64,000 nucleotides of DNA from Spirochaetia bacterium (GCA_965203905.1 CBDBDQ010000005.1:896001-960000); one strand, 5' to 3'. Shown: positions 1 to 64,000, counted from the first letter of the stretch. Numbers and translations are program-made. Notes: generated by a model not told the origin, from the letters alone.

Positions 1-341
1 GGAGGCAACTGATGGACAAGCCCTTCTGCAGTTGCCCCATCTGGAAACTCCATATTCGTCCACAAGGCCGCGATCATGCTTGCAAGGTGCGACTTGCCCG
101 AGCCGTAGAAGCCAGAAATCCACACGGCGGGGGCGGTGCTACCCCGGCCGACAGACCCTAGGAAAGCCTCGAGGATACGTGCCAGACCACTAGCGTACTC
201 GCCATCACAGACGAAAGTGGTGAGCTCTCCGCGAAGCGTCTCTAACGCTTCCCGGGTCGGTGGAAATGAAATCTTGGCAACGCCCTGATTGGCCAACCTG
301 TATTCGGCCGGATCAGTATAGAAGGTCTCACGATTAAGCAT
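1..341 (-). CDS. brxC: BREX system P-loop ATPase BrxC, 5' part (runs off window)
   Basis: Manual translation from ATG at 341 (not in ORF track): MLNRETFYTDPAEYRLANQGVAKI...ELTTFVCDGEY...AVWISGFYGSGKSHL, the BrxC-type Walker A; directly downstream of brxB-like gene. Confidence 0.88.
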   Translation of the reverse strand, partial: MLNRETFYTDPAEYRLANQGVAKISFPPTREALETLRGELTTFVCDGEYASGLARILEAFLGSVGRGSTAPAVWISGFYGSGKSHLASMIAALWTNMEFPDGATAEGLVHQLP

Positions 342-352
342 GTTGTCGTCCC

Positions 353-898
353 TCAAAATGCACTATTGGCCGGAATAGGAATGGCGTGATAGTTCCATCC
401 GTCTCGTGCATCGAGAAGACGGTAGACGCCAGCAGAATACTTGCCTGGGAACGCAACGAGCAGTCGTCCGGGAATGAAATCCGACACGCGACTGACCAAA
501 GTTGACACTCGCACGATTCCGAACAGCGACGCGCAGCCATCAATAGCAAGGACATCATTGGTCCTACAAGATTCTAGTGTATCCCTTAAGTCTTCTATTA
601 ATCCGACTTCTATTTCGGGAAGGAGACCTCTAAGCTCCGCTGGTTGCTCGACCAATGCGTCAAAGAATTCATGCCTTCCGATCCAGTCCCCGAACCACTT
701 CGACAGAGAAAGCTGCTTCCAGCCATGCCCGGCCTTGAGCGTCGCGTGCTCGAACTCCGCAAGACGGCCGGTGAAACGTCTTTGGAGCCACTTCTCGTAC
801 CAGACAATCCAGACGCGACCTACTGGCGGCGTGTCTGCCGCCCAGGGTAGCTCGACCTGCTTGCTATATGCGGCGAGGACCTCTTCAAATGTGTTCAA
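353..898 (-). CDS. brxB: BREX protein BrxB (DUF1788-like)
   Basis: About 180 aa ending GRLLVAFPGKY...YRLLDARDGWNYHAIPI, typical of BrxB; lies just before brxC; probable TTG start at 898. Confidence 0.75.
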   Translation of the reverse strand: MNTFEEVLAAYSKQVELPWAADTPPVGRVWIVWYEKWLQRRFTGRLAEFEHATLKAGHGWKQLSLSKWFGDWIGRHEFFDALVEQPAELRGLLPEIEVGLIEDLRDTLESCRTNDVLAIDGCASLFGIVRVSTLVSRVSDFIPGRLLVAFPGKYSAGVYRLLDARDGWNYHAIPIPANSAF

Positions 899-1727
899 GT
901 TCAGGCACCCCCAGAGCATTCGCCATCGGCTGGCGAACTGATACTTCAGTTACATCCCCGGCTGAGCGAACACGAACCAAACCAATGGTCTCCGCCCGTC
1001 GCAACGCGTCGAGCGCCCGTTCGGGTCCGAGGTCCATGGCTCCGATCCAGCCCGAGCTTAGAATCGCTGGTCCTCCGAAACCGGAGGCTGTCGCGACTAG
1101 CGCCGCAAGAGCGACCAACGCTGGTGTGGGCGTCACCCGCTGTCGCATTTTTTTTACGGCTCCGTTCAGATGTCCACTTTGAGTCCATGATGAAGCACAG
1201 TTCTGAGCAAGCGACCGCAGCATCTTCTCACTGAACCGTTCGGGGAATACGGCGACCAGTGCATCTTGAAGACTCGGATGTTGCAGACGTTGTCCCACTG
1301 CACCGGACATAATCGCAGGGGCGGTTTCTCTCAATAGTGGATCACGAGCCAAGGCGACGAGTAAAGCCTGTAAGCGCCGACTCTGTACGTCGATTGTCCA
1401 CATCTTTAAGAACGCTTTAGTCAAGGGAGGCTGATCTAGAAGCCCGTACAAATACGCCAGTTGTTTGAACGTCAGCCGTCTTGTGCTACTGGTCGCCTTG
1501 CCGATTGCGTTTTCATCGATCGCAGCCGTCCGGAATTCCTGAGGCGTTGTTGCTCCCGTACTAATCAAAGCTTCCAGCTCTCCAAACATCATGGTCTTGG
1601 ATTGATGAGTGCCGCCACCGGACAGCTTCATGCCGAACGCACAGAGCTTGTGGGCGTCGGCCCGCAGGCCCCACCAAAGTGATTCCCTTGGTTCGGCGAT
1701 TGTGTACGATTCTTTCTTTCTCTCCAT
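885..1727 (-). CDS. BrxA-like BREX protein
   Basis: First gene of the brxA-B-C arrangement, overlaps brxB; motifs GTHQSKTMM, ENAIGKATSSTRR, SLAQNCASSWTQSGHL. Confidence 0.6.
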   Translation of the reverse strand: MERKKESYTIAEPRESLWWGLRADAHKLCAFGMKLSGGGTHQSKTMMFGELEALISTGATTPQEFRTAAIDENAIGKATSSTRRLTFKQLAYLYGLLDQPPLTKAFLKMWTIDVQSRRLQALLVALARDPLLRETAPAIMSGAVGQRLQHPSLQDALVAVFPERFSEKMLRSLAQNCASSWTQSGHLNGAVKKMRQRVTPTPALVALAALVATASGFGGPAILSSGWIGAMDLGPERALDALRRAETIGLVRVRSAGDVTEVSVRQPMANALGVPELEHI

Positions 1728-2126
1728 ATCCAGTCTCGTTCAGAATCGGGAGAACTAAAAGAGTAGCTTCTCTCTCATGGCGACCGCTTATGGACGTTAG
1801 GTGAGTTGCCCACTGTCTACCCAAGAGTCCCAGAATGAGAATCCCGTGGTGGCGAACTGAACTAACCCGTCGAGTCTGGAGCTACGAGACTCACGGTCAG
1901 GTCCATGGCCTTGCGGTGCGATATCGGTCATCGCATCCTCAGCTTTTCTCTTGGAGTCACTGAGTCCGGCATCAGCTTGCACGGGTGTGATGCACTTTCC
2001 ATCGCCATTTGTCAACCTGCCGCAGGGGAAGGGGAAGGAAAAAGGATGAAAGAGAGGCCCAGCAGGGTCCTCGCAACAGAGCGATCGAGGGCCGGGTGGC
2101 GACCGTTACCGGGCAGCCTCTGCGGC

Positions 2127-3299
2127 CTAGTCGGCCGTCAGTGCGGCTGCGGCAGTGGTTATGCGCTCGATGATCCGGGCCACTTCATCGTCCGAGAAGT
2201 CGGGATGGGTTGTCAGGCACACGGTCCTGCCCAGAATCTCCAGCGACTGCTTGCACATCTCCGTCGAGTAGTTCATCCGGCAGCCCCGGTTCTGCTCCAG
2301 CGCGAACGGATTCACCGCCGCGTGGTGGGCGCCGCGGTGCTCCAGCACCGGGTCCCACTCGGTGTACACGTGACGCCCGGTCTTCAGCGCGACCCAGCCA
2401 CCGCTCTTCTCGGCCAGCGCATCGGCTGCCGCCGCGGTCGGCAGCAGGAAGGCGACGTGCGTGCCGCACTCCCACGCCGGGCTGTTGCCGGGACTCGGCG
2501 TCAGGCCGCAAGCCGCAGTCTCCGTGAGGATCCTGCTCTTCTGCGCCCGCATGGTGGCGATCATATCGTCGATCCGGTCGAGCTGGCAGTTCATGATCGC
2601 GCCTTCGATCTCCGATGCGCGCGCCCCGTTCGCCAGGTAGCCGGCGAAGCTCTCCTTGCGGCCGTCCCAGTAGAAGCGGCAGGGGTCGATCGCGCACTCG
2701 ATGCGCTCGGCGAAGGCGTCGTCGTCGGTTACCAACGCGCCCCCTTCGCCGCAGCTCATGTTCTTGTAGTGGTTGAAGCTGAAGGCGCCGATGTGGCCGA
2801 TCGAGCCGAGCATCCTGCCCTCGTAGGCACCCCCGACGCCCTGGCAGGCGTCCTCGATCACCAGCAGGTCGCGCTGGGCGGCGATCGCCATGATCGAGTC
2901 CATGTCGCAGGGCAGGCCCCACATGTGGACCGGGATCACCGCCCGGGTGCGCGGCCCGATGGCATCCCGCAAGGCGGCGGGGCTCATTCCGATGCTCTCG
3001 TCGATATCGACGATCACGGGGATCGCGCCGGCGGCGAGCACCGATCCGGGCGTGGCCATGTAGGTGCAGGCCGGGACGATCACCTCGTCGCCGGGGCCGA
3101 TGCCCGCCCCCATGAGCGCGGCGGTCAGCGCATTGCAGCCGCTCGCCGTCATCAGGCAGTGGCGTACGCCGAGTCGCTGTGCATAGCGCGTCTCGAAGAG
3201 CTTGCACTCCCCGGCCCCGGCCTCCAGGTAGCGGAACAGCCTCCTGGTCACGAAGACGCCGGCTATCCGATCCAGTTCTGGTTGCCCGATTCTATACAT
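2127..3299 (-). CDS. DegT/DnrJ/EryC1/StrS family PLP-dependent aminotransferase
   Basis: GIGPGDEVIVP, VIEDACQ, FSFNHYKNMSCGEGG (PLP lysine). Confidence 0.93.
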   Translation of the reverse strand: MYRIGQPELDRIAGVFVTRRLFRYLEAGAGECKLFETRYAQRLGVRHCLMTASGCNALTAALMGAGIGPGDEVIVPACTYMATPGSVLAAGAIPVIVDIDESIGMSPAALRDAIGPRTRAVIPVHMWGLPCDMDSIMAIAAQRDLLVIEDACQGVGGAYEGRMLGSIGHIGAFSFNHYKNMSCGEGGALVTDDDAFAERIECAIDPCRFYWDGRKESFAGYLANGARASEIEGAIMNCQLDRIDDMIATMRAQKSRILTETAACGLTPSPGNSPAWECGTHVAFLLPTAAAADALAEKSGGWVALKTGRHVYTEWDPVLEHRGAHHAAVNPFALEQNRGCRMNYSTEMCKQSLEILGRTVCLTTHPDFSDDEVARIIERITTAAAALTAD

Positions 3300-3619
3300 G
3301 AGGTGCGCTCACCCTCCTTGCTCCGCGCAATCAGTTGGAGACGACCACCGCACAACAGCAGGATCGGAACTCCTAGGCGATCTCGAAGGAACGCTACCCC
3401 AAATACGAGAATGACACCGTACGTGCCCCTTTCCCGACTGACTGGGACGGGTTCCTGGACCCATGTCATCCTGTGCACCACCGATCCAGCGACTGCTTCC
3501 ACACTATGCGCCGAACATGAACCCCTGCTGACAGCACGATACCCACTCTGCTTGCGCCCGAGGCTCCCTGCTGTCGGCACGCAAGACCCAAGTCTCGGTA
3601 GCCCAGTTGCCCTCGAAAA

Positions 3620-5047
3620 TCACGTACTGGCGTCATAAAATGCTCGGACACCATCGAGTAAGGCAAGGGCACGTTCCTTCCTTGTATCCTCATACTTCAA
3701 CTGCCGCACTAGATACGCGTAAGCCGACGCTGCGACCTCCCTCTTTCCTGCAGCTACACTCAGTGCCCACGCACGACACTCTCGAACGAACTGCGCGAAA
3801 GGGCATTCCTTCACATAGACCTCGACATCTCCCCATGCATGTGCGTCCTCCGTACTAGGCCATGCGTCAATCGATCCTGGGCCATCCGGATGAAACAGGA
3901 CACTGAGTTCAAGCGTGATCGGATCCATGCTCGCGGCGCCAGCCCCGACGTCGCTATAGTCAATAAGAGCTATACCGTTCCGAGAAACAAGTATGTTCTT
4001 TCCGTGAAGATCGCCATGGCCACACGCCCACCGCGCCTGAATTTGCCGACTCTCAAAGTCCCGAACCCACCGCAGATCGAAATCTCGTACGACACCACCG
4101 AGTGCTTGGTCGTCTACGACTCGGTGACGTAGGACCCCAATACTTTTCCTGGTCTCTGGCACACCGTTGTTCCACGGTAACGTGACAGACTTCAAACACC
4201 GAACGACAAATGCCGACCGTTCAGAATCACCTACGACATCGAACGCAGAGTCGTCGAACCCTTCCGCCAGTCCGAAAAATATGCCTGCCAACCTACAGGC
4301 ACCAAATTCCAAAGTCGCCAACTTTCTCGGAGTTGCCGCTGGACCCAAACGAGCGATATACTCGTCGTAACGGTCCCCCTCTCTTCTAATGTCAGCATGC
4401 GTCGAGAGCTTGGCAACGGCGTCGTGTACCTGCACTCCTTGTGTATCGGTGACTCGAAGCCTGATGATCCTGGCGCCTGATAGGCCGTTGTTCAGACCAG
4501 ACACGACACACCTTACCCCTTGAAATCTCCGAGCGAATATCCTGATTAGGCGATCCTCAGGTTCGCTAAGCTCAATCTCATTTCGCTCCAGTTCGACGTC
4601 TGACAGACCTTCGATTGCTCTTGCTATTGGCTCTACAAACTCGAGACATCGGTCGATCTCATACTTCTTCAGAAATAGTACGGTCCCGCTCTTTTTTCCC
4701 GCGCCCCAGATATCGATCTGTTGTACGTGTTTTAGGACCAAGTCAGAAAGAAATGCCTCAGCTGGTGAACCAGTAATTACGAATATCGGTGTACCAGGAG
4801 CAAGAACTCGAACCCGGTTGAAAACGGCGTGCCCATGTTCGGGATCTTCGTCGAGCGCGCCGTTGACGGTTGGGATCTTCAGATCCAGAATCACCAGATC
4901 CGAAAACCCTTCTTGAAGCATATTGAAGGCTTCGTCGCGGCTGCCGGCTACGCGGATATCGCTGTTGCAAGACAAACTCGAAATAATCAGGCGCAGCTCG
5001 TCCACGAAGTCCGTGTCATCCTCAATGATAAGTATATGAAGTATCAT
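3620..5047 (-). CDS. Response-regulator receiver domain fused to APH/protein-kinase-like phosphotransferase
   Basis: N-term ILIIEDD...LVILDLKIP...VITGS...FLKK (REC); C-term GLSGARI, AVAKL, HGDLHGKNILV, IDYSD; ATGA overlap with upstream gene. Confidence 0.8.
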   Translation of the reverse strand: MILHILIIEDDTDFVDELRLIISSLSCNSDIRVAGSRDEAFNMLQEGFSDLVILDLKIPTVNGALDEDPEHGHAVFNRVRVLAPGTPIFVITGSPAEAFLSDLVLKHVQQIDIWGAGKKSGTVLFLKKYEIDRCLEFVEPIARAIEGLSDVELERNEIELSEPEDRLIRIFARRFQGVRCVVSGLNNGLSGARIIRLRVTDTQGVQVHDAVAKLSTHADIRREGDRYDEYIARLGPAATPRKLATLEFGACRLAGIFFGLAEGFDDSAFDVVGDSERSAFVVRCLKSVTLPWNNGVPETRKSIGVLRHRVVDDQALGGVVRDFDLRWVRDFESRQIQARWACGHGDLHGKNILVSRNGIALIDYSDVGAGAASMDPITLELSVLFHPDGPGSIDAWPSTEDAHAWGDVEVYVKECPFAQFVRECRAWALSVAAGKREVAASAYAYLVRQLKYEDTRKERALALLDGVRAFYDAST

Positions 5048-5928
5048 CTATCCCATCGAATCTCGAAGCGGGTACCGCCCTCCATGCCGGGTTGTAGAGT
5101 ACAGACACCGCCCAGAGTCTCGATAGCCTGTCGCGCAATCGTAAGGCCAAATCCTCTATGATCCTTCTTTGTAGTTCTACCGATACCGAATGCAGACTCG
5201 GCAGACCCAACCACACCTGGTCCGCGATCGAGAACCGAAATCCAGTAGTCGACATCGGTCTCGCCCCAAGTTATCACAATAGGATGTGGGGCTATCCGCT
5301 TAGAAGACAATACGGCTTCGACAGAGTTACGAATACCGTTACAAATTGCTAGCCGAATAAGCGCGGGATCGGAGACGATCGGCATCGGCTTTGTGCCGTA
5401 CAAAGAGACTTCGACTTGATGATCTCCGAGTTCGGCTTTCACGGTGTCGATAAGCAACTCGGCCAAGTCGAATTCTTCCGGTCTCGGAGCGGCGGAGGCG
5501 GACTTCAATTGCTCTATTGCCGCAAAAACGCGCTTCAGGTTCTCGACAAACCGCCTCGTCGTAGAGCTCTCGTAGTTCGGAACCTCTCGCTTGGCTGATG
5601 CTGCGATCAGACCAACGGGTGACGCGATTTCGTGGAGAACGAGCCCAGTGATCTCTTCAGTGACTTCACCTCGTATGTGTTTCGTTACATGTGACGGAAC
5701 ATCGTACTCGTCATCTGTGGCAACTGACTTGAGCGGTGCTGAATCGGATGCGCGGCGAATTGCGAACTTAAGAGCTCTACGCACGTATGAGACGGGCTCT
5801 ACGTGCAAAGCCTCGCGCAAGAAAACGAGATCTACAACGCTGGCGTGTCGAGCCAGATAACGAGCAGCAGTCAACCGCTCATGAGCAGCGTCGGAGTTAA
5901 GTGCTATCTGCGCGGTCTCTCGTGTCAT
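5044..5928 (-). CDS. Cytoplasmic histidine kinase with N-terminal HEAT-like helical domain
   Basis: H-box LHEIASPVG, N-box NGIRNSVEA, G1 DRGPG, G2 GFGL; N-term ERLTAARYLA...LREALHVEPVSYVRRAL is HEAT-like; no TM segment; ATGA overlaps on both sides. Confidence 0.82.
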   Translation of the reverse strand: MTRETAQIALNSDAAHERLTAARYLARHASVVDLVFLREALHVEPVSYVRRALKFAIRRASDSAPLKSVATDDEYDVPSHVTKHIRGEVTEEITGLVLHEIASPVGLIAASAKREVPNYESSTTRRFVENLKRVFAAIEQLKSASAAPRPEEFDLAELLIDTVKAELGDHQVEVSLYGTKPMPIVSDPALIRLAICNGIRNSVEAVLSSKRIAPHPIVITWGETDVDYWISVLDRGPGVVGSAESAFGIGRTTKKDHRGFGLTIARQAIETLGGVCTLQPGMEGGTRFEIRWDR

Positions 5929-7766
5929 TGTGGTCTGTTTTGGTTATAGAACTTTACCCTTCTTTCAAAGGCGTCGGCACCGCCCTCCATGACAGAAGTA
6001 ATTGCTTTGACTACCTGGGGATCTTCAAGCGGAGCCTCCAAGATGGAAAACCCGCGTCTACCGTCTGATCCGAGCTGTATGACCCGATCAGCGCTTCCCA
6101 GCACCGGGATATTCGCGTTATGGGTCGAAAAAATTAACTGACCCTGATTGCTTCGCCGGAGAACGGAGACTATAAGTGTGTCTGCGATAAACGCATTGTC
6201 GATATGATCCTCGGGCTGATCCACGATCACCACGCGGTCGGTATGCAAGAGCACCAGTGGGAGAACTACTGTACACCGTTGTCCAGTCGACAGCTCACCG
6301 AACCCCTTATAGCCGGCGCCATCGAGGAGCTGTAAAGCCACTGCATCCTCGACAGCGACGGTAGCTATCGTCCCCAAGTCCGCATCACGCAACTGCCCCA
6401 ACACGCGGGCCGCGCGCTCTCGTGTGATACCTGTCGTCTCGGCGATCAGGCCGAAGTCATTCGTATCCACCGCTTCTACCAGCTCCCGCGGACTGACGAT
6501 CGGTGCGACCACTAAAGAAAGTTCATTGTACCGTAGACCACTACCTCGCAGAGCTTCCGCTACCGCCGCAGCATAAGCTTCATACTGTCCTGCACGTAAG
6601 ACTTCAACTCGGACACTCGGACCAAGCGTCTCCGTGAGTCGCGCAGCAACACTGCTGCGAGTCCTAAATCGTTCTTCCCTAATGGACTCCAACCTATCTA
6701 ACGCCGCACTCCGCCGCTGAATAATTGAATCGAGCGCCATCTGACGATCCGCCAAAACGCCTTTGAGGGCTTCCAACTCGGCTCTTTGCTCGCGAAGCTG
6801 CTGGCCTCGACGCAGAATCACTCCGGTCCCGTCTTGTAGTGTGTCAATTGCCCTCCGTAATTGCCTAGCTCGTTCCTCAAGATCAATCTTGATGCTTGCC
6901 GAACCCTGTCGCGCCTTCTTTACCGAGGATTCCACGCTTTCTAGTTCAACAAGCACCCTATTCAGTTGATCTTTTGCGAGATCCACGCCCTGGCGAGATG
7001 ACTGAAGCGCATCCGGACCGGCTCCTCGCGGCCACGGATCGAATATAGGAACCGACGAAACAACCGCCGAAAGGGAAGCACGCCATTCAGTTACGGACCT
7101 AAGAAAACGATCAATCGCAGCAATTCTCACAGCAGCAGACGCGATTTTGTCAGAGATTGTGTCCAAGTGTCCCTTCTTTCCCTTTGTGTCCGCTTTGAAA
7201 TTGGCAAGTCTCTGTTCCTGCGGAACAAGATCAGCGATTTGTTTGTCCAGGGAAGGAATCTTCTCCAGCTGTGCCCGCATTCCATCGATCTCTCGTCGCA
7301 ATACCTTCGATTGAGTAGTAAGCGACCGCACTTCGGAAGCCGTTGCGGATTCTTGCACTCTCGTTTCGCGTTGGTCGCCACTGAACCCGTCGACAAGTCT
7401 GACCCTACCCTGAGCCTGCAGTCCTACGGCTTCGATTTCTGTCTGAGAAAAAATAATCGGATATGTATAGGGTCCCGTGGCGCGCTGCGAGTTATCGGCC
7501 GTGGTGCGTGTGACAAGAGTATCACGCTCACCATCGGTAAGCGTGATTGAAATCTGGCCACTCCCCAGCACTGAAATGGCGTGAGCGGTACTGCGCCTTG
7601 CCGACTCAGCAGTGTACCCTTGAACACCTAGACAGAAACGAATCAGCTCTATAAGGGACGTTTTGCCCGTCCCGCGCTCGCCAATTATAACGTTGAGTCC
7701 CTGAGCAAAGGAGATGTCCAGGCCGTCGAGGAATCCTTCCTCGACCTGTACGCGCTTAATCCGCAT
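5925..7766 (-). CDS. Coiled-coil (SMC-like) ABC ATPase, TrlF/Ppl-type ATPase module without a PHP domain
   Basis: Walker A GERGTGKT, Q-loop FSQTEIE, long coiled coil, signature LSTGQR, Walker B VIVDQPEDHID, H-loop STHNAN; AGGAG RBS before ATG 7766. Confidence 0.85.
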   Translation of the reverse strand: MRIKRVQVEEGFLDGLDISFAQGLNVIIGERGTGKTSLIELIRFCLGVQGYTAESARRSTAHAISVLGSGQISITLTDGERDTLVTRTTADNSQRATGPYTYPIIFSQTEIEAVGLQAQGRVRLVDGFSGDQRETRVQESATASEVRSLTTQSKVLRREIDGMRAQLEKIPSLDKQIADLVPQEQRLANFKADTKGKKGHLDTISDKIASAAVRIAAIDRFLRSVTEWRASLSAVVSSVPIFDPWPRGAGPDALQSSRQGVDLAKDQLNRVLVELESVESSVKKARQGSASIKIDLEERARQLRRAIDTLQDGTGVILRRGQQLREQRAELEALKGVLADRQMALDSIIQRRSAALDRLESIREERFRTRSSVAARLTETLGPSVRVEVLRAGQYEAYAAAVAEALRGSGLRYNELSLVVAPIVSPRELVEAVDTNDFGLIAETTGITRERAARVLGQLRDADLGTIATVAVEDAVALQLLDGAGYKGFGELSTGQRCTVVLPLVLLHTDRVVIVDQPEDHIDNAFIADTLIVSVLRRSNQGQLIFSTHNANIPVLGSADRVIQLGSDGRRGFSILEAPLEDPQVVKAITSVMEGGADAFERRVKFYNQNRPQ

Positions 7767-8459
7767 TGCGAGTTCTCCTATTGGAGTCTGAGAGCGTAGC
7801 GTACCCATCCCTTATTAACAATGGCGCCACACCGCCGGAATACAGTTGTTTATTGCAATGATACTCTCGTCGTAAACGAGCCCGGCATAGTGTGTCCGAC
7901 TGAATTGCACTCAAGGACCGCTCTCCCCCCACCGCGTCCATGGCGGGTTTAGCCTGCTGCTGATCGACCACGTCATGGGTGTAGTCTGAGCGTGAGCCAG
8001 CCAGCCAGAAAAAGGAGAGTCCCTTTGTCACCGGCCCCGAGGGCAGCGTTCCCTCCTTCACACTCTTTGGTTCGTCCTTGACAGTACGGAGGGCAGAGAT
8101 CTCGGGCTACCACAGCTGCACGTACGAAGGGTAGCATAGACTCGGACTCCTACTCCATCCTCTCGGCGCTGACACGGGGCTGAGTGAGCGTAGTGGAGTT
8201 GCGTCGCACTGTAAGGCCGGTGCACACGTCATGCTCGAAGACAGCGTAGCAATGTCCTGCGGCTAGTTCGACCGCACGAGCCGGTCCTTTCAGTGGTGCG
8301 GTCGGGAATCAAGCGCAGATGGACTTCCGCCGCTCTGAAGGAGCTTGGAGGGCGGCAAGTGCGCGTGTTGCGCTTGGTGGTGATCCAGCGCAGGGCACCT
8401 CATGCACGCCCGCGGTTGGACTGGCCAACCGGAGCCGACAAACAGATCGGCCGCAACGA

Positions 8460-9659
8460 TTACCTTTCCCTGGCGATCTCGCCCGCGGGGCTGGCGTCGA
8501 GGGCGTACACCTGGCGCGAGCCCTCGTGCACCGAGTCGAAGGCGATCCAGCGGTCGTGCCGGTCCCAGCGCGGGTGCAGGTCGCAGCGCACGTCGCCGCG
8601 GGCGTAGGGAGGAGAGTAGAAGCGCCCCAGCACGGTCAGCCGCCGCTGCCGCCGGTCCCAGATCTGCAGGGTCTGCAGCCGCTGTGCGTCGGGGTAGGTG
8701 TCCACCAGCAGCCAGGCGCCGGCGCGGGCGAAGTTGCAGTGGCCGTCGACGGTGACCGCCTCCGGCGCTATCACCTCGGACTCCCGCGTCTCGACGTTGA
8801 ACAGGTAGAAGTGCTCGCCCTCCCCCACCAGGTCGGTCCATACCAGGAGCCGCTCGGGATCGAGCCAGTCGTGGTGCGAGACGTGGTAGTACGGGGTGAG
8901 GCAAGCCAGCTCGCTGCCGTCCAGGTTGGCGACGAAGAAGGCCGACGTGCGCACCCCCTGGCGCGGTCCGGCGGCGGGGTTGTAGCAGGCGTGCCACGAC
9001 ACCCGCGTGTCGTCGGTGTTCACGGTGGTGTGGTTGAACCACATCGAGCGGTCGCGCAGGTCGGCGTCGGGATTCAGCTCGAAGGCCTGCGCGAAGGAAA
9101 CCAGCAGTTCGCTGGCGCCGGTCTCGAGGTCGAGCAGGAACAGGCCGTCGTCTTCCGGGTGCGGCACGTCGATGTTGGGGTCGTCCACGCCGGCGTAGCC
9201 GACCACCCGCCGGCACTGGCGCATGCGCGCGTAGTTGAGCGAGAACGCCTTGCGGCCGTCGTTGGTGAGTCCGGCGACCGGCCGCGACAGCACCCGCTTC
9301 TCCCCCGAGAACACGTCCATGACGACCGACACGAAGCGATCGCCGTCGCGGTCGTTGTAGATGATCTTGCGGTCCGGGGCGGTGGGCAGCCAGTGCAGCA
9401 TACTGCCCTGCTGCAGGTTCCAGGCCTTGGTCTCGGTCAGCGGGTGGAAGCGCCGGGTCTCCCACTCCACCATGCCGATCACGGCGGTATCCCGCGCCGT
9501 GGGAAACCGGTCGTCGAAGTCGCTCTCCAGCGCCAGCACGTACTTGCCGGTGCTGTCCCAGGTCTGGATGTCGTAGTACCCGAAGAAGTGATGCCTGGGT
9601 CCCCGGGTCAGGGCAATCACCTCGAAGCCGTACTCGTTCCTCATCTTCACCCTCTCCAT
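8460..9659 (-). CDS. Beta-propeller protein (TolB/oligogalacturonate lyase-like)
   Basis: HHFFGYYD, AWNLQQG, DGHCNF, DTYPD, RCDLHPRW motifs. Confidence 0.65.
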   Translation of the reverse strand: MERVKMRNEYGFEVIALTRGPRHHFFGYYDIQTWDSTGKYVLALESDFDDRFPTARDTAVIGMVEWETRRFHPLTETKAWNLQQGSMLHWLPTAPDRKIIYNDRDGDRFVSVVMDVFSGEKRVLSRPVAGLTNDGRKAFSLNYARMRQCRRVVGYAGVDDPNIDVPHPEDDGLFLLDLETGASELLVSFAQAFELNPDADLRDRSMWFNHTTVNTDDTRVSWHACYNPAAGPRQGVRTSAFFVANLDGSELACLTPYYHVSHHDWLDPERLLVWTDLVGEGEHFYLFNVETRESEVIAPEAVTVDGHCNFARAGAWLLVDTYPDAQRLQTLQIWDRRQRRLTVLGRFYSPPYARGDVRCDLHPRWDRHDRWIAFDSVHEGSRQVYALDASPAGEIARER

Positions 9660-9671
9660 TCACAGGCGGTG

Positions 9672-9719
9672 TCAGAGTTGTCCTCTGAGCTGTGTAGTAT
9701 CACTCACGATGCTGCGCAA
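9672..9719 (-). pseudogene. Remnant 5' end of a PIN-domain gene (MRSIVSDT..., 15 aa then stop)
   Basis: TTG CGC AGC ATC GTG AGT GAT ACT overlaps the stop of the XRE-ImmA gene; IVSDT resembles the first PIN strand. Confidence 0.4.
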
Positions 9720-10794
9720 CAGCCTGCCCAGGCCCCTTCAATCCTCGTGCGACCTGCTCTGGGGACTGGTGCAACAGCTCACAGGCTTTGCCTAAGGAGA
9801 TCAGACGCTCCGCCAGCGCCCAGTAGCAGAGCCGCTCAAACCGACGGGGCAGTTCATGACCACCTGCCGCGCCCAGCTCTTCAAGCGGTTCCGGTTCGCT
9901 GGACCGCCACTCCCGCGCAAAGGTCTGGAACGCGTACGCAAGCGTCGATGGATCGATCACCCCTACCTGCTTCAGACGCATCATCAGCGCTGCGGCACTC
10001 ACTCTGTACATCCATTTGAGTTGAATCAGTTCACGGTACCCGATCGCCTTGCGGCGGGTTCCAATCTCTCGCACGAGATGAGTGCGGGGCATCAGAAAGG
10101 CGCCTGCAAAGACATTCGCGGCACGTTCGTGGTGCACCGGCGAGTTCGCGTCAACCAAGTGGTGTGCCAGCTCGTGGGCAAGCGTCATACGCCGCCGTTC
10201 AAGCGTGACCTCCCGATTCACCACAATTACCGGCACCTTGCTACTCCGGAGCCGCCGGCGGACCAGGCAGGCTATTCCCGACACCCGCTGCGGCAAAGCG
10301 ATCACCAGTACCTTGACTCCGCGGTCTTCCAGTAGGGAAGTCATGTTCGGAATCGGGTCGACTCCGAGCCGCCATTCGTCGCGCATGTCATCTGCCACGA
10401 CCTCGCCGTCATCCACCTGTCCGAGGAAGCGACTCCCAAGTCGAGGCGTACGCCATGCGCCGTCATCCAGTCCCAGAATCTCCTCGATGGTCAGATACCG
10501 CTGCAAGCGATCTATCACTTCAGCTTCCACCCGTGCCCGGTCACGGGCCGACGTGCTCGAACGCTTGCGGAATGCCACCCCCTCCAGCTCCTCGACCTGT
10601 TCGCTCAGCAGGTATTGGAGGGAAACGCCCAGTACCCTTGTCAGCCGGTTCAGCACCCTGGAACTCGGCATCATCTCGCCGCGCTCGTATTTGCCGATGG
10701 CCTGAGCGGTGACTTCGCCGGCCAAGGCATCCGACAGGCCACGCAACGAGAAGCCGGCCTTCTTTCGGGCGAGTCTCAGGCGGTCTCCGAACAT
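9700..10794 (-). CDS. XRE HTH fused to ImmA/IrrE (DUF955) metallopeptidase
   Basis: N-term RLRLARKKAGFSLRGL...AIGKYERG HTH; RRMTLAHELAH HExxH; ERAANVFAGAFLMP. Confidence 0.92.
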   Translation of the reverse strand: MFGDRLRLARKKAGFSLRGLSDALAGEVTAQAIGKYERGEMMPSSRVLNRLTRVLGVSLQYLLSEQVEELEGVAFRKRSSTSARDRARVEAEVIDRLQRYLTIEEILGLDDGAWRTPRLGSRFLGQVDDGEVVADDMRDEWRLGVDPIPNMTSLLEDRGVKVLVIALPQRVSGIACLVRRRLRSSKVPVIVVNREVTLERRRMTLAHELAHHLVDANSPVHHERAANVFAGAFLMPRTHLVREIGTRRKAIGYRELIQLKWMYRVSAAALMMRLKQVGVIDPSTLAYAFQTFAREWRSSEPEPLEELGAAGGHELPRRFERLCYWALAERLISLGKACELLHQSPEQVARGLKGPGQAVAQHRE

Positions 10795-10824
10795 ATGCGC
10801 AACCTTACGTGGTACGCTTGATGC

Positions 10825-10862
10825 GGTTTACATTCTTGATGATCACATTGGAATCATAAACC
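10825..10862. promoter_or_regulatory. AT-rich inverted repeat (GGTTTA...TAAACC), putative XRE operator
   Basis: ggtttacattc...gaatcataaacc, 30 bp upstream of the XRE-ImmA start. Confidence 0.4.
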
Positions 10863-10934
10863 ATGCGGATCGAGGCTGCCAACATCCCGGGCAACGATCT
10901 CCCGGCAGGCCGTCTGCTCGGCACCGGGGCTCGC

Positions 10935-12548
10935 TCAGGGGCTGGCGATGGTGATGGTTTGGTTGGCGGGGAGGGCGCGCAGCAGGGTGACCTCGCCGTC
11001 AGCCCAGCGCACGCGGACTTCGTCGGCCAGGGGTGCGGTGCCGAGGCCGAAGTGGGCGGACAGCTCGGAGGAGCCCAGGTAGTTGGAGCCGCCGTCCAGG
11101 TAGCGGTACTGCACCAGATCGGCGGTGCTCACGGTGACCAGGCTGCCGTAGCCGTTGGGCGCGAGGTCGGGCGCGGCGCCGGTATCGAGGAAGATGCGCA
11201 GCCAGTTGCGGCCGGGGCCGGCGAGGTCGTTGCAGAACAGGCTCATGCCGCCCTCGTTGTTGAAGATCAGGATGTCCCGGTCGCCGTCGGCGTCGTGGTC
11301 GAGCGTCACCAGGCCGCGGCCCTGCAGGCGGTGGTCGAACCCGCTCTCGCGCGAGATCTCGGTGAAGGTCAGGTCACCGTTGTTGCGGTACACGTAGCTG
11401 CGCTCGTGCAGCCACTCGCGCTCGAAGTTGACGTTGGGCTCCCACCAGCCGTTGGTCTCCACGATGTCCAGGTAGCCGTCGTGGTCCAGGTCCACCGCCG
11501 CCGCGGCCCAGCCCCAGCCGCCGTCCTTGACCCCGGCCGCGGCGGAGCGCTCCTCGAAGCGGTGCCCGCCGCGGTTGACGTAGAGCATGTTGCCGGTGCC
11601 GGGTGTCACCGCATCCACCGCGTCGGTGTAGATCGAGGTGACGTACCAGTCGAGCAGGCCGTCGTTGTTGAAGTCGCCCACGGCGCTGCCCATGCCGTTG
11701 CCGTCGAGGCCGGTGCCGGAGGGCACGGTCCAGTCGCTGAAGGTGCCGTTGCCGTTGTTGCGGTAGTAGCGGCTGGTGCCGTAGTCGGCGGCCAGCAGCA
11801 GTTCCGGGTAGCCGTCGCCGTCCATGTCGGAGAAACGCGGGGAAAGGCCGCGGCTCATGCCTCCCACCACGCCGCTGGAGTCGGTGACGTTGCGGAAGCT
11901 ACCGTCCCCCTGGTTGCGGAACAGCGCCGCCGCCGAGGCGCCGTGGCTGAAGGCGGCGATGTACAGGTCCAGGTCGCCGTCCAGGTCGTAGTCGCCGAAG
12001 GTGGGGCCCAGTCCGTAAACGGTGCTCTCGTAGCCCAGGTCGATGCGCGCCAGCACGTTGACCCCGGCGCCGTCGGCCACCTCGCTGAAGGTGCCGTCGC
12101 CGTTGTTGCGGTACAGCAGGTGGTAGCCGGGCAGCGTGGTGCGCGACTCGTCATCGCCGGCACTGGCCACGAACAGGTCGACCCAGCCGTCGCCGTCGAA
12201 GTCGCCCACCGCCGAGCCGTAGCCGCGGTGCAGCCGCACCACCCCGGCCGCCGCCGCCCGCTCGCTGAAGGTGCCGTCGCCGTTGTTGTAGTACAACGCG
12301 TCGGGCGCCGTGCCGCCGGTTACGTAGAAAATGTCCTGCCAGCCGTCGTTGTCGAAGTCCGCCACCGAGCCGCCGGAGGTCATCGAGTGGACGATGGGCG
12401 GCGGCTGTTCGTGGTCGGGCGTGGCCCACAGGCCCGCGGCCGCGGTGCAGTCGCGGAAGCTCAGCTCGGCGGTGGCGGCCACCGGTGCCGCCAGCAGGGC
12501 GGCGGCCGCGAGCAGCAGGTGCGCCACGGACGGCAGGTCACGAGCCAC
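10935..12548 (-). CDS. CRTAC1-family secreted FG-GAP repeat protein with ASPIC/UnbV C-terminus
   Basis: Signal peptide; repeated DFDNDGWQD / DYDLDGDLD and LYRNNGDGTF; GGSNYLGSSELSAHFGLG, VRWADG. Confidence 0.9.
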   Translation of the reverse strand: MARDLPSVAHLLLAAAALLAAPVAATAELSFRDCTAAAGLWATPDHEQPPPIVHSMTSGGSVADFDNDGWQDIFYVTGGTAPDALYYNNGDGTFSERAAAAGVVRLHRGYGSAVGDFDGDGWVDLFVASAGDDESRTTLPGYHLLYRNNGDGTFSEVADGAGVNVLARIDLGYESTVYGLGPTFGDYDLDGDLDLYIAAFSHGASAAALFRNQGDGSFRNVTDSSGVVGGMSRGLSPRFSDMDGDGYPELLLAADYGTSRYYRNNGNGTFSDWTVPSGTGLDGNGMGSAVGDFNNDGLLDWYVTSIYTDAVDAVTPGTGNMLYVNRGGHRFEERSAAAGVKDGGWGWAAAAVDLDHDGYLDIVETNGWWEPNVNFEREWLHERSYVYRNNGDLTFTEISRESGFDHRLQGRGLVTLDHDADGDRDILIFNNEGGMSLFCNDLAGPGRNWLRIFLDTGAAPDLAPNGYGSLVTVSTADLVQYRYLDGGSNYLGSSELSAHFGLGTAPLADEVRVRWADGEVTLLRALPANQTITIASP

Positions 12549-12558
12549 GGATGGCGGC

Positions 12559-14268
12559 TCACCCCGTGCGCCCGCAGGCGTAGACGTCGATGGTGCCGTG
12601 CGGGTGCGGGGTGTAGGGCTGCTGGGTGATCTCGCCGCGCGGGTAGAGCAGGTAGGAGGCCTCGTTGGGCACCTCGGTGGGGACCACGTCGACCAGCACG
12701 CCGTGGCCGTCGAACACCTGGCAGTTGGGGTTGGGGGCGAAGCGCTGCAGGTCGGAGCAGCAGGTGACCTGCTGCAGCGCGTCGGGCAGCCAGTCGATTA
12801 CGTGCGGCCCGTGCATGCTCATGAAGCGGCGATCCCACAGGCGGCCGCCGCGGTGGTCCCGCACGTCGGTCCACTCGCCGTGGATGAAGTGGCGCGAATG
12901 GCGGTACTCGCGGTCCCCGAATACGAGCTGCAGACCCGGCAGGTCGTCGCGCAGGCGGGCGGCGATCACGTTCTGGCCGTGCCAGGTGGGGTCGATCCAC
13001 AGCCGCTCGCCGCTGCGCGCGTCCAGCACCAGGCGCGAGGAGTAGGCGATCTGCGCGCCGCCGTCGCCGGCCAGGTCGCCGCCGGCGGACATGTCCACGT
13101 GGTCGTCCTCCCACGGCGCGGCGAACGCCTCGAACGGCAGCTCCCACAGCACCCGGCCGTCATGGTCGAGCAGCTCGGTGCCGACCGCGACCTCCTGGCG
13201 CCCGTCGCCGTCGGCGTCGAACAGCGCCGGGTCGTGGCCGGCGCGGCCATTGTCGCAGGTGTACTGCCACAGCGGCCGCAGCTCGCAGTCGAACGCCGCC
13301 AGGGTGAGGCAGTTCTGCTCCCCCGCCTGCACCAGCAGGTCGCCGCGCCGCCCGTGGCCCTGGAAGTCGGCCGGGCGCACGTAGCCGCCGATCATGTGCA
13401 GCCCCTCCACGGTGCGGATCAGGTGGCCGCTGCGGAACAGCCGCTCGTGCAGGTCGGGTTCGTCGGGCGCCACCGGCTGCAGCGAGTTGATCACCGGGTA
13501 TTCCACCTCGCGCAGCACGCGACCGCTGGCGCCCTCCAGCTTGCACAGCCGGATGTTGCCGAGCGACCCGCGCACGCAGTACAGCTCGGCGCGGCCGTCG
13601 CCGTCGGCGTCCCACAGCAGCGCGTTGGAGCCGTAGCCGAGGGCGCCGTCGGGATCGTCGTAGCGCCACAGCAGCTCGCCGCTGCTGCGGTAGGCGGAGA
13701 GGTGCGCGGCGCCGGCGACGTTGAGGTATTCGCTCTCCCCGTCGCCGTCCACGTCCCCCACCAGGGCGAATCCGGCGAGGTAGCGGGCCATGCGCGGCTG
13801 CCGCTGCCAGTGGTCGGCCGCGAGCGGGATGCGGTGTTTCAGGTAGGGCAGCGCCCCCACCTCGAAGGCGAGCGCGTCGCCGCCCACCGCCGTCCCGCGG
13901 GCGTCGACCAGCTCCGCCTCGGCGCGGTAGCGGCCCGGCGCCAGGCGCTGCACGTCGAACACCTCGCCCACCTCGCGGTCCACCAGCACCCTGCTGTCGA
14001 ACAGCTCGGTGTGGGCCACGCACGGCCCCCGCGGATAGATCTGCTCGGGCAGCTCCAGCCGCGGCGCGTCGCGGCCCTCCTCGTAGATGCGCGCCCGCAC
14101 CGCGCGGTAGGGCCGCGGGGAATGGGGGAACACGACGTGGAAGGCGATCCCCCAGGGACAGGGCTCGCCGACCCGCGTCGGACGGGAAGTGGCGACCCCG
14201 ACGATGCGCAGGAACGGCTCCATCGGATGCGGCGGCAGGTGGGCGTACTCGGCAACGTCTCGGTTCAT
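12559..14268 (-). CDS. FG-GAP/beta-propeller protein, rhamnogalacturonan-lyase-like
   Basis: Start MNRDVAEY at 14268 (ATGA overlap, GGAGG RBS); DVDGDGESE, DADGDGRAE, GHDPALFDADGDGRQE, DDHVD. Confidence 0.6.
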   Translation of the reverse strand: MNRDVAEYAHLPPHPMEPFLRIVGVATSRPTRVGEPCPWGIAFHVVFPHSPRPYRAVRARIYEEGRDAPRLELPEQIYPRGPCVAHTELFDSRVLVDREVGEVFDVQRLAPGRYRAEAELVDARGTAVGGDALAFEVGALPYLKHRIPLAADHWQRQPRMARYLAGFALVGDVDGDGESEYLNVAGAAHLSAYRSSGELLWRYDDPDGALGYGSNALLWDADGDGRAELYCVRGSLGNIRLCKLEGASGRVLREVEYPVINSLQPVAPDEPDLHERLFRSGHLIRTVEGLHMIGGYVRPADFQGHGRRGDLLVQAGEQNCLTLAAFDCELRPLWQYTCDNGRAGHDPALFDADGDGRQEVAVGTELLDHDGRVLWELPFEAFAAPWEDDHVDMSAGGDLAGDGGAQIAYSSRLVLDARSGERLWIDPTWHGQNVIAARLRDDLPGLQLVFGDREYRHSRHFIHGEWTDVRDHRGGRLWDRRFMSMHGPHVIDWLPDALQQVTCCSDLQRFAPNPNCQVFDGHGVLVDVVPTEVPNEASYLLYPRGEITQQPYTPHPHGTIDVYACGRTG

Positions 14269-15914
14269 GACGCCTCCTTGCAGGAGAAGTCGGCGGGATA
14301 GAGCCGGCAGCCCTTCAGGTAGGGGCGCTGGTGGCGGGTTTCCTCGGCGGTGTAGTAGACGCAGAGGATCTCGCCATCGGCAAACTGCACCCAGGAGGAA
14401 CCGCCGAAGTCGGCGATCGGGTCCCAGTCCACCTCCACCATGGTGTCGCGCTGATACTGGTCCGGGTACTCCCCGCCGGCCGCGTCCCAGCTCCAGCTCA
14501 TGTCGGGCGTGGTGGCGTTGCGCACCTGGACGCTCACCGAACGCCAGATGCTCTCGCCGGCGAAGCCGCGGCGGGCGAAGTTGTCCCAGCGCCACACGCT
14601 GCCGGCCCACTCGTCGGGCATGTGCTGCGCGGCGCGGAAGGTGGTGCCGAAGGCGCTGCGGTCCTGGCCCCACTGGCCGAAGCGGCGGCCGCCGGTGCGG
14701 GTGAGCCGCTCGCTGCGGATGACCTGGTCGCCGTCGACGCTCACCGTGAGGCTGGTTGCGTCACGCACCACCCGGTAGCGGTGCCGGCGGCTGGCGTCTA
14801 GGCGCCGTACCGTGTCGGGCTGGCCGCCGATCTCGATGCGGTCGGGAAAGAACACCAGCTCGCCGGCATCGGTCACGTTGATGGCGCAGGTGTGCTTCCA
14901 GCCGGCACGCGCCTCGTTGCTCACGCAGCGCAGCTCCGCCTCGATGGTGACCACGCTGTCGTGGTGCTCCGGCGGCGGCAGGAAGTACGCGGGAGGCACC
15001 TCCTCGGGAGCCCCGGTGCAGCGGATCCTGAGCCCCTCGGCCGTCAGGGCGGCGCAGCCGTCGTTGCCCCAGCGCGAGGACACCCGGTAGGCGCCCGGCT
15101 CGCACGGGTCGCCGCACCAGGCGTACAGCGAGGAGTTGCCGCTCATCTGGCGGTAGGTGGCGAGCATGCGCCCGTCGTGCAGCAGGCCGCAGCGGTGCAT
15201 GCCGCCGTAGGTGCCGGACAGCACCGGCGCGGACCAGGTTCGGCCCCGGTCTTTGGAAAAAATCTTGGGCGAGGGGTGGCTGTAGCCGTTGGAGTTGCGG
15301 ATGTGGCACACCAGGGAGCCGTCGGGAAGCTGCACGGTGGCACCCTCGCCGGAGCCGCCGAGCACGTCGGTGTCCCAGATCACGCCGTCCTCCCGCCAGG
15401 TGGCACCGCCGTCCTCGCTCCGATACTGCACCAGGTGCAGCAGCGGCGGGCGAAAGCAGCGCTCGATGGAGCCGGGCTTCTCGCGTTCCACGGTGACCAG
15501 CAGGGTGCCGTCGTCCAGTTCCACCACCTGGTCTGGGCACTGGCCGTGGATCGGGGTCGGCTGCGGTTGCGACCAGGTGCGGCCGCGGTCGTCCGACCAG
15601 ATCAGAACGTTGTCGTTGCCGCGGTCGCCGATCACCACCAGGCGGCCGTCCCGTAGCGCGCTGATGCGCGGCAGGTTCCAGTTCGGGCGGCTCGGAGCGT
15701 CCAGGACGATGCGGTGCCGGTGCCAGGAGCGCCCGCGGTCCTCGCTCTCGATCAGCGCCACCCGCGACCAAGCCGGGGCGTGCGCGTCCGACTCGCGGTA
15801 CAGACACAGCACGGTGCCGTCGTCGAGCAGCACCAGGTCGGGAAACGCCTCGTAGAGCTCATCGTTGCGGGTCACGATAAGGTGGCGCTCGGCGACGCCG
15901 TCGAAGCTCTTCAA
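14265..15914 (-). CDS. Sialidase-family (BNR/Asp-box) protein
   Basis: Asp boxes SEDRGRSW, SDDRGRTW, SEDGGATW, SKDRGRTW; inserted beta-sandwich. Confidence 0.82.
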   Translation of the reverse strand: MKSFDGVAERHLIVTRNDELYEAFPDLVLLDDGTVLCLYRESDAHAPAWSRVALIESEDRGRSWHRHRIVLDAPSRPNWNLPRISALRDGRLVVIGDRGNDNVLIWSDDRGRTWSQPQPTPIHGQCPDQVVELDDGTLLVTVEREKPGSIERCFRPPLLHLVQYRSEDGGATWREDGVIWDTDVLGGSGEGATVQLPDGSLVCHIRNSNGYSHPSPKIFSKDRGRTWSAPVLSGTYGGMHRCGLLHDGRMLATYRQMSGNSSLYAWCGDPCEPGAYRVSSRWGNDGCAALTAEGLRIRCTGAPEEVPPAYFLPPPEHHDSVVTIEAELRCVSNEARAGWKHTCAINVTDAGELVFFPDRIEIGGQPDTVRRLDASRRHRYRVVRDATSLTVSVDGDQVIRSERLTRTGGRRFGQWGQDRSAFGTTFRAAQHMPDEWAGSVWRWDNFARRGFAGESIWRSVSVQVRNATTPDMSWSWDAAGGEYPDQYQRDTMVEVDWDPIADFGGSSWVQFADGEILCVYYTAEETRHQRPYLKGCRLYPADFSCKEAS

Positions 15915-17665
15915 GCGCCCGACCCGGCCGCCGCGCCCGTTCCGGGGTCCGCGCCACCGCCACCGCCACCGCCACCGCCGGGAAAATCGCCCGGGTGGAC
16001 GTAGGAGCCGCGGATGTACGGCTGCGGCTTGTAGGGGGGCGGAAAGGGCCGCGGCACGTCGCTCGCGGTCTGGTAGACGCAGAAGATGCGCCCGTCGGGC
16101 AACTCCACGCAGCCCGGTTCGCCCGAGTCGCCGCCGGGATCGCGCACCACCTCCAGCAGGTGATCGCGCTCGTACTGGTTGGGGTAGGTGCCCGAGGCGG
16201 CGTTCCAGCGGAAGCGGTAGTCGGGCAGCGTCGGGTTGCGCACCGTGAGCGACACCGAGTGCCAGTAGCTCTCACCCGGGTTGGCGCGCGGCGCGTAGGC
16301 ATTGCGCACCGAGTGCATACCGGGGATGTGGGAGGTGGCGCCGAAGCTGTTGATGTCGTGCCCCGCCGGGCCCCAGCGCGGCTTGATCAGGGGCTGGGTG
16401 CGCAGCAGGCGGTCGGTGGCGATGCACTCCACGCCGTCCACGCTCACGGTGAGCGTGCGGTCGGGCGTCCTGACGATGCGGTAGGTGTGCCACCTGGTCG
16501 CGTCCACGGCATGCGCGGCGATGGTCTCGACCTCCCCGGTGAAACCGCCGCGCTTGCCGCCGTAGTCGATCTCCTCCTGGACGAAGGCAATGTGGTCTGG
16601 AAAAAAGCGCAGCTCGCCGGCCTCCATCACGTTGATGCAGCACTGGTCGCCGCGGGGATTGGCCACCACCCGCACCCGCGCCTCGAACACGATCTCCGCC
16701 AGCTCGTTCTCCGCCGGATGCAGCAGGTAGTAGGGCGGTATCTCCGCTTCGTCGCCGTTGGTCTTGATGCGCAGCCCCTCGGGAGTGAGGGTGGCGCAGC
16801 CGTCGCGGCCGTCGTAGCAGGAGGCCTGGATGTCGGTGGTGTCGTGGCCGTCGCCGCGCCACATCGCCACGCCGCTGAACCCGCCCACGTGCTCGTACGC
16901 CAGCAGCAGGTCGCCGTCGGCCAGCAGGTAGGCGTTGGGCTGCGCCATGAACACGCCCGTCTCCTGCGGTTCGCTCCAGGTGTGTCCGTCGTCGTAGGAG
17001 TAGCACTTGAAGGAGGGATAGTGGATGAAGGAGTCCTCGCGCGTGTGGCACACCAGGGTGCCGTCGTTGAGCCGCACGATCGGCCCCTCGCTGTGGGAGT
17101 GCACCGAGCTCTCCGCCACCACCGCCCGGAACTGCCACTCGCGGCCGCCGTCGGTGGAGGCCCACACCACCACCCGGTGGCGCAGGCGCCAGGCGCGGCG
17201 CCGTGGCAGGATCCCCTCGACCAGCGGCAGCAGCAGGGTGCCGTCGGGGAGCTGCACCAGCCGCCGCGGCTGGAAGCCGGTCACCGGAATCGGCTGCGGC
17301 TCGCTCCAGGTCCGGCCCCCGTCCGTGCTGCGGAACAGGAAGGTGGTGCCGGTGTTGGCGAACCCCGAGGCGGTGATCAGCAGGGTGCCGTCGGGCAGCT
17401 TGTCGACCCGCGGCATCGCCCAGTGGCAGGTCGACTCGTCGGCCAGCACCCGGCGCTCGCCCCAGGTGCGGCCCAGGTCGGTGCTCTCGCGGAACACCAG
17501 CCTTGCCCAGTTGCCACTCGAGTGTCCCGCCGCCTCGCGCCAGACGCAGATCATGTGCCCGTCGTCGCTCACCGCGACGTCGGCGTACGCCTGGTACAGG
17601 TCGTCGTCGCGATCGATGGTTACGTGACGATCGGCCAGACCGTGAATGCTCCGCAATGCCCCCAT
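15911..17665 (-). CDS. Sialidase-family (BNR/Asp-box) protein, paralog of the downstream gene
   Basis: Asp boxes STDLGRTW, STDGGRTW, STDGGREW, SYDDGHTW; GGAGG RBS. Confidence 0.82.
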   Translation of the reverse strand: MGALRSIHGLADRHVTIDRDDDLYQAYADVAVSDDGHMICVWREAAGHSSGNWARLVFRESTDLGRTWGERRVLADESTCHWAMPRVDKLPDGTLLITASGFANTGTTFLFRSTDGGRTWSEPQPIPVTGFQPRRLVQLPDGTLLLPLVEGILPRRRAWRLRHRVVVWASTDGGREWQFRAVVAESSVHSHSEGPIVRLNDGTLVCHTREDSFIHYPSFKCYSYDDGHTWSEPQETGVFMAQPNAYLLADGDLLLAYEHVGGFSGVAMWRGDGHDTTDIQASCYDGRDGCATLTPEGLRIKTNGDEAEIPPYYLLHPAENELAEIVFEARVRVVANPRGDQCCINVMEAGELRFFPDHIAFVQEEIDYGGKRGGFTGEVETIAAHAVDATRWHTYRIVRTPDRTLTVSVDGVECIATDRLLRTQPLIKPRWGPAGHDINSFGATSHIPGMHSVRNAYAPRANPGESYWHSVSLTVRNPTLPDYRFRWNAASGTYPNQYERDHLLEVVRDPGGDSGEPGCVELPDGRIFCVYQTASDVPRPFPPPYKPQPYIRGSYVHPGDFPGGGGGGGGGADPGTGAAAGSGA

Positions 17666-17778
17666 GCTGCCACCTCCCGCCGCCAGCCGGCGCTTATGTC
17701 TCCGCCAACAGTATCACCAGTACCCGTTTCCCGCACGCGTGCCGGCAAGGTATAAACGCGAACCAGGAGCAACACTGC

Positions 17779-18744
17779 ATGGCAGCACGACCCAAGGTCC
17801 TGATTCTGGGCTCGCCGGTACCCGGTCACCGGCCGGAGCGCGAGATCCTCGAGCCGCTGGCGGAGATCGTGACCGCGCGGGTGGACGCCGGCGCCGACCT
17901 GGCCGCCGCGGTGCGCGACGTGGACGCGGCGATGATCGGCCTGCAGCCGTTCGATGCCCCCCTGATCGCCGGCATGCGCCGCTGCCGGGTGATCTCGCGC
18001 TACGGCATCGGCTACGACAACATCGACGTGGACGCCGCCACCGGCGCCGGGATCTGGGTCGCCCGGGTGCCGGACTACGGCTGGGAAGACGTGTCCGATC
18101 ACGCCATCGCCCTGCTGCTGGCCTGCGTGCGCGACCTGCGCAGCTACGACCGGCTGGCGCGCGCCGGCCGCCACGGCAGGCCACGGGCGCTGTTCCGGAT
18201 GCAGGGCCGGACCTGCGGCGTGATCGGCTGCGGCGGCATCGGCAGCGCCCTGGTGCGCAAGCTGGGCGGCTTCGGGCTGGCCCGCATCCTGGTGCACGAT
18301 CCCTACCTGCCGGAGGCGCAGATCGCCGCGGCCGGGGGCGTCGTCAGCGACCTTGAGACACTGCTGCGCGAGTCCGACTTCGTCTCCCTGCACACCCCGC
18401 TGAGCGACGACACGCGGCAGATGATCGGCGGCGCTCAGTTGCGGCTGATGAAACCCACCGCGATCCTGATCAACACCGCGCGCGGCGGCCTGGTCGACCA
18501 GGCTGCCCTGGCCGCCGCGCTGGCCGACGGCACCATCGCCGCCGCCGGCCTGGACGTGTTCGAGACCGAGCCGCTGCCCACCGACAGCCCCCTGGCGGCC
18601 CTGGACAACGTCATCCTCAGCAACCACATGGCGTGGTACACCGAGGAGTCGGCGGTGGAGCTGGCCACCAAGGCTGCGCGCAACGTGAGCGAGGTGCTGT
18701 GCGGCCGCCCGCCGGTGTACCCGGTCAACCGCATCGAGCCATGA
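17779..18744 (+). CDS. D-isomer-specific 2-hydroxyacid dehydrogenase (CtBP-like)
   Basis: RYGIGYDNID, GVIGCGGIG, INTARGG, GLDVFETEP, NHMAW; AGGAG RBS. Confidence 0.93.
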   Translation: MAARPKVLILGSPVPGHRPEREILEPLAEIVTARVDAGADLAAAVRDVDAAMIGLQPFDAPLIAGMRRCRVISRYGIGYDNIDVDAATGAGIWVARVPDYGWEDVSDHAIALLLACVRDLRSYDRLARAGRHGRPRALFRMQGRTCGVIGCGGIGSALVRKLGGFGLARILVHDPYLPEAQIAAAGGVVSDLETLLRESDFVSLHTPLSDDTRQMIGGAQLRLMKPTAILINTARGGLVDQAALAAALADGTIAAAGLDVFETEPLPTDSPLAALDNVILSNHMAWYTEESAVELATKAARNVSEVLCGRPPVYPVNRIEP

Positions 18745-19904
18745 CCGAGTACCAGGTTGCGCTCAGCCGGCTGGCCGGCGACGGGATTCGCGCCCGCACC
18801 GTCAGCGACATCAACGGGCTCACGATGCAGCTTCTGGAGGCCGGGCCGGCCACGGAGCAGCGTCCGCTGCTGCTGTTGCTGCACGGCTTCCCGGAGCTGG
18901 CGTATAGCTGGCGCCGGGTGATGCCGGCGCTGGCCGCGGCCGGCTACTACGTGGTGGCCCCCGACCAGCGCGGCTACGGCGCCACCAGCGGCTGGGACCC
19001 CGCCTACGCCGGCGACCTGGGCTCGTTCCGCATGCTCAACCTGGTGCGCGACATGCTGGGTCTGGTGGACGCGCTGGGCTACCGGCGCGTGACCGCGGTG
19101 ATCGGCCACGACGCCGGCGCCGGGGTGGCTGCCTGGTGCGCCCTGATCCGGCCCGACCTGTTCCGCTCGGTGGCGCTGATGAGCGCCCCGTTCGCCGGAC
19201 CGCCGCCGTTGCGCCGCGACCCGAGTGCCCGCCCGTCGATGGCGCGGTTCGACGAGGATCTCGCGGCGCTGGAGCCGCCGCGCAAGCACTACCAGTGGTA
19301 CTACTCGTCACGCCGCGCCAACGCCGACATGCTGCACTGCGAGCAGGGGCTGCACGCCTTCCTGCGCGCCTACTACCACTACAAGAGCGCCGACTGGCCG
19401 GGCAACCGGCCATACCGGCTGCAGGGCTGGACCGCCGCGGAGCTGGCCAAGCTGCCCACCTACTACGTGATGAACCGCGGCGACACGATGGCGCAGGCGG
19501 TGGCCCCTTACGCCCCATCGGCGGACACCGTGGCCGCGTGCCGCTGGCTTCCCGAAAAAGAGCTGGACGTATACCGCGCCGCCTACGCGGCCACCGGGTT
19601 CCAGGGCGGCCTGCAGTGGTACCGCTGCGGCACCGGCGGCGTGGGCCTCGCCGAGCTGCAGCTCTTCGCCGGCCGCACCATCGACGTACCCTCCTGCTTC
19701 ATCTCCGGCGCCCACGACTGGGGCGTGTTCCAGAGTCCCGGCACCTACGAGCGCATGCAGGAGACGGTGTGCAGCCGCATGCTCGGCTGCCACCTGGTCC
19801 CCGGCGCCGGCCACTGGGTACAGCAGGAGCAACCGCAACAGGTCACCGAGCTGCTGCTCGAGTTCCTGGAGCGAGTGCTATCAACTCAGTTTCCAGTCCC
19901 GTAG
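18741..19904 (+). CDS. Alpha/beta hydrolase, epoxide-hydrolase-like
   Basis: HGFPE, PDQRGYG, GHDAGA nucleophile Asp, GAGHWVQQE; ATGA overlap. Confidence 0.9.
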   Translation: MTEYQVALSRLAGDGIRARTVSDINGLTMQLLEAGPATEQRPLLLLLHGFPELAYSWRRVMPALAAAGYYVVAPDQRGYGATSGWDPAYAGDLGSFRMLNLVRDMLGLVDALGYRRVTAVIGHDAGAGVAAWCALIRPDLFRSVALMSAPFAGPPPLRRDPSARPSMARFDEDLAALEPPRKHYQWYYSSRRANADMLHCEQGLHAFLRAYYHYKSADWPGNRPYRLQGWTAAELAKLPTYYVMNRGDTMAQAVAPYAPSADTVAACRWLPEKELDVYRAAYAATGFQGGLQWYRCGTGGVGLAELQLFAGRTIDVPSCFISGAHDWGVFQSPGTYERMQETVCSRMLGCHLVPGAGHWVQQEQPQQVTELLLEFLERVLSTQFPVP

Positions 19905-20102
19905 GGTGAGATCTGAAAGGTCGACAGAGTCCGTGCCCGGCTTTGCCATGTCTCCGCTCCGTGTCCGTGGCAGTGAATGCCTATAATTGTTTATTCACAA
20001 GCAACATAACTCGCTCGCTCGGGCATGGTCCTGCGTAGAGTACAAGTAGTAAAGGTATTACGTGTTGCCCCAAGCGTGCGAAGCTACGTAGGCTTGCAGT
20101 AG

Positions 20103-20480
20103 ATGTGCTATCGAGAGCAACTACCGAACGGATGTCCGCCCGACAACGCAGAGGAGATCTCGGAACGACGGGAGGTATTTCGCTTGGTGCGGACCAGACC
20201 ACCGACCGATGACGACTTCAGATCGCAACGCGCCGAAAAGCCGACCCACAGATTCCCCGGTGTCACCGAGTGCGAAGCGCGTGGGCTGTCTGTTCACACC
20301 GAGCGCCGGGATTCTGAACAAGCTTCGAAGCTACCCAACCTACGCGGTCGCTTTGTCTGTCGACTGAGGCTGGAAGCGGGCGCAGGTTGCATTCTACAGA
20401 CTCGAAGGCCTTCCCATCACACTTGGTGGCCACTAGCGGATTTCGATATTCTAAGTCGCTGTACCCTGGAAACCCTATGA
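20103..20480 (+). CDS. Small hypothetical protein with ADP-ribosyltransferase-like motif spacing
   Basis: 125 aa, lower GC; VFRLV (R), ARGLSV (S), SHHTWW; ATGA-coupled to next gene. Confidence 0.55.
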   Translation: MCYREQLPNGCPPDNAEEISERREVFRLVRTRPPTDDDFRSQRAEKPTHRFPGVTECEARGLSVHTERRDSEQASKLPNLRGRFVCRLRLEAGAGCILQTRRPSHHTWWPLADFDILSRCTLETL

Positions 20481-21622
20481 AGACCGTCAGAGCTATCAAT
20501 ACACTCTACTATTACGACGGGCCGCAAGTTATTGAAGCTCGCGATACCATCGGAGGCCACTATGTGGCGGTGATGGTAGAACCGCAGGAGGAACACGATC
20601 GGTACCTCGTTGCGGGTGTTCCTCCAGAGCGGTTGCGTCGATTCCGTTGCGGGACACTCGACTTGCGCTCGTTGTTGGCTGATGCGGGCGACGACGAATG
20701 GTATCTCGCATCGGGCCCCACGGACCTAGACCAACTCATGGCACTTGAACCGCAGAGCAGATCGCTCGTCGAAAGTGGACTTATGCCGGACGAAGGCTTT
20801 GTATTGCATGAGAATTCTACCGACGATCTCGCGCTCAACGAAGCGCGGATGCGAAACAACCTTGTACTTGAGGTTACCGCTGACCCTCCCGAGGCCATAG
20901 GCGAACACCGTATTAGAGTGAGTACATACACGGGATTGTTGAACTATGTTCAAACTATCGTAAGGCACGCCTATAGAGTGTCTCTTCGAGGTCTTTCTGC
21001 TGGAAATCGGAGTAGACTGTATTCAGATGAAGCTCACCTAATGGACGTGGTAATTCCGGCCTCTGCCGGTTCGTTTCGTGTAGTGCTCGAAGCGTCTCAA
21101 ACACCCGATATGTTCGGTTTGGTGGAGCTATCTCGTGCTCTACAGCGAATGGACCTGCTCTTCGATCATACAAATAGCCCGCAAGATACTCTTGCCATAC
21201 TAAGGGAACATCGTGGTCACTTGGCAGGTTCATATTTGCGTCTATTGAACTTCCTTGTCCAGCACAATACCAGTCTCAGCTATTCATGGGCAGAGCCGAT
21301 TTCTACCCGGGCAAGCTACAGATCAGTATCAGAATCCCAGGCTATTTCGTTAGTGGATGTTCTTTCGGGAGTATCGAATTTGGGCAGTGAGCCAGTAACA
21401 CTCGTTGGCGAATTTGAGAGAGTTAATCGCCATGGAGGCTCCTGGGGGATACTCACGGAAGACGGAGTCCGTTCCGGAAAGATCAAGGATGGCGGACCGA
21501 GTTTGAACGGTCTAAGAGTAGGTGGACGTTACAGGTTTCACTGTATCGAGGAAATCGAAGGAATGGAAGCCACCGGGCGCGAATCTCGGACGCTATACTT
21601 AAACGAATACGAATCCGTATAA
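20477..21622 (+). CDS. DUF6575-like N-terminal domain protein with unknown C-terminal region
   Basis: Start MKTVRAIN at 20477; LYYYDGP...YLVAGVPPERLRRFRCGTLDLRSLL resembles DUF6575; AGSF motif further on; low GC. Confidence 0.6.
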   Translation: MKTVRAINTLYYYDGPQVIEARDTIGGHYVAVMVEPQEEHDRYLVAGVPPERLRRFRCGTLDLRSLLADAGDDEWYLASGPTDLDQLMALEPQSRSLVESGLMPDEGFVLHENSTDDLALNEARMRNNLVLEVTADPPEAIGEHRIRVSTYTGLLNYVQTIVRHAYRVSLRGLSAGNRSRLYSDEAHLMDVVIPASAGSFRVVLEASQTPDMFGLVELSRALQRMDLLFDHTNSPQDTLAILREHRGHLAGSYLRLLNFLVQHNTSLSYSWAEPISTRASYRSVSESQAISLVDVLSGVSNLGSEPVTLVGEFERVNRHGGSWGILTEDGVRSGKIKDGGPSLNGLRVGGRYRFHCIEEIEGMEATGRESRTLYLNEYESV

Positions 21623-21730
21623 ACTCAATATAGACACGTAACGGTGAAGCCCGAGGCGTGCAATTCGTCTGTATGATTCCTCTGCTTCTTGACCGTGGTG
21701 CAAGACACCGCTCTATAGTCTATCAGGACG

Positions 21731-21864
21731 CCCTGGCGGCCCTGGACAGCCGTCACCCTCAGCACCACATGGTTGTACACTGAGGAGTCGGCGGTGGAGC
21801 TGGCCGCCAAGGCGACGCGCAACGTGAGCGAGGTGCTGTGCGGCGGACCGACGGTGTACCCGGT
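21731..21864 (+). repeat. Degenerate copy of the dehydrogenase 3' end (source 18590-18725)
   Basis: ccctggcggccctggaca...gaggagtcggcggtggagctggcc...aacgtgagcgaggtgctgtgcggc...ggtgtacccggt in both places, with indels. Confidence 0.92.
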
Positions 21865-21870
21865 TATTTG

Positions 21871-21910
21871 GACATATATTGCAATAAGTAGACGTATATG
21901 TCATTATAAC
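21871..21910 (+). promoter_or_regulatory. AbiE promoter/operator with 8-bp inverted repeat
   Basis: GACATATA (21871-21878) / TATATGTC (21895-21902); TTGCAA-17-CATTAT just upstream of ATG 21914. Confidence 0.55.
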
Positions 21911-21913
21911 GTG

Positions 21914-22546
21914 ATGAAACTGGCCGGTCTCCTGGAGCGCGTGCCACCCAATGGGCTGTTCCGCACGGGACAGATCCTGGCGGGGGAAAGCGCCCCGGCG
22001 CACGTGAGAAGGCAGTTGGACCGCTGGGTCAAGGGCGGCCGGGTGCTGCGGCTCCGGCGTGGGGTGTATCTGCTCGCGCCGCCGTACGCCGCTACGCCCG
22101 CACATCCGTTCGCCATCGCCGGCGCGCTGCAGCGCGCTTCGTACGTCAGCCTGCACTCGGCCCTGGCCTACTACGGGATGATTCCCGAGCACGTACCGGT
22201 GACCACCAGCGTCACCGGCGGGCGACCGGAGGAGCTTTCCACTCCGCGCGGCCGGTACCAGTTTCGTCACCTGGCCCCACGCCACCTGTTCGGCTTCGCC
22301 GAGGTGGAGGTCGCGCGCGACCAGCGGGTGCTGCTGGCCGGGCCGGAGAAGGCACTCGCCGACCTGCTGTACCTGACCCCGCACTGCGACCGGGTTCCCT
22401 ACCTGCGCGAGCTGCGTCTCGCCCCGGCCGACGCCCTTGAGCCGGCGAAGCTGCACGCCGCGGTGGCCAGAGCCGGGTCGCGCAAGGTAGCGCGTGCCGT
22501 GCGGCTCCTGCTCGGGCTGTGGCGCGACGAGGAGGCATGGCCGTGA
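21914..22546 (+). CDS. abiEi: Type IV TA antitoxin AbiEi-like
   Basis: wHTH RLRRGVYLL, SYVSLHSALAYYGMIPE, AGPEKALADLLY. Confidence 0.85.
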   Translation: MKLAGLLERVPPNGLFRTGQILAGESAPAHVRRQLDRWVKGGRVLRLRRGVYLLAPPYAATPAHPFAIAGALQRASYVSLHSALAYYGMIPEHVPVTTSVTGGRPEELSTPRGRYQFRHLAPRHLFGFAEVEVARDQRVLLAGPEKALADLLYLTPHCDRVPYLRELRLAPADALEPAKLHAAVARAGSRKVARAVRLLLGLWRDEEAWP

Positions 22547-23361
22547 AGACGCTGCTTATGGATCTGCTGGCGGATCAGCCCGACGGCTTCCAGGCGCGCA
22601 GCACGGCCCGGGAGTACCTGCAGGCGCGCATCCTGCTGGCGCTCCAGGACCATGGCGCGTTCACGGACTGGGCGTTCCTCGGCGGGACGGCACTGCGCTT
22701 CCTGTATCGGCTGCCGCGCTACTCAGAGGATCTCGACTTCTCGCTGGCGACCCCGGGTGCAGATGCCAGGTTCGAGCGGCTGATGCACGCCGTGCGCAAC
22801 GACCTTGCGGCCGAGGCCTACGCGGTGGAGGTGACGGTTCGTACCCGACAGGCAGTCGCGATCGGGATGGTGAGATTTCGCGGATTGCTGCATGAGGTGG
22901 GACTCTCGCCGCACGCCGCCGAGGTGCTCAGGATCAGAGTCGACCTCGATACCAATCCCCCCGCCGGCGCCGCTGTGGAGACCCGTGTCGTGCGCCGGTT
23001 CGGAATGCTCAACCTGCTGCACTACGACCGCGCGTCGCTGCTCGCCGGCAAGCTGCACGCGGTGCTCGCGCGCGGCTATACCAAGGGGCGAGACCTCTAC
23101 GACCTCGCCTGGTATCTCTCCGATCCGGAGTGGCCGGCCCCGAACCTCACCCTGCTGAACAACGCGCTGCGGCAAACGGGGTGGACCGGCCCCGAGGCCA
23201 CTCCGGACACCTGGCGTGAGCTGATCGCGGAACGACTTCGCTCCGTGGATTGGCAGGCCGCGCGCCAGGACGTGTCGCCGTTCCTGGAACGGGCGGAAGA
23301 GGTGCGGCTGGTGTCCAGTGAGGTGCTGCTGCCGCTCCTGCGACCGCGGACGCCGGGTTAG
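22537..23361 (+). CDS. abiEii: AbiEii/AbiGii nucleotidyltransferase toxin
   Basis: FLGGTALR...RYSEDLDF, AGKLHA, KGRDLYD; GGAGG RBS. Confidence 0.9.
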   Translation: MAVKTLLMDLLADQPDGFQARSTAREYLQARILLALQDHGAFTDWAFLGGTALRFLYRLPRYSEDLDFSLATPGADARFERLMHAVRNDLAAEAYAVEVTVRTRQAVAIGMVRFRGLLHEVGLSPHAAEVLRIRVDLDTNPPAGAAVETRVVRRFGMLNLLHYDRASLLAGKLHAVLARGYTKGRDLYDLAWYLSDPEWPAPNLTLLNNALRQTGWTGPEATPDTWRELIAERLRSVDWQAARQDVSPFLERAEEVRLVSSEVLLPLLRPRTPG

Positions 23362-23377
23362 CGCCCCGAAACCGTCG

Positions 23378-23454
23378 CCTGCCGGCGCCGCTATCGGCCC
23401 AGCCCGCCTACCGTACGGAGTCCTGCCGGCGCCGCTATCGGCCCAGCCCCGCCT
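23378..23454 (+). repeat. 32/33-bp direct repeat spanning the PhyH-family gene stop codon
   Basis: cctgccggcgccgctatcggcccagccc(c)gcct at 23378-23409 and 23422-23454. Confidence 0.88.
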
Positions 23455-24217
23455 GCGCGGACTGTTGCACGCTGGGCTGGCGGCCGCCGATGCTGGGCGG
23501 CTGCATGATGCGTTTGCGCTGCTCGGTAAGCTCGAACTCGGCGTAGTCGCTGATGCGGTAGCCCCGCTGGGCCCAGGTCGAGTGCCCGGGTGAATACTTG
23601 TACAGCAGGGAGCGCCGCTGGTGTGCGGCGGTCCACGGCATGGTGCCGTGGATCAGCGCTTCGGTGAAGATCAGCAGGTCGCCGGCCGCCAGCGGCGGCT
23701 GCACCACGTAGTGCGGGCGGCGCTCGAAGCTGCGCACGTCCGGCGGCAGCTTGTCGATGAAGTTGCTCTTGTGGCTGCCCGGCACGCAGGCGAAGCCGCC
23801 GTCGCCCTCCCCCACCTCGGTCAGGTTGAAGACGAACACGGTCAGCCCGTTGCGCATCACGCCGTCGTGGTAGCGGTACCAGTGGTCGCCGGCGGCGTGG
23901 ACCGGGTGCGAGCCGCCGTGCAGGCCGCCGCGTGTGTCGCCGCGGCGCATGAAGAGGCAGTAGTCGTGGTCGATGCGGAAGTAGGGGCCGACCAGCTCCA
24001 GCAGGTAGGGAACGACCTTCGGGTGATCGATCAGGTCCACCAGCGGCTGGCCCCAGAGGCTGCACTGGTGCGCCTCCCAGTCCTCCAACGGCGCGGAGTA
24101 GCGCGCGGACTTCTCGTCCGCGATGGCATTGAGCGTCGCCAGCTCGGCAGCGCTCAACACGCCCGGTACCACGAGGAAACCCTGAAGGTCGAACAGAAAG
24201 CGCTGCTCGTCGTTCAT
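23435..24217 (-). CDS. Phytanoyl-CoA dioxygenase (PhyH) family protein
   Basis: MNDEQRFLFDLQGFLV, LHGG, GGFACVPGSHK, FTEALIHGT, RRSLLYKYSP. Confidence 0.9.
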   Translation of the reverse strand: MNDEQRFLFDLQGFLVVPGVLSAAELATLNAIADEKSARYSAPLEDWEAHQCSLWGQPLVDLIDHPKVVPYLLELVGPYFRIDHDYCLFMRRGDTRGGLHGGSHPVHAAGDHWYRYHDGVMRNGLTVFVFNLTEVGEGDGGFACVPGSHKSNFIDKLPPDVRSFERRPHYVVQPPLAAGDLLIFTEALIHGTMPWTAAHQRRSLLYKYSPGHSTWAQRGYRISDYAEFELTEQRKRIMQPPSIGGRQPSVQQSAQAGLGR

Positions 24218-24312
24218 GGGGCCAGCGTAGACCCGCCGGGTGGCGGGGTCAACGATCCGGCCGGCAGCCCGCGGCGCCATCGGGTACCATGCGCCGTGGA
24301 GGCGACACACAC

Positions 24313-25416
24313 GTGAAAATCACCAATGTAAGGGTCGATCTGTGCAACTGGCACACGGAGCCGTGGACGACGGGGTCGGGAACCAACTTCGGGGGCACGG
24401 TGCAGCTCGGCGTGGTCACCGTGGAGACCGACGCCGGCATCAGCGGCAATGCATTCATGGGATCCTCCATGGCCGGCGCCGAGCACTACGTCCGCGAGCT
24501 GATCCAGTTCGGCAAGCCGCTGCTGATGGGCAGCGACCCGCAGGACATCGGCAGTCTCTGGTGGCGCATGTGGAAGCGCAACCGCGCAATGTCGACGCAC
24601 GTGATCGGCGCGCTCGACGTATGCCTGTGGGACATCAACGGCAAGCTCGCCGGGCAGCCGATCCACCGCCTGCTCGGCACCTGCAAGCACGCGGTGCCGG
24701 CCTACTCCAGCACCGCCTACCACGCCACCAGCGAGGAGTACGCGGAGGAGGCGCTACGCTTCCAGCAGAGCGGCTGGACCGCGCACAAGCTGCACCCGCA
24801 CGGCGAGCCGCGCGCCGACGTGGCGATCTGCGCCGCGGTGCGCGACGCGGTGGGCGACGACACGGTCCTGATGCTGGACGCCATGTGGGCCTACCAGTAC
24901 GCCGACGCGCTGCGCGTGGGGCGCGCCATCGAGGAGCTGGGATTCTACTGGTACGAGGACCCGCTGGTGGAGGAGGACCTCTACAGCTACGTCAAGCTGT
25001 TGCAGAAGCTGGACATCCCGATCATGTCCACCGAGTTCGCGCCGGGCCGCTTCTACGGCATGGCGGCCTGGATTACCCGCTACGCCACCGACATCCTGCG
25101 CGGCGACGTGGCGATCACCGGGGGCATCACCCCGCTGGTGCGGCAGTGCCACCTGGCGGAGGGGTTCAACATGCGCTGCGAGATCCACCACGGCGGCAAC
25201 AGCCTAGCCAACGTGGCCAACCTGCACGTGACCATGGCGGTGCCCAACTGCGAGTTCTACGAGTTCTTTCCCTGCACCGGGGCCCTCCAGTACGGCCTGG
25301 AGCAGGAGATCGAGGTGGACGAGCGCGGCCTGGTGCACGCGCCGACCGAGCCGGGCCTCGGCTACCGCATCGACTGGGAGCTGCTGAAGCGGCGGCGCAC
25401 CGCCACCGTCGAGTAG
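24313..25416 (+). CDS. Mandelate racemase/muconate lactonizing enzyme family (enolase superfamily)
   Basis: ALDVCLWDINGK, KLH, LMLD, WYEDP, STE, GGIT, PGLG. Confidence 0.9.
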   Translation: MKITNVRVDLCNWHTEPWTTGSGTNFGGTVQLGVVTVETDAGISGNAFMGSSMAGAEHYVRELIQFGKPLLMGSDPQDIGSLWWRMWKRNRAMSTHVIGALDVCLWDINGKLAGQPIHRLLGTCKHAVPAYSSTAYHATSEEYAEEALRFQQSGWTAHKLHPHGEPRADVAICAAVRDAVGDDTVLMLDAMWAYQYADALRVGRAIEELGFYWYEDPLVEEDLYSYVKLLQKLDIPIMSTEFAPGRFYGMAAWITRYATDILRGDVAITGGITPLVRQCHLAEGFNMRCEIHHGGNSLANVANLHVTMAVPNCEFYEFFPCTGALQYGLEQEIEVDERGLVHAPTEPGLGYRIDWELLKRRRTATVE

Positions 25417-25438
25417 GACGCGGACGCATCGCGACGTT

Positions 25439-25783
25439 CTACGTAGCGGCCGGTCGATTCGTCATGCAGAGCCCATTTTCATCTTCCGAGTCGGGGCGTC
25501 CGGCGGGATCGCCTTCGGGAACATCGCGCGAACCGCCGAACGCTACCAGAGCCATGTTGCGCACCGCCAGCATTTCGCCGGTAAGCCGAAGCGGGATGCG
25601 CCGGCGCGAGGGAGCCTCGATCAGCTTCTCCGGACTGACGAAGAAGATACGCTTGGGCGGGTGCAACTCGGTACCGACGGCGAGTTCGACCATCCCGCCA
25701 GCAGCCAGCCGGTCGGTGTCGCGCTCATCGAGCGCCCACGCCTCGGACGCATCTACGAGCACGCGCCGCAACCGGTGCCACAC
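25439..25783 (-). pseudogene. Probably 5'-truncated hypothetical gene fused behind the broken DUF5615 gene
   Basis: Reads as coding (VGTELHPPKRIFFV) but begins at the junction where DUF5615 similarity stops. Confidence 0.35.
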
Positions 25784-26009
25784 TCCCTTGGAGTAGTTTC
25801 GCTGCCGGGGCTCCGAGCACCAGGCTCATCTGGTGGAAGTCCGCATCCTTCGAGACCAATGTGAACCCATGCTGTTTGGCGTATTCCCATAACGCGAGGT
25901 CATCCGCACGCGAAAGACCGACTGCTCGAATGTGTTGGGATCCCGGGAATAGATGCTTGATCTCGTCGACCAGGCGCGGCGCCAGGTTCTGATCGAAGAG
26001 CAGCTTCAC
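25725..26009 (-). pseudogene. DUF5615 PIN-like toxin, 3'-truncated
   Basis: MKLLFDQNL...DDLALWEYA...VSKDADF...LGAP, then unrelated tail from about 25805. Confidence 0.75.
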
Positions 26010-26233
26010 TCTGGCGGTATTGAAACCAGCCTGCGCTCGCGATCCGCGGCGAATTGCAGGCAGGCCCGAATGTCCGCAGCCTCCAGGTCCGGGAAGTCCT
26101 GAAGAATCTGCTGTTCAGTCATTCCCGACGCAAGGTACTCGAGTACGTCGTACACGGTGATCCGCAACCCACGGATACAGGGCTTGCCGCCGCGCTTGCC
26201 AGGCTCGATGGTGATCCGGTCCATGTGCGTCAT
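26006..26233 (-). CDS. DUF433 antitoxin
   Basis: RITIEPGKRGGKPCIRGLRITVYDVLEYLASG...DFPDL. Confidence 0.92.
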   Translation of the reverse strand: MTHMDRITIEPGKRGGKPCIRGLRITVYDVLEYLASGMTEQQILQDFPDLEAADIRACLQFAADRERRLVSIPPE

Positions 26234-26284
26234 GCGAACAGCATACAGCAACGGCCCCGAACGTGAGTGGCCCGCAGCCGGTCG

Positions 26285-27178
26285 TCAGCCTTTGAGGCTG
26301 CCGAGCACCATGCCCTTGACGAAGTAGCGCTGCAGGTAGGGGTACACCACCAGGATCGGCAGCGCGCCGATGAAGATCTGTGCCGACTTCACGGTGCGCT
26401 CGGAGATGTGCGCCAGCTCCTTCACCTCGGCGATGGTCAGGCTCTTGCGCATCGAGGTGTCGGGCAGGATCACGATGCTGCGCAGGAAGGTCTGCATCGG
26501 GTAGTTCTCCGGCGTGTTCATGAACACCATGCCGTCGAACCAGGAGTTCCAGTGCCGCACCGCCACGAACAGCGTCAGCGTGGCCAGCGCCGCCATCGAG
26601 GTAGGGATGTAGATCCGCCCCAGGATGGTCCAGTGGTTGGCCCCGTCCATGAACGCCGCCTCCTCCAGCTCGGTGGGGATGTTCCTGAAAAAATTGAGCA
26701 GGATGAGGACGTTGAACACCGGCACCCCGAACGGCGGCGGCAGCACCAGCGCCCAGATCGAGTCCAGCATCCCCAGTTGCTGGATCAGCATGTAGGTGGG
26801 GATCAGGCCGCCGGTGAACAGCATGGTGAAGAAGATGATCCACACGTAGAACGTGCGGCTGCGGAAGTTGCGCACGCTCTTGGACAGCGGGTAGGCGGCC
26901 AGGATGGTCAGCGCCATGTTGCTCGGCACCGCCAGCAGCAGCCGCTCCAGCGACACCACCATCGCGCGCCAGAACTCGTGGCGGCGCAGCACCACCTTGT
27001 AGGAGATCAGGTTGAACCCCTTGGGCCAGAAGCTCACCTCGCCGGCCATGGCGACGGTGCTCTTGCTCAGCGAGATGGCGAACACGTGGATGAACGGCAG
27101 CAGGCACAGGATCGCGGCCACCACCAGGAAGATGGGGTTGAAGACCGAGAACCAGTCCCGCTGCTTGGTCGATACCAC
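26285..27178 (-). CDS. Carbohydrate ABC transporter permease
   Basis: FTGGLIPTY, ELEEAAFMDGA (EAA), HWNSWF. Confidence 0.93.
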   Translation of the reverse strand: MVSTKQRDWFSVFNPIFLVVAAILCLLPFIHVFAISLSKSTVAMAGEVSFWPKGFNLISYKVVLRRHEFWRAMVVSLERLLLAVPSNMALTILAAYPLSKSVRNFRSRTFYVWIIFFTMLFTGGLIPTYMLIQQLGMLDSIWALVLPPPFGVPVFNVLILLNFFRNIPTELEEAAFMDGANHWTILGRIYIPTSMAALATLTLFVAVRHWNSWFDGMVFMNTPENYPMQTFLRSIVILPDTSMRKSLTIAEVKELAHISERTVKSAQIFIGALPILVVYPYLQRYFVKGMVLGSLKG

Positions 27179-27196
27179 GGTCGCGCCCCGATGCCC

Positions 27197-28096
27197 CTAA
27201 AAGACCCGGTAGTCGGCCAGGCGGTACGCCAGCACGTAGGACACGGAGATGAACAGCAGCGACACCACCGACTTGAACAGGCCGATGGCGGTGGAGGGGC
27301 CGAACTGCGCCTCCAGCAGGCCCAGGCGGTAGATCAGGGTGTCGAGGATGTCGCCGCTCTCATAGGTCTGCGGGCTGTACAGGTTGAAGATCTGCTCGAA
27401 GCCGGCGTTGAGCACGTCGCCCAGGTTGAGCACCGCGATCAGCACGATGATCATCGTCATTCCCGGCAGCGTGATGTGCCACATCTGGCGCCAGCGGCTG
27501 GCGCCGTCGATGTGCGCCGCCTCGTACTGCTGCGGATCGATGGTGGTGATCGCCGCCAGGTAGATGATGGTGCCGAAGCCGAACTCCTTCCACACGTGGG
27601 TCACCACCATGGTGAACTGGAACCAGTCGTTGTCCCCCAGAAAGAACACCGGTTCGATGCCGAAGGCGCCGAGCAGCCGGTTCAGCAGTCCGTAGCGCGG
27701 CGACAGGATGTCGATCAGCACCCCGGCCAGGATCACCCACGACAAAAAGTGCGGCAGGTAGATGCTGGTCTGGATCGTCTTCTTCAGCTTCACGTTGACC
27801 AGCTCGTTGATCAGCAGGGCAAATACGATCGGGGTGAGTTGCCCGAACACGATCTTGAGAAAGGCAATGACGATGGTGTTCTTGAGCGCCCGCAGCACCG
27901 ACGGCAGCTGGAACACGTAGGTGAAGTTCTCGAACCCCACCCACCTCTGGTCGCCGAACAGGCCACGCGCCGGAATGAAGCGCTGGAAGGCGATGACGAT
28001 GCCCGCCATCGGCACGTAGGAGAAGACGAAGATCACCAGCAACGGGGCGATCAGCATCAGGTGGAGGGGAAGCTCGCGCTTCAGGCGATGGTCCAT
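27197..28096 (-). CDS. Carbohydrate ABC transporter permease (LplB-like)
   Basis: YLPHFLSWV, YEAAHIDGASRW, DILDTLIY. Confidence 0.93.
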   Translation of the reverse strand: MDHRLKRELPLHLMLIAPLLVIFVFSYVPMAGIVIAFQRFIPARGLFGDQRWVGFENFTYVFQLPSVLRALKNTIVIAFLKIVFGQLTPIVFALLINELVNVKLKKTIQTSIYLPHFLSWVILAGVLIDILSPRYGLLNRLLGAFGIEPVFFLGDNDWFQFTMVVTHVWKEFGFGTIIYLAAITTIDPQQYEAAHIDGASRWRQMWHITLPGMTMIIVLIAVLNLGDVLNAGFEQIFNLYSPQTYESGDILDTLIYRLGLLEAQFGPSTAIGLFKSVVSLLFISVSYVLAYRLADYRVF

Positions 28097-28106
28097 GGAA
28101 GGAACG

Positions 28107-28155
28107 GGAGACCCCGCCGCCGGCCGCGACAGACGCGCGCGGCGGAAGGGTCTCC
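28107..28155. other. Intergenic stem-loop between binding-protein and permease genes
   Basis: ggagaccc-cgccgc ... gcggcgg-aa-gggtctcc. Confidence 0.5.
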
Positions 28156-28175
28156 GAATTACGCGGTGAACGTGC

Positions 28176-29900
28176 TTACTGGCTGGTGAACCACTCGTTC
28201 ACGTCTTCGGTGATCTCCGTGCCGCCGAGGTCGTGCCACTGCTGCACGAACTCGTCGAAGGCGTCCAGCTCCAGGTCGCCGATGATGATCTTGATGAGGG
28301 TCTCCTCCTGCAGCGAGGTGAGCGTGGGCCACTTGGTGGTCATGGTCTCGGACGGCACCCCGAGGAACGCCTCCGGCAGGAAGCGACCCTGCTCGATGAG
28401 CTGGTGCATGCCGGCCTGGGACACCTCGCCCGGCTTCCCGGGCATGAAGATGCGCGCCCAGCCCCAGTCCTCGCGCTTGCCGCCCAGGTAGCTGACCACG
28501 AAGTTGTACATGTCGACCACCTCGCCGAACTCGTGGCCGTGTTTCTTCATTGCCTCCTGGATCGAGATGTTCTCGTGGTACGCGGTCGAAATGGTGAGCT
28601 GGGTGTTGAAGTTCATCCCCGGCTTGTTGACGTCGATCGGCGACAACAGCCATGCCTGCCAGGTGCCTCCCTCCTTGGAGGGCGGATACGCCATGGTCGA
28701 GGACTCCAGGGCGTACATGTCCCAGTAGCCGTTGAGGATCTTCATGAGTGCCTCGGGATAGGCGAACTCGTTGTTGACCACGAAGTAGCCGGAGTGGCCC
28801 ACCGTCGAGGAGAAGCGCACGGTCTGGTCGTCGGACGACGGCACCATCAGCGGCAGCCAGTCGACCTCGGGCGCGTCGCGCACCGTGTCCAACAGCGGCC
28901 ACAGCGGGTTCCACTGGGCGCCGAACTCCATGCCCACGCGCCCGGAGATCACCTCCTCGGGCAGCTTGTCGCCGACCCGGGTACCGAATTCCTGGTCGAT
29001 GATCCCCTCCGCGTAGAGTTGGCGCATCAGGGACAGGGGCTTCTTCATCTCCGGCTGCACGCTGCCGTATACCAGCTTGCCGTCCTTCTCGATCCAGATG
29101 TCCGGGTAGGCGTGGTAGGCGTTGAACAGCAGCGTCGCGTCCGCCACGCCGCCGTAGAACAGCCGCTTCTGCATCAGCAGGCCGTAGGTGTCGTCCTTGC
29201 CGTTCTGATCCGGGTCGTCGAAGGTGAAGGCGCGCGCCATGGCGATCACGTCGTCGAAGGTCTGCGGCGCCGAGAGGTTCAGGTTCTGCATCCAGTCCTG
29301 GCGCGCCCAGATGAACACCGCGCGGCCCTCGCCGGCGAACTCCCATACCCGCGGCAGGGCGTAGAGCTGGCCGTCGAAGGTCACCGACTTGAAGGTCGCC
29401 TCCGGCTCATGCTGGTAGACGTCGTTGATCAGCCGCTCCGAGGCGTAGGCGGGGTAGACCTCGTCCAGCGGCTGCAGCTTGCCCGCCTCGTAGAGCCGCG
29501 CCACGTTGACCGGGGGCTTCTGGTGGTCCAGCTCCAGGATGTCGGGGATGTCGCCGGAGGCCATGCTCAGGTTGAGTTTCTGCTGATACTCCTCCGCGCT
29601 CTTGGCGATCCACAGGTACTTGACGTTGATGCCGAAGCGCTCGCGGTACTGGTCGTTCCACATGTTGTCTTCGAGGGACTGGTCGTTGAGGGTGACCGTC
29701 TTGTGGAATACGTCGCCCACCTGGTTGACGAAGGTAACGTCGATCGGCGGGTCGTACTTGCCGTAGGGTCCCGGTTCCATGGACGACGCGCGGGCCGCGG
29801 CGGCCTCGCCTTCGGCGCCGGCGAACGCCCCCGAAACGAACACCAGCCCGCACAGCAGCACAGCGAGGGTAGCGATGATTCGTTGGTGCACTGAACACAC
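28176..29900 (-). CDS. Carbohydrate ABC transporter extracellular solute-binding protein
   Basis: Signal peptide; LNLSMASGDIPD, RQDW, DPDQNGKDDTYG. Confidence 0.9.
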   Translation of the reverse strand: MCSVHQRIIATLAVLLCGLVFVSGAFAGAEGEAAAARASSMEPGPYGKYDPPIDVTFVNQVGDVFHKTVTLNDQSLEDNMWNDQYRERFGINVKYLWIAKSAEEYQQKLNLSMASGDIPDILELDHQKPPVNVARLYEAGKLQPLDEVYPAYASERLINDVYQHEPEATFKSVTFDGQLYALPRVWEFAGEGRAVFIWARQDWMQNLNLSAPQTFDDVIAMARAFTFDDPDQNGKDDTYGLLMQKRLFYGGVADATLLFNAYHAYPDIWIEKDGKLVYGSVQPEMKKPLSLMRQLYAEGIIDQEFGTRVGDKLPEEVISGRVGMEFGAQWNPLWPLLDTVRDAPEVDWLPLMVPSSDDQTVRFSSTVGHSGYFVVNNEFAYPEALMKILNGYWDMYALESSTMAYPPSKEGGTWQAWLLSPIDVNKPGMNFNTQLTISTAYHENISIQEAMKKHGHEFGEVVDMYNFVVSYLGGKREDWGWARIFMPGKPGEVSQAGMHQLIEQGRFLPEAFLGVPSETMTTKWPTLTSLQEETLIKIIIGDLELDAFDEFVQQWHDLGGTEITEDVNEWFTSQ

Positions 29901-29990
29901 CTCCTTGCGTAGTGCGGCAGTCTCGCCCCGCTCCCTGCCGCTGTCAAGCTGGCCTCCCCGGCGCGCGGTCCCGGCCGGGGGATGTCCTGG

Positions 29991-30677
29991 TCAGTCGTCG
30001 TGGCGCAGGCGCAGCATGCGGTTGCCGCCGCGCTGGAACTCGTAGGGCACCGGCTCAACCGTGACGCAGACCCCCGCCGCCGTGAGCGCTTCCCGCACCC
30101 CGGACACGTGCGGCGACGGCGCTCCTCCCAACTGCAGCAGCGGAAACACGCGCACCTCGGCAGCCACGCGCAGCATCTCGCGCAGTGCCGCGAGGTGGAA
30201 GTCGAGGTCGAACTGGGGGCTGTACAGGAACAGAAAGTGCGAGGACAGGGCAAGCTCGAACGCGGCGTCCGCGAAGGGAAGCACCGGCAGCGCGGCTTCG
30301 ACGTAGCGCCCCGACCGCCGGCCTTCCTCGTAGTCGGCCAGAAACCCGTGCAGCGCCTGCATCCGCCGCCGGCCGAGGTCCTGGAGCGACCGCACGTGGG
30401 TCCAGACGAAGTCATCCCTGTTGGCGCGCATCTGTTTCATCATGGTGGGGAACGTCTCCTGCACCCGCCGTTCGATGGCGGCAGCGGAGAAGCGGTAGAG
30501 CGGATCGACCGAGACCACGCTGCCGCCGCGTGCCGACAGCTCGGCGTTGAAACTCGCCGGACCGTCTCCGCAACCGAGAGTGCGGCGCGCCAGGTCGCCC
30601 TCCGAGAGGGAGAACATCGCCCGGTATTCTTCCAGAGAGCGCCCCCACGGCATTACGCTGTCGATCGAGAACGGCAT
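29991..30677 (-). CDS. Class I SAM-dependent methyltransferase
   Basis: Start MPFSIDSVMPWGRSLEEY at 30677; GCGDGPASF, LPFADAAFELALSSHFLFLY, EVRVFPL. Confidence 0.85.
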   Translation of the reverse strand: MPFSIDSVMPWGRSLEEYRAMFSLSEGDLARRTLGCGDGPASFNAELSARGGSVVSVDPLYRFSAAAIERRVQETFPTMMKQMRANRDDFVWTHVRSLQDLGRRRMQALHGFLADYEEGRRSGRYVEAALPVLPFADAAFELALSSHFLFLYSPQFDLDFHLAALREMLRVAAEVRVFPLLQLGGAPSPHVSGVREALTAAGVCVTVEPVPYEFQRGGNRMLRLRHDD

Positions 30678-30684
30678 GCGCCAC

Positions 30685-32016
30685 TCAGTTCGTGTAGGGA
30701 ATGGCGCCACCCGCATCGACGGCGTAGCCGTACTGCTCCAGGTAGGCGGCGGCGGGCAGGAAGCGGTCGCCGCGCTGCGCCAGGTGCTGCTGCAGGAGGT
30801 CCTCCAGGTCGCCCCTGAGCCCGCGCCAGTCGCTCTGCCGATAGCGGTTGTGGAGCTGATCCGGATCGGCCGCCATGTCGTAGAGGATGCCGCGCCCGTC
30901 GAGCCAGCGGGCGTAGCTGTAGCGCTCGGCGCGCACGCCGCGCCAGGGAGAGCCCCGGTACTCCGCGAACGGCGCGATGCACATGGTGAGCGCGCTCTCG
31001 TTGCCGGCGAACGGCTCGCCGCGCACCGCGGGGGAGAGGTCGCGGCCCTCGACCGTGGCGGGAATCGGCACCCCGGCCAGCCCCAGGAGCGTGGGCAGGA
31101 TGTCCACCACGTTGAGGGGGAACGAGATGCGGCGGCCGCGGCCGGCCTGTCCGGGACCGCGCAGCAGGAACGGCACCAGGATCGACTCGTCCCACGGGTG
31201 CTGCTTGCGCTGCACCCCCTGCGAGCCGAGCATGTCGCCGTGGTCCGAGGTGTAGACGAAGATGGTGTCGTCCAGCAGCCCCTCGGCGGCGAGGGCCGCT
31301 TCCAGACGGCCGAGATGCTCGTCCAGGGCGGTGACGTGCGCGTAGTAGCCGGCCAGGTCCTCACGCGCCGGGTCGGGGCAGTTGGGGAGCACCTCGACGG
31401 CGGCGGGCGGGTAGCGCTCCAGGTAGCCCGGCGGCAGGTCGCGGTAAGGGTTGTGGGGCGGCCCCCACGACAGCACCAGGGCGAACGGCCGGTCGCGGTC
31501 GCGCGCCTTGAGGTAGTCGATCGCCATGCCGGTCTGCGCCGCCGCGTCGTAGCCGTCCCAGTAGAGCGGTTCGGGCGTGTCGCGGTAGTAGAGCGAGCTG
31601 AGGTAGTCGTGGGTGCAGTTGCCCACCGCCCAGAACTGGAACCCCTGGCGGCGCGGTCCGGGCGGCGTGAACGCGGCGCGCCGGTTGCCGTCCAGGTGCC
31701 ATTTGCCGATGTAGGCGGTGGCGTAGCCGGCCGCACCGAGGATGGTGCCCAGCGTGGGCCGATCGGTGGGCAGCCGCAGGTCGTTGAGGAACAGCCCGTT
31801 GCGCAACGGGTACTGGCCGGTGAGCAGCGCCGCCCGCCACGGCGTGCACACCGGGATGTTGGACACCGCCGTGTCGAACACCACCCCCTCGAACGCCATC
31901 CGGTCCATCACCGGGGTGTGCACCCGCGCGCCGCCGAAGCCGGTGGTGCGAGCCCGATGCTGGTCGGAAAACACGAATACGATGTTGGGCCGACGCCCGC
32001 CGTCGCGATGCTGCAA
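30685..32016 (-). CDS. Sulfatase (Cys-type)
   Basis: PNIVFVFSDQH, CTPWRAALLTG, GKWHL, TSDHG. Confidence 0.93.
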   Translation of the reverse strand: MQHRDGGRRPNIVFVFSDQHRARTTGFGGARVHTPVMDRMAFEGVVFDTAVSNIPVCTPWRAALLTGQYPLRNGLFLNDLRLPTDRPTLGTILGAAGYATAYIGKWHLDGNRRAAFTPPGPRRQGFQFWAVGNCTHDYLSSLYYRDTPEPLYWDGYDAAAQTGMAIDYLKARDRDRPFALVLSWGPPHNPYRDLPPGYLERYPPAAVEVLPNCPDPAREDLAGYYAHVTALDEHLGRLEAALAAEGLLDDTIFVYTSDHGDMLGSQGVQRKQHPWDESILVPFLLRGPGQAGRGRRISFPLNVVDILPTLLGLAGVPIPATVEGRDLSPAVRGEPFAGNESALTMCIAPFAEYRGSPWRGVRAERYSYARWLDGRGILYDMAADPDQLHNRYRQSDWRGLRGDLEDLLQQHLAQRGDRFLPAAAYLEQYGYAVDAGGAIPYTN

Positions 32017-32155
32017 GGCCGCTTACTCCCCGGACTCCCTGGACGCCGCCACCGTAGCACACTTCGCCCGGCGTCTGGCTCGCATGCCGGGTAGTTGTCC
32101 ACGGTCCCTGCGGCGTTTCCGCGTTCGACAAAACAGGGCATCCTGTTACCGACAC

Positions 32156-33535
32156 ATGGCATCGACATCGAAGCGACCCAATATCCTGTTCATATTCGCC
32201 GACGACTGGGGCTGGGGCGACCTGGGCTGCTACGGCCATCGCCACGTCAGGACTCCACATCTCGATCGGCTCGCCGCCGAGGGCACCCTGTTCTCGCAGT
32301 TCTACGTCTGCTCCGGCGTCTGCTCACCCAGCCGGGCGGCGGTGATGACCGGCCGCTTCCCGGCCCGCTTCGGCATCCACGGCCACTTCGCCACCCACGA
32401 GCGCAACGCCGACCGCGGCATGCCCAACTGGCTCGATCCGTCCGCCGTAACCGTCACCGGGCTGTTCCAGCAGGCGGGCTTTCGCGTCGGCCACTTCGGC
32501 AAGTGGCACCTGGGGAACGGCGCCGGAGCGCCGCCGCCGACGGCCTACGGCATCGACGTGTTCGACGAGCCGAGCTGCCCCATCGTCTATACCGACCCGG
32601 CCCACACCGGCACCCGCGCGACCTCCTCGCAGGAGATCGTCGACCAGGCGATCGGATTCCTCGAACAGGGTCGGGGCGGGAGCGGCGCGGCCGCCGATCC
32701 GTTCTTCCTCAACGTGTGGCTTTACGACACCCACGCATCGCTCGATCCCAACGAGGAACAGTTGGAGCGTTATGTCGACTACATGCCGCTGCACGTACCC
32801 CACGTCGGCGCCACCGCGATCTACTACGCCACGGTGACCGAGGCCGACCTGCAGATCGGCCGCCTGCTGGCGAAGCTGGACGAGTTGGGCCTGGCCGACG
32901 ACACCCTGGTGATCTTCTCCGCCGACAATGGCCCCGAGGACATGGAGATCCGTAACTCGGCGCACAGCGGAGTCGGCAGCGCCGGGCCGTTCCGCGGCCG
33001 CAAGCGTTCGCTCTACGAGGGCGGCGTGCGCGTCCCGTTCATCCTGCGCTGGCCCGGCAACACGCCGGCGGGCGTGGTGAACGATGCCACGCCGCTGTGC
33101 GCCGTGGACCTGCTCCCCACCTTTTGCGAACTGGCAGGCGTGGACGTGCCGTCGGCGGCCGGACTGGACGGCGAGTCGATGGCGGCGGCGTTCCGCGGTG
33201 AGCAGCGCCCACGCTCCACGCCACTGCTGTGGGAGTGGCGCTTCCACGTTTACGGCCACGTGCTGCACCGCAGCCCGATGCTGGCCATCCGGGACGGTGA
33301 CTGGAAGCTCCTCCGCAACCCCGACGGCGATCGGGTGGAGCTCTACCGCATCCCCGACGATCCCTCCGAGCTCGACAATCGGGCTGACGCCGAGGCCGAC
33401 CTGGTGCAGCGCCTGAGCGCGCGGGCGCACGAGTGGCAGGCCAGCCTCCCCGCCGGGCCGGTGTCGCCGGACGCGGGCTCCAATGCGTACCCGTGGCCCG
33501 GCACCGATCACGACGAAGACGCCCTGTTCAGTTAG
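32156..33535 (+). CDS. Sulfatase (Cys-type)
   Basis: PNILFIFADD, CSPSRAAVMTG, GKWHL, ADNGP, GRKRSLYEGG. Confidence 0.93.
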   Translation: MASTSKRPNILFIFADDWGWGDLGCYGHRHVRTPHLDRLAAEGTLFSQFYVCSGVCSPSRAAVMTGRFPARFGIHGHFATHERNADRGMPNWLDPSAVTVTGLFQQAGFRVGHFGKWHLGNGAGAPPPTAYGIDVFDEPSCPIVYTDPAHTGTRATSSQEIVDQAIGFLEQGRGGSGAAADPFFLNVWLYDTHASLDPNEEQLERYVDYMPLHVPHVGATAIYYATVTEADLQIGRLLAKLDELGLADDTLVIFSADNGPEDMEIRNSAHSGVGSAGPFRGRKRSLYEGGVRVPFILRWPGNTPAGVVNDATPLCAVDLLPTFCELAGVDVPSAAGLDGESMAAAFRGEQRPRSTPLLWEWRFHVYGHVLHRSPMLAIRDGDWKLLRNPDGDRVELYRIPDDPSELDNRADAEADLVQRLSARAHEWQASLPAGPVSPDAGSNAYPWPGTDHDEDALFS

Positions 33536-33548
33536 TGCCGGCAGTCCC

Positions 33549-34400
33549 ATGACCGCGTCCATCCCCGAACACCCCGAACGGGCCGCGCCGCTGCCCGACC
33601 CGGGGCCGGCGGCACGAGCCGGCAACCTGCTCGAAGTGCATGGCCTGTGCCTGAGCTTCGGCGGCCTCACCGTGCTCGACGAGGTGTCGCTGGACGTGCC
33701 GGAGGGCAGCATTACCGCCATCATCGGGCCCAACGGCGCCGGCAAGTCCAGCCTGTTCAACTCCATCTCCGGCAGCTACCGGCCGCAGGCCGGCACGATC
33801 CGGTTCGCCGGCCGCGACATCACGCACCTGCCGACCCCGCGCCGGGCGGCACTCGGCGTGGCGCGCACGTTCCAGAACCTCGCGCTGTTTCCGAGCATGA
33901 CGGTGCTGGACAACATCAAGCTGGGCAGCCACGTGCACCTGCGCACGGGCCTGCTGGCGGCGGGAGTCTACCTGGGACGCGCGCGCCGCGAGGAGCGGCG
34001 CCTGCAGGCCGCGGTGGAGCGCGAGGTGATCGAGCCGCTCGGGCTGGGCGACCTGGTGCGGCTGCCGGCGGCAACCCTGCCCTACGGGCGCCAGAAGCTG
34101 GTGGAGCTGGCGCGGGCGCTCGCCATGCGGCCACGCCTGCTGCTGCTGGACGAGCCGGTGGCCGGCATGAACCGCGCCGAGCGCGAGGAGATGGTGCAGC
34201 TCATTCGCGATCTGCAACGCCGGCACGGCGCCACCGTGCTGCTGGTGGAACATGACATGAACGTGGTCATGGGCATCTCCGACCAGGTGATCGTGCTCGA
34301 CTTCGGACGAGTGATCGCGGCGGGCACACCGGCAGCGGTGCGCGCCGATCCCGCGGTGATCTCCGCCTACCTCGGCGGCGCCGCCCGGGAGCATGCCTGA
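33549..34400 (+). CDS. livG: Branched-chain amino acid-type ABC ATP-binding protein
   Basis: GPNGAGKS, RTFQN, LPYG, LLLDEP, VEHD. Confidence 0.9.
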   Translation: MTASIPEHPERAAPLPDPGPAARAGNLLEVHGLCLSFGGLTVLDEVSLDVPEGSITAIIGPNGAGKSSLFNSISGSYRPQAGTIRFAGRDITHLPTPRRAALGVARTFQNLALFPSMTVLDNIKLGSHVHLRTGLLAAGVYLGRARREERRLQAAVEREVIEPLGLGDLVRLPAATLPYGRQKLVELARALAMRPRLLLLDEPVAGMNRAEREEMVQLIRDLQRRHGATVLLVEHDMNVVMGISDQVIVLDFGRVIAAGTPAAVRADPAVISAYLGGAAREHA

Positions 34401-35284
34401 TGGACCTGTTTCTCGAAGTGAGCCTGGTGGGGCTGGCGGTGGGCGGGGTGTACGCCCTGATCGCGCTGGGCTACGTGCTCGTCTACCGCGCCACCCGGGT
34501 GATCAACTTCGCCCACGGCAACATCATGATGGTGGGTGCCTACTTCTTCTTCACCTTCGCAACGCTGCTGGGCCTGCCGTGGGGCATCGCGCTGGCGCTG
34601 ACGCTGGCCGCCGCGGCACTGGTCGGCGCCGGCCTCGAACGGCTCCTGCTGCGGCCCCTGCTGCAGCGCGACCCGACCGTGACAATCATGGCGACGTTCG
34701 GCCTGGCATTCGCACTGCACGGCCTGGTGCAGATCATCTGGACCGGGCAGGACTTCTTCCTGCCGTCGATATTCCCGGACGCGCCCATCGTCATCGACAC
34801 TGCCAATGGCGCCATGTACCTCCCCGCCAACATCGGCTACGGCGCGCTGGTCGCGCTGGCCGCCATCGGCCTGCTGCTGGTGCTGCTGCGCTACACCCGC
34901 GTCGGCCTGGCGCTGCGCGCGGTCGCCTCCGACCAGGTCGCGGCCAGCGGGGTGGGCATCAACGTGCCGGCGACGTTCAACCTGACCTGGGCCGGCGCCG
35001 CGGCGAGTGCCGCCCTCGCCGGCGTGGTGGTCGGCTCCATCACCACCCTCAACCCGAGGATGGGCATGCTCGGCCTCGCCGTGCTGGGCGTGGTCATCCT
35101 CGGCGGGCTCGACAGTCCCGCCGGGGCCATCGTCGCCGGCTTGATAGTGGGCTGGCTGCAGGCGCTCGCCGGATTCTACCTGAGCGGCGCCTACCGCGAC
35201 GTGATGCCCTACGTCGTGTTGCTGATCATCCTGCTGTTGCGTCCGCACGGCCTGTTCGGCACCCCGCGGGTGGAACGGTTGTGA
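34400..35284 (+). CDS. livH: Branched-chain amino acid-type ABC permease
   Basis: YALIALGYVLVY...VINFAHG, VILGG, RPHGLFG. Confidence 0.9.
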   Translation: MDLFLEVSLVGLAVGGVYALIALGYVLVYRATRVINFAHGNIMMVGAYFFFTFATLLGLPWGIALALTLAAAALVGAGLERLLLRPLLQRDPTVTIMATFGLAFALHGLVQIIWTGQDFFLPSIFPDAPIVIDTANGAMYLPANIGYGALVALAAIGLLLVLLRYTRVGLALRAVASDQVAASGVGINVPATFNLTWAGAAASAALAGVVVGSITTLNPRMGMLGLAVLGVVILGGLDSPAGAIVAGLIVGWLQALAGFYLSGAYRDVMPYVVLLIILLLRPHGLFGTPRVERL

Positions 35285-36279
35285 GTGGCCGGCGCACCCG
35301 GCGAGTTGGCACCCTCGCCGTGCTGGCGGCGGCGGCCGCGCTGCCGCTGGTCGGCAACAGCTTCCACCTGCACGTGGCGTGCATGATCGGCATCAACCTG
35401 ATCAGCGCACTGGGGCTCAACCTGCTGACCGGCAGCGCCGGCCTGGTGTCGCTGGGGCACGCCGTGTTCATGGGCGTGGGGGCATACGGGGTGGCCTGGT
35501 TCGCCAACCACCTCGGGCTGCCGTTCTACCTGTGCCTGCCGCTGGGCGGGCTGCTGGCCGCCAGCGTCGGCATGGTCGCCGGCCTGCCCTCGTTTCGCCT
35601 GAAGGGGATGTACCTGGCCTTCGCCTCGCTGGCGGCGCAATTCATCCTCGGCTTCGTGTTCAACGAGTGGGAGCCGGTCACCGGCGGACGCAGCGGCGTG
35701 ACCCTGGCGCCGGCGCAGCTCGGCGGGCTCACCCTGGCAACGGAACGCGAGATGTACTTCCTGATCGCCATCCTGGCGGCGGCCGCCCTGGTCTTCGCGC
35801 GCAACCTGCTGCGCACCCGCGTGGGGCGGGCCTTCGTCGCCATGCGCGACCGCGACCTCGCCGCCGAGGTGCTGGGGGTCGACCTGCGGCGCTACAAGCT
35901 GCTGGCCTTCGGGGTGAGCTCGTTCTACGCCGGCGTGGCCGGCGGGCTCATGGCCTACTTCTTCAAGGTGGTGGCGCCGGGGCAGTTCGGCTTCTCGTTG
36001 TCGCTGTTCTTCCTGGCCGCGATCGTGGTGGGAGGATTGGGAACTGTACAGGGGGCCATATCAGGCGCTATCTTCATGACGATCACTCCGGGGGTGCTCG
36101 CCTGGGCCGCCGGACCGTTCGGTCCGGTTGCCACGGGCATGCTGGCACCGTTGCGGGAAGTGCTGTTCGGCTTGCTCATCGTGGTGTTTCTCATCGCCGA
36201 GCCGCGCGGCCTGCACGGGATCTGGAGCAGGGTCAGAGACTGGCGTCCAAGTGGGTGGACGCGAAGGAGCAGAACATGA
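35281..36279 (+). CDS. livM: Branched-chain amino acid-type ABC permease
   Basis: GTG start 35281; GLNLLTGSAGLVSLGH, GRAFVAMRD, EPRGL. Confidence 0.88.
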   Translation: MSGRRTRRVGTLAVLAAAAALPLVGNSFHLHVACMIGINLISALGLNLLTGSAGLVSLGHAVFMGVGAYGVAWFANHLGLPFYLCLPLGGLLAASVGMVAGLPSFRLKGMYLAFASLAAQFILGFVFNEWEPVTGGRSGVTLAPAQLGGLTLATEREMYFLIAILAAAALVFARNLLRTRVGRAFVAMRDRDLAAEVLGVDLRRYKLLAFGVSSFYAGVAGGLMAYFFKVVAPGQFGFSLSLFFLAAIVVGGLGTVQGAISGAIFMTITPGVLAWAAGPFGPVATGMLAPLREVLFGLLIVVFLIAEPRGLHGIWSRVRDWRPSGWTRRSRT

Positions 36280-37490
36280 AGAGAGGACAGTCCGGATACG
36301 TCCGGCGCAATTGGGGTTTCCGGGCCGCCATCGCGGCAGTGGTCGTTGCGGCCGTGGCGTTGGCGCCGGCGGCGGTGGCCGACGAAGGCGAAATAGTATG
36401 GGGCGGCGCCGCGCCGCTCACCGGTTTGTACGCCCAGGCAGGCACCCTAGGCCTGGTAGGAATGGAAGCCTACGTCGGCTACCTGAACGCCACCGGCGGC
36501 ATCAACGGCCGGCCGGTGCGTACCGTAATGCACGACTCGGGATCGGTTCCGGAGCAGGCCCTGGCGGTGTTCAAGCAGATCATGGCCGAAGAAGAGAACG
36601 TGGTCACCTTCTACGGCGACTCCACCACCTTCATCAAGCTCTCGGCGCCGGAGGTCAACGACCGCTACCAGATCCTGATGGGCGGCTCCTCGATGGCCAC
36701 CGAGCTGGCGGACCCCGACAAGTACCGCTATCACTTCATGACCGGTCCGACCTACGCCGACATGATCGGCATCCTGCTGGAGTACATCGCGGCCGAGCGC
36801 GATACCGGCGCCGCGGCGCCGCGGGTGGTGCTGTTCTACTCCAACATCGACTTCGGTCTCGATCCGATCCCAGCATCCCGCGAGCGCGCCGAGCGCCTGG
36901 GCATCGACATCGTGGAGGAAATCGAGACCGCGCCGATGGGTGTCGACGTGGCGCCGGCGGTGCTGAAGCTGCGCCGCGCCAACCCCGACTACGTGATCTT
37001 TCACGGCTACGCGACCACGGTCTGGCCGGAGGTGATGAAGCAGGCGCTGCAGCAGGGCGTGAACGCCATGTTCATGGGCACCTTCTGGGCCATGGAGCCA
37101 TTGATCATCCGCCAGCTCGGACCGCTCGCGGACCGCTACATGGGCGTGTTCCCCTACCGCTACTACTGGGAGCAGGAGGAGTCGGCGACGCTGCGCCTGA
37201 TGAAGCAGGTAACCAAGCAGGAGTACCTGCCCACCTACGCGCTGCAGGCGTGGTTCTCCGGCATGATCATGCACGAGGTGATCAAGCGCACGCTGGACGC
37301 CGGCATGGAGCTCAGCGGCGACAACCTCAAGGCGACGCTGGACGGAATCGAGGACTGGGACACCGGCGGTCTGATCGGCGTTCCGGTGAGCTTCAAGAAC
37401 GGCTCCATTCCGGTCGGCAGGATCTACAAGGGCAACTCCGCCACCGGACTGATGGACCCGGTCTCGGACTGGATCGTCCTCGACGACTGA
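36276..37490 (+). CDS. ABC substrate-binding protein (LivJ/K, periplasmic binding protein type 1)
   Basis: Signal peptide; APLTGLYA, NATGGINGRPV; AAGGAG RBS. Confidence 0.88.
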   Translation: MKRGQSGYVRRNWGFRAAIAAVVVAAVALAPAAVADEGEIVWGGAAPLTGLYAQAGTLGLVGMEAYVGYLNATGGINGRPVRTVMHDSGSVPEQALAVFKQIMAEEENVVTFYGDSTTFIKLSAPEVNDRYQILMGGSSMATELADPDKYRYHFMTGPTYADMIGILLEYIAAERDTGAAAPRVVLFYSNIDFGLDPIPASRERAERLGIDIVEEIETAPMGVDVAPAVLKLRRANPDYVIFHGYATTVWPEVMKQALQQGVNAMFMGTFWAMEPLIIRQLGPLADRYMGVFPYRYYWEQEESATLRLMKQVTKQEYLPTYALQAWFSGMIMHEVIKRTLDAGMELSGDNLKATLDGIEDWDTGGLIGVPVSFKNGSIPVGRIYKGNSATGLMDPVSDWIVLDD

Positions 37491-37510
37491 CGGCGGCGTA
37501 ACGAAAGGCG

Positions 37511-38284
37511 GTGGTCGTGGCGGCGCCTTCACCGCGCGCGGATGCCGCGCTGGAGGTCGACCGCCTCGAGGCCGCCTACGGCCACGCGGCCCCGGTGCTG
37601 CGCGGCCTTTCGCTTGACGTGCCGAAGGGGCGCATCGTGGCCCTGCTCGGCGCCAACGGCGCCGGCAAGACCACCGCCATCCGCGCGATCGCCGGGTTGC
37701 TGCCGTACGAGAACGGCGCAGTGACGGCGGGTTCCATCCTGCTCGACGGGCGGCGCGTGGACGGCGTGCCGCCGCACCGGCGCGCACGGCGCCGCCTGGC
37801 GGCGGTGCTGGAGGGGCGCCGCCTGTTCGCCGAGCTCACCGTGGACGAGAACCTGCGCGCCGCCGCCTGGGCCCTGACCGGCCGCCGCGCTCACCCCCGC
37901 GGCGGTCTCGAAGCCGTGTACCAGTTCTTTCCGTTGCTGGCGGCGCGCCGCCGCCACCGCGCCGGTTACCTGTCCGGCGGCGAGCAGCAGATGCTGGCCA
38001 TCGGCAGGGCCTTGCTGACCGAGCCCACGACGATGCTGCTGGACGAGCCTTCGCTGGGTCTGGCCCCGCGCCTGCGGGAAGAGATCTTCGCCGCCATCGC
38101 GCGCATCAACCGCGAGCGCCGGGTCTCCATGCTGCTGGTGGAGCAGAACACCGTGCTGGCGCTGGAGGTCGCGCGCTACGGCTACGTGATGGAACAGGGG
38201 CGCGTGGTGCTGGAGGGCCCGGCCGACACCCTCAAGACGAACCGCGAGCTGAGCGAAGCCTACCTCGGCTCGCGAACGGAATGA
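37511..38284 (+). CDS. livF: Branched-chain amino acid-type ABC ATP-binding protein
   Basis: GANGAGKTT, LSGGEQQMLAIGRAL, LDEPSLGLAP, VEQN. Confidence 0.92.
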   Translation: MVVAAPSPRADAALEVDRLEAAYGHAAPVLRGLSLDVPKGRIVALLGANGAGKTTAIRAIAGLLPYENGAVTAGSILLDGRRVDGVPPHRRARRRLAAVLEGRRLFAELTVDENLRAAAWALTGRRAHPRGGLEAVYQFFPLLAARRRHRAGYLSGGEQQMLAIGRALLTEPTTMLLDEPSLGLAPRLREEIFAAIARINRERRVSMLLVEQNTVLALEVARYGYVMEQGRVVLEGPADTLKTNRELSEAYLGSRTE

Positions 38285-39108
38285 CTGGCGCACGTCGGCC
38301 ACGATCTCGCTTCGTGGCGGCCGCGATCGCGCTCTGGTGCAGTGCCGCCATCGGGTTTGCAGGAGGCGACGAAGAGCTTGCCGGTTATGAACCTTCCCCG
38401 GCGGCGGCAGGCCTGGTGGCCGAGTACGAACGCTACCACGAGCGGGCGGTGCAGGCCGCCCCCAGCCGAGAGCAGGTGACCGGCGACACGCAGCGCTGGC
38501 TGGAGCGCGCCGAGACGGTGGAAGACGATCCGCCGGCGCGGCACTACCTGCTGGCCCGAGTGGAGTACGAGGCTTACAACCTCCTGTGGTGGAGCGGCCC
38601 GGCCGGCACCTATCTGCAGCGCGCGCACGAACACATCCGCCGGTTTGCGGAGCTGAACGTCGCGTACGCGCCCGGCTTCGCCCTGTACGGCTCGATCCTC
38701 GGACGGATGATAGCGGCCAATCCGCCCAACGCCCTGGCGTACGCCGGTACCGCCGAGCAGGTGACCAGGCTCGCCCTGGAACTGGACCCCGGCAACCAGA
38801 TGGCGCGCCTCACCCTCGGGCTCGCGCTTCTCAACACCCCCGAGGCCTTCGGTGGCGATCCCGAGCGGGGGGTTGAGGAGCTTCGCACCGCGTTCGCCGG
38901 CGAGGGACCGGCGCTGCGCAGTCTTGCCGGCGTGTGGCTGGCCGTTGCCTACGCGCGGCTCGGTCGCAACGACGAGGCCGCCGAGGCGATCGCCCAGGTC
39001 CTCGACCTCGCACCGGGTTTTCTCCCGGCCCGGGCTACCGCCGAGGCGCTGGCGCAAGGCGTGGAGCCGCTGGAGTACTGGCGGCAGATTCGGGAGCGCG
39101 CCAACTGA
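38281..39108 (+). CDS. Secreted tetratricopeptide-repeat protein
   Basis: Signal peptide; ALELDPGN, LAVAYARLGRNDEAAEAIAQVLDLAPGF; ATGA-coupled to livF. Confidence 0.7.
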   Translation: MTGARRPRSRFVAAAIALWCSAAIGFAGGDEELAGYEPSPAAAGLVAEYERYHERAVQAAPSREQVTGDTQRWLERAETVEDDPPARHYLLARVEYEAYNLLWWSGPAGTYLQRAHEHIRRFAELNVAYAPGFALYGSILGRMIAANPPNALAYAGTAEQVTRLALELDPGNQMARLTLGLALLNTPEAFGGDPERGVEELRTAFAGEGPALRSLAGVWLAVAYARLGRNDEAAEAIAQVLDLAPGFLPARATAEALAQGVEPLEYWRQIRERAN

Positions 39109-39210
39109 CGGCGCCGCGCTCAGCCCTTGTCAGTCTGAGCACCTGATTGCGTTGCCGGCAGGCGCGGTGGTTGCGCCGGTGCTGGTCCGGCGTAGGTTGC
39201 TCGGCAACAG

Positions 39211-40227
39211 CTACTTGGTGGGGTCGTCGCTCACCTGCACCAGCAGCTTGCCGAAGTTGGCGCCCTCCAGCATGCCGAGGAATGCAGCCGGGGCGTTCTC
39301 CAGTCCGACGACTACCTGTTCCTTGTACTTGAGCGTGCCGCTGCGCACCCACGTCGCCAGCAGCGCCAGCGCCTCCTCGTGGCGGTCGGCGAACTCGCCC
39401 TGGTTGAAACCGCGCATGGTGGCGCGCCGGGCGTGGATGAAGCGGCTCAGGTGCGGACCGGTCCATTCGCAGCCAAGCGTGTCGTTGTACTCGGCGATGG
39501 CCCCGCACAGCGACAGCCGGGCGCCCAGGGCGAGGTGGGCGGCGACCGCGTCGATCACGCTGCCACCCACGTTGTCGAAGTAGACGTCGATGCCGTCGGG
39601 GCAGGCGGCGGCGAGTGCCGCGGACAGGTCGCCGCTCTTGTAGTTGACGCAGGCGTCGAACTGCAGCTCGTCCACCACGTAGGCGCACTTCTCGGCGCTG
39701 CCGGCGATGCCGACGGCGCGGCAGCCCTTCATCCTGGCGAGCTGGCCGACCACCGCGCCCACCGCACCCGAGGCGGCGGACACCACCACGGTCTCGCCGG
39801 CGACCGGCCTGCCCACTTCCAGCAGGCCGAAGTAGGCGGTGACGCCGGGCATGCCGACCACGCCCAGGGCGGTGGTGATCGGTACCAGATCCGGGTCCAG
39901 CACACGGAGCTGCGACCCCGCGACCGCGCCGTAACTCTGCCAGCCGTAGCCGCCCACGTACTGGCACACGAGCTGTCCCGGCTCGAAGCCGGCGGCGTTC
40001 GAAGCCACCACTTCGCCCACCACCCCGCCGACCATCACCTCGCCGACCGCCTCGGGCGCACCCATGCGGCCGCGCATGTAGGGATCGAGCGACAGGTAGA
40101 TGGTGCGCACCAGGACCTCCCCCGCCTGCGGTTCCGGCAGCGGTCCTGCGATCAGTTCCAGGTCGTCAAGGCTCGGCTTGCCCGCCACCAGCCGGCGCAG
40201 CACCACTTTCTTGTTCGTTGCCGCCAT
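39211..40227 (-). CDS. NADP-dependent oxidoreductase (prostaglandin reductase/CurA-like MDR)
   Basis: YLSLDPYMRGRM, GMPGVTAYFG, SAASGAVG, DVYFDNVGG, NFGK. Confidence 0.92.
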   Translation of the reverse strand: MAATNKKVVLRRLVAGKPSLDDLELIAGPLPEPQAGEVLVRTIYLSLDPYMRGRMGAPEAVGEVMVGGVVGEVVASNAAGFEPGQLVCQYVGGYGWQSYGAVAGSQLRVLDPDLVPITTALGVVGMPGVTAYFGLLEVGRPVAGETVVVSAASGAVGAVVGQLARMKGCRAVGIAGSAEKCAYVVDELQFDACVNYKSGDLSAALAAACPDGIDVYFDNVGGSVIDAVAAHLALGARLSLCGAIAEYNDTLGCEWTGPHLSRFIHARRATMRGFNQGEFADRHEEALALLATWVRSGTLKYKEQVVVGLENAPAAFLGMLEGANFGKLLVQVSDDPTK

Positions 40228-40296
40228 TGGCCCTCCTCGCGCCGCGGCCGTCGCTCCACTGAAGCTGCCGGGCAGCAGCGCCATTTCATGACGAGA

Positions 40297-40491
40297 TTAT
40301 GCCCCACGATCACCGAGTCGGTCCGCCGCCGTCCGGTTCGGACTGGGCGAGCGCGCTTCGACCTCCGCCCAGCGTTCGTCGGCCAGCCCGGCACGTCGGC
40401 CGGCCGCGGCCAGCGACAGGCAGAGTGCGCGCAGTTGGCTCATGCGCTGCAACCGCACGGTTACCGCCTGCGCGGACATATCCACCTTCAC
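40297..40491 (-). CDS. Small partner protein downstream of nucleotidyltransferase remnant
   Basis: MKVDMSAQAVTVRLQRMSQLRALCLSL; GTGA overlap with upstream remnant. Confidence 0.5.
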   Translation of the reverse strand: MKVDMSAQAVTVRLQRMSQLRALCLSLAAAGRRAGLADERWAEVEARSPSPNRTAADRLGDRGA

Positions 40492-40706
40492 TCCGTCTTC
40501 CCCGTCAGCCGCTTGATGCCGTCGTGATCCTGCCCGCAGCCGCGCAACCGTTTCAACGCCACCAGCCCGGCGCGCGACACCGTTCCGATGGCGCCGTGGT
40601 TCACGCGACGCGCCGGCGGGACTGCCACACGCTTTCCAGGGCCGGCGTAACGTGCAGCAGGTCGACCATCAGAACGTCCTCCGTGTCGGGCTCCGGCTTC
40701 ACCAAC
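40488..40706 (-). pseudogene. C-terminal fragment of nucleotidyltransferase-like gene (frameshifted)
   Basis: DVLMVDLLHVTPALESVWQSRR / VSRAGLVALKRLRGCGQDHDGIKRL (K...QD motif). Confidence 0.55.
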
Positions 40707-41500
40707 CGCGAGATGGTCACCGCCCCGCCGGCGAAGCTCGCGCGCGCCCTGCATCAGGCGGGCGCCGCCGGCCGGCAGGTCGTAGGAGAGCAGCCGCAGC
40801 AGGGGAAAGGTGCTGTCCCTGACCGGAATCCTCCGCCAGGATGGCGGCGCGCACCGCGGGGTCGCGCAGTCTGGCCACCCTGGCGGGCAGCGGCAGCCCG
40901 GTCAGCCCCCGGAACGTCGGGCAGCCCGAGAACGGCGTCTGGCTGGCCTGCAGACCGAGCAGCACGCCGATCGCGCGCGGCGCCACCACCGGGCGAATCG
41001 GCACCCCGCGCGCCGCCACCTGCCGGTTGAGGGCGAGGATCGCGCGGTAGTCGTCCGGCTGTTCGTGGTACTGAGTCAGCGAGTAGAGCACCGCCCGGCG
41101 GCTGCGTTCCGCGATCCGGCACAGCATCGCGAACTCCTCGGCCGGGTTCGGCTGGATCCACTCGGTGACCACTTCCAGCAGCCCGCGGCCGCCCTCCCGC
41201 ACCCCCTGTGCCAACCCCTGGAGCTCCTCCTCGTAGGCGCGCAGGGTGGGGTATGAACTCGCCATTCAGGCTGCGGTGGCTGTCCCAGCACGCCTGGGCG
41301 TCGTAGTGGGTGTGGATGTCGACAAACCCGGGCGTCACCCGCAACCCGCCGGCGTCGATCTCCTCCACACCCGCGCCCAGCCCGCTTCCGACCGCCGCGA
41401 TCCTCCCGTCATGCACCGCGACGTCGGCGGCGAACGGCTCGGCGCCGGTGCCGTCCACGACGGTCCCGCCGCGCACGATCAGGTCATACTGCGTTGCAAT
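40707..41500 (-). pseudogene. N-acyl-D-amino-acid deacylase/amidohydrolase with large internal deletions
   Basis: YDLIVRGGTVVDGTG...PGFVDIHTHYD; middle block PVVAPRAIG; C-terminal YDLPAGGARLMQ; ATT where the start is expected after GGAGG. Confidence 0.85.
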
Positions 41501-41626
41501 ACCCCCTCCGCTCCGGCAGGCGCGCCAGCCACGTCAGCCCGCTCGGCGACAGTAGATCATCCCGCCCCGCGGCCATCGAATCAAACACCTCGGTGACTCA
41601 AACGCGCTCGCGCAGAGCCTTGGCCC

Positions 41627-41693
41627 CGGGGATGCGCAACGGGGAATCGCTGGCCGTGGCGGAGAACCTGTTCAACGCGCTCATAACGATGGA
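41627..41693 (+). repeat. Diverged copy of DUF5615 internal fragment (source 49496-49562)
   Basis: ggggatgcgcaacggggaat.gctggccgtggcggag...ctcataacgatgga. Confidence 0.85.
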
Positions 41694-41740
41694 ATAGCTA
41701 TCCCAAGCGGTGGGTGGTGTCATTCATCCCGTCTGTATAC

Positions 41741-41770
41741 TTGACAAATTTCCTAGACAATGCTAAATAA
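41741..41770 (+). promoter_or_regulatory. Putative sigma70 promoter of second AbiE module
   Basis: TTGACA at 41741 followed by AT-rich TGCTAAATAAAT, about 10 nt before ATG 41779. Confidence 0.45.
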
Positions 41771-41778
41771 ATGCCACT

Positions 41779-42615
41779 ATGTCGACCGATCATCAAACGA
41801 ACGACCCCGTCAGGCTCAACCATTTTCTGCAGCGGCACGCGGTGTTCACGGTCGACGAACTGGACCGGTTTCTGTCCGACCGGGGGTCACGCAACACGAG
41901 TACGCGCAGTTCGCTGTTGGCCTACCACCGCAAGCAGGGTCGCATCCTCCACGTGCGGCGCGGCCTGTATGCGACCGTGCCCTGGGGCATGGACCCGGCC
42001 TCCATGACGGTCGATCCCTATCTAGTCGCTGCCAAGATGACCGAGGACGCGGTATTGGCCTACCACACGGCACTGGAATTCCACGGCAGAGCGTACTCCG
42101 TGCATTGGAGGCTGGTCTACGTATCGGCGAGCAAGTCGCTTCCGCTCACCTTCCAGTCTCATGGATTCCGAGGCGCACCCGTTCCACCACCGCTGCTGGC
42201 GAGCGGCCAGGAAATGTTCGGTGTCACCGGCCACAATCGCTCAGGAGTGCAACTCCGAGTGACCAACCACGAACGAACCCTGGTCGATGTGCTGGACCGT
42301 CCCGACCTGACCGGTAGCTGGGAAGAGATATGGCGCTCTTTGGAGTCGGTGGAATTCTTCAGCCTGGATCAGGTCGTCGAGTATACCCGGCTGCTGGAGA
42401 ATGCGACCACCGCCGCAAAGGTGGGGTTCTTCCTCGAGCAGCACCGGGAGCCGTTGATGGTGGAAGAGGCGCATCTCGATGCGTTGCGCGAACTCCGCCC
42501 GCAGCAACCCCATTATCTGGCGCGGGCAAGGCGCAAGGGCTGCCAGTGGGTCAAAGGCTGGAACCTCATGATCCCGTCCGAGATCCTGAACCGGTCCTGG
42601 GGGGAGGTGCTGTGA
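41779..42615 (+). CDS. abiEi: Type IV TA antitoxin AbiEi-like transcriptional regulator
   Basis: HVRRGLY, LAYHTALEFHG, VTNHERTLVDVLDRPDL, KVGFFLE. Confidence 0.85.
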   Translation: MSTDHQTNDPVRLNHFLQRHAVFTVDELDRFLSDRGSRNTSTRSSLLAYHRKQGRILHVRRGLYATVPWGMDPASMTVDPYLVAAKMTEDAVLAYHTALEFHGRAYSVHWRLVYVSASKSLPLTFQSHGFRGAPVPPPLLASGQEMFGVTGHNRSGVQLRVTNHERTLVDVLDRPDLTGSWEEIWRSLESVEFFSLDQVVEYTRLLENATTAAKVGFFLEQHREPLMVEEAHLDALRELRPQQPHYLARARRKGCQWVKGWNLMIPSEILNRSWGEVL

Positions 42616-43583
42616 GATTCTCCACGGCGGAAATCCTGCCCATAGCCAGACCCGACGGGTTCGACGAGGGTACGGTCGAGAAAGTCCTCCATCTGGTGCA
42701 TCTCCTGAACGTCCTGAACTCTCACCCTGCGCTGAGAGGGAAGTGGGTCCTGAAGGGCGGCACCGCCTTGAACCTGTTCGTCCTGCGCCATCCGAGGCTG
42801 TCCGTAGACATCGACCTCAACTACATCGGCGCGCTGGCGCGCGAGGACATGCTGGCGGACCGTCCCAAGATCGAGCAGGCGGCCCACGCAGTGTTTTCCC
42901 GTGAAGGGTTCGCCGTTCGGAGGGTGCCGAGCGAACACGCCGGCGGAAAGTGGCGGCTGAGCTACCCGAGCTTCACCGGGCAGCCCGCAAACCTCGACGT
43001 GGATTTCAACTTCATGTACAGACAGCCGCTCTGGGAGGTTCACCATGCCGATTCTCACCCGCTCGGGGAGTTTCAAGCCAAGGGTATTCCTGTTCTCGAC
43101 CTGCACGAACTCGCGGCCGGCAAGCTCTCGGCGCTATTCTCGCGCCGACAGGCGAGAGACCTGTTCGATTGCCATCGCGTTCTCGATACCGACGAACTCC
43201 AGCCCGAATGGCTCCGCATCGCCTTCGTTGCCTACGGGGGTATGAACCGCAAGGATTGGCGGACCGTCTCGGTCGACGATGTGGACTTCGACAGCACGGA
43301 ATTGGCGAGGCAACTCGGTCCCGCCCTTCGCACCCGCCAACCGCCAGAGCAGAAGACATTGGCGGAGTACGGGGCGCGTCTTGTCGACGAGTGCAGGAGG
43401 GCGCTTTCCATCGTGCTCCCATTCACCGACGCCGAGCGCGCATTCCTGGACCTGCTGCTGGACCGAGGGGAAGTCGACGCATCGATCTTGACGTCTGACA
43501 TGACCCTGCGGGAGCGCATCCAGGCCCAGCCGCTGCTCGAGTGGAAGGCGCTCAATGTGCGGCGGCACAGGGGACTATCCTGA
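42612..43583 (+). CDS. abiEii: AbiEii/AbiGii nucleotidyltransferase toxin
   Basis: GTGA overlap; VEKV, LKGGTALN...RLSVDIDLN, AGKLSAL, RDLFD. Confidence 0.9.
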   Translation: MRFSTAEILPIARPDGFDEGTVEKVLHLVHLLNVLNSHPALRGKWVLKGGTALNLFVLRHPRLSVDIDLNYIGALAREDMLADRPKIEQAAHAVFSREGFAVRRVPSEHAGGKWRLSYPSFTGQPANLDVDFNFMYRQPLWEVHHADSHPLGEFQAKGIPVLDLHELAAGKLSALFSRRQARDLFDCHRVLDTDELQPEWLRIAFVAYGGMNRKDWRTVSVDDVDFDSTELARQLGPALRTRQPPEQKTLAEYGARLVDECRRALSIVLPFTDAERAFLDLLLDRGEVDASILTSDMTLRERIQAQPLLEWKALNVRRHRGLS

Positions 43584-43779
43584 ACTTGGACGCTTGTCGG
43601 TCAACCGACGGGGTCGCGGCGAAGCAACCGCATCAAGCGGAGTAAACCGCACCGGGAGCAGCGCAGAATCGTCCTGCGAAGGACGCCGGGATCAGCAGCA
43701 GCATGCGGCGGATGGCTGTGGCGCCACGAGAAGGTGGGCCGCACCCAATCGATTTGCGATCAGGCCGAACGCGCCTCAT

Positions 43780-44114
43780 TCAGTGGGTTCGTTCCAGCTT
43801 CTGCAGGGCCTTACGGGCGTGCTCGGCGGCGCGTGCGCCTACTCCGCCGGCCACCGCGCCACCGCCGCCGCGCAGGCCCGGGTCGAGCGGGTCGAGCAGG
43901 GTCGCGCAACGCGTCGCCCACCATGTTCAGGCAGTACACCACCAGCGTCAGCGCCACCCCCGGCCACATCGCCAGCCGCGGCGCCATCTCCATGTACTGC
44001 CGCCCCTCACGGCTCAGCAGCGTGCCCCAGCTCGGCAGTCCGGCGGCAGCCCGAACCCCAGAAAGCTCAACGACGCCTCCGCGATGATCGCCCAGCCGAT
44101 CGTGATCGAGTAGA
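43780..44114 (-). repeat. Diverged copy of peptide permease (dppC-like) 3' end (source 49778-50100)
   Basis: Alignable over about 330 bp including the stop codon, with small indels. Confidence 0.92.
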
Positions 44115-44219
44115 GGGATTCCTCGAATACGCCCTTTCGGAAGCGCTCGAAGTCCACACCCCGAGAAGCACGCGCTCTGATCCGCGTCTTGCTGGATGAA
44201 CACCTCGACTGGCGTCTGG
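44113..44219 (+). repeat. Copy of DUF433/DUF5615 junction (source 49337-49441)
   Basis: gagggattcctcgaatacgccctttcggaagcgctcga...gatgaacacctcgactggcgtctgg. Confidence 0.92.
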
Positions 44220-44245
44220 GGTGCGCGCCGGTCTGCTGCCGCCCG

Positions 44246-44430
44246 TCAGGCGAGGATCTCTGTGGGAGTTACGACCCGGCCCGCGAATCGGTCGAGGAAG
44301 TGGTCACGGTCCCAGGTCACGAGCGTGGTCACGAATGCCATGTGCTTGGCGGGCAGTCAACAGGAACTGTACAGGAACTGGGTGCCACCGAGAGACATCC
44401 GCTGTTGAAGAAGCGCGAACAGCTCTCCGA
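44246..44430 (-). pseudogene. C-terminal PIN-domain fragment
   Basis: Manual translation LVTWDRDHFLDRFAGRVVTPTEILA* with an upstream in-frame stop. Confidence 0.5.
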
Positions 44431-44512
44431 CGCCCATCTTCGGGACCGACGCGACGAACGGGACCGTGAGACGAACCTTCACCATGCTCGATGCGTCGTG
44501 CCGCGCTTGTCG

Positions 44513-44770
44513 CTACTTGTCCACCTTGGCAACCAGCGGGTACCTCTCCGGATGCTGAATGCGATCAACGTCAAGGTCTACGTCGAGGTCGGGCCAGTGG
44601 AAGTGCCCATCCCGCTCTTCGATGACATTGAACACCTGATCCACGGAAGCCCGCCGAAACCACGGAAAACAATCGTGGTCCAGGAACAACTCGGTGTCAC
44701 GCCATGCCAGCCATAGGCCGGCCGGAGTGAGCTGCACAACCTCAGCTCGCGAAGTGCTGATTCCAGGCAT
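44513..44770 (-). CDS. DUF2442 family protein (putative antitoxin)
   Basis: FPWFRRAS...HFHWPDLDVDL...HPERYPL; AGGAGGAG RBS. Confidence 0.88.
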   Translation of the reverse strand: MPGISTSRAEVVQLTPAGLWLAWRDTELFLDHDCFPWFRRASVDQVFNVIEERDGHFHWPDLDVDLDVDRIQHPERYPLVAKVDK

Positions 44771-44835
44771 TTACAATCTCCTCCTTTCGTCGCTCGATGA
44801 TTCGCTGGATCTCTCTCGATTCGTGGGCGCTGATG
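44742..44835 (-). pseudogene. 3' remnant of DUF4160 gene
   Basis: Manual translation HESREIQRIIERRKEEIVNAWNQHFAS*, overlapping the DUF2442 start as in DUF4160-DUF2442 pairs. Confidence 0.65.
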
Positions 44836-44995
44836 CCTCTTTGGTGGTTGCCACAGTTGCCTCGGAGCATATTCCGCTTCCAGTCGTGACCTGGATCCGT
44901 TCAGTCTGCAACGGCCGGGCCAACCCTACGGCTGCAAGCGGCCCGAGGTTGATCATGGTTCCCGTAGCGCCAGTGTCCAGGGCGAGAACGCCGGC

Positions 44996-45572
44996 TCACG
45001 ATGCTGGTCCGTCTCCGTGCGATGCGCGCAACGCTCTCAATCGCGCCAGAGTGTCCGGCGCTTCCTTCAACTCGCACAGCGGTTGCAACTCGGCTTCAAC
45101 CAAGGCCCAGTCGAGCCGGCGGCCCATGCGTAGCACTATGCCTTCAATATCCGCCCAGTCACGCGAGCGATCAGCAAATGCTTTGAGCGTTATCAGGTCT
45201 TCCGCCGAGCAGGTGTTCAGACAGGCCGCCGGCAGGAATTGGTGGTAGGTCGCTCGTTCGACTACGCGCTGCTCGAACGGCAGTACCAAGGGAGATGTCG
45301 ATCGGAATGCGGCGCGTGGACTGGAGCAGGAGCACCCGGGTTCGTTCTGCAAATTCCGCGGCGTCCGCAATGCGTCCAGGAAACGCGCGGCAGAGCTGTT
45401 CGATATACGCCGTCTCGTCGCCGAACCCGGTAAGGATGGTGAGATCCACGTCCCCGGTGAGGCGTGGCTCCCCCCACCGCTGCAGCGCCAAGCCACCGAT
45501 GAAGCAGAATTTCCAGCCGCGCTCCCGGCAGAACGACTGGATGTCATTCGCCAGGCGAAAGAGGTCGCGCAT
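44996..45572 (-). pseudogene. Nucleotidyltransferase with one frameshift near 45285
   Basis: FIGGLALQRWGEPRLTGDVD in one frame; LPFEQ...SAEDLITLKAFADRSRDWAD in another. Confidence 0.8.
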
Positions 45573-45789
45573 CCCGGATTCTGGCAAACATCGCCTGCTG
45601 CTGCACCAGCCCGGAGGTGGTGCGCACAGGACCCGCGAGCGTCGCTTCGAACGCACCATCAAGTGCATCGATGTGGTCGGCCACTTCGACGTCGCGGAGT
45701 TCGGACCGTCTCAGCGCCGCCAGCCTGGCGCCGGCGACACGCCACCGTTCGACGAACCCGCGCAATTCGCCGTCAAGATCGCCCGCCAT
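45544..45789 (-). CDS. Small hypothetical partner upstream of nucleotidyltransferase
   Basis: FVERWRVAGARLAALRRSEL...TSGLVQQQAMFARIR; overlaps the NTase start. Confidence 0.6.
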   Translation of the reverse strand: MAGDLDGELRGFVERWRVAGARLAALRRSELRDVEVADHIDALDGAFEATLAGPVRTTSGLVQQQAMFARIRDARPLSPGE

Positions 45790-45870
45790 GAGAGGCAGTG
45801 TACGGGTTTCCGATCAGGTCCGACAACAATCCGAATTGTCTCACGTCTTGAGCGATCAAGTGACGCGGCA

Positions 45871-45932
45871 GCTCAGCGCGATCGTTCCAGCTTCTGCAGG
45901 GCCTTGGTGGCGCGCTCGGCGGTGCGCACGCC
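45871..45932 (-). repeat. Short copy of the extreme 3' end of the dppC-like gene (source 49776-49837)
   Basis: gctcagcg.gatcgttccagcttctgcagggcctt.gtggcgcgctcggcgg. Confidence 0.85.
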
Positions 45933-45959
45933 ACACGTGACGCAGCAGCGTCCGAGGCG

Positions 45960-46081
45960 GGGTCCAGCGCGGCCCTCGCGGTGGCAAAGAACTGCTTCCG
46001 GTCCGCCGCGGCGCCGCGGGCGGCGCCATAGGAGATCTCGGACACTTCGAGATTCGTCCGTCCCAGTGGTCGTTGGAGCAT
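45960..46081 (-). pseudogene. N-terminal fragment of aldo/keto reductase
   Basis: MLQRPLGRTNLEVSEISYG...ARAALD, then loss of similarity. Confidence 0.65.
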
Positions 46082-46085
46082 GTGG

Positions 46086-46352
46086 TCATCTCTTGTCGGC
46101 AGCGCGCGCCTGGACGGTGCAGAAGACGCGCTGCGGCGTCACGTTGAACAGCGGGTCCGGCTGCTCGTTGGCGCGCAACTCGCGACGGGCGATGGGCAAT
46201 CCCGCTCCCCATCTCTGCACGAGGTTGAGGACCCTCATCGCCTCCGCCAGCAGCGGGTTGCGGTACGCAACGAAGCTCGGCTGTCCGAAATTCTCCGCCG
46301 ACACCTCTCCGTAGGGACCGCCCGGACTGTTGATTTCGATCCGGTCGTCAAC
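46086..46352 (-). pseudogene. C-terminal fragment of AlbA/RecG-C (HATPase_c_4) ATP-binding protein
   Basis: DDRIEINSPGGPYG...YRNPLLAEAMRVLNLVQRWGAGL. Confidence 0.75.
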
Positions 46353-46365
46353 CCGGTACCGCGCT

Positions 46366-46761
46366 TCAGATGGTGGTGACCAGGGCGGCGTCCCGGATGC
46401 GGCGGTCGTTGGTGAGCAGGGCGGCGCCGTGTACGTGCGCGCTCGCGACGATGATCCGGTCGGCCGGATCGCGGTGAAACGAGTCAGGCAGCGCCGCCAC
46501 CTCGGACGCGATGGATGGAGAAAGTTCCACTACGCGCACCAGCGGAGCCGCCACCGCCCGCTCCAGCCAGTGGCGTAGCGGCCGGTCCAGGCGCAACCGC
46601 CCGAGACTCACCAGCGTGGCGATCTCCCACAGACTGATCGACGCCACCAGCAGTGGCCGTGCGGCGCTTGCCAACTCCACCGCATGGCGTTGCGCCGCGC
46701 TCAGGTCGTCCGGATGTGATACCCAGCGCACCAGGATGTGGGTGTCGAGGAGCGCCTTCAA
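46366..46761 (-). CDS. vapC: VapC-family PIN toxin
   Basis: ALLDTHIL, SISLWEI, HRDPADRII, LLTND; TTGA overlap with antitoxin. Confidence 0.9.
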   Translation of the reverse strand: MKALLDTHILVRWVSHPDDLSAAQRHAVELASAARPLLVASISLWEIATLVSLGRLRLDRPLRHWLERAVAAPLVRVVELSPSIASEVAALPDSFHRDPADRIIVASAHVHGAALLTNDRRIRDAALVTTI

Positions 46762-47006
46762 ACCTCGCCTGACTCGGCTTCCCACGCGGACGCAGGCAGC
46801 ACCGGCGACTCGATGTCACCGAGCACCTGGACGCTGCCGCGCAGTTCATCCTGAGGGTACCCCTGTTCCGGTAACAGCGGCGGCGTCAGCTGCGCCACCG
46901 GGTGCCCCCGTTTCAGAATCGTGATCGGCTCGCGGGTCGAGTTCACGTGGTCGAGCAGCGCCAAGCAGCGGGCCTTGAATTCCGATGCGTTGATCATTGT
47001 CATTAT
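46758..47006 (-). CDS. Phd/YefM-family antitoxin
   Basis: INASEFKARCLALLD...ITILKRGHPVAQL. Confidence 0.88.
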   Translation of the reverse strand: MMTMINASEFKARCLALLDHVNSTREPITILKRGHPVAQLTPPLLPEQGYPQDELRGSVQVLGDIESPVLPASAWEAESGEV

Positions 47007-47053
47007 GTGACCAGGATACATGACCAGTCATGTGGCGGTCAATCGGGCTGATG

Positions 47054-47154
47054 ATGCAGCGCCAGCAACACTTGCCCCGGTATGATCTGGCAGTGATTCT
47101 GCTTCCATCAGCGCATCAGCGAGCAATCGCCTGAAGGATACCGCGAGGATGGTT
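47054..47154 (+). repeat. Diverged copy of DUF5615 internal fragment (source 49570-49663)
   Basis: ccagcaacacttgccccggtatgatctggcagtgattct...ggataccgcgaggatggtt. Confidence 0.88.
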
Positions 47155-47162
47155 GTAGCCGA

Positions 47163-47301
47163 CAGCACGATCGCGCCGCTGACCGCGCACACCGGCCGCT
47201 CCCGGATCAGCCGGCGCAGCAGGTCGCGCAGGAACGACTGGCCCTGCGCCCCCGTCGCTTGCGGCGCGGTCACCTCACCCACTACCGATCCCTTACTTGT
47301 A
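47163..47301 (-). repeat. Copy of dppB stop / dppC 5' end (source 50627-50765)
   Basis: cagcacgatcgcgccgctgaccgcgc...cacctcacccactaccgatcccttacttgta; encodes MGEVTAPQ..GAQGQSFLRDLLRRLIRERPV. Confidence 0.92.
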
Positions 47302-47713
47302 GCTCCGGGTAGACGGCCTGGCAGAACCGCAAGACGGCAGTCAGGTTGGTGTCGATCACCCGCTGCCAGGTCTCGAACTGCACGGTGTGGGTGGGCTGAC
47401 CGCCATGACCCACGCCGGCGTTGTTGACCAGGATGTTGACGCCGCCGAGCTCGCGCACCGCGGTGTCCACGGTGGCGGTAATGTCTTCATGCTGCAGCAC
47501 ATCGCAGCGCACACCGATGCCGCGCCGCCTCATCGCCTCTACTTCGCTGACGACGGCAGCCGTCTTGTGCTCGTTGCGGGCTGCCACCACGATGTCTGCA
47601 CCGTGCGAGTGTGTTGCCCCATGCGAGACTCGTTCGACCTGACGGCCAGGGTGGCGATCGTTACCGGCGGCAACGGCGGCATTGGGCGGGCGATTGCCCT
47701 GGGGCGCGCCGGG
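47302..47713. pseudogene. Scrambled SDR gene: N-terminus on + strand, continuation on - strand
   Basis: + 47621: MRDSFDLTARVAIVTGGNGGIGRAIALG; - 47602 to 47302: GADIVVAARNEHKT...ILVNNAG...WQRVIDTNL. Confidence 0.75.
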
Positions 47714-47857
47714 ACAACTGCATCAACTGCATCCCCCACCATTACGCGCTGGATAAAGCGGGGCTGGCGGCTCACAAGACCCAGGAATCCCGTATGATGC
47801 GGCCATGAAAGTTGAGTGCACCGAGGGCCGGTACGCGTTCGCTACCGGGAGCGACTG

Positions 47858-48619
47858 ATGTCGGCACGGCTTGCAGGGAAGGTGGCGATCATAACCGGCG
47901 CTACGGGCGGCATCGGCCGCGTGGCAGGAGAGCTGTTCGCCGCGGAAGGCGCGCGCCTGCTGCTGGTCGATCTGGAGGAGACGGCGCTGCAGCAGACCGC
48001 GGCCGCGATCGGCCATGCCGCCAGCTACGCGGTGGCGGACGTCACCGATCCGGCGCAGACGGAGGCGTACGTGGCGACCGCGCTCCAGCGCTACGGCAAG
48101 GTGGACCTGTTCCTCAACAATGCCGGCATCGAGGGCGACGTGGCGCCGATCACCGATTACGACATCGCCACCTTCGACCGGGTGATGGCGGTCAACGTGC
48201 GCGGCGTCTGGCTGGGCCTGAAGTACGTGATGGCGGCGATGCGCGAACGTGGCGGCAGCATCGTCATCACCTCGTCGATCGCCGGGCTGGTCGGCACCAC
48301 CGGCATGTCCGCCTACCACGGGAGCAAGCACGCGGTGATCGGCCTGATGCGCTGCGCGGCGATCGAAGGCGGACCGCACGGCATCCGGGTGAACACGGTC
48401 AACCCCGGCCCCACCGAGACCCGCATGATGCGCTCGATCGAGGATATGAACGTGCCGGGCCGCGGCGAGAAGTTCAAGCAACGGCTGACCAGGGGCACGC
48501 TGGACGGGCGCTACGGCGAACCGGAGGAGGTGGCGCGGATGATGCTGTTCCTGTGCAGCGACGAGAGCGCCCACTGCACCGGCGGCGTATTCGTGGTCGA
48601 CGGCGGCCTGACCCTGTAG
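47858..48619 (+). CDS. Short-chain dehydrogenase/reductase
   Basis: TGATGGIG, NNAG, SSIAG, YHGSK, VNPGPTET, VDGG. Confidence 0.93.
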   Translation: MSARLAGKVAIITGATGGIGRVAGELFAAEGARLLLVDLEETALQQTAAAIGHAASYAVADVTDPAQTEAYVATALQRYGKVDLFLNNAGIEGDVAPITDYDIATFDRVMAVNVRGVWLGLKYVMAAMRERGGSIVITSSIAGLVGTTGMSAYHGSKHAVIGLMRCAAIEGGPHGIRVNTVNPGPTETRMMRSIEDMNVPGRGEKFKQRLTRGTLDGRYGEPEEVARMMLFLCSDESAHCTGGVFVVDGGLTL

Positions 48620-48667
48620 CCGATCCGACGTGCCGCGTCTCCGAGTGGAATTATGTTAGCAAGCATT

Positions 48668-48906
48668 ATGTCGATTGATCATCAAACGACCGGTCCGGTC
48701 AGGCTCAACCACTTTCTGCAGCGGCACGCGGTGTTCACGGTGGACGAGCTGGACCGGTTTCTGTCCGACCGGGGGTCACGCAACACGAGTACGCGCAGTT
48801 CGCTGTTGGCCTACCACCGCAAGCAGGGTCGCATCCTCCACGTGCGGCGCGGCCTGTATGCGACCGTGCCCTGGGGCATGGACCCGGCCTCCATGACGGT
48901 CGATCC
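48668..48906 (+). pseudogene. Near-identical duplicate of abiEi 5' end (source 41779-42017)
   Basis: MSIDHQTTGPVRLNHFLQRHAVFTVDELDRF...MTVDP, then junction. Confidence 0.92.
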
Positions 48907-49064
48907 GTCAACGCAACCCACGCCACATCGCCAGCCGCGGCGCCATCTCCAAAGGTACTGGCGCCCCCCACAGCTCAGCATCGTGCCCCAGCTCGGCAGG
49001 TCCGGCCGCAACCCGAACCCCAGAAAGCTCAAAGACGCCTCCGCGATAATCGCCCACCCGATCG
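48906..49064 (-). repeat. Diverged internal dppC-like fragment (cf. 49931-50088 and 43946-44102)
   Basis: gccacatcgccagccgcggcgccatctcca...cagaaagctcaa.gacgcctccgcgat. Confidence 0.88.
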
Positions 49065-49171
49065 GGCCGGAAGGGCTGGCACATCCCACCCCTGCATGTA
49101 GTTCTCGGCGATGGCGTCGAAAAGCAATCAATTGACATCAGGTTGCGCACGGGTTGATATATGATAGCGCG

Positions 49172-49402
49172 ATGGATAAGAGGCGGATATACCACTCCGA
49201 TCCGGAAATAATGGGAGGCGTGTCCGTGTTTACCGGCACGCGGGTTCCCGTGGACAGTCTGATAGCGCACCTGAAGGCAGGGGACTCTCTTGAGCAATTC
49301 CTCGAGGGGTTCCCGAGCGTGAGTCGTGAACAGGCTGAGGGATTCCTCGAATACGCCCTTTCGGAAGCGCTCGAGTCCACACCCCGAGAGCACGCGCACT
49401 GA
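49172..49402 (+). CDS. DUF433 antitoxin
   Basis: SDPEIMGGVSVFTGTRVPV...GDSLEQFLEGFPSVSREQA; TATGAT 6 nt upstream of ATG suggests a leaderless transcript. Confidence 0.92.
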   Translation: MDKRRIYHSDPEIMGGVSVFTGTRVPVDSLIAHLKAGDSLEQFLEGFPSVSREQAEGFLEYALSEALESTPREHAH

Positions 49403-49410
49403 TCCGCGTC

Positions 49411-49728
49411 TTGCTGGATGAACACCTCGACTGGCGTCTGGCACGCTCTTTCGACCATGCACACGAGGTTCGTTCCGTCCGTGGGATGGGCTGGTCGGGG
49501 ATGCGCAACGGGGAATTGCTGGCCGTGGCGGAGGACCAGTTCGACGTGCTCATAACGATGGATCAGAACATGCAGCACCAGCAACACTTGCCCCGGTATG
49601 ATCTGGCAGTGATTCTCCTTTCATCAGTGAGCAATCGGCTGCAGGATACCGCGAGGATGGTTCCGTCGATCGAGAGAGTGCTGTCTGCCGGGATCGAGCC
49701 GGGAAATCTGTATCTGGTAGTCGATTGA
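49411..49728 (+). CDS. DUF5615 PIN-like toxin
   Basis: (IRV)LLDEHL, GWSGMRNGELL, FDVLITMDQN; true start may be non-canonical at 49399/49402. Confidence 0.85.
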   Translation: MLDEHLDWRLARSFDHAHEVRSVRGMGWSGMRNGELLAVAEDQFDVLITMDQNMQHQQHLPRYDLAVILLSSVSNRLQDTARMVPSIERVLSAGIEPGNLYLVVD

Positions 49729-49777
49729 GCCGGTCCATCCGCAGTCTCCGAGCGGCAAACCGCGCCTGCTGTGCTGC

Positions 49778-50746
49778 TCAGCGGGATCGTTCCAGCTTCT
49801 GCAGGGCCTTCGTGGCGCGCTCGGCGGCGCGGGCGCCTACTCCGCCGGCCACCCCGCCGCCGCCGCGCAGGCGCGGGTCGAGCAGGTCGCGCAGCGCGTC
49901 GCCCACCATGTTCAGGCAGTACACCACCAGCGTCAGCGCCACCCCCGGCCAGATCGCCAGCCGCGGCGCCATCTCCATGTACTGCCGCCCCTCACGGCTC
50001 AGCATCGTGCCCCAGCTCGGCACGTCCGGCGGCAGCCCGAAGCCCAGAAAGCTCAACGACGCCTCCGCCATGATCGCCCACCCGATCGTGAGCGAGTAGA
50101 TGATGATGATCGGCGCCGTGATGTTGGGCCACACGTGGCGCAGCAGCGTCCGCCACGACGAGCTGCCGATCGCATGCGCCGCCTCGAAGTAGGCGTTGCC
50201 CTTGATGCCGATCACCGCGCCGCGCACCACCCGCGAGTTGGCCACCCCGGAGGCCAGCGCCAGCATGCCGATGATCTGCGGGATGCCCTGGCCGACGATG
50301 GTCATTATGGTCAACAGCAGCAGCAGACCGGGAAACGACATCCAGGCGTCCACCAGGCGCTGCACGGCCAAGTCCAGCTTGCCGCCCACGAACCCCGCCA
50401 CCCCGCCGATCAGCAGCGACACGACCACGCTCAGAGTGGTGGCGGCGAACCCCACCCCGAGCGACACCCGCGCCCCGTACAGCAGGCGGCTGAACAGGTC
50501 GCGGCCGATGTGGTCGGTGCCCAGCGGGTAGGTGCTCGACGGCCCCTTGAGCCGGTCGATCATGGTCATGTCCATGAAGTGGAACGGCGCCAGCAGGTCG
50601 GCGAAGATCGCCACCAGGCACAGCAGCAGCACGATCGCGCCGCTGACCGCGCCCACCGGCCGCTCCCGGATCAGCCGGCGCAGCAGGTCGCGCAGGAACG
50701 ACTGGCCCTGCGCCCCCTTCACTTGCGGCGCGGTCACCTCACCCAC
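49778..50746 (-). CDS. Peptide/nickel ABC transporter permease (DppC-like)
   Basis: LGTDHIGRD, YFEAAHAIG, AEASLSFLGFG, GDALRDLLDPR. Confidence 0.93.
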   Translation of the reverse strand: MGEVTAPQVKGAQGQSFLRDLLRRLIRERPVGAVSGAIVLLLCLVAIFADLLAPFHFMDMTMIDRLKGPSSTYPLGTDHIGRDLFSRLLYGARVSLGVGFAATTLSVVVSLLIGGVAGFVGGKLDLAVQRLVDAWMSFPGLLLLLTIMTIVGQGIPQIIGMLALASGVANSRVVRGAVIGIKGNAYFEAAHAIGSSSWRTLLRHVWPNITAPIIIIYSLTIGWAIMAEASLSFLGFGLPPDVPSWGTMLSREGRQYMEMAPRLAIWPGVALTLVVYCLNMVGDALRDLLDPRLRGGGGVAGGVGARAAERATKALQKLERSR

Positions 50747-50756
50747 TACCGATCCC

Positions 50757-51722
50757 TTACTTGTACTGAACGCGCGGGTCCAGGTAGGCGTAGAGGATGT
50801 CGATGAGCAGGTTGATCGTCATCACCGCGAAGGCAAAGAAGAGGTTGATCCCGGATATCAGCGGGTAGTCGCGATCGTTGAGTGCGTCGATCATCAGCCG
50901 CCCGAGGCCCGGTATGGCGAACATCTGCTCCATGATGACCGAGCCGCCGACGATGATCGGTATCTGCATTCCTACCAGCGTCACCACCGGAATGAGCGCG
51001 CTCTTGATGACGTGCCGGAAGATGACCACACGCTCTTTGAGGCCCTTGGCCCAGGCGGTGCGAATGTAGTCCTGTCTGAGCACCTCCAGCATCATGGTGC
51101 GGGTCATGCGCATGGTGCTGGCGGCCAGGTAGGTACCGAGGATCAGACCTGGCACGATGAACATGGCGAAGTGGCGTACCGGGTCGTCGGCCACGCGCAC
51201 CAGCCGCAGCGGCGGCGACCACGCCCACCAGATTCCGGGAAAAATGAGGATGATGGTGGCCAGCCAGAAGTTGGGCGTAGCCAGTCCGAAGATGGCGAAG
51301 GAGCGACCAACGTAGTCGCCCACGGTGTCCTGCCGCACCGCCGAGTAGATCCCAATCGGCACCCCTATCAGCACACCCACGATGACCGACACCAAACCGA
51401 GCTCGATGGTGGTTGGCAGCCGGCCGATGATCAGCTCTCCAACCGGTTTGGCCCGCAGCAGCGGCTTGCCGAGATCGCCGCGCAGCAGTATCCCACCGAT
51501 CCAGCGGCCGTATTGCACGTACACCGGCACGTCCAGCCCCAGCCTGCGCTCAAGCTCCGCCCGGTCGATGGAGCTGGCGCCACCCGACGACTCCATCATC
51601 GTGTGCATGAGGAGGTCGACGGCGTCACCGGGTATGAACCGCACCGAGAGGAACACCAGAATCGTGACCAGGAAGAAGGTCGGGATCAGGAGAAGGACAC
51701 GGCGGATAATGTACGATCTCAT
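50757..51722 (-). CDS. Peptide/nickel ABC transporter permease (DppB-like)
   Basis: YIIRR, PGD, QDYIRTAWAKGL, PGLGR, YAYLDPR. Confidence 0.93.
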   Translation of the reverse strand: MRSYIIRRVLLLIPTFFLVTILVFLSVRFIPGDAVDLLMHTMMESSGGASSIDRAELERRLGLDVPVYVQYGRWIGGILLRGDLGKPLLRAKPVGELIIGRLPTTIELGLVSVIVGVLIGVPIGIYSAVRQDTVGDYVGRSFAIFGLATPNFWLATIILIFPGIWWAWSPPLRLVRVADDPVRHFAMFIVPGLILGTYLAASTMRMTRTMMLEVLRQDYIRTAWAKGLKERVVIFRHVIKSALIPVVTLVGMQIPIIVGGSVIMEQMFAIPGLGRLMIDALNDRDYPLISGINLFFAFAVMTINLLIDILYAYLDPRVQYK

Positions 51723-51791
51723 CTCCGTCGGAGAAACCTCCCGGCCTGCGGCGCCGGGCGGCTGGACAATTGGGAGGTCTCAATAGGCTGC

Positions 51792-51820
51792 CCGGAGGGC
51801 TACATCGCGCAGCCCTCCGG
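51792..51820. other. Perfect 10-bp stem-loop after binding-protein gene (mRNA stabiliser/attenuator)
   Basis: ccggagggct-9nt-agccctccgg. Confidence 0.6.
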
Positions 51821-51830
51821 ACGATTCATC

Positions 51831-53627
51831 TCAGAAGCCCATCTCGCGCTTCAGATCCTGGTCGACCCAGAGGTACTGGAAGATGGTGCTGCGCTGATGC
51901 CCACCGAGTTCGTTTTCCCCGTTGTAGCCCTTGATCCACGGCTGGGTGGCACCGAACAGGGGAGCTATGGGCCCCCTGATGGTCCACTGCTGCTCGATGA
52001 GGCGCATGTCGGCCTTCCGCATCCACTCCTTCTGCTCCTCTATGGTAGTAGCGGCCGCTGCGTTCTCGTAGTACTCGTCAAACAAGGCGTCGTTGACATT
52101 TTGGGGGCGCCATCCGTTTAGCGACCAGTAACTCGCGAGCGAGCCCATGACACTGGGATGCGCCATGCCCCATACATCCGAGCGCATACCGAGCATTGTT
52201 TGCGTCTGGGCCTTCTGAACCATGTCCGCTAGGTTTACGATCTGGATCTCGACGTCGATGCCAATCTGCCTGAGGTAATCCATGGCGATCTGGTAGTAGC
52301 CGAGGTCGAAGAACTCAAAGTGCTCGTAGATGGTTTTGAAGCGAACCCCGTCCGCGCCGCGCGGATAGCCGGCCTCGTCCAGCAGCTTTTCCGCCGCCTC
52401 GGGGTCATACCGATAGTACTGTTTGACGTCCTCGGGCCACTCCTCATACGGCATGAAATACCCGAGCACCGCTTTGCCAACACCGCCGACCAGGCTCGCG
52501 TCGCCCCAACCCTGCATGTAGTTCTCGGCGATGGACTCCTGGTCGATGGCCATGCTGAGGGCCTGGCGCACCCGGATATCGTCGAAGGGCGGTTTCTGGT
52601 TGTCGAAATTGAACGCCGTCTCCGCACGATAGGCAAACGGATGGAGCACCAGGTCGGGACTGGTTTTCTGTAGATTCACCGCCTGGTCGACACTGGTGAG
52701 TTGCGAGTTCATCCCGAACCCAATCCAATCCGCCTGACCTGAGCGCATCAAGGACAGTATCGCCGCCGGGTCGTTGACGATCGCGTACTCGACCTGGTCG
52801 GCGTAGGGCAACCGGTTGTCGGGATACTTCGGGTCGTTGCCCCAGTAGTTATCGTTCTTGGTAAAGGTCCACGAGCTTCCCTCCACCACGTCGGTTAGCT
52901 GATAGGGCCCCGTTCCGGTCACGTTGCGCCAGTCTTGAATGTCACCGAATTGCTCGACCACGTCGCGGGCGACCACGTACGATAGCTGCTCGCTGAGTAT
53001 ACTCTTCAGGGCGATGAGAGTGGGCTTGCTCAACTTGAATTCCACGGTGAAATCGTCGGTAGCGGTAATCGACTCCCATTTGATTCTCCCCGCGTCAAAT
53101 TGCCCTATAATCGGGCTCGGCTCGCCACCGCTGAGTCCCAGGACCCGGTGAAAAGTGTACTCGACATCGTGCGCGGTCAGCTGGCGGCCGTTCACCGGCG
53201 CCTTGTCGTGCCAGAAGACACCGTCGCGGATCTTGAACACGTAGGTGAGAGGATCCGGGGTCTCCCAGCTCTCAGCTAACTGCCCGGTTAGGGCCTCCTC
53301 GGGCAGGTACAGCGTGTCAAAGCCGACGACGCTCCGGTCGGCTGCCCAGTCCGCGATGCCCAACTTCTCGTTGACCAGCCCGATCCAGAGTCCCGCAGTA
53401 CCCGAGAAATAGGGATCGATCCCCCGCTCCTCCCAATTCGAGATCGGTCTGATCGTGCCGCCATACTCCGGCGCGGTGACCATCTCGCCGGTGCTCGGGT
53501 CGAGCACCATCTCCTTCTCCATCGCCGCGGCCGACTCCTCTTCTGCCGCCGCCGCCCAGAGGCCGGTTGCAGCCAGTGCGAACACGAGCACAAACACCAA
53601 GGTGTGTGCAATTCCTGGAAGATTCAT
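51831..53627 (-). CDS. Peptide ABC transporter substrate-binding protein (family 5)
   Basis: Signal peptide from MNLPG (53627, GGAG RBS); LAESWE, FKIRDGVFWH, GTGPY, PFDDIRVRQALSMAID. Confidence 0.92.
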   Translation of the reverse strand: MNLPGIAHTLVFVLVFALAATGLWAAAAEEESAAAMEKEMVLDPSTGEMVTAPEYGGTIRPISNWEERGIDPYFSGTAGLWIGLVNEKLGIADWAADRSVVGFDTLYLPEEALTGQLAESWETPDPLTYVFKIRDGVFWHDKAPVNGRQLTAHDVEYTFHRVLGLSGGEPSPIIGQFDAGRIKWESITATDDFTVEFKLSKPTLIALKSILSEQLSYVVARDVVEQFGDIQDWRNVTGTGPYQLTDVVEGSSWTFTKNDNYWGNDPKYPDNRLPYADQVEYAIVNDPAAILSLMRSGQADWIGFGMNSQLTSVDQAVNLQKTSPDLVLHPFAYRAETAFNFDNQKPPFDDIRVRQALSMAIDQESIAENYMQGWGDASLVGGVGKAVLGYFMPYEEWPEDVKQYYRYDPEAAEKLLDEAGYPRGADGVRFKTIYEHFEFFDLGYYQIAMDYLRQIGIDVEIQIVNLADMVQKAQTQTMLGMRSDVWGMAHPSVMGSLASYWSLNGWRPQNVNDALFDEYYENAAAATTIEEQKEWMRKADMRLIEQQWTIRGPIAPLFGATQPWIKGYNGENELGGHQRSTIFQYLWVDQDLKREMGF

Positions 53628-54140
53628 ATTCTCTCTCCAGATTCTGAGAGTGCTTCCCGGGCGAGTTGCCGTTCCCTGTCCACTCTCACGCCCGCAAACG
53701 TAGGCGGCCAAACAGAGAGGGCAATCTCTGGTGGTCACGCGCGCGGCATGAGCGTCATGAACTCAGGCCGCGCGCGTGGTGCGGTTCTTTGAGTATCAGC
53801 TTGCACCTCCCAGTTGCGCGGATTTCCGGAGTTCGACGCCGAGCGCGCGGCCGCGAGGCACACGCAGGGCGGCGGCTGACTCGGTAGTTGACGGAGTGGT
53901 CTGGTATGTGACGGAGTGATGCCGAAGGCGCCGGGCGGGCGTACCCGGAGGTGCGGCGCACGCCGCCCGGTCGGTGGAAACGTGGAACGGTTATTTCTCG
54001 GATGGATGGGAAGTTAGGTGTATCGCCTACCCGGGGGTACAGGGGGGGGTAGTCGAGCGCGCCGGTTGCACCATCTTCAGCCGGCCGCCGCGCTGAAGTG
54101 GTTGTTTAACGGTGCACATGTGTTCACATCCCACTCGACA

Positions 54141-54169
54141 AGTGTCACACACGTGTGGCCACCTGTCAA
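54141..54169 (-). promoter_or_regulatory. Putative sigma70 promoter with palindrome in spacer
   Basis: Minus strand TTGACA-17nt-GACACT with TGn extension; perfect palindrome CACACGTGTG inside the spacer. Confidence 0.45.
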
Positions 54170-54491
54170 TACGACGGACGGATCGGATCGGATCGGACGG
54201 ATGGCGGATTGTGGCGGGTCCTGACGGGAACGAACGGCGTGCTGCGCATACCACAGGCCACGGTCGAGCGCTGGGGACCACGCGCAGTTACTTCGCCGAG
54301 CCATAGGCCGCCATCTGGTACGAGTGGTGGTTGCCGGCAAGAGAGGAGCCTCCCGCCGCACCCCGCGCGGACGCGGAGCAAATGCTTAGGCCTCGCCACT
54401 CCGCGCTTGCCCTGTGTGGATGTCGGGCGACCGATACGAGCGCCGCTGAGGACGATGGATATGCGCCGGAGACTGCTCTGGCGCGGCCGGG

Positions 54492-55065
54492 CTACGAGCC
54501 GCAGCGATCCATGCGCGCAAGGAATTCGGCAGTCGTGGCGCAGTCCACGATCTACTCCCCGGTCTCGGCGAGACGATCCGCGTCCGTCACTTCAGCAACC
54601 ACCGTCGCCAGCCGCTCCGCCGCCGCTGGGCCGAACCGCCGCTCCGCCAAGCGGCGCAACAACGCCTTCTGCCGCTCGATACCCTGCTCCAGGATTTCCG
54701 CTCCCCAGCGATCAATCTTTTCCGCCAACACTGCACTCGCCTCCTCGTACTCGCGGATCGATGGCAACTCCACGCCCCACTTCCGCCCCAGGGCGGCGAG
54801 CCACAGGTCAAAGGTCCTCGTCAGCCCCGGCTCGCCAGCCTCGGCGAGCCACTCGCCCAACTCCCTCACCCGCTCCGGCAGAGCCCCGGCCTGCACGCTC
54901 TGCTCCAATTCCGCCACCCACCGTAGCAGGTTCGACCGTGGCAGATCATCCCTCCTCACCGCCACCAGATCAAGCACCTCGTAACTCAGCGCGAGATGCG
55001 CGGCACCGTCCTGCTCCGTCCGCTCCACCAGCCCGGCGAGCGTCACCGGCGCGTCCCACCGGCTG
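54492..55065 (-). pseudogene. C-terminal part of Rpn/YhgA-like (DUF4351-type tail) protein with internal TAG
   Basis: RWDAPVTL...LEQ...LAEKIDRW...EQGIERQKALLRRLAERRFG...GE*IVDCATTAEFLAR; nuclease N-terminus absent. Confidence 0.72.
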
Positions 55066-55076
55066 TCTCCAATCGG

Positions 55077-56094
55077 GTGGAATTCGTAGATCGGCACGAC
55101 GAGCTGCGCCGCCTTGATCGGGCGTTGCGGCAGCCGGGCGCGTTTGCGGTGATCTGGGGCCGGCGTCGCGTCGGCAAGTCGCGGCTGCTCATCGAGTGGT
55201 CGCGGCGGCGCGGCGGTCTGTATACGGTTGCCGATCAATCGGCATCCGCAATCCAGCGGAGATATCCCTTTGTGCGCTATGGGGCGGTTTGCCGCGGTAC
55301 TGGGAGCTCGCCCGGCCATACGGAGATGACCTGGCTACCGCGGTCGACGCGTTTGGTCCTCGATCCCGCCGGACCGTTGCATGACGAGCCGGATCGCCTG
55401 TTGCTGTCGGAGATGCCGCCTGCCACCGCGCTGCGTCCGATACTGGACGTGATCGGCGCCGGCGGGCACCGCATGAGCGAGATCGCCGGCCGACTCGGCC
55501 GGCCGGCCGCCAGCCTGTCGCGGCCGCTGGCGACGCTTGCGGCGATGGATTCGTACGCCGCGAGATCCCGTTCGGGAGCAATCCGGCGTCGGGGAAGCGC
55601 AGTCTCTACCGCATTGACGATCCATTCCTGAGACTGTGGTTCCGCGTCGTAGCTCCGCACCGGGCGGTCCTGGCGGAAGCGCCGCGCGACACGCGGCTGG
55701 CCTATTGGCACCGCTACCGGACCGGTCTGGAGGCGTATGCGTGGGAGGAGTTGTGCCGGTTGGCCGTGCCGATGCTCCACCTGGACGACTCGTCGCTGGC
55801 GCGGCTGGGTCCCTGGGAGCCGGCGCAACGTTACTGGCACGGCAATGCCCCGGAGTTCGACGTCGTGGCGCGTTCCGTCGACGGACAGCGGCTGCTGGTG
55901 GGCGAGGTGAAGTGGTCGGCGCGTGAGCGGGAGGTTCCCCGTGCCGGCCGGCCAGTCGGGATCGACGCCATACCCGGAACGAACCACCGCGAGGTCGTCA
56001 GCGCTGCGTCGTTCCCGCTGCATCGTCGAAGATGGATTCGGCCACCGGTGTGCACCTCGTTGACGCACGCACGATCATGAGCGTTCTCCGGTAA
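55077..56094 (+). pseudogene. Archaeal-type ATPase / DUF234 ATP-binding protein, deleted and frameshifted
   Basis: FVDRHDEL, WGRRRVGKS, GGLPRY, YRIDDPFLRLWF, EFDVV...GEVKW in different frames. Confidence 0.85.
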
Positions 56095-56194
56095 AGACCC
56101 TCCCAGCCTCCCGGCGCGTCGTCTCTTGAGGCAACGACCGTAGGGCTCGTGCGGCTCGTGTCGGTCAGCTTGGCAGTCTGGCCGTCCATATACC

Positions 56195-56224
56195 TTGACA
56201 AGGTATACCGCAGTCAGGTACATA
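56195..56224 (+). promoter_or_regulatory. higBA promoter/operator
   Basis: TTGACA at 56195; partial palindrome TACC-N7-GGTA; start codon at 56232. Confidence 0.45.
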
Positions 56225-56231
56225 TAGCTCG

Positions 56232-56522
56232 TTGGCGATCCAGAGCTTCTCTGATCCAGCGACAGAACAGTTCTTCATTGGCGGGCAGATAGGCAAAGCA
56301 GTCGGATGGCAAGCCGTTGCCCGTGTGGCTCGGCGGAAGTTGGACATGCTCCACTATGCAGCCGCCGTCGGTGACTTGCGATCGCCGCCCGGCAACACGC
56401 TCGAGGCGCTGAAAGGCGACTACGTCGGCTATCACAGCATGCGCATCAATGATCGCTGGCGAGTTGTCTTTCAGTGGAGTAAGGCAGGTCCGACAGATGT
56501 CCGAATTGTCGATTACCACTGA
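56232..56522 (+). CDS. higB: HigB (RelE/ParE family) toxin
   Basis: IQSFSD...ARRKLDML...DLRSPPGNTLEALKGD...SMRINDRWRVVF...IVDYH. Confidence 0.93.
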   Translation: MAIQSFSDPATEQFFIGGQIGKAVGWQAVARVARRKLDMLHYAAAVGDLRSPPGNTLEALKGDYVGYHSMRINDRWRVVFQWSKAGPTDVRIVDYH

Positions 56523-56538
56523 CGGTGACGGAGGGAAT

Positions 56539-56829
56539 ATGTTCGCGCTCGATAGAGAACCGACCGGTCCGGGAGAGATCCTCTCGGAAGAGTTTCTCCA
56601 GCCACTGAACATTACGCAGCGGCAACTCGCCGAACACCTAGGTTGTGATGTGAAGGTGATCAATCGGATCGTCAACGGACGCACGTCAATCAGTGCGGAA
56701 CTGGCCATCAGATTGGCGAGAGCCCTCAATACGTCGCCGGAGTTCTGGCTGAACGCTCAGCAAGCGGTCGACGTCTTCAGCGCACGGCGAAAGATCCGGG
56801 AACTGCCGGAACCGATACTCATGGATTGA
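56539..56829 (+). CDS. higA: HigA antitoxin
   Basis: PGEILSEEFLQPL...INRIVNG...ISAELAIRL...PEFWLNAQ. Confidence 0.93.
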   Translation: MFALDREPTGPGEILSEEFLQPLNITQRQLAEHLGCDVKVINRIVNGRTSISAELAIRLARALNTSPEFWLNAQQAVDVFSARRKIRELPEPILMD

Positions 56830-56876
56830 CCGGGCCAGAGTGGCAACCCTTGCGGCTCGGCAACTATCGTTCGCTC

Positions 56877-57296
56877 CTACAGGACCTCGAATCCTTCTTT
56901 TGCCGCCGCCTCCGACAAGCGCCGGTCGCTGCAGACCATCGCCAGGGTCTCCGGGTCGTCGCCGCAGGCAACCAGCGCCGCGGCAAGCTGCAGCGCGTCG
57001 GCCGCACGCAAGGGATGGACGCGTAACAGCCGGAGTGCGCGTTGCCGCACCCCCTCGGAGGGACGGATTTTCACCCAGCCGGCCGCCCCTCGGTTCAGCT
57101 TGGCGAGCGCCTGATTGAGCCCTCCGCCGTCGAGGTCGCCGTCCCGGTGGAGCCGATTCAGTGCCGACGCGCACTCGACCCAACTTCCCCACCAGGTGGC
57201 GATGTGGCGATCCTGGCGCTGCAGTTGCTCGCGCTGTTCGGTCTCCGCCTCCTGGACCACCAGGGGAACCAGCGCCGACGAATCCCAGTACCTCAC
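56877..57296 (-). CDS. vapC: VapC-family PIN toxin
   Basis: YWDSSALV, VECASA, LRAADALQLAAA, CSDRRL; GTGA overlap. Confidence 0.9.
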   Translation of the reverse strand: MRYWDSSALVPLVVQEAETEQREQLQRQDRHIATWWGSWVECASALNRLHRDGDLDGGGLNQALAKLNRGAAGWVKIRPSEGVRQRALRLLRVHPLRAADALQLAAALVACGDDPETLAMVCSDRRLSEAAAKEGFEVL

Positions 57297-57592
57297 CGTT
57301 CGTCCGCGCGCTCCGCGACTATCAGCCGGCTGGCGCTGACCCCCTCGGGCAGCCGCGGACTCGGCATGGCCTGCAACTCGTCGACGGAACACGACGCCGC
57401 TGGAGGATCCGCGATTCCCCGACGAATGAGGTCCGCGACGGCCTGATCATCGTCGAGGCTTCCGGTCTGGTACGGCACGATCCGAGCTACCGGGGTGCCT
57501 CGGTGCACAATCAGCACCGACTCGCCGCCGGCCACCTCCGCAAGCAGTCGGCTCAGCCCGTTCTTGGCTTCGGTCACGCTGACCTTCTTCAT
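57293..57592 (-). CDS. Phd/YefM-family antitoxin
   Basis: VSVTEAKNGLSRLLAEVAGGESVLIVHRGTPVARIVP. Confidence 0.9.
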   Translation of the reverse strand: MKKVSVTEAKNGLSRLLAEVAGGESVLIVHRGTPVARIVPYQTGSLDDDQAVADLIRRGIADPPAASCSVDELQAMPSPRLPEGVSASRLIVAERADER

Positions 57593-57693
57593 CAGGCTAT
57601 TCTGGCTTGTTCATAAGAGCTTATCAACCCTGATACAAGGCGGATTGAGGGATGTGGTCAACGCACCCTATGCTGCGCCCGGGTTACTACAGC

Positions 57694-60120
57694 ATGGATC
57701 TGCAGCAGGCGTTCGCAACTTTCTCCGCTCCGCCGCGGGAGTTCGGGCCGATTCCCTTCTGGTTCCTGAACGACGATCTCGAAGAGGAGGAGCTGCTGCG
57801 CCAGCTCCATGCCTTTCACGACGCCCACTTCGGCGGTTTCGTGCTGCACGCGCGGGTCGGCCTCTCGCACCGCGTCGGATACCTCACCGACGAGTTCTTC
57901 CGCCTGGCGCGGCGGCTCGTGGCGGAGGCCGCCCGGCTCGGCATGAAGGTGATCCTGTACGACGAGGGCAGCTACCCGTCGGGATCGGCGCAGGGCGCGG
58001 TGGTCGCCGAGAACCCCCAGTACGCCAGTCAGGCGATGGGGCTGTGGCAGCGCACGGTGGAGGGTCCCTACGTCGGGTACTGGCGTCCCAACACCGGCCG
58101 GGCGCTGCTGGACCGCCACGTGTGCACGGTGGTCGGCCGCCACGGGCAGGACGGCGCCATCGATCCGCGGTCGGTGCGCGTGTTGGAGCCGTTGCCGCAC
58201 GACATCGTGCGCATCGACGTCCCGGCCGGCCGCTGGACCGCCATGAGCGTCTGGAACACGGCCAGTGGCGGCAACATCCGCGGCGTGTTCCCCGAGGAGG
58301 AGGACGGCAGCCTCACCGCCCCGCCAGCGGGCGACATCCTCAACCCCGACGCCGTGGCCTGCTTCCTGCGCCTCACCCACGACCGCTACTACGCGCACCT
58401 CCGGGAGTTCTTCGGCAGCACCATCATCGCCATGTTCACGGACGAGCCGCAGATCATGGGCCGGCACCCGCTGCGCCCCGCCGATCCCAAGCCCTACACC
58501 CCGGGACTGATCGACTGGCTGGCCGAACGCTGGGGTGAGGATCCGCGCCCCTGGCTGCCGGCGCTGTGGCTCGATTACGGCCCCGGCAGCGCCGCCTTTC
58601 GCCGCCGGTTCGACGCCGCCATCCAGCAGCGGCTTGAGGAAGTGTTCTTCGGCGCCCAGTCGCGCTGGTGCGCCGACCACGGCATCGCCCTTACCGGACA
58701 CCCGGCGGAGAGCGGCGAGCTGTCACCACTGCGCTACTTCCAGCTTCCGGGGCAGGACATGGTGTGGCGCTACGTGGAGCCGGACCGGCGCACGGCGATC
58801 GAGGGCCGCCACAGCGTCGCCGCCAAGGTGGCCACCAGCGGGGCGCGCCTCCAGGGCGCCCGCCGCATCCTCACCGAGGTGTGCGGCGCCTACGGCTGGC
58901 GTCTGACCCTGGAGGAGATGAAGTGGCTGTTCGACTGGCACCTGGTGCGGGGCAACAACCTGATCGACCCGCACGCGGTGTTCTACTCGATCCGCGGCCG
59001 GCGCGCCTGGGAAAGCGAGCCCGACCTGTTCCTGCACAACACCTGGCGGCCCTACGTCGGGCTGATCAACCGTCACGCTCAGCGGCTGAGCTGGCTGCTG
59101 TGCGACGGCCTGCAGGTGTGCCAGGTCGCCATCCTCGGTGACGGCAGCGCCATGCCGTGGCAGGCGGCGCGGCAGCTCTACCAGCGCCAGATCGACTTTC
59201 TCTACCTGGATGACAGCGCGGTGGCGGAGGCCGCGGTCGACGGCGCGGCCCTCGTGGCGGGTACCCAGGCCTACCGCGTCGTGGTGGTGGACGGGGACCC
59301 GGCGCTCGGCCCCGCGGCGCGTCGCGTGCTGGCGGCGTTCAGCGCCGCCGGCGGCCAGGTCATCGAGTTCGCGGAGGGCATGGACCTGCCGGCCCGCCTC
59401 GCCGGCCTGATCGACGCCGACCTGCGCCTGGAACCGGCCCATCCCGACCTGCGCTACCTCCACTACCGCAAGGGCGGGCTGGACTTCTACCTGCTGTGCA
59501 ACGAAGGCGGCGCGACCATCGAGGGCGAGGTGGAGCTGCGGGTCAGGGGCCGGATCGAGTGCTGGGATCCGCTGGCCGGTGTCCGGCGCGACGTGAACAC
59601 GCGCTCCACCGCTGACGGTGTGGCGGTCGCCCTGCACCTGCCGCGACGGGAGAGCGTGGTCCTGGCAGTCGACCCGCGGACCGATTTCGCACCCGCCACC
59701 CCTGGTGCGTACGACGAACAGCGCCTGCCGCTCGAGCTGTCGTGGCAGGTGTTCGCGGTGGCCGGTGCGCCGGTGGCGGGCCTCGGCCTCGGCGACTGGT
59801 CGCGCCACCCCGGCCTGGAGCTGTTCTCGGGAACCCTGTGCTACCGCGCCGAGTTGGAGATCCCGGACGCGGAAGCGGAGTTCGGAATCGGCCTCGGCGT
59901 CGTGGGCGACATCGCCGAGGTGATCGTGGACGGCACCTCGGAGGAGGTGCGCATGTGGGCGCCCTACGAGGTGTTCTTCACCGAGCCGCGAGCGGCCGGA
60001 CGGCACTGGATCGAGGTGCGGGTGACCAACAGCATGGCCAACGAGTACGAGGGGGCCCAGCTTCCCTCCGGGCTGATAGGTCCCGTGCACCTGATCCTGC
60101 GGCGCCGCCGCCCGGCATGA
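57694..60120 (+). CDS. Glycoside hydrolase, GH106 (alpha-L-rhamnosidase)-like
   Basis: PIPFWFLND, LYDEGSYPSG, FTDEP, LTGH, TEVCGAYGW, C-terminal SGLIGPV. Confidence 0.78.
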   Translation: MDLQQAFATFSAPPREFGPIPFWFLNDDLEEEELLRQLHAFHDAHFGGFVLHARVGLSHRVGYLTDEFFRLARRLVAEAARLGMKVILYDEGSYPSGSAQGAVVAENPQYASQAMGLWQRTVEGPYVGYWRPNTGRALLDRHVCTVVGRHGQDGAIDPRSVRVLEPLPHDIVRIDVPAGRWTAMSVWNTASGGNIRGVFPEEEDGSLTAPPAGDILNPDAVACFLRLTHDRYYAHLREFFGSTIIAMFTDEPQIMGRHPLRPADPKPYTPGLIDWLAERWGEDPRPWLPALWLDYGPGSAAFRRRFDAAIQQRLEEVFFGAQSRWCADHGIALTGHPAESGELSPLRYFQLPGQDMVWRYVEPDRRTAIEGRHSVAAKVATSGARLQGARRILTEVCGAYGWRLTLEEMKWLFDWHLVRGNNLIDPHAVFYSIRGRRAWESEPDLFLHNTWRPYVGLINRHAQRLSWLLCDGLQVCQVAILGDGSAMPWQAARQLYQRQIDFLYLDDSAVAEAAVDGAALVAGTQAYRVVVVDGDPALGPAARRVLAAFSAAGGQVIEFAEGMDLPARLAGLIDADLRLEPAHPDLRYLHYRKGGLDFYLLCNEGGATIEGEVELRVRGRIECWDPLAGVRRDVNTRSTADGVAVALHLPRRESVVLAVDPRTDFAPATPGAYDEQRLPLELSWQVFAVAGAPVAGLGLGDWSRHPGLELFSGTLCYRAELEIPDAEAEFGIGLGVVGDIAEVIVDGTSEEVRMWAPYEVFFTEPRAAGRHWIEVRVTNSMANEYEGAQLPSGLIGPVHLILRRRRPA

Positions 60121-60335
60121 CCGCGCCACCACTCCACCGTGGTCAGCGTCCTCGACGACCTGTTCGGCGAGCCGCTGTGGGCCGACCTGAGCACCTCTAC
60201 GCCGGCTGGCCGCCTCACGATCTCCTCAAGTACTTCTGGCGCTCCCTCAACCTCATAACCAACGCCTGACCAGCCGAACGGGGTATGGCGTGGCAACCCG
60301 GTGCCTGTCGAGCGCAAGCAGGTTCTGAACAGAGG

Positions 60336-60634
60336 TCAGGATGCCCGACTGAGCGAAGAGGCTGGATGGATGCCGTCGATGAGTCGGTGCCGGTCCCTGG
60401 CGAGCTTGCGAAAGTCGCACTCCACCTGAAGTCCGTGCCAGAACTGGTCCGACTGACCAAAAAAGCGCCGAAGCGAATGGACATGGCCGGCGTAATCGAC
60501 CGCCGGCCATGTACGATTTCGTTGATAGCGCGTGGGGCAACCCCTATCGCGCGGCTCATCGCGTTCTGAGAGATCCCCATCGGCTTGAGGTATTCCTCAA
60601 GAAGAATCTCACCCGGTGTGATCGGAGCCTTCAT
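60336..60634 (-). pseudogene. higA: Orphan HigA antitoxin with -1 frameshift in a T6 run
   Basis: [17 protein letters not shown]...RINEIVHG-type HTH; one more T at 60459-60464 restores [13 protein letters not shown]. Confidence 0.8.
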
Positions 60635-60638
60635 AACG

Positions 60639-62720
60639 TCAAGTGGATCGAATGTAGGAGACGAGGAGCATGTGGTACAGGGGCAGCTCGGGGATCTCGA
60701 CGGTGGCCTGGTCGTCTGTCTGGGTGCAGGGGAGCGGTTCGCCGCCGGGGGCCAGCCGGGCTTCCTGCACCTGCCGGCCGTCCATGTGGAGCGTGACTCG
60801 CAGGTGGTGGATGGGGAGCACCGGCAGCCGCTCCTGCAGGTTCACCAGGTGCACCACGAAGCGCTGCTCCTCTGGCTGGTCCCAGACCACCACCTCGACC
60901 TGCGCCGGGGCCTCGGCGGAGAAGCGGAACCGGCCCGGGTGCAGGGTGTCGATGAGGTGGCGGAATACGCCGGCGTGCACCCAGCGTTCCTCGCGCTCGA
61001 TCGGCGCGGAGACCCACAGCGCGCGGCCCCTGCCCACCTCGCGGTAGATCAGCGCGGGATGGCTCGTGGTCTTGCCGGGCGGGTTGGAGTGGATCGAGGC
61101 GAAGGCGCGCTCACCCGGCTTGGTTGAGGGGAGCGCCACGTGCGCCTTTACCGTTGCGGGGTCCTCCGCCGTCACCAGCACCTGTGGGCCGGGCACGGTG
61201 AGCGGGGCGCCGGCGGTCACCTCGGGCAGCCACGCTTCCTCTCCGACCAGCGGCGCGATGTAGGTGAACCGCTCCTCGGTCAGGCCCTGCACGGTCACGC
61301 CGAATAGCTCGGTGAAGTGGGACACCGAGGCGCCGCTGGCGTACAGGCTCCCACCCTCCTCCACGAAACGGGCGATGGCCGTCACCTCCTCTCCATCCAG
61401 CCGGTAGGCGTCGGCCAGCACCAGGGTGCCGAACTCGCCGAGTTGCCCCAGGGAAGCCTTGGTCACCACGCCGAACGGAACGTGGCGCTCGCGCAGCATG
61501 CGACTCGCCCCGACCGCCGCCTCCAGGTGCGGGTAACTGCCGCGGTCGGTGTAGTAGTCCGCCACCGGCGTGCCGTTGGCGGCCGGGTCCAGCTTCGAGT
61601 TCACCCCGAAGTACACGGCCACGTCCTCCACCGCCGTCCCGCCGAGGAATCGCTCGTACGCCATCGACTCACCGAACACCTCGCCCATCAGGCGGTAGAC
61701 GCGCGGGTCCTGGGTGCCGTCCAGGTTGATGGCGTCGATGAACAGCAGCGCCCCGCCGTGCGCCAGCGCGAGGAAGGTATTGAGCTGCAGGATCTGCTTC
61801 GGCTTGGTGTCGGTGTGGAAGGTGAGGCCGGGCTGGCAGCGCGAGGTCATGTACTCCCACGGCTGGTTCGGGGTCATGCGCCGCAGCAGCCGGGCGATGA
61901 AGGCGGCGTGGGTGAAGCTGCCGTAGAAGTCGCCGCCAAGGTAGTCGCACGCCGGCAGCATGCGGTCGGTGAAGCCGAACTCCCAGTTGATCGTGATCTG
62001 CGCGAAGTTGTGCTGCGTGCTGACGCCCGGCTTGAAGCCCCGGGCGGTATCCGAGACGAAGCTGCCCATCTCCGCCATCCACTGCTCGCGCTTGCCCTGG
62101 AAGGTGCACCAGTTCTCCTCGCTCCAGTCCACCACGAGGGGAATCTCGCGCCCGGCCTCGCGCCGGTAGCGCTCCTGGCAGTGTCCGCAGTAGCACACGT
62201 CGGGCCAGAAGTTCATGTCGAAGAACAAGCCCTCGAAGCGGTAGCCGGCGCACAGCTCGCGCAACTGCTCCACCACGAACTCGCGGTAGCCGGGGTTGTT
62301 GGGACAACAGATGCCATAGCGCGGCTTGAGCCAGCGGTGGAACCGCTCCCCTTCCCGCGACGGCTGGCCGCCGGAGTCGAGCAGGCGCCACTCGGGCTCC
62401 CGCTCGTAGGCGTAGTTGTTGAAGATCACGCTGTAGTAGGCGACCACGTCCATACCGGCCGCGTGGCAACCCGCGACGATCGCGCCGAACAGGTCGCGGC
62501 CGCCGATGCCGCGGTGCATGCGTCCGGAGCGAGTCGGCCAGTAGCAGTAGCCGACGTGGGAGTTGGCGTACACCATCGCCGCCTGCACCCGCGCCGTGCG
62601 CAGCAGCTCCACGTAGACGTCCGGGTCCAGGCGCGAGAGGAACCTCTCGTCCCAGTCCTCGATATGCATGTCCACCAGGTTGCGACGGTAGCTGGTAGCG
62701 TACCACGGGCGTTGTGCCAT
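60639..62720 (-). CDS. Glycoside hydrolase-like (GHL6/alpha-fucosidase-like TIM barrel plus beta-galactosidase trimerisation-like domain)
   Basis: [39 protein letters not shown]; GGAGGAG RBS. Confidence 0.75.
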
Positions 62721-62736
62721 GGGCTCCTCCGGGCGA

Positions 62737-63870
62737 CTATTTGTACGGGTCGGCGGCGTCGCGCATGCCGTCGCCCAGGAAGTTGAACAGCAGCACCACC
62801 ACGATCACGAACAGGGCCGGGGTCAGCAGCCACGGGTTCACCACGATGGTGCGGATGTTCTGCGCGTCCTGCAGCAGCACACCCCAGCTCACCACCGGCG
62901 GGCGCAGCCCCAAGCCCAGGAAGCTGAGCGCCGTCTCGCCCAGGATCATGCCGGGGATGGCGAAGGTGAGATGCACGATCAGGTAGCTCATGAAGGCGGG
63001 CAGCAGGTGGCGCAGGATGATCGCCATGTCGCCGGCCCCGGCGATGCGCGCCGCCATGGCGTAGTCCTCCTCGCGCTGCACGATCAGCTTGCCGCGCACC
63101 GTGCGCGCCAGCCCGGTCCAGGCCAGGATGGAGAGGATCAGCAGGATCACGAAGTAGCGCTGCAGCGGTCCCCAGGTGGGCGGCAGCGCCGCCGCCAGCG
63201 CCGCCCACAGCGAGATGCCGGGTATCGACTGCAGGAACTCGATCAAGCGCTGGATGAACATGTCCACCGGCCCGCCGAAGTAGCCGGAGAGGCCGCCCAG
63301 CAGGCAGCCGATCACGAAGCTGATGGCGATGCCCACCAGTCCCACAGACAGCGAGATGCGCGACGCGGTGATCAGCCGCGACAGCAGGTCGCGCCCGAAG
63401 CGGTCGGCGCCCAGCAGGTACAGCACCTGCTCGCGGGTGCCGAACAGGTGCAGGTCCATGGGAACCAGGCCCCAGAACTTGTAAGGGTCGCCGCGCACGA
63501 AGAAGTAGATGTCGAAGCGCTGCGCGGTGTCGACGGTGTAGATCTCGCGCAGGGTCTCGGGGTCCAGGCTCTTGTCGAGGCCGTAGACGAACGGCCGTGG
63601 GCGGAAGCTTCCGTCCGCGTCGACGAAGCGGATCCGCTGCGGCGGCGCATAGACGTAGTCGTTGTTGCGGCGGGCGATGTCCTGCGGCGAGACAAACTCG
63701 CTGAAGGCCGCACCGAGGTAGAACAGGCCCAGCAGGTAGAGGCTCACCACGGCCAGTTTGTGGCGCCGGAACTTGCGCCACATCAGGCTCCACTGCGAGG
63801 CGCTGGAGAGGGCGTCGCGGTCGGCCTCGGCTGCGGCGGTGCGCGCGGCGCGGCGCGGTAGGGTGCTCAT
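62737..63870 (-). CDS. Peptide/oligosaccharide ABC permease (DppC-like)
   Basis: LGADRFGRD, ETALSFLGLG, GDGMRDAADPY. Confidence 0.92.
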   Translation of the reverse strand: MSTLPRRAARTAAAEADRDALSSASQWSLMWRKFRRHKLAVVSLYLLGLFYLGAAFSEFVSPQDIARRNNDYVYAPPQRIRFVDADGSFRPRPFVYGLDKSLDPETLREIYTVDTAQRFDIYFFVRGDPYKFWGLVPMDLHLFGTREQVLYLLGADRFGRDLLSRLITASRISLSVGLVGIAISFVIGCLLGGLSGYFGGPVDMFIQRLIEFLQSIPGISLWAALAAALPPTWGPLQRYFVILLILSILAWTGLARTVRGKLIVQREEDYAMAARIAGAGDMAIILRHLLPAFMSYLIVHLTFAIPGMILGETALSFLGLGLRPPVVSWGVLLQDAQNIRTIVVNPWLLTPALFVIVVVLLFNFLGDGMRDAADPYK

Positions 63871-64000
63871 CAGGCGCGCTCGTCGAAGCGGATTCTGGGG
63901 TCGACCACCACCAGCAGCATGTCGGAGAGGAACACCCCGACCACGGTCAGCGCCGAGATGATCATCACCACGCTGCCGGCCAGGTAGGTGTCCTGGGTGC
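63870..64000 (-). CDS. ABC permease (DppB-like), 3' end only
   Basis: Manual translation TQDTYLAGSVVMII...LSDMLLVVVDPRIRF. Confidence 0.85.
   Translation of the reverse strand, partial: TQDTYLAGSVVMIISALTVVGVFLSDMLLVVVDPRIRFDERA

Follow-up and report, generated by a model that had tools for sequence, protein, structure and literature searches.

LmuB of Lamassu and JetC of Wadjet are SMC-like sensors of foreign DNA. Ppl is described as a one-gene anti-phage system that combines ATPase and PHP domains (PMC11482910), and in Detocs a relay from a histidine kinase to a receiver-effector protein is reported to defend against phage (bioRxiv 10.1101/2023.01.24.525353). Here we describe a locus from a Spirochaetia bacterium that joins an SMC/Rad50-like ATPase (gene A), a soluble histidine kinase (gene B), and a receiver fused to an APH/TCAD9-type kinase (gene C). 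A defense role for the trio is plausible, and on balance we favor reading it as a conflict (immune) cassette of three genes that is self-contained and horizontally mobile, with a signal path running from ATPase to histidine kinase to receiver-kinase.

The closest precedent of the trio is Detocs. As described in its report, Detocs is likewise a three-gene operon, in which a cytoplasmic histidine kinase hands phosphate to a receiver joined to an enzymatic effector that does not bind DNA, and its effector domain is exchangeable (bioRxiv 10.1101/2023.01.24.525353). According to the same report, the TPR-bearing kinase DtcA acts as its own sensor, whereas the 294-aa gene B product has no TPR match in Pfam; Detocs also has a stand-alone buffer receiver, DtcB, whereas no DtcB-like gene was found with the trio (42 and 39 loci). 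The effector DtcC is mostly a PNP ATP-nucleosidase, in contrast to the APH/TCAD9 kinase and obligatory SMC-like ATPase seen here, and the main text of the Detocs report describes endonuclease and membrane effector variants, with a kinase not among them.

Ambrosia (AbrR-AbrA-AbrB-AbrC-AbrD), an anti-phage system, also includes a histidine kinase with a response regulator, but as presented in its report it links these to a methylase and HNH nuclease, a wHTH domain is part of the response regulator, and neither an SMC-like ATPase nor a kinase effector belongs to the system (bioRxiv 10.1101/2025.09.30.679545). Because Detocs and Ambrosia are validated defense precedents, the relay logic of the trio has parallels. 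The original prediction had called the architecture unrecognized, which holds for its composition, without parallel among the systems compared, but not for the principle of a His-Asp relay whose effector does not bind DNA. In PADLOC 2023, NCBIfam 2026, Pfam, and the literature searched, we found no name for the trio.

The TCAD9 (PF19974) kinase family of gene C is shared with vWA-MoxR-VMAP ternary systems, to which it has been tied (PMC10910872). Effectors of vWA-based conflict systems include active APH-like kinases and receiver domains, and histidine kinases are stated to be absent among vWA-associated effectors (both as given in PMC7159879). We found no vWA, MoxR, or VMAP genes in the flanks of our window, and none recurrent across 42 loci.

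Locus organization

The window analyzed is a 64,000-nucleotide stretch (GCA_965203905.1 CBDBDQ010000005.1:896001-960000), in which ORF calling and translation reveal the trio as three minus-strand ORFs (5925-7808, 5044-5928, and 3620-5047). The true start of gene A is the ATG at 7766 (minus strand), which is preceded by AGGAG and agrees with the end coordinate originally predicted. The resulting 613-aa product has the length of most ATPases among the 120 best homologs listed, the others spanning 608-680 aa. The ATG of gene B overlaps the stop of gene A and the ATG of gene C overlaps the stop of gene B, each within the expected ATGA, and the three genes are translationally coupled. Upstream of gene A lies a non-coding leader of ~690 bases (7767..8459, minus strand) that presumably holds the promoter and has no conserved regulator gene; a 101-aa ORF at 7756-8061 matched no Pfam family, and no HTH protein was found among the ORFs that lie upstream in 39 related loci.

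The composition of the trio sets it apart from the backbone, as had been noticed. GC content is 0.536 across 3620-7766 compared to 0.656 for the window and 0.713 for positions 11000-19500, and GC3 is 0.53 in each trio gene compared to 0.90-0.94 in the high-GC neighbor genes at 2127-3299 and 8460-9659.

Domain architecture of the three proteins

Gene A (5925..7766, minus strand) encodes a 613-aa SMC/Rad50-like coiled-coil ABC ATPase, identified by Pfam (AAA_23, AAA_21, and SMC_N), NCBIfam, PADLOC, a structural model, Foldseek, and motif alignment. Translation places Walker A (GERGTGKT) at 7659-7682, the signature (LSTGQR) at 6276-6293, Walker B/D-loop (DQPED) at 6207-6221, and the H-loop His at 6120-6122, all on the minus strand, and these motifs are invariant in an alignment of 21 sequences. 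In the model (pLDDT 88), an antiparallel coiled coil of ~105 residues (133-237 and 255-381) splits the head, and residues 396-469 form a conserved helical subdomain. With Walker A, Q-loop, signature, Walker B/D-loop, H-loop, and a coiled-coil insert between the head halves all present, gene A belongs to the SMC/Rad50-like ABC ATPase class.

Foldseek searches with the gene A model returned the Smc head, JetC, Rad50, RecN, MukB, and LmuB. LmuB and JetC resemble gene A in that a long antiparallel coiled coil accompanies the ABC head (9uxh, 9hqu, 9qxu, and 8dk2), and PADLOC LmuB models match its N-terminal head (E = 5e-15), although sequence likeness to LmuB and JetC is confined to the ABC motifs. 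Lamassu and Wadjet further differ in that the gene A arm is much shorter and the trio contains no LmuA/LmuC, JetA/B/D, or nuclease.

The ATPase module of Ppl/TrlF (NF042955, NF045780) is homologous to gene A end to end and shares the same DQPED-type Walker B/D-loop. Gene A matched the NCBIfam TrlF family at E = 1e-66 over model positions 294-943 of 944 and the PADLOC Ppl model at E = 2e-17, with NCBIfam scores under both curated cut-offs (226.4 bits compared to 350 for TrlF and 80.6 bits compared to 1000 for Ppl). Ppl and TrlF carry an N-terminal PHP phosphoesterase that gene A lacks: no PHP family in Pfam matched, the TrlF alignment begins at position 294 and covers all but the PHP part, and only 28 gene A residues precede Walker A. 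Kinship of gene A to the Ppl/TrlF ATPase module, in the absence of a PHP domain, is thus supported. Whereas Ppl is described as a single-gene system, the output of the trio would instead be a separate His-Asp relay.

Gene B (5044..5928, minus strand) encodes a soluble 294-aa protein with a Pfam HATPase_c match (E = 2.7e-9, 37.9 bits compared to a cut-off of 26.4), and its H, N, G1, and G2 boxes identify it as a two-component histidine kinase. The H-box LHEIAS is encoded at 5620-5637 with His99 at 5632-5634, the N-box Asn at 5326-5328, G1 (DRGPG) at 5215-5229, and G2 (GFG) at 5146-5154, again all on the minus strand. Across 21 sequences, residues H99, E100, N201, G236, G238, G259, and G261 are invariant or nearly so, with D234xGxG238 constituting G1. 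The DHp domain appears divergent, as no HisKA family in Pfam matched gene B. A Kyte-Doolittle scan found no membrane segment in the trio (highest 19-residue mean ≤ 1.56), in agreement with the claim that the kinase has no membrane sensor. Its N-terminus (approximately residues 1-60) is short, helical, and HEAT-like. The HEAT label is the weakest point of the original observation, as HEAT_2 reaches E = 0.068 and 13.9 bits compared to a cut-off of 27.7, and a conserved ERLxAARxL-type helical motif alone speaks for it.

Gene C (3620..5047, minus strand) encodes a 475-aa protein in which Pfam, a structural model, and Foldseek place a receiver ahead of an APH/TCAD9-type kinase. The receiver (Response_reg, PF00072; 36.1 bits compared to a cut-off of 30.2) carries an acidic pocket, a putative phospho-acceptor, Asp55 (4883-4885), and the accompanying Thr92 and Lys128, and an alignment of 20 sequences shows no variation at E9, D10, D55, T92, or K128. 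The output domain is an APH-like kinase fold and a member of TCAD9 (57.9 bits compared to a cut-off of 40), the APH family scoring 21.5 bits, under its cut-off of 23.2. Lys213 (4409-4411), Glu223, HGDLHGKN (3995-4018), and the metal-binding Asp363 (3959-3961) are all encoded on the minus strand, and K213, E223, H344, D346, N351, and D363 are invariant in the same number of sequences. The expected kinase-like output with an intact HGDLHxxN motif is thus borne out, as is the lack of a DNA-binding domain, none being found by Pfam or Foldseek. For all three proteins, translating the exact coordinates confirmed that the catalytic motifs are intact, with residues invariant across 20-21 aligned homologs. 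Model confidence for gene C is lower in places (pLDDT 74 overall, with low confidence for residues 56-129, the second half of the receiver).

Foldseek matches of gene C include maltokinase, glucosamine kinase, LxmK, AmiN, APH(3'), MTR kinase, YihE, and choline kinase. These nearest structural matches of the kinase domain are small-molecule, sugar, and antibiotic kinases, which fits a metabolic or resistance role equally. The same kinase domain is reused behind other N-terminal domains, following WD40 propellers in five other proteins (41-49% identity).

The fold of gene C brings up an accessory stress or resistance module, in which the relay would activate a small-molecule kinase for antibiotic or xenobiotic inactivation or metabolite rerouting, with no role against genetic invaders. 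Its best matches, AmiN (amicoumacin kinase), corramycin phosphotransferase, APH(3'), APH(2''), hygromycin kinases, maltokinase, and glucosamine kinase, are in keeping with such a function, as is the generic annotation that RefSeq gives the cassette genes. We nevertheless judge this explanation improbable, as it accounts neither for an obligatory SMC/Rad50-like ATPase kin to Ppl/TrlF, nor for membership in the conflict-linked TCAD9 family, nor for a kinase without a ligand-binding or membrane sensor.

Conservation of the trio as a unit

We counted a locus in a species genome as informative when it retained no less than 90% of the receiver-kinase and was preceded by 2.8 kb of DNA or more. The ATPase and histidine kinase lie in the same order immediately upstream of the receiver-kinase in 39 of 41 such loci, answering the question of co-conservation that the original prediction had raised, and all three genes are single-frame in 32 of these 39. 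The three proteins co-diverge, with their distance matrices correlating at r = 0.89-0.91, a level reached by 0 of 2000 permutations. We found no shared family that could represent a fourth conserved gene in the flanks of 42 loci or the upstream ORFs of 39 loci; the biggest family among 525 flanking ORFs was present in only 7 of 42 loci.

Frame breaks occur in 7 of 39 loci, there are ~10 further remnants, and the receiver-kinase gene is disrupted independently by IS110 and IS21 insertion elements. Together these fit a costly effector, although the frame breaks could be assembly errors in metagenome bins. Frequent decay with insertions in the kinase gene, along with plasmid carriage and a patchy, mobile distribution, would also be expected of a selfish, toxin-antitoxin-like addiction module, in which a kinase toxin is restrained by the relay and the cassette persists via post-segregational killing rather than host benefit. 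This seems very unlikely to us given that three large proteins with intact enzymatic motifs and an ATP-driven sensor exceed what addiction needs, that the cassette has no small labile antitoxin, and that many defense systems have the same distribution.

Proposed signal path

In the conflict cassette that we favor, gene A would, by analogy to its relatives, sense either a phage protein or the structures or ends of foreign DNA. The sensor-less gene B would receive its input from gene A, perhaps via the short helical N-terminus, and would autophosphorylate His99. Transfer of the phosphoryl group to Asp55 of gene C would then switch on the APH/TCAD9-type kinase, whose target may be a small metabolite, nucleotide, or conserved protein common to very different bacteria, with the outcome that growth is halted or invader replication is blocked. 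More speculatively, and with considerable doubt on our part, the trio may represent a new immune class in which the ATPase reads invader DNA and signals through a His-Asp phosphorelay to an APH-type kinase, whose phosphorylation of a single universally conserved target, either a small molecule or a protein, brings the cell or the invader to a halt. If true, this would be the first defense system with a small-molecule-type kinase effector, as opposed to a nuclease, NADase, or pore, and the first ABC/SMC sensor signaling through a two-component relay.

Distribution and genomic neighborhood

The trio is foreign to this genome and horizontally mobile, with a patchy, HGT-like distribution. It is single-copy in its own genome, was found in none of 40 relatives (0/40), and is present in at least nine phyla, with loci from Alpha-, Beta-, and Gammaproteobacteria, Acidobacteriota, Campylobacteraceae (GC 0.27), Acidimicrobiia, Dehalococcoidia, Latescibacterota, and Planctomycetota. 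Copies in species genomes are mostly chromosomal. Plasmid records with the cassette number 47, including 7 conjugative ones and a Klebsiella IncF plasmid that carries it near repA, compared to 0 of 50,697 phage records.

Its carriage on plasmids, and in no phage record, could point to anti-plasmid or inter-element competition, in which the ATPase recognizes incoming or resident plasmid DNA and the relay arrests the cell or hits the element, or plasmids use the cassette to exclude competitors. Wadjet recognizes plasmid DNA, and its JetC is among the best structural matches of gene A. The cassette has no nuclease or other DNA-directed effector, however, and the largely chromosomal location in species genomes also argues against this explanation, which we regard as unlikely. 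It departs from the best explanation solely in the invader targeted.

The trio lies 1.9 kb from a BREX locus on the same strand, as originally noted and as confirmed by the distance from the receiver-kinase stop to BrxA. Within the window are BrxA (885-1727), BrxB (353-919), and the BrxC N-terminus (3-356), all on the minus strand, and the rest of BrxC, PglX, PglZ, and BrxL continue to the left, making this BREX type 1. Also nearby are a RosmerTA-like pair (with an RmrA-like HTH-M78 gene) and AbiEi/AbiEii, the trio lying between these known systems.

Whether the cassette is enriched in defense islands, a check that the original prediction had proposed, depends on the criterion. Under a strict, partly post-hoc criterion, a defense-specific list compiled after the first control was seen, defense genes lie at most two genes away in 11 of 42 cassette loci compared to 1 of 39 control regions (Fisher p = 0.0025, or p = 0.0097 when one candidate family in controls is counted). 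Neighbors in this set are type III, II, and IIG R-M, Zorya ZorC, Hachiman HamC, Hma, Shedu, HKD-Snf2, and dCTPase. Objective criteria do not separate the two groups, with any PADLOC match at E ≤ 1e-10 found near 19 of 42 cassette loci and 12 of 39 controls (p = 0.13) and matches at E ≤ 1e-50 near 12 of 42 and 6 of 39 (p = 0.12), and in a same-contig matched subset the strict criterion gave 5/20 compared to 1/20 (p = 0.09). Approximately half of the loci have no recognizable defense neighbor. The lack of separation by objective criteria favors the resistance module discussed above, which in turn leaves unexplained why R-M, Hachiman, Shedu, Hma, Zorya, and BREX recur next to the cassette. A Caballeronia plasmid copy adjoins an integrase and lies near DUF1837 and helicase genes.

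Architecture of the three-gene cassette

The region at 3620-7766 of the window consists of three minus-strand ORFs encoding an ABC ATPase (gene A, 5925-7766), a histidine kinase (gene B, 5044-5928) and a receiver-kinase (gene C, 3620-5047). We place the start of gene A at the ATG at 7766, which has AGGAG 9 bases before it, rather than at the ATG farther upstream at 7808; the resulting product of 613 aa has the same length as most of the best 120 homologues listed, with the others ranging from 608 to 680 aa. Both gene junctions are ATGA stop/start overlaps, coupling the genes translationally, and the 4.1 kb cassette has a GC content of 0.536 compared to 0.656 for the whole window and 0.713 for 11000-19500. 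At third codon positions (GC3) the difference is wider, with 0.53 in the trio and 0.90-0.94 in two high-GC neighbours (2127-3299 and 8460-9659). The overlaps and the lower GC had both been part of the original prediction, and translation of the coordinates recovered every motif it named in its expected place. A scan for consensus promoters and terminators found sites no more frequently than in shuffled sequence.

Gene A encodes an SMC/Rad50-like ABC ATPase (Pfam AAA_23, AAA_21 and SMC_N). In its predicted structure (pLDDT 88), an antiparallel coiled coil formed by residues 133-237 and 255-381 interrupts the ATPase head, and a helical subdomain at 396-469 bears the most conserved non-catalytic block of the family, RGSGLRY...SPRE. 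The top Foldseek matches are the Smc head, JetC (Wadjet), Rad50, RecN, MukB and LmuB (Lamassu). By sequence, the closest curated family is the NCBIfam 'TrlF family AAA-like ATPase' (E = 1e-66, 226 bits against a cut-off of 350), and the match spans model positions 294-943 of 944, so that the entire ATPase module is common to both proteins and the N-terminal PHP part is not. Models of Ppl likewise match gene A. In the available text of the respective sources, TrlF is described as the PHP protein of the Photorhabdus temperature-restriction locus (bioRxiv 10.1101/2020.06.02.129163) and Ppl as an anti-phage system of one gene, so far uncharacterised, that combines an ATPase with a PHP domain (PMC11482910).

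Gene B encodes a 294-aa histidine kinase with a Pfam HATPase_c domain and an intact active site, in which His99 and Glu100 of the H-box, Asn201 and the glycines of G1 and G2 show little or no variation among 21 sequences. Pfam searches found neither a HisKA family match nor a sensor domain. The HEAT-like N-terminus proposed for this protein holds as a conserved helical motif over residues ~1-60; the HEAT label itself is weakly supported, by a sub-threshold Pfam match (E = 0.068) and a weak PADLOC match to the tail of an RT_UG23 model. An ESM Atlas search with this N-terminal segment gave no usable match.

Gene C fuses a receiver domain to a kinase, and both active sites are intact: Glu9, Asp10, Asp55, Thr92 and Lys128 of the receiver and Lys213, Glu223, His344, Asp346, Asn351 and Asp363 of the kinase are invariant among 20 sequences. 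The kinase passes the cut-off of the TCAD9 family (PF19974; 57.9 bits, cut-off 40) and narrowly misses that of APH (21.5 bits, cut-off 23.2). The predicted structure (pLDDT 74, receiver residues 56-129 poorly defined) matches the folds of maltokinase, glucosamine kinase, the lanthipeptide kinase LxmK and amicoumacin kinase as well as APH(3'), methylthioribose kinase, YihE and choline kinase, a mixture that does not tell a small-molecule from a protein substrate. Across 20 aligned receiver-kinases, with Paracoccaceae and Acidobacteriota among the named sources, the kinase domain has ~70% mean column identity, which argues for one universal target. A profile search of PDB sequences returned only motif-level matches to receiver, ABC and SMC proteins. 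No membrane-type hydrophobic stretch occurs in any of the three proteins, and the trio contains no sensor or output domain beyond those named here.

Conservation and mobility of the cassette

A word-index search identified 389 relatives of the receiver-kinase; the 120 listed are 456-509 aa long with 56-73% identity to the query, and all but one (119/120) contain both PF19974 and the receiver family PF00072. An exhaustive search of cluster representatives (50% identity clusters) yielded 409 proteins at E <= 1e-30. A single-protein scan of species genomes found no relatives; the repeat with an alignment succeeded, and this profile-guided scan, with one genome per species, returned 62 loci. Among them, 42 cover at least 90% of the receiver-kinase, and in 41 of the 42 the DNA extends at least 2.8 kb upstream. 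We found the ATPase and histidine kinase, each at least 80% covered, directly upstream of the receiver-kinase and in the same order in 39/41 loci, the two exceptions being the decayed copies L012 and L017, and all three genes are single-frame in 32/39. Co-conservation of the trio, proposed earlier as a check, is thus clear. Pairwise distance matrices of the three proteins from 21 cassettes show that they co-diverge (r = 0.89-0.91, a level reached by 0/2000 permutations), showing that the trio is inherited as one block, which is not by itself proof of physical interaction. There is no conserved fourth gene, as the largest family among 525 flanking ORFs occurs in 7/42 loci, and the 77 ORFs that immediately precede the ATPase at 39 loci share no common Pfam family and include no HTH protein.

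The cassette occurs once in its own genome and was found in none of the 40 relatives searched (10 from its genus, 13 from its family and 17 from its order). By record titles, hosts elsewhere include Alphaproteobacteria (Sphingomonadales, Rhodobacterales, Bradyrhizobium and Methylosinus), Betaproteobacteria (Massilia), Gammaproteobacteria (Pseudomonas), Acidobacteriota, a Campylobacteraceae bin with a GC content of 0.27, Acidimicrobiia, Dehalococcoidia, Latescibacterota and Planctomycetota. It is also present in 47 plasmid records (36 from Piscirickettsia, 3 from Klebsiella and single records from Vibrio, Rhodococcus and others) and in 0/50,697 phage records. RefSeq labels the proteins generically as 'AAA family ATPase', 'HAMP domain-containing sensor histidine kinase' and 'response regulator' or 'phosphotransferase'. 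Together, our results establish the cassette as a conserved, mobile and unnamed three-gene unit.

Genomic neighbourhood

In this genome a type 1 BREX locus shares the strand of the cassette, which lies 1.9 kb upstream of it, as the original prediction had stated. The six BREX gene families (brxA, brxB, brxC, pglX, pglZ and brxL) extend from window 3-1727 (minus strand) through 9216-19996 (G000:C5:885216-895996) of L064, the DNA left of the window. PglX is divided between two ORFs that differ in frame and share 4 bases, L064 16028-16915 covering model positions 4-272 and L064 13542-16031 covering 290-1123; a frameshift, phase variation or a true split may account for this. Between BREX and the cassette is a gene for a DegT/DnrJ/EryC1-type aminotransferase (2127-3299, minus strand, E = 3e-72), whose GC3 of 0.90 resembles that of the high-GC neighbours, whereas the flanking BREX and cassette blocks have 0.53-0.58. 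Based on this pattern, BREX and the cassette may be separate insertions.

Upstream of the cassette, a gene encoding an HTH and M78-peptidase protein (9700-10794, minus strand; PADLOC RmrA, E = 1e-46) is followed by a gene for a 399-aa partner without a Pfam family (8460-9659, minus strand, GC3 0.94), and the two may form a RosmerTA-like pair with an uncharacterised toxin. The overlapping frames 8290-9663 (minus) and 8319-10019 (plus) were rejected as shadows, since GC3 identifies 8460-9659 (minus) as the real gene. A second low-GC block at 20103-23361 (plus strand, GC 0.52-0.55) contains a DUF6575 protein (20387-21622, plus) and a small ORF that weakly matches PD-T4-10_A (E = 1.5e-5). After these, 14 kb from the cassette, comes an AbiEi/AbiEii pair (21773-23361, plus), making the defence island patchy over at least 45 kb. 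An rve-type transposase gene at L064 2999-3883 (minus), ~5 kb past brxL, may mark its left edge. A search for a syntenic site lacking the island in 10 genomes of the genus did not define its borders: the flanks belong to large paralogous families, and only one match, at a contig end, reached 92% identity. We detected no tRNA gene in L064 or window 1-30000.

Across species, we searched the two ORFs flanking the cassette to the left and to the right at 42 loci (155 proteins) against PADLOC and compared them to two controls processed with the same gene caller and rule. A match at E <= 1e-10 was found in 19/42 cassette loci, in 8/19 arbitrary regions from relatives of this genome and in 4/20 regions located 100 kb off on the contigs of 20 cassettes (controls combined, 12/39; p = 0.13); at E <= 1e-50 the counts were 12/42 and 6/39 (p = 0.12). 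Matches in the control regions (L065-L105) were mostly to models of a generic kind (group II RT, homing endonuclease, IscS-like SspA/DndA, RtcR, ABC-type mad3/mad8 and PycC-like cyclases), which together with DEDDh and C3a214 match ordinary genes in those 12/39 regions at E <= 1e-10. Single-protein PADLOC matches are therefore a poor proxy for a defence island, and the loose count was dropped as a defence criterion once random regions reached 8/19. A strict 'defence-specific' criterion (E <= 1e-50, minus generic models and exonucleases) was satisfied by 11/42 cassette loci and 1/39 controls (p = 0.0025), a result that is partly post hoc, as the exclusion list was set after the first control was known. 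Counting the candidate family PDC-S31 gave 11/42 against 2/39 (p = 0.0097), and the same-contig matched subset gave 5/20 against 1/20 (p = 0.09). Enrichment of defence neighbours is thus suggestive, not established.

The loci passing the strict criterion carry type III R-M (L002), dCTPase (L004), type II R-M (L005), type IIG (L022), ZorC (L024), HamC (L031), type II methylases (L035), HKD-Snf2 (L036), HmaC (L041 and L044) and Shedu SduA (L048). At L002, L003 and L006, which are among the closest relatives (61-65% identity), the gene directly upstream of the ATPase ends in a restriction-endonuclease domain (PF19778), and that of L002 belongs to a complete type III R-M pair. On plasmids, a Caballeronia copy adjoins an integrase with DUF1837 and helicase genes nearby, and a Klebsiella IncF copy has SMEK and phospholipase D genes nearby.

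Relation to known systems

Consistent with the proposal that the architecture matches no named system, we found no description of the trio in the full-text literature covered, which extended neither to Krishnan et al. 2020 (NAR 48:10045), reportedly classifying the ABC ATPases of conflict systems, nor to the supplementary tables of the Detocs preprint. No model in PADLOC-DB 2.0.0, NCBIfam 20.0 or Pfam is specific to the cassette kinase or receiver-kinase. The trio is likewise absent from the available portions of PMC7159879, PMC10910872, PMC12839542, PMC11482910, bioRxiv 10.1101/2023.01.24.525353 and bioRxiv 10.1101/2025.09.30.679545.

The closest working precedent is Detocs, whose phosphate transfer from a kinase to a receiver-effector resembles the relay proposed for the cassette; in Detocs it is validated against phage in the text available to us (bioRxiv 10.1101/2023.01.24.525353). 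Two features that define Detocs, a TPR kinase and the buffer receiver DtcB, are missing from the cassette, which has an ATPase that Detocs does not. Membership in Ppl/TrlF is ruled out by the missing PHP domain and scores under the cut-offs, and Lamassu and Wadjet by the absence of any of their partner genes. The vWA-MoxR-VMAP systems share the TCAD9 kinase, but none of their vWA, MoxR and VMAP genes is present, and PMC7159879 reports finding no histidine kinase among their effectors. In Ambrosia, as far as its available text describes it, the kinase and response regulator operate alongside R-M parts, and the output is a wHTH domain (bioRxiv 10.1101/2025.09.30.679545). We rate the composition and the effector type of the cassette as new; immunity based on phosphorelays and on ABC/SMC sensors is already known.

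A proposed sensor-transducer-effector relay

A role in defence or conflict is the best-supported reading of the cassette, and one towards which we lean. We propose that the gene A ATPase, like LmuB, JetC, AriA and presumably Ppl, would sense an invader and would activate the gene B kinase, perhaps by docking onto its short N-terminal helices. Phosphorylated Asp55 would in turn activate the fused gene C kinase, or may instead switch it off. The target of this kinase would be common to very different bacteria, given the 70% mean column identity of the kinase domain and the occurrence of cassettes with all genes single-frame from Campylobacteraceae to Dehalococcoidia.

The kinase domain alone (~residues 143-473, 41-49% identity) also occurs C-terminally in five other proteins, 475, 564, 910, 945 and 976 aa long, with N-terminal WD40 propellers. 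These proteins from the cluster-representative search (P0186, P0187, P0252, P0183 and P0181) join the propeller to a TCAD9/APH kinase, so that this output module is found in two architectures. In TrlF/Ppl the ATPase module, for its part, is fused to PHP. Each end of the cassette is therefore a reusable part, and a reusable sensor-like ATPase and output-like kinase fit the sensor-transducer-effector reading. The wiring of one ATPase module either to a fused PHP domain or to a relay is a natural experiment in modular evolution.

If the cassette defends, it would unite SMC/ABC-type sensing of foreign DNA (Lamassu, Wadjet, Ppl) with two-component phosphotransfer (Detocs), so far separate, and its APH-like kinase would be a new effector chemistry. 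A universal kinase target, once found, could expose a new route to bacterial growth arrest. Being compact, free of a fourth gene and widespread, including on Klebsiella, Vibrio and Piscirickettsia plasmids, the cassette is open to direct test by cloning.

Frame breaks affect 7/39 complete loci, although some breaks may be assembly errors in metagenome bins, and ~10 further loci are remnants only. The receiver-kinase gene is interrupted by a mobile element in two unrelated loci, by IS110 in L021 (8077-9971) and by IS21 in L046 (7267-9974). We read the breaks, remnants and insertions as signs of cost. Both insertions strike the presumed effector gene.
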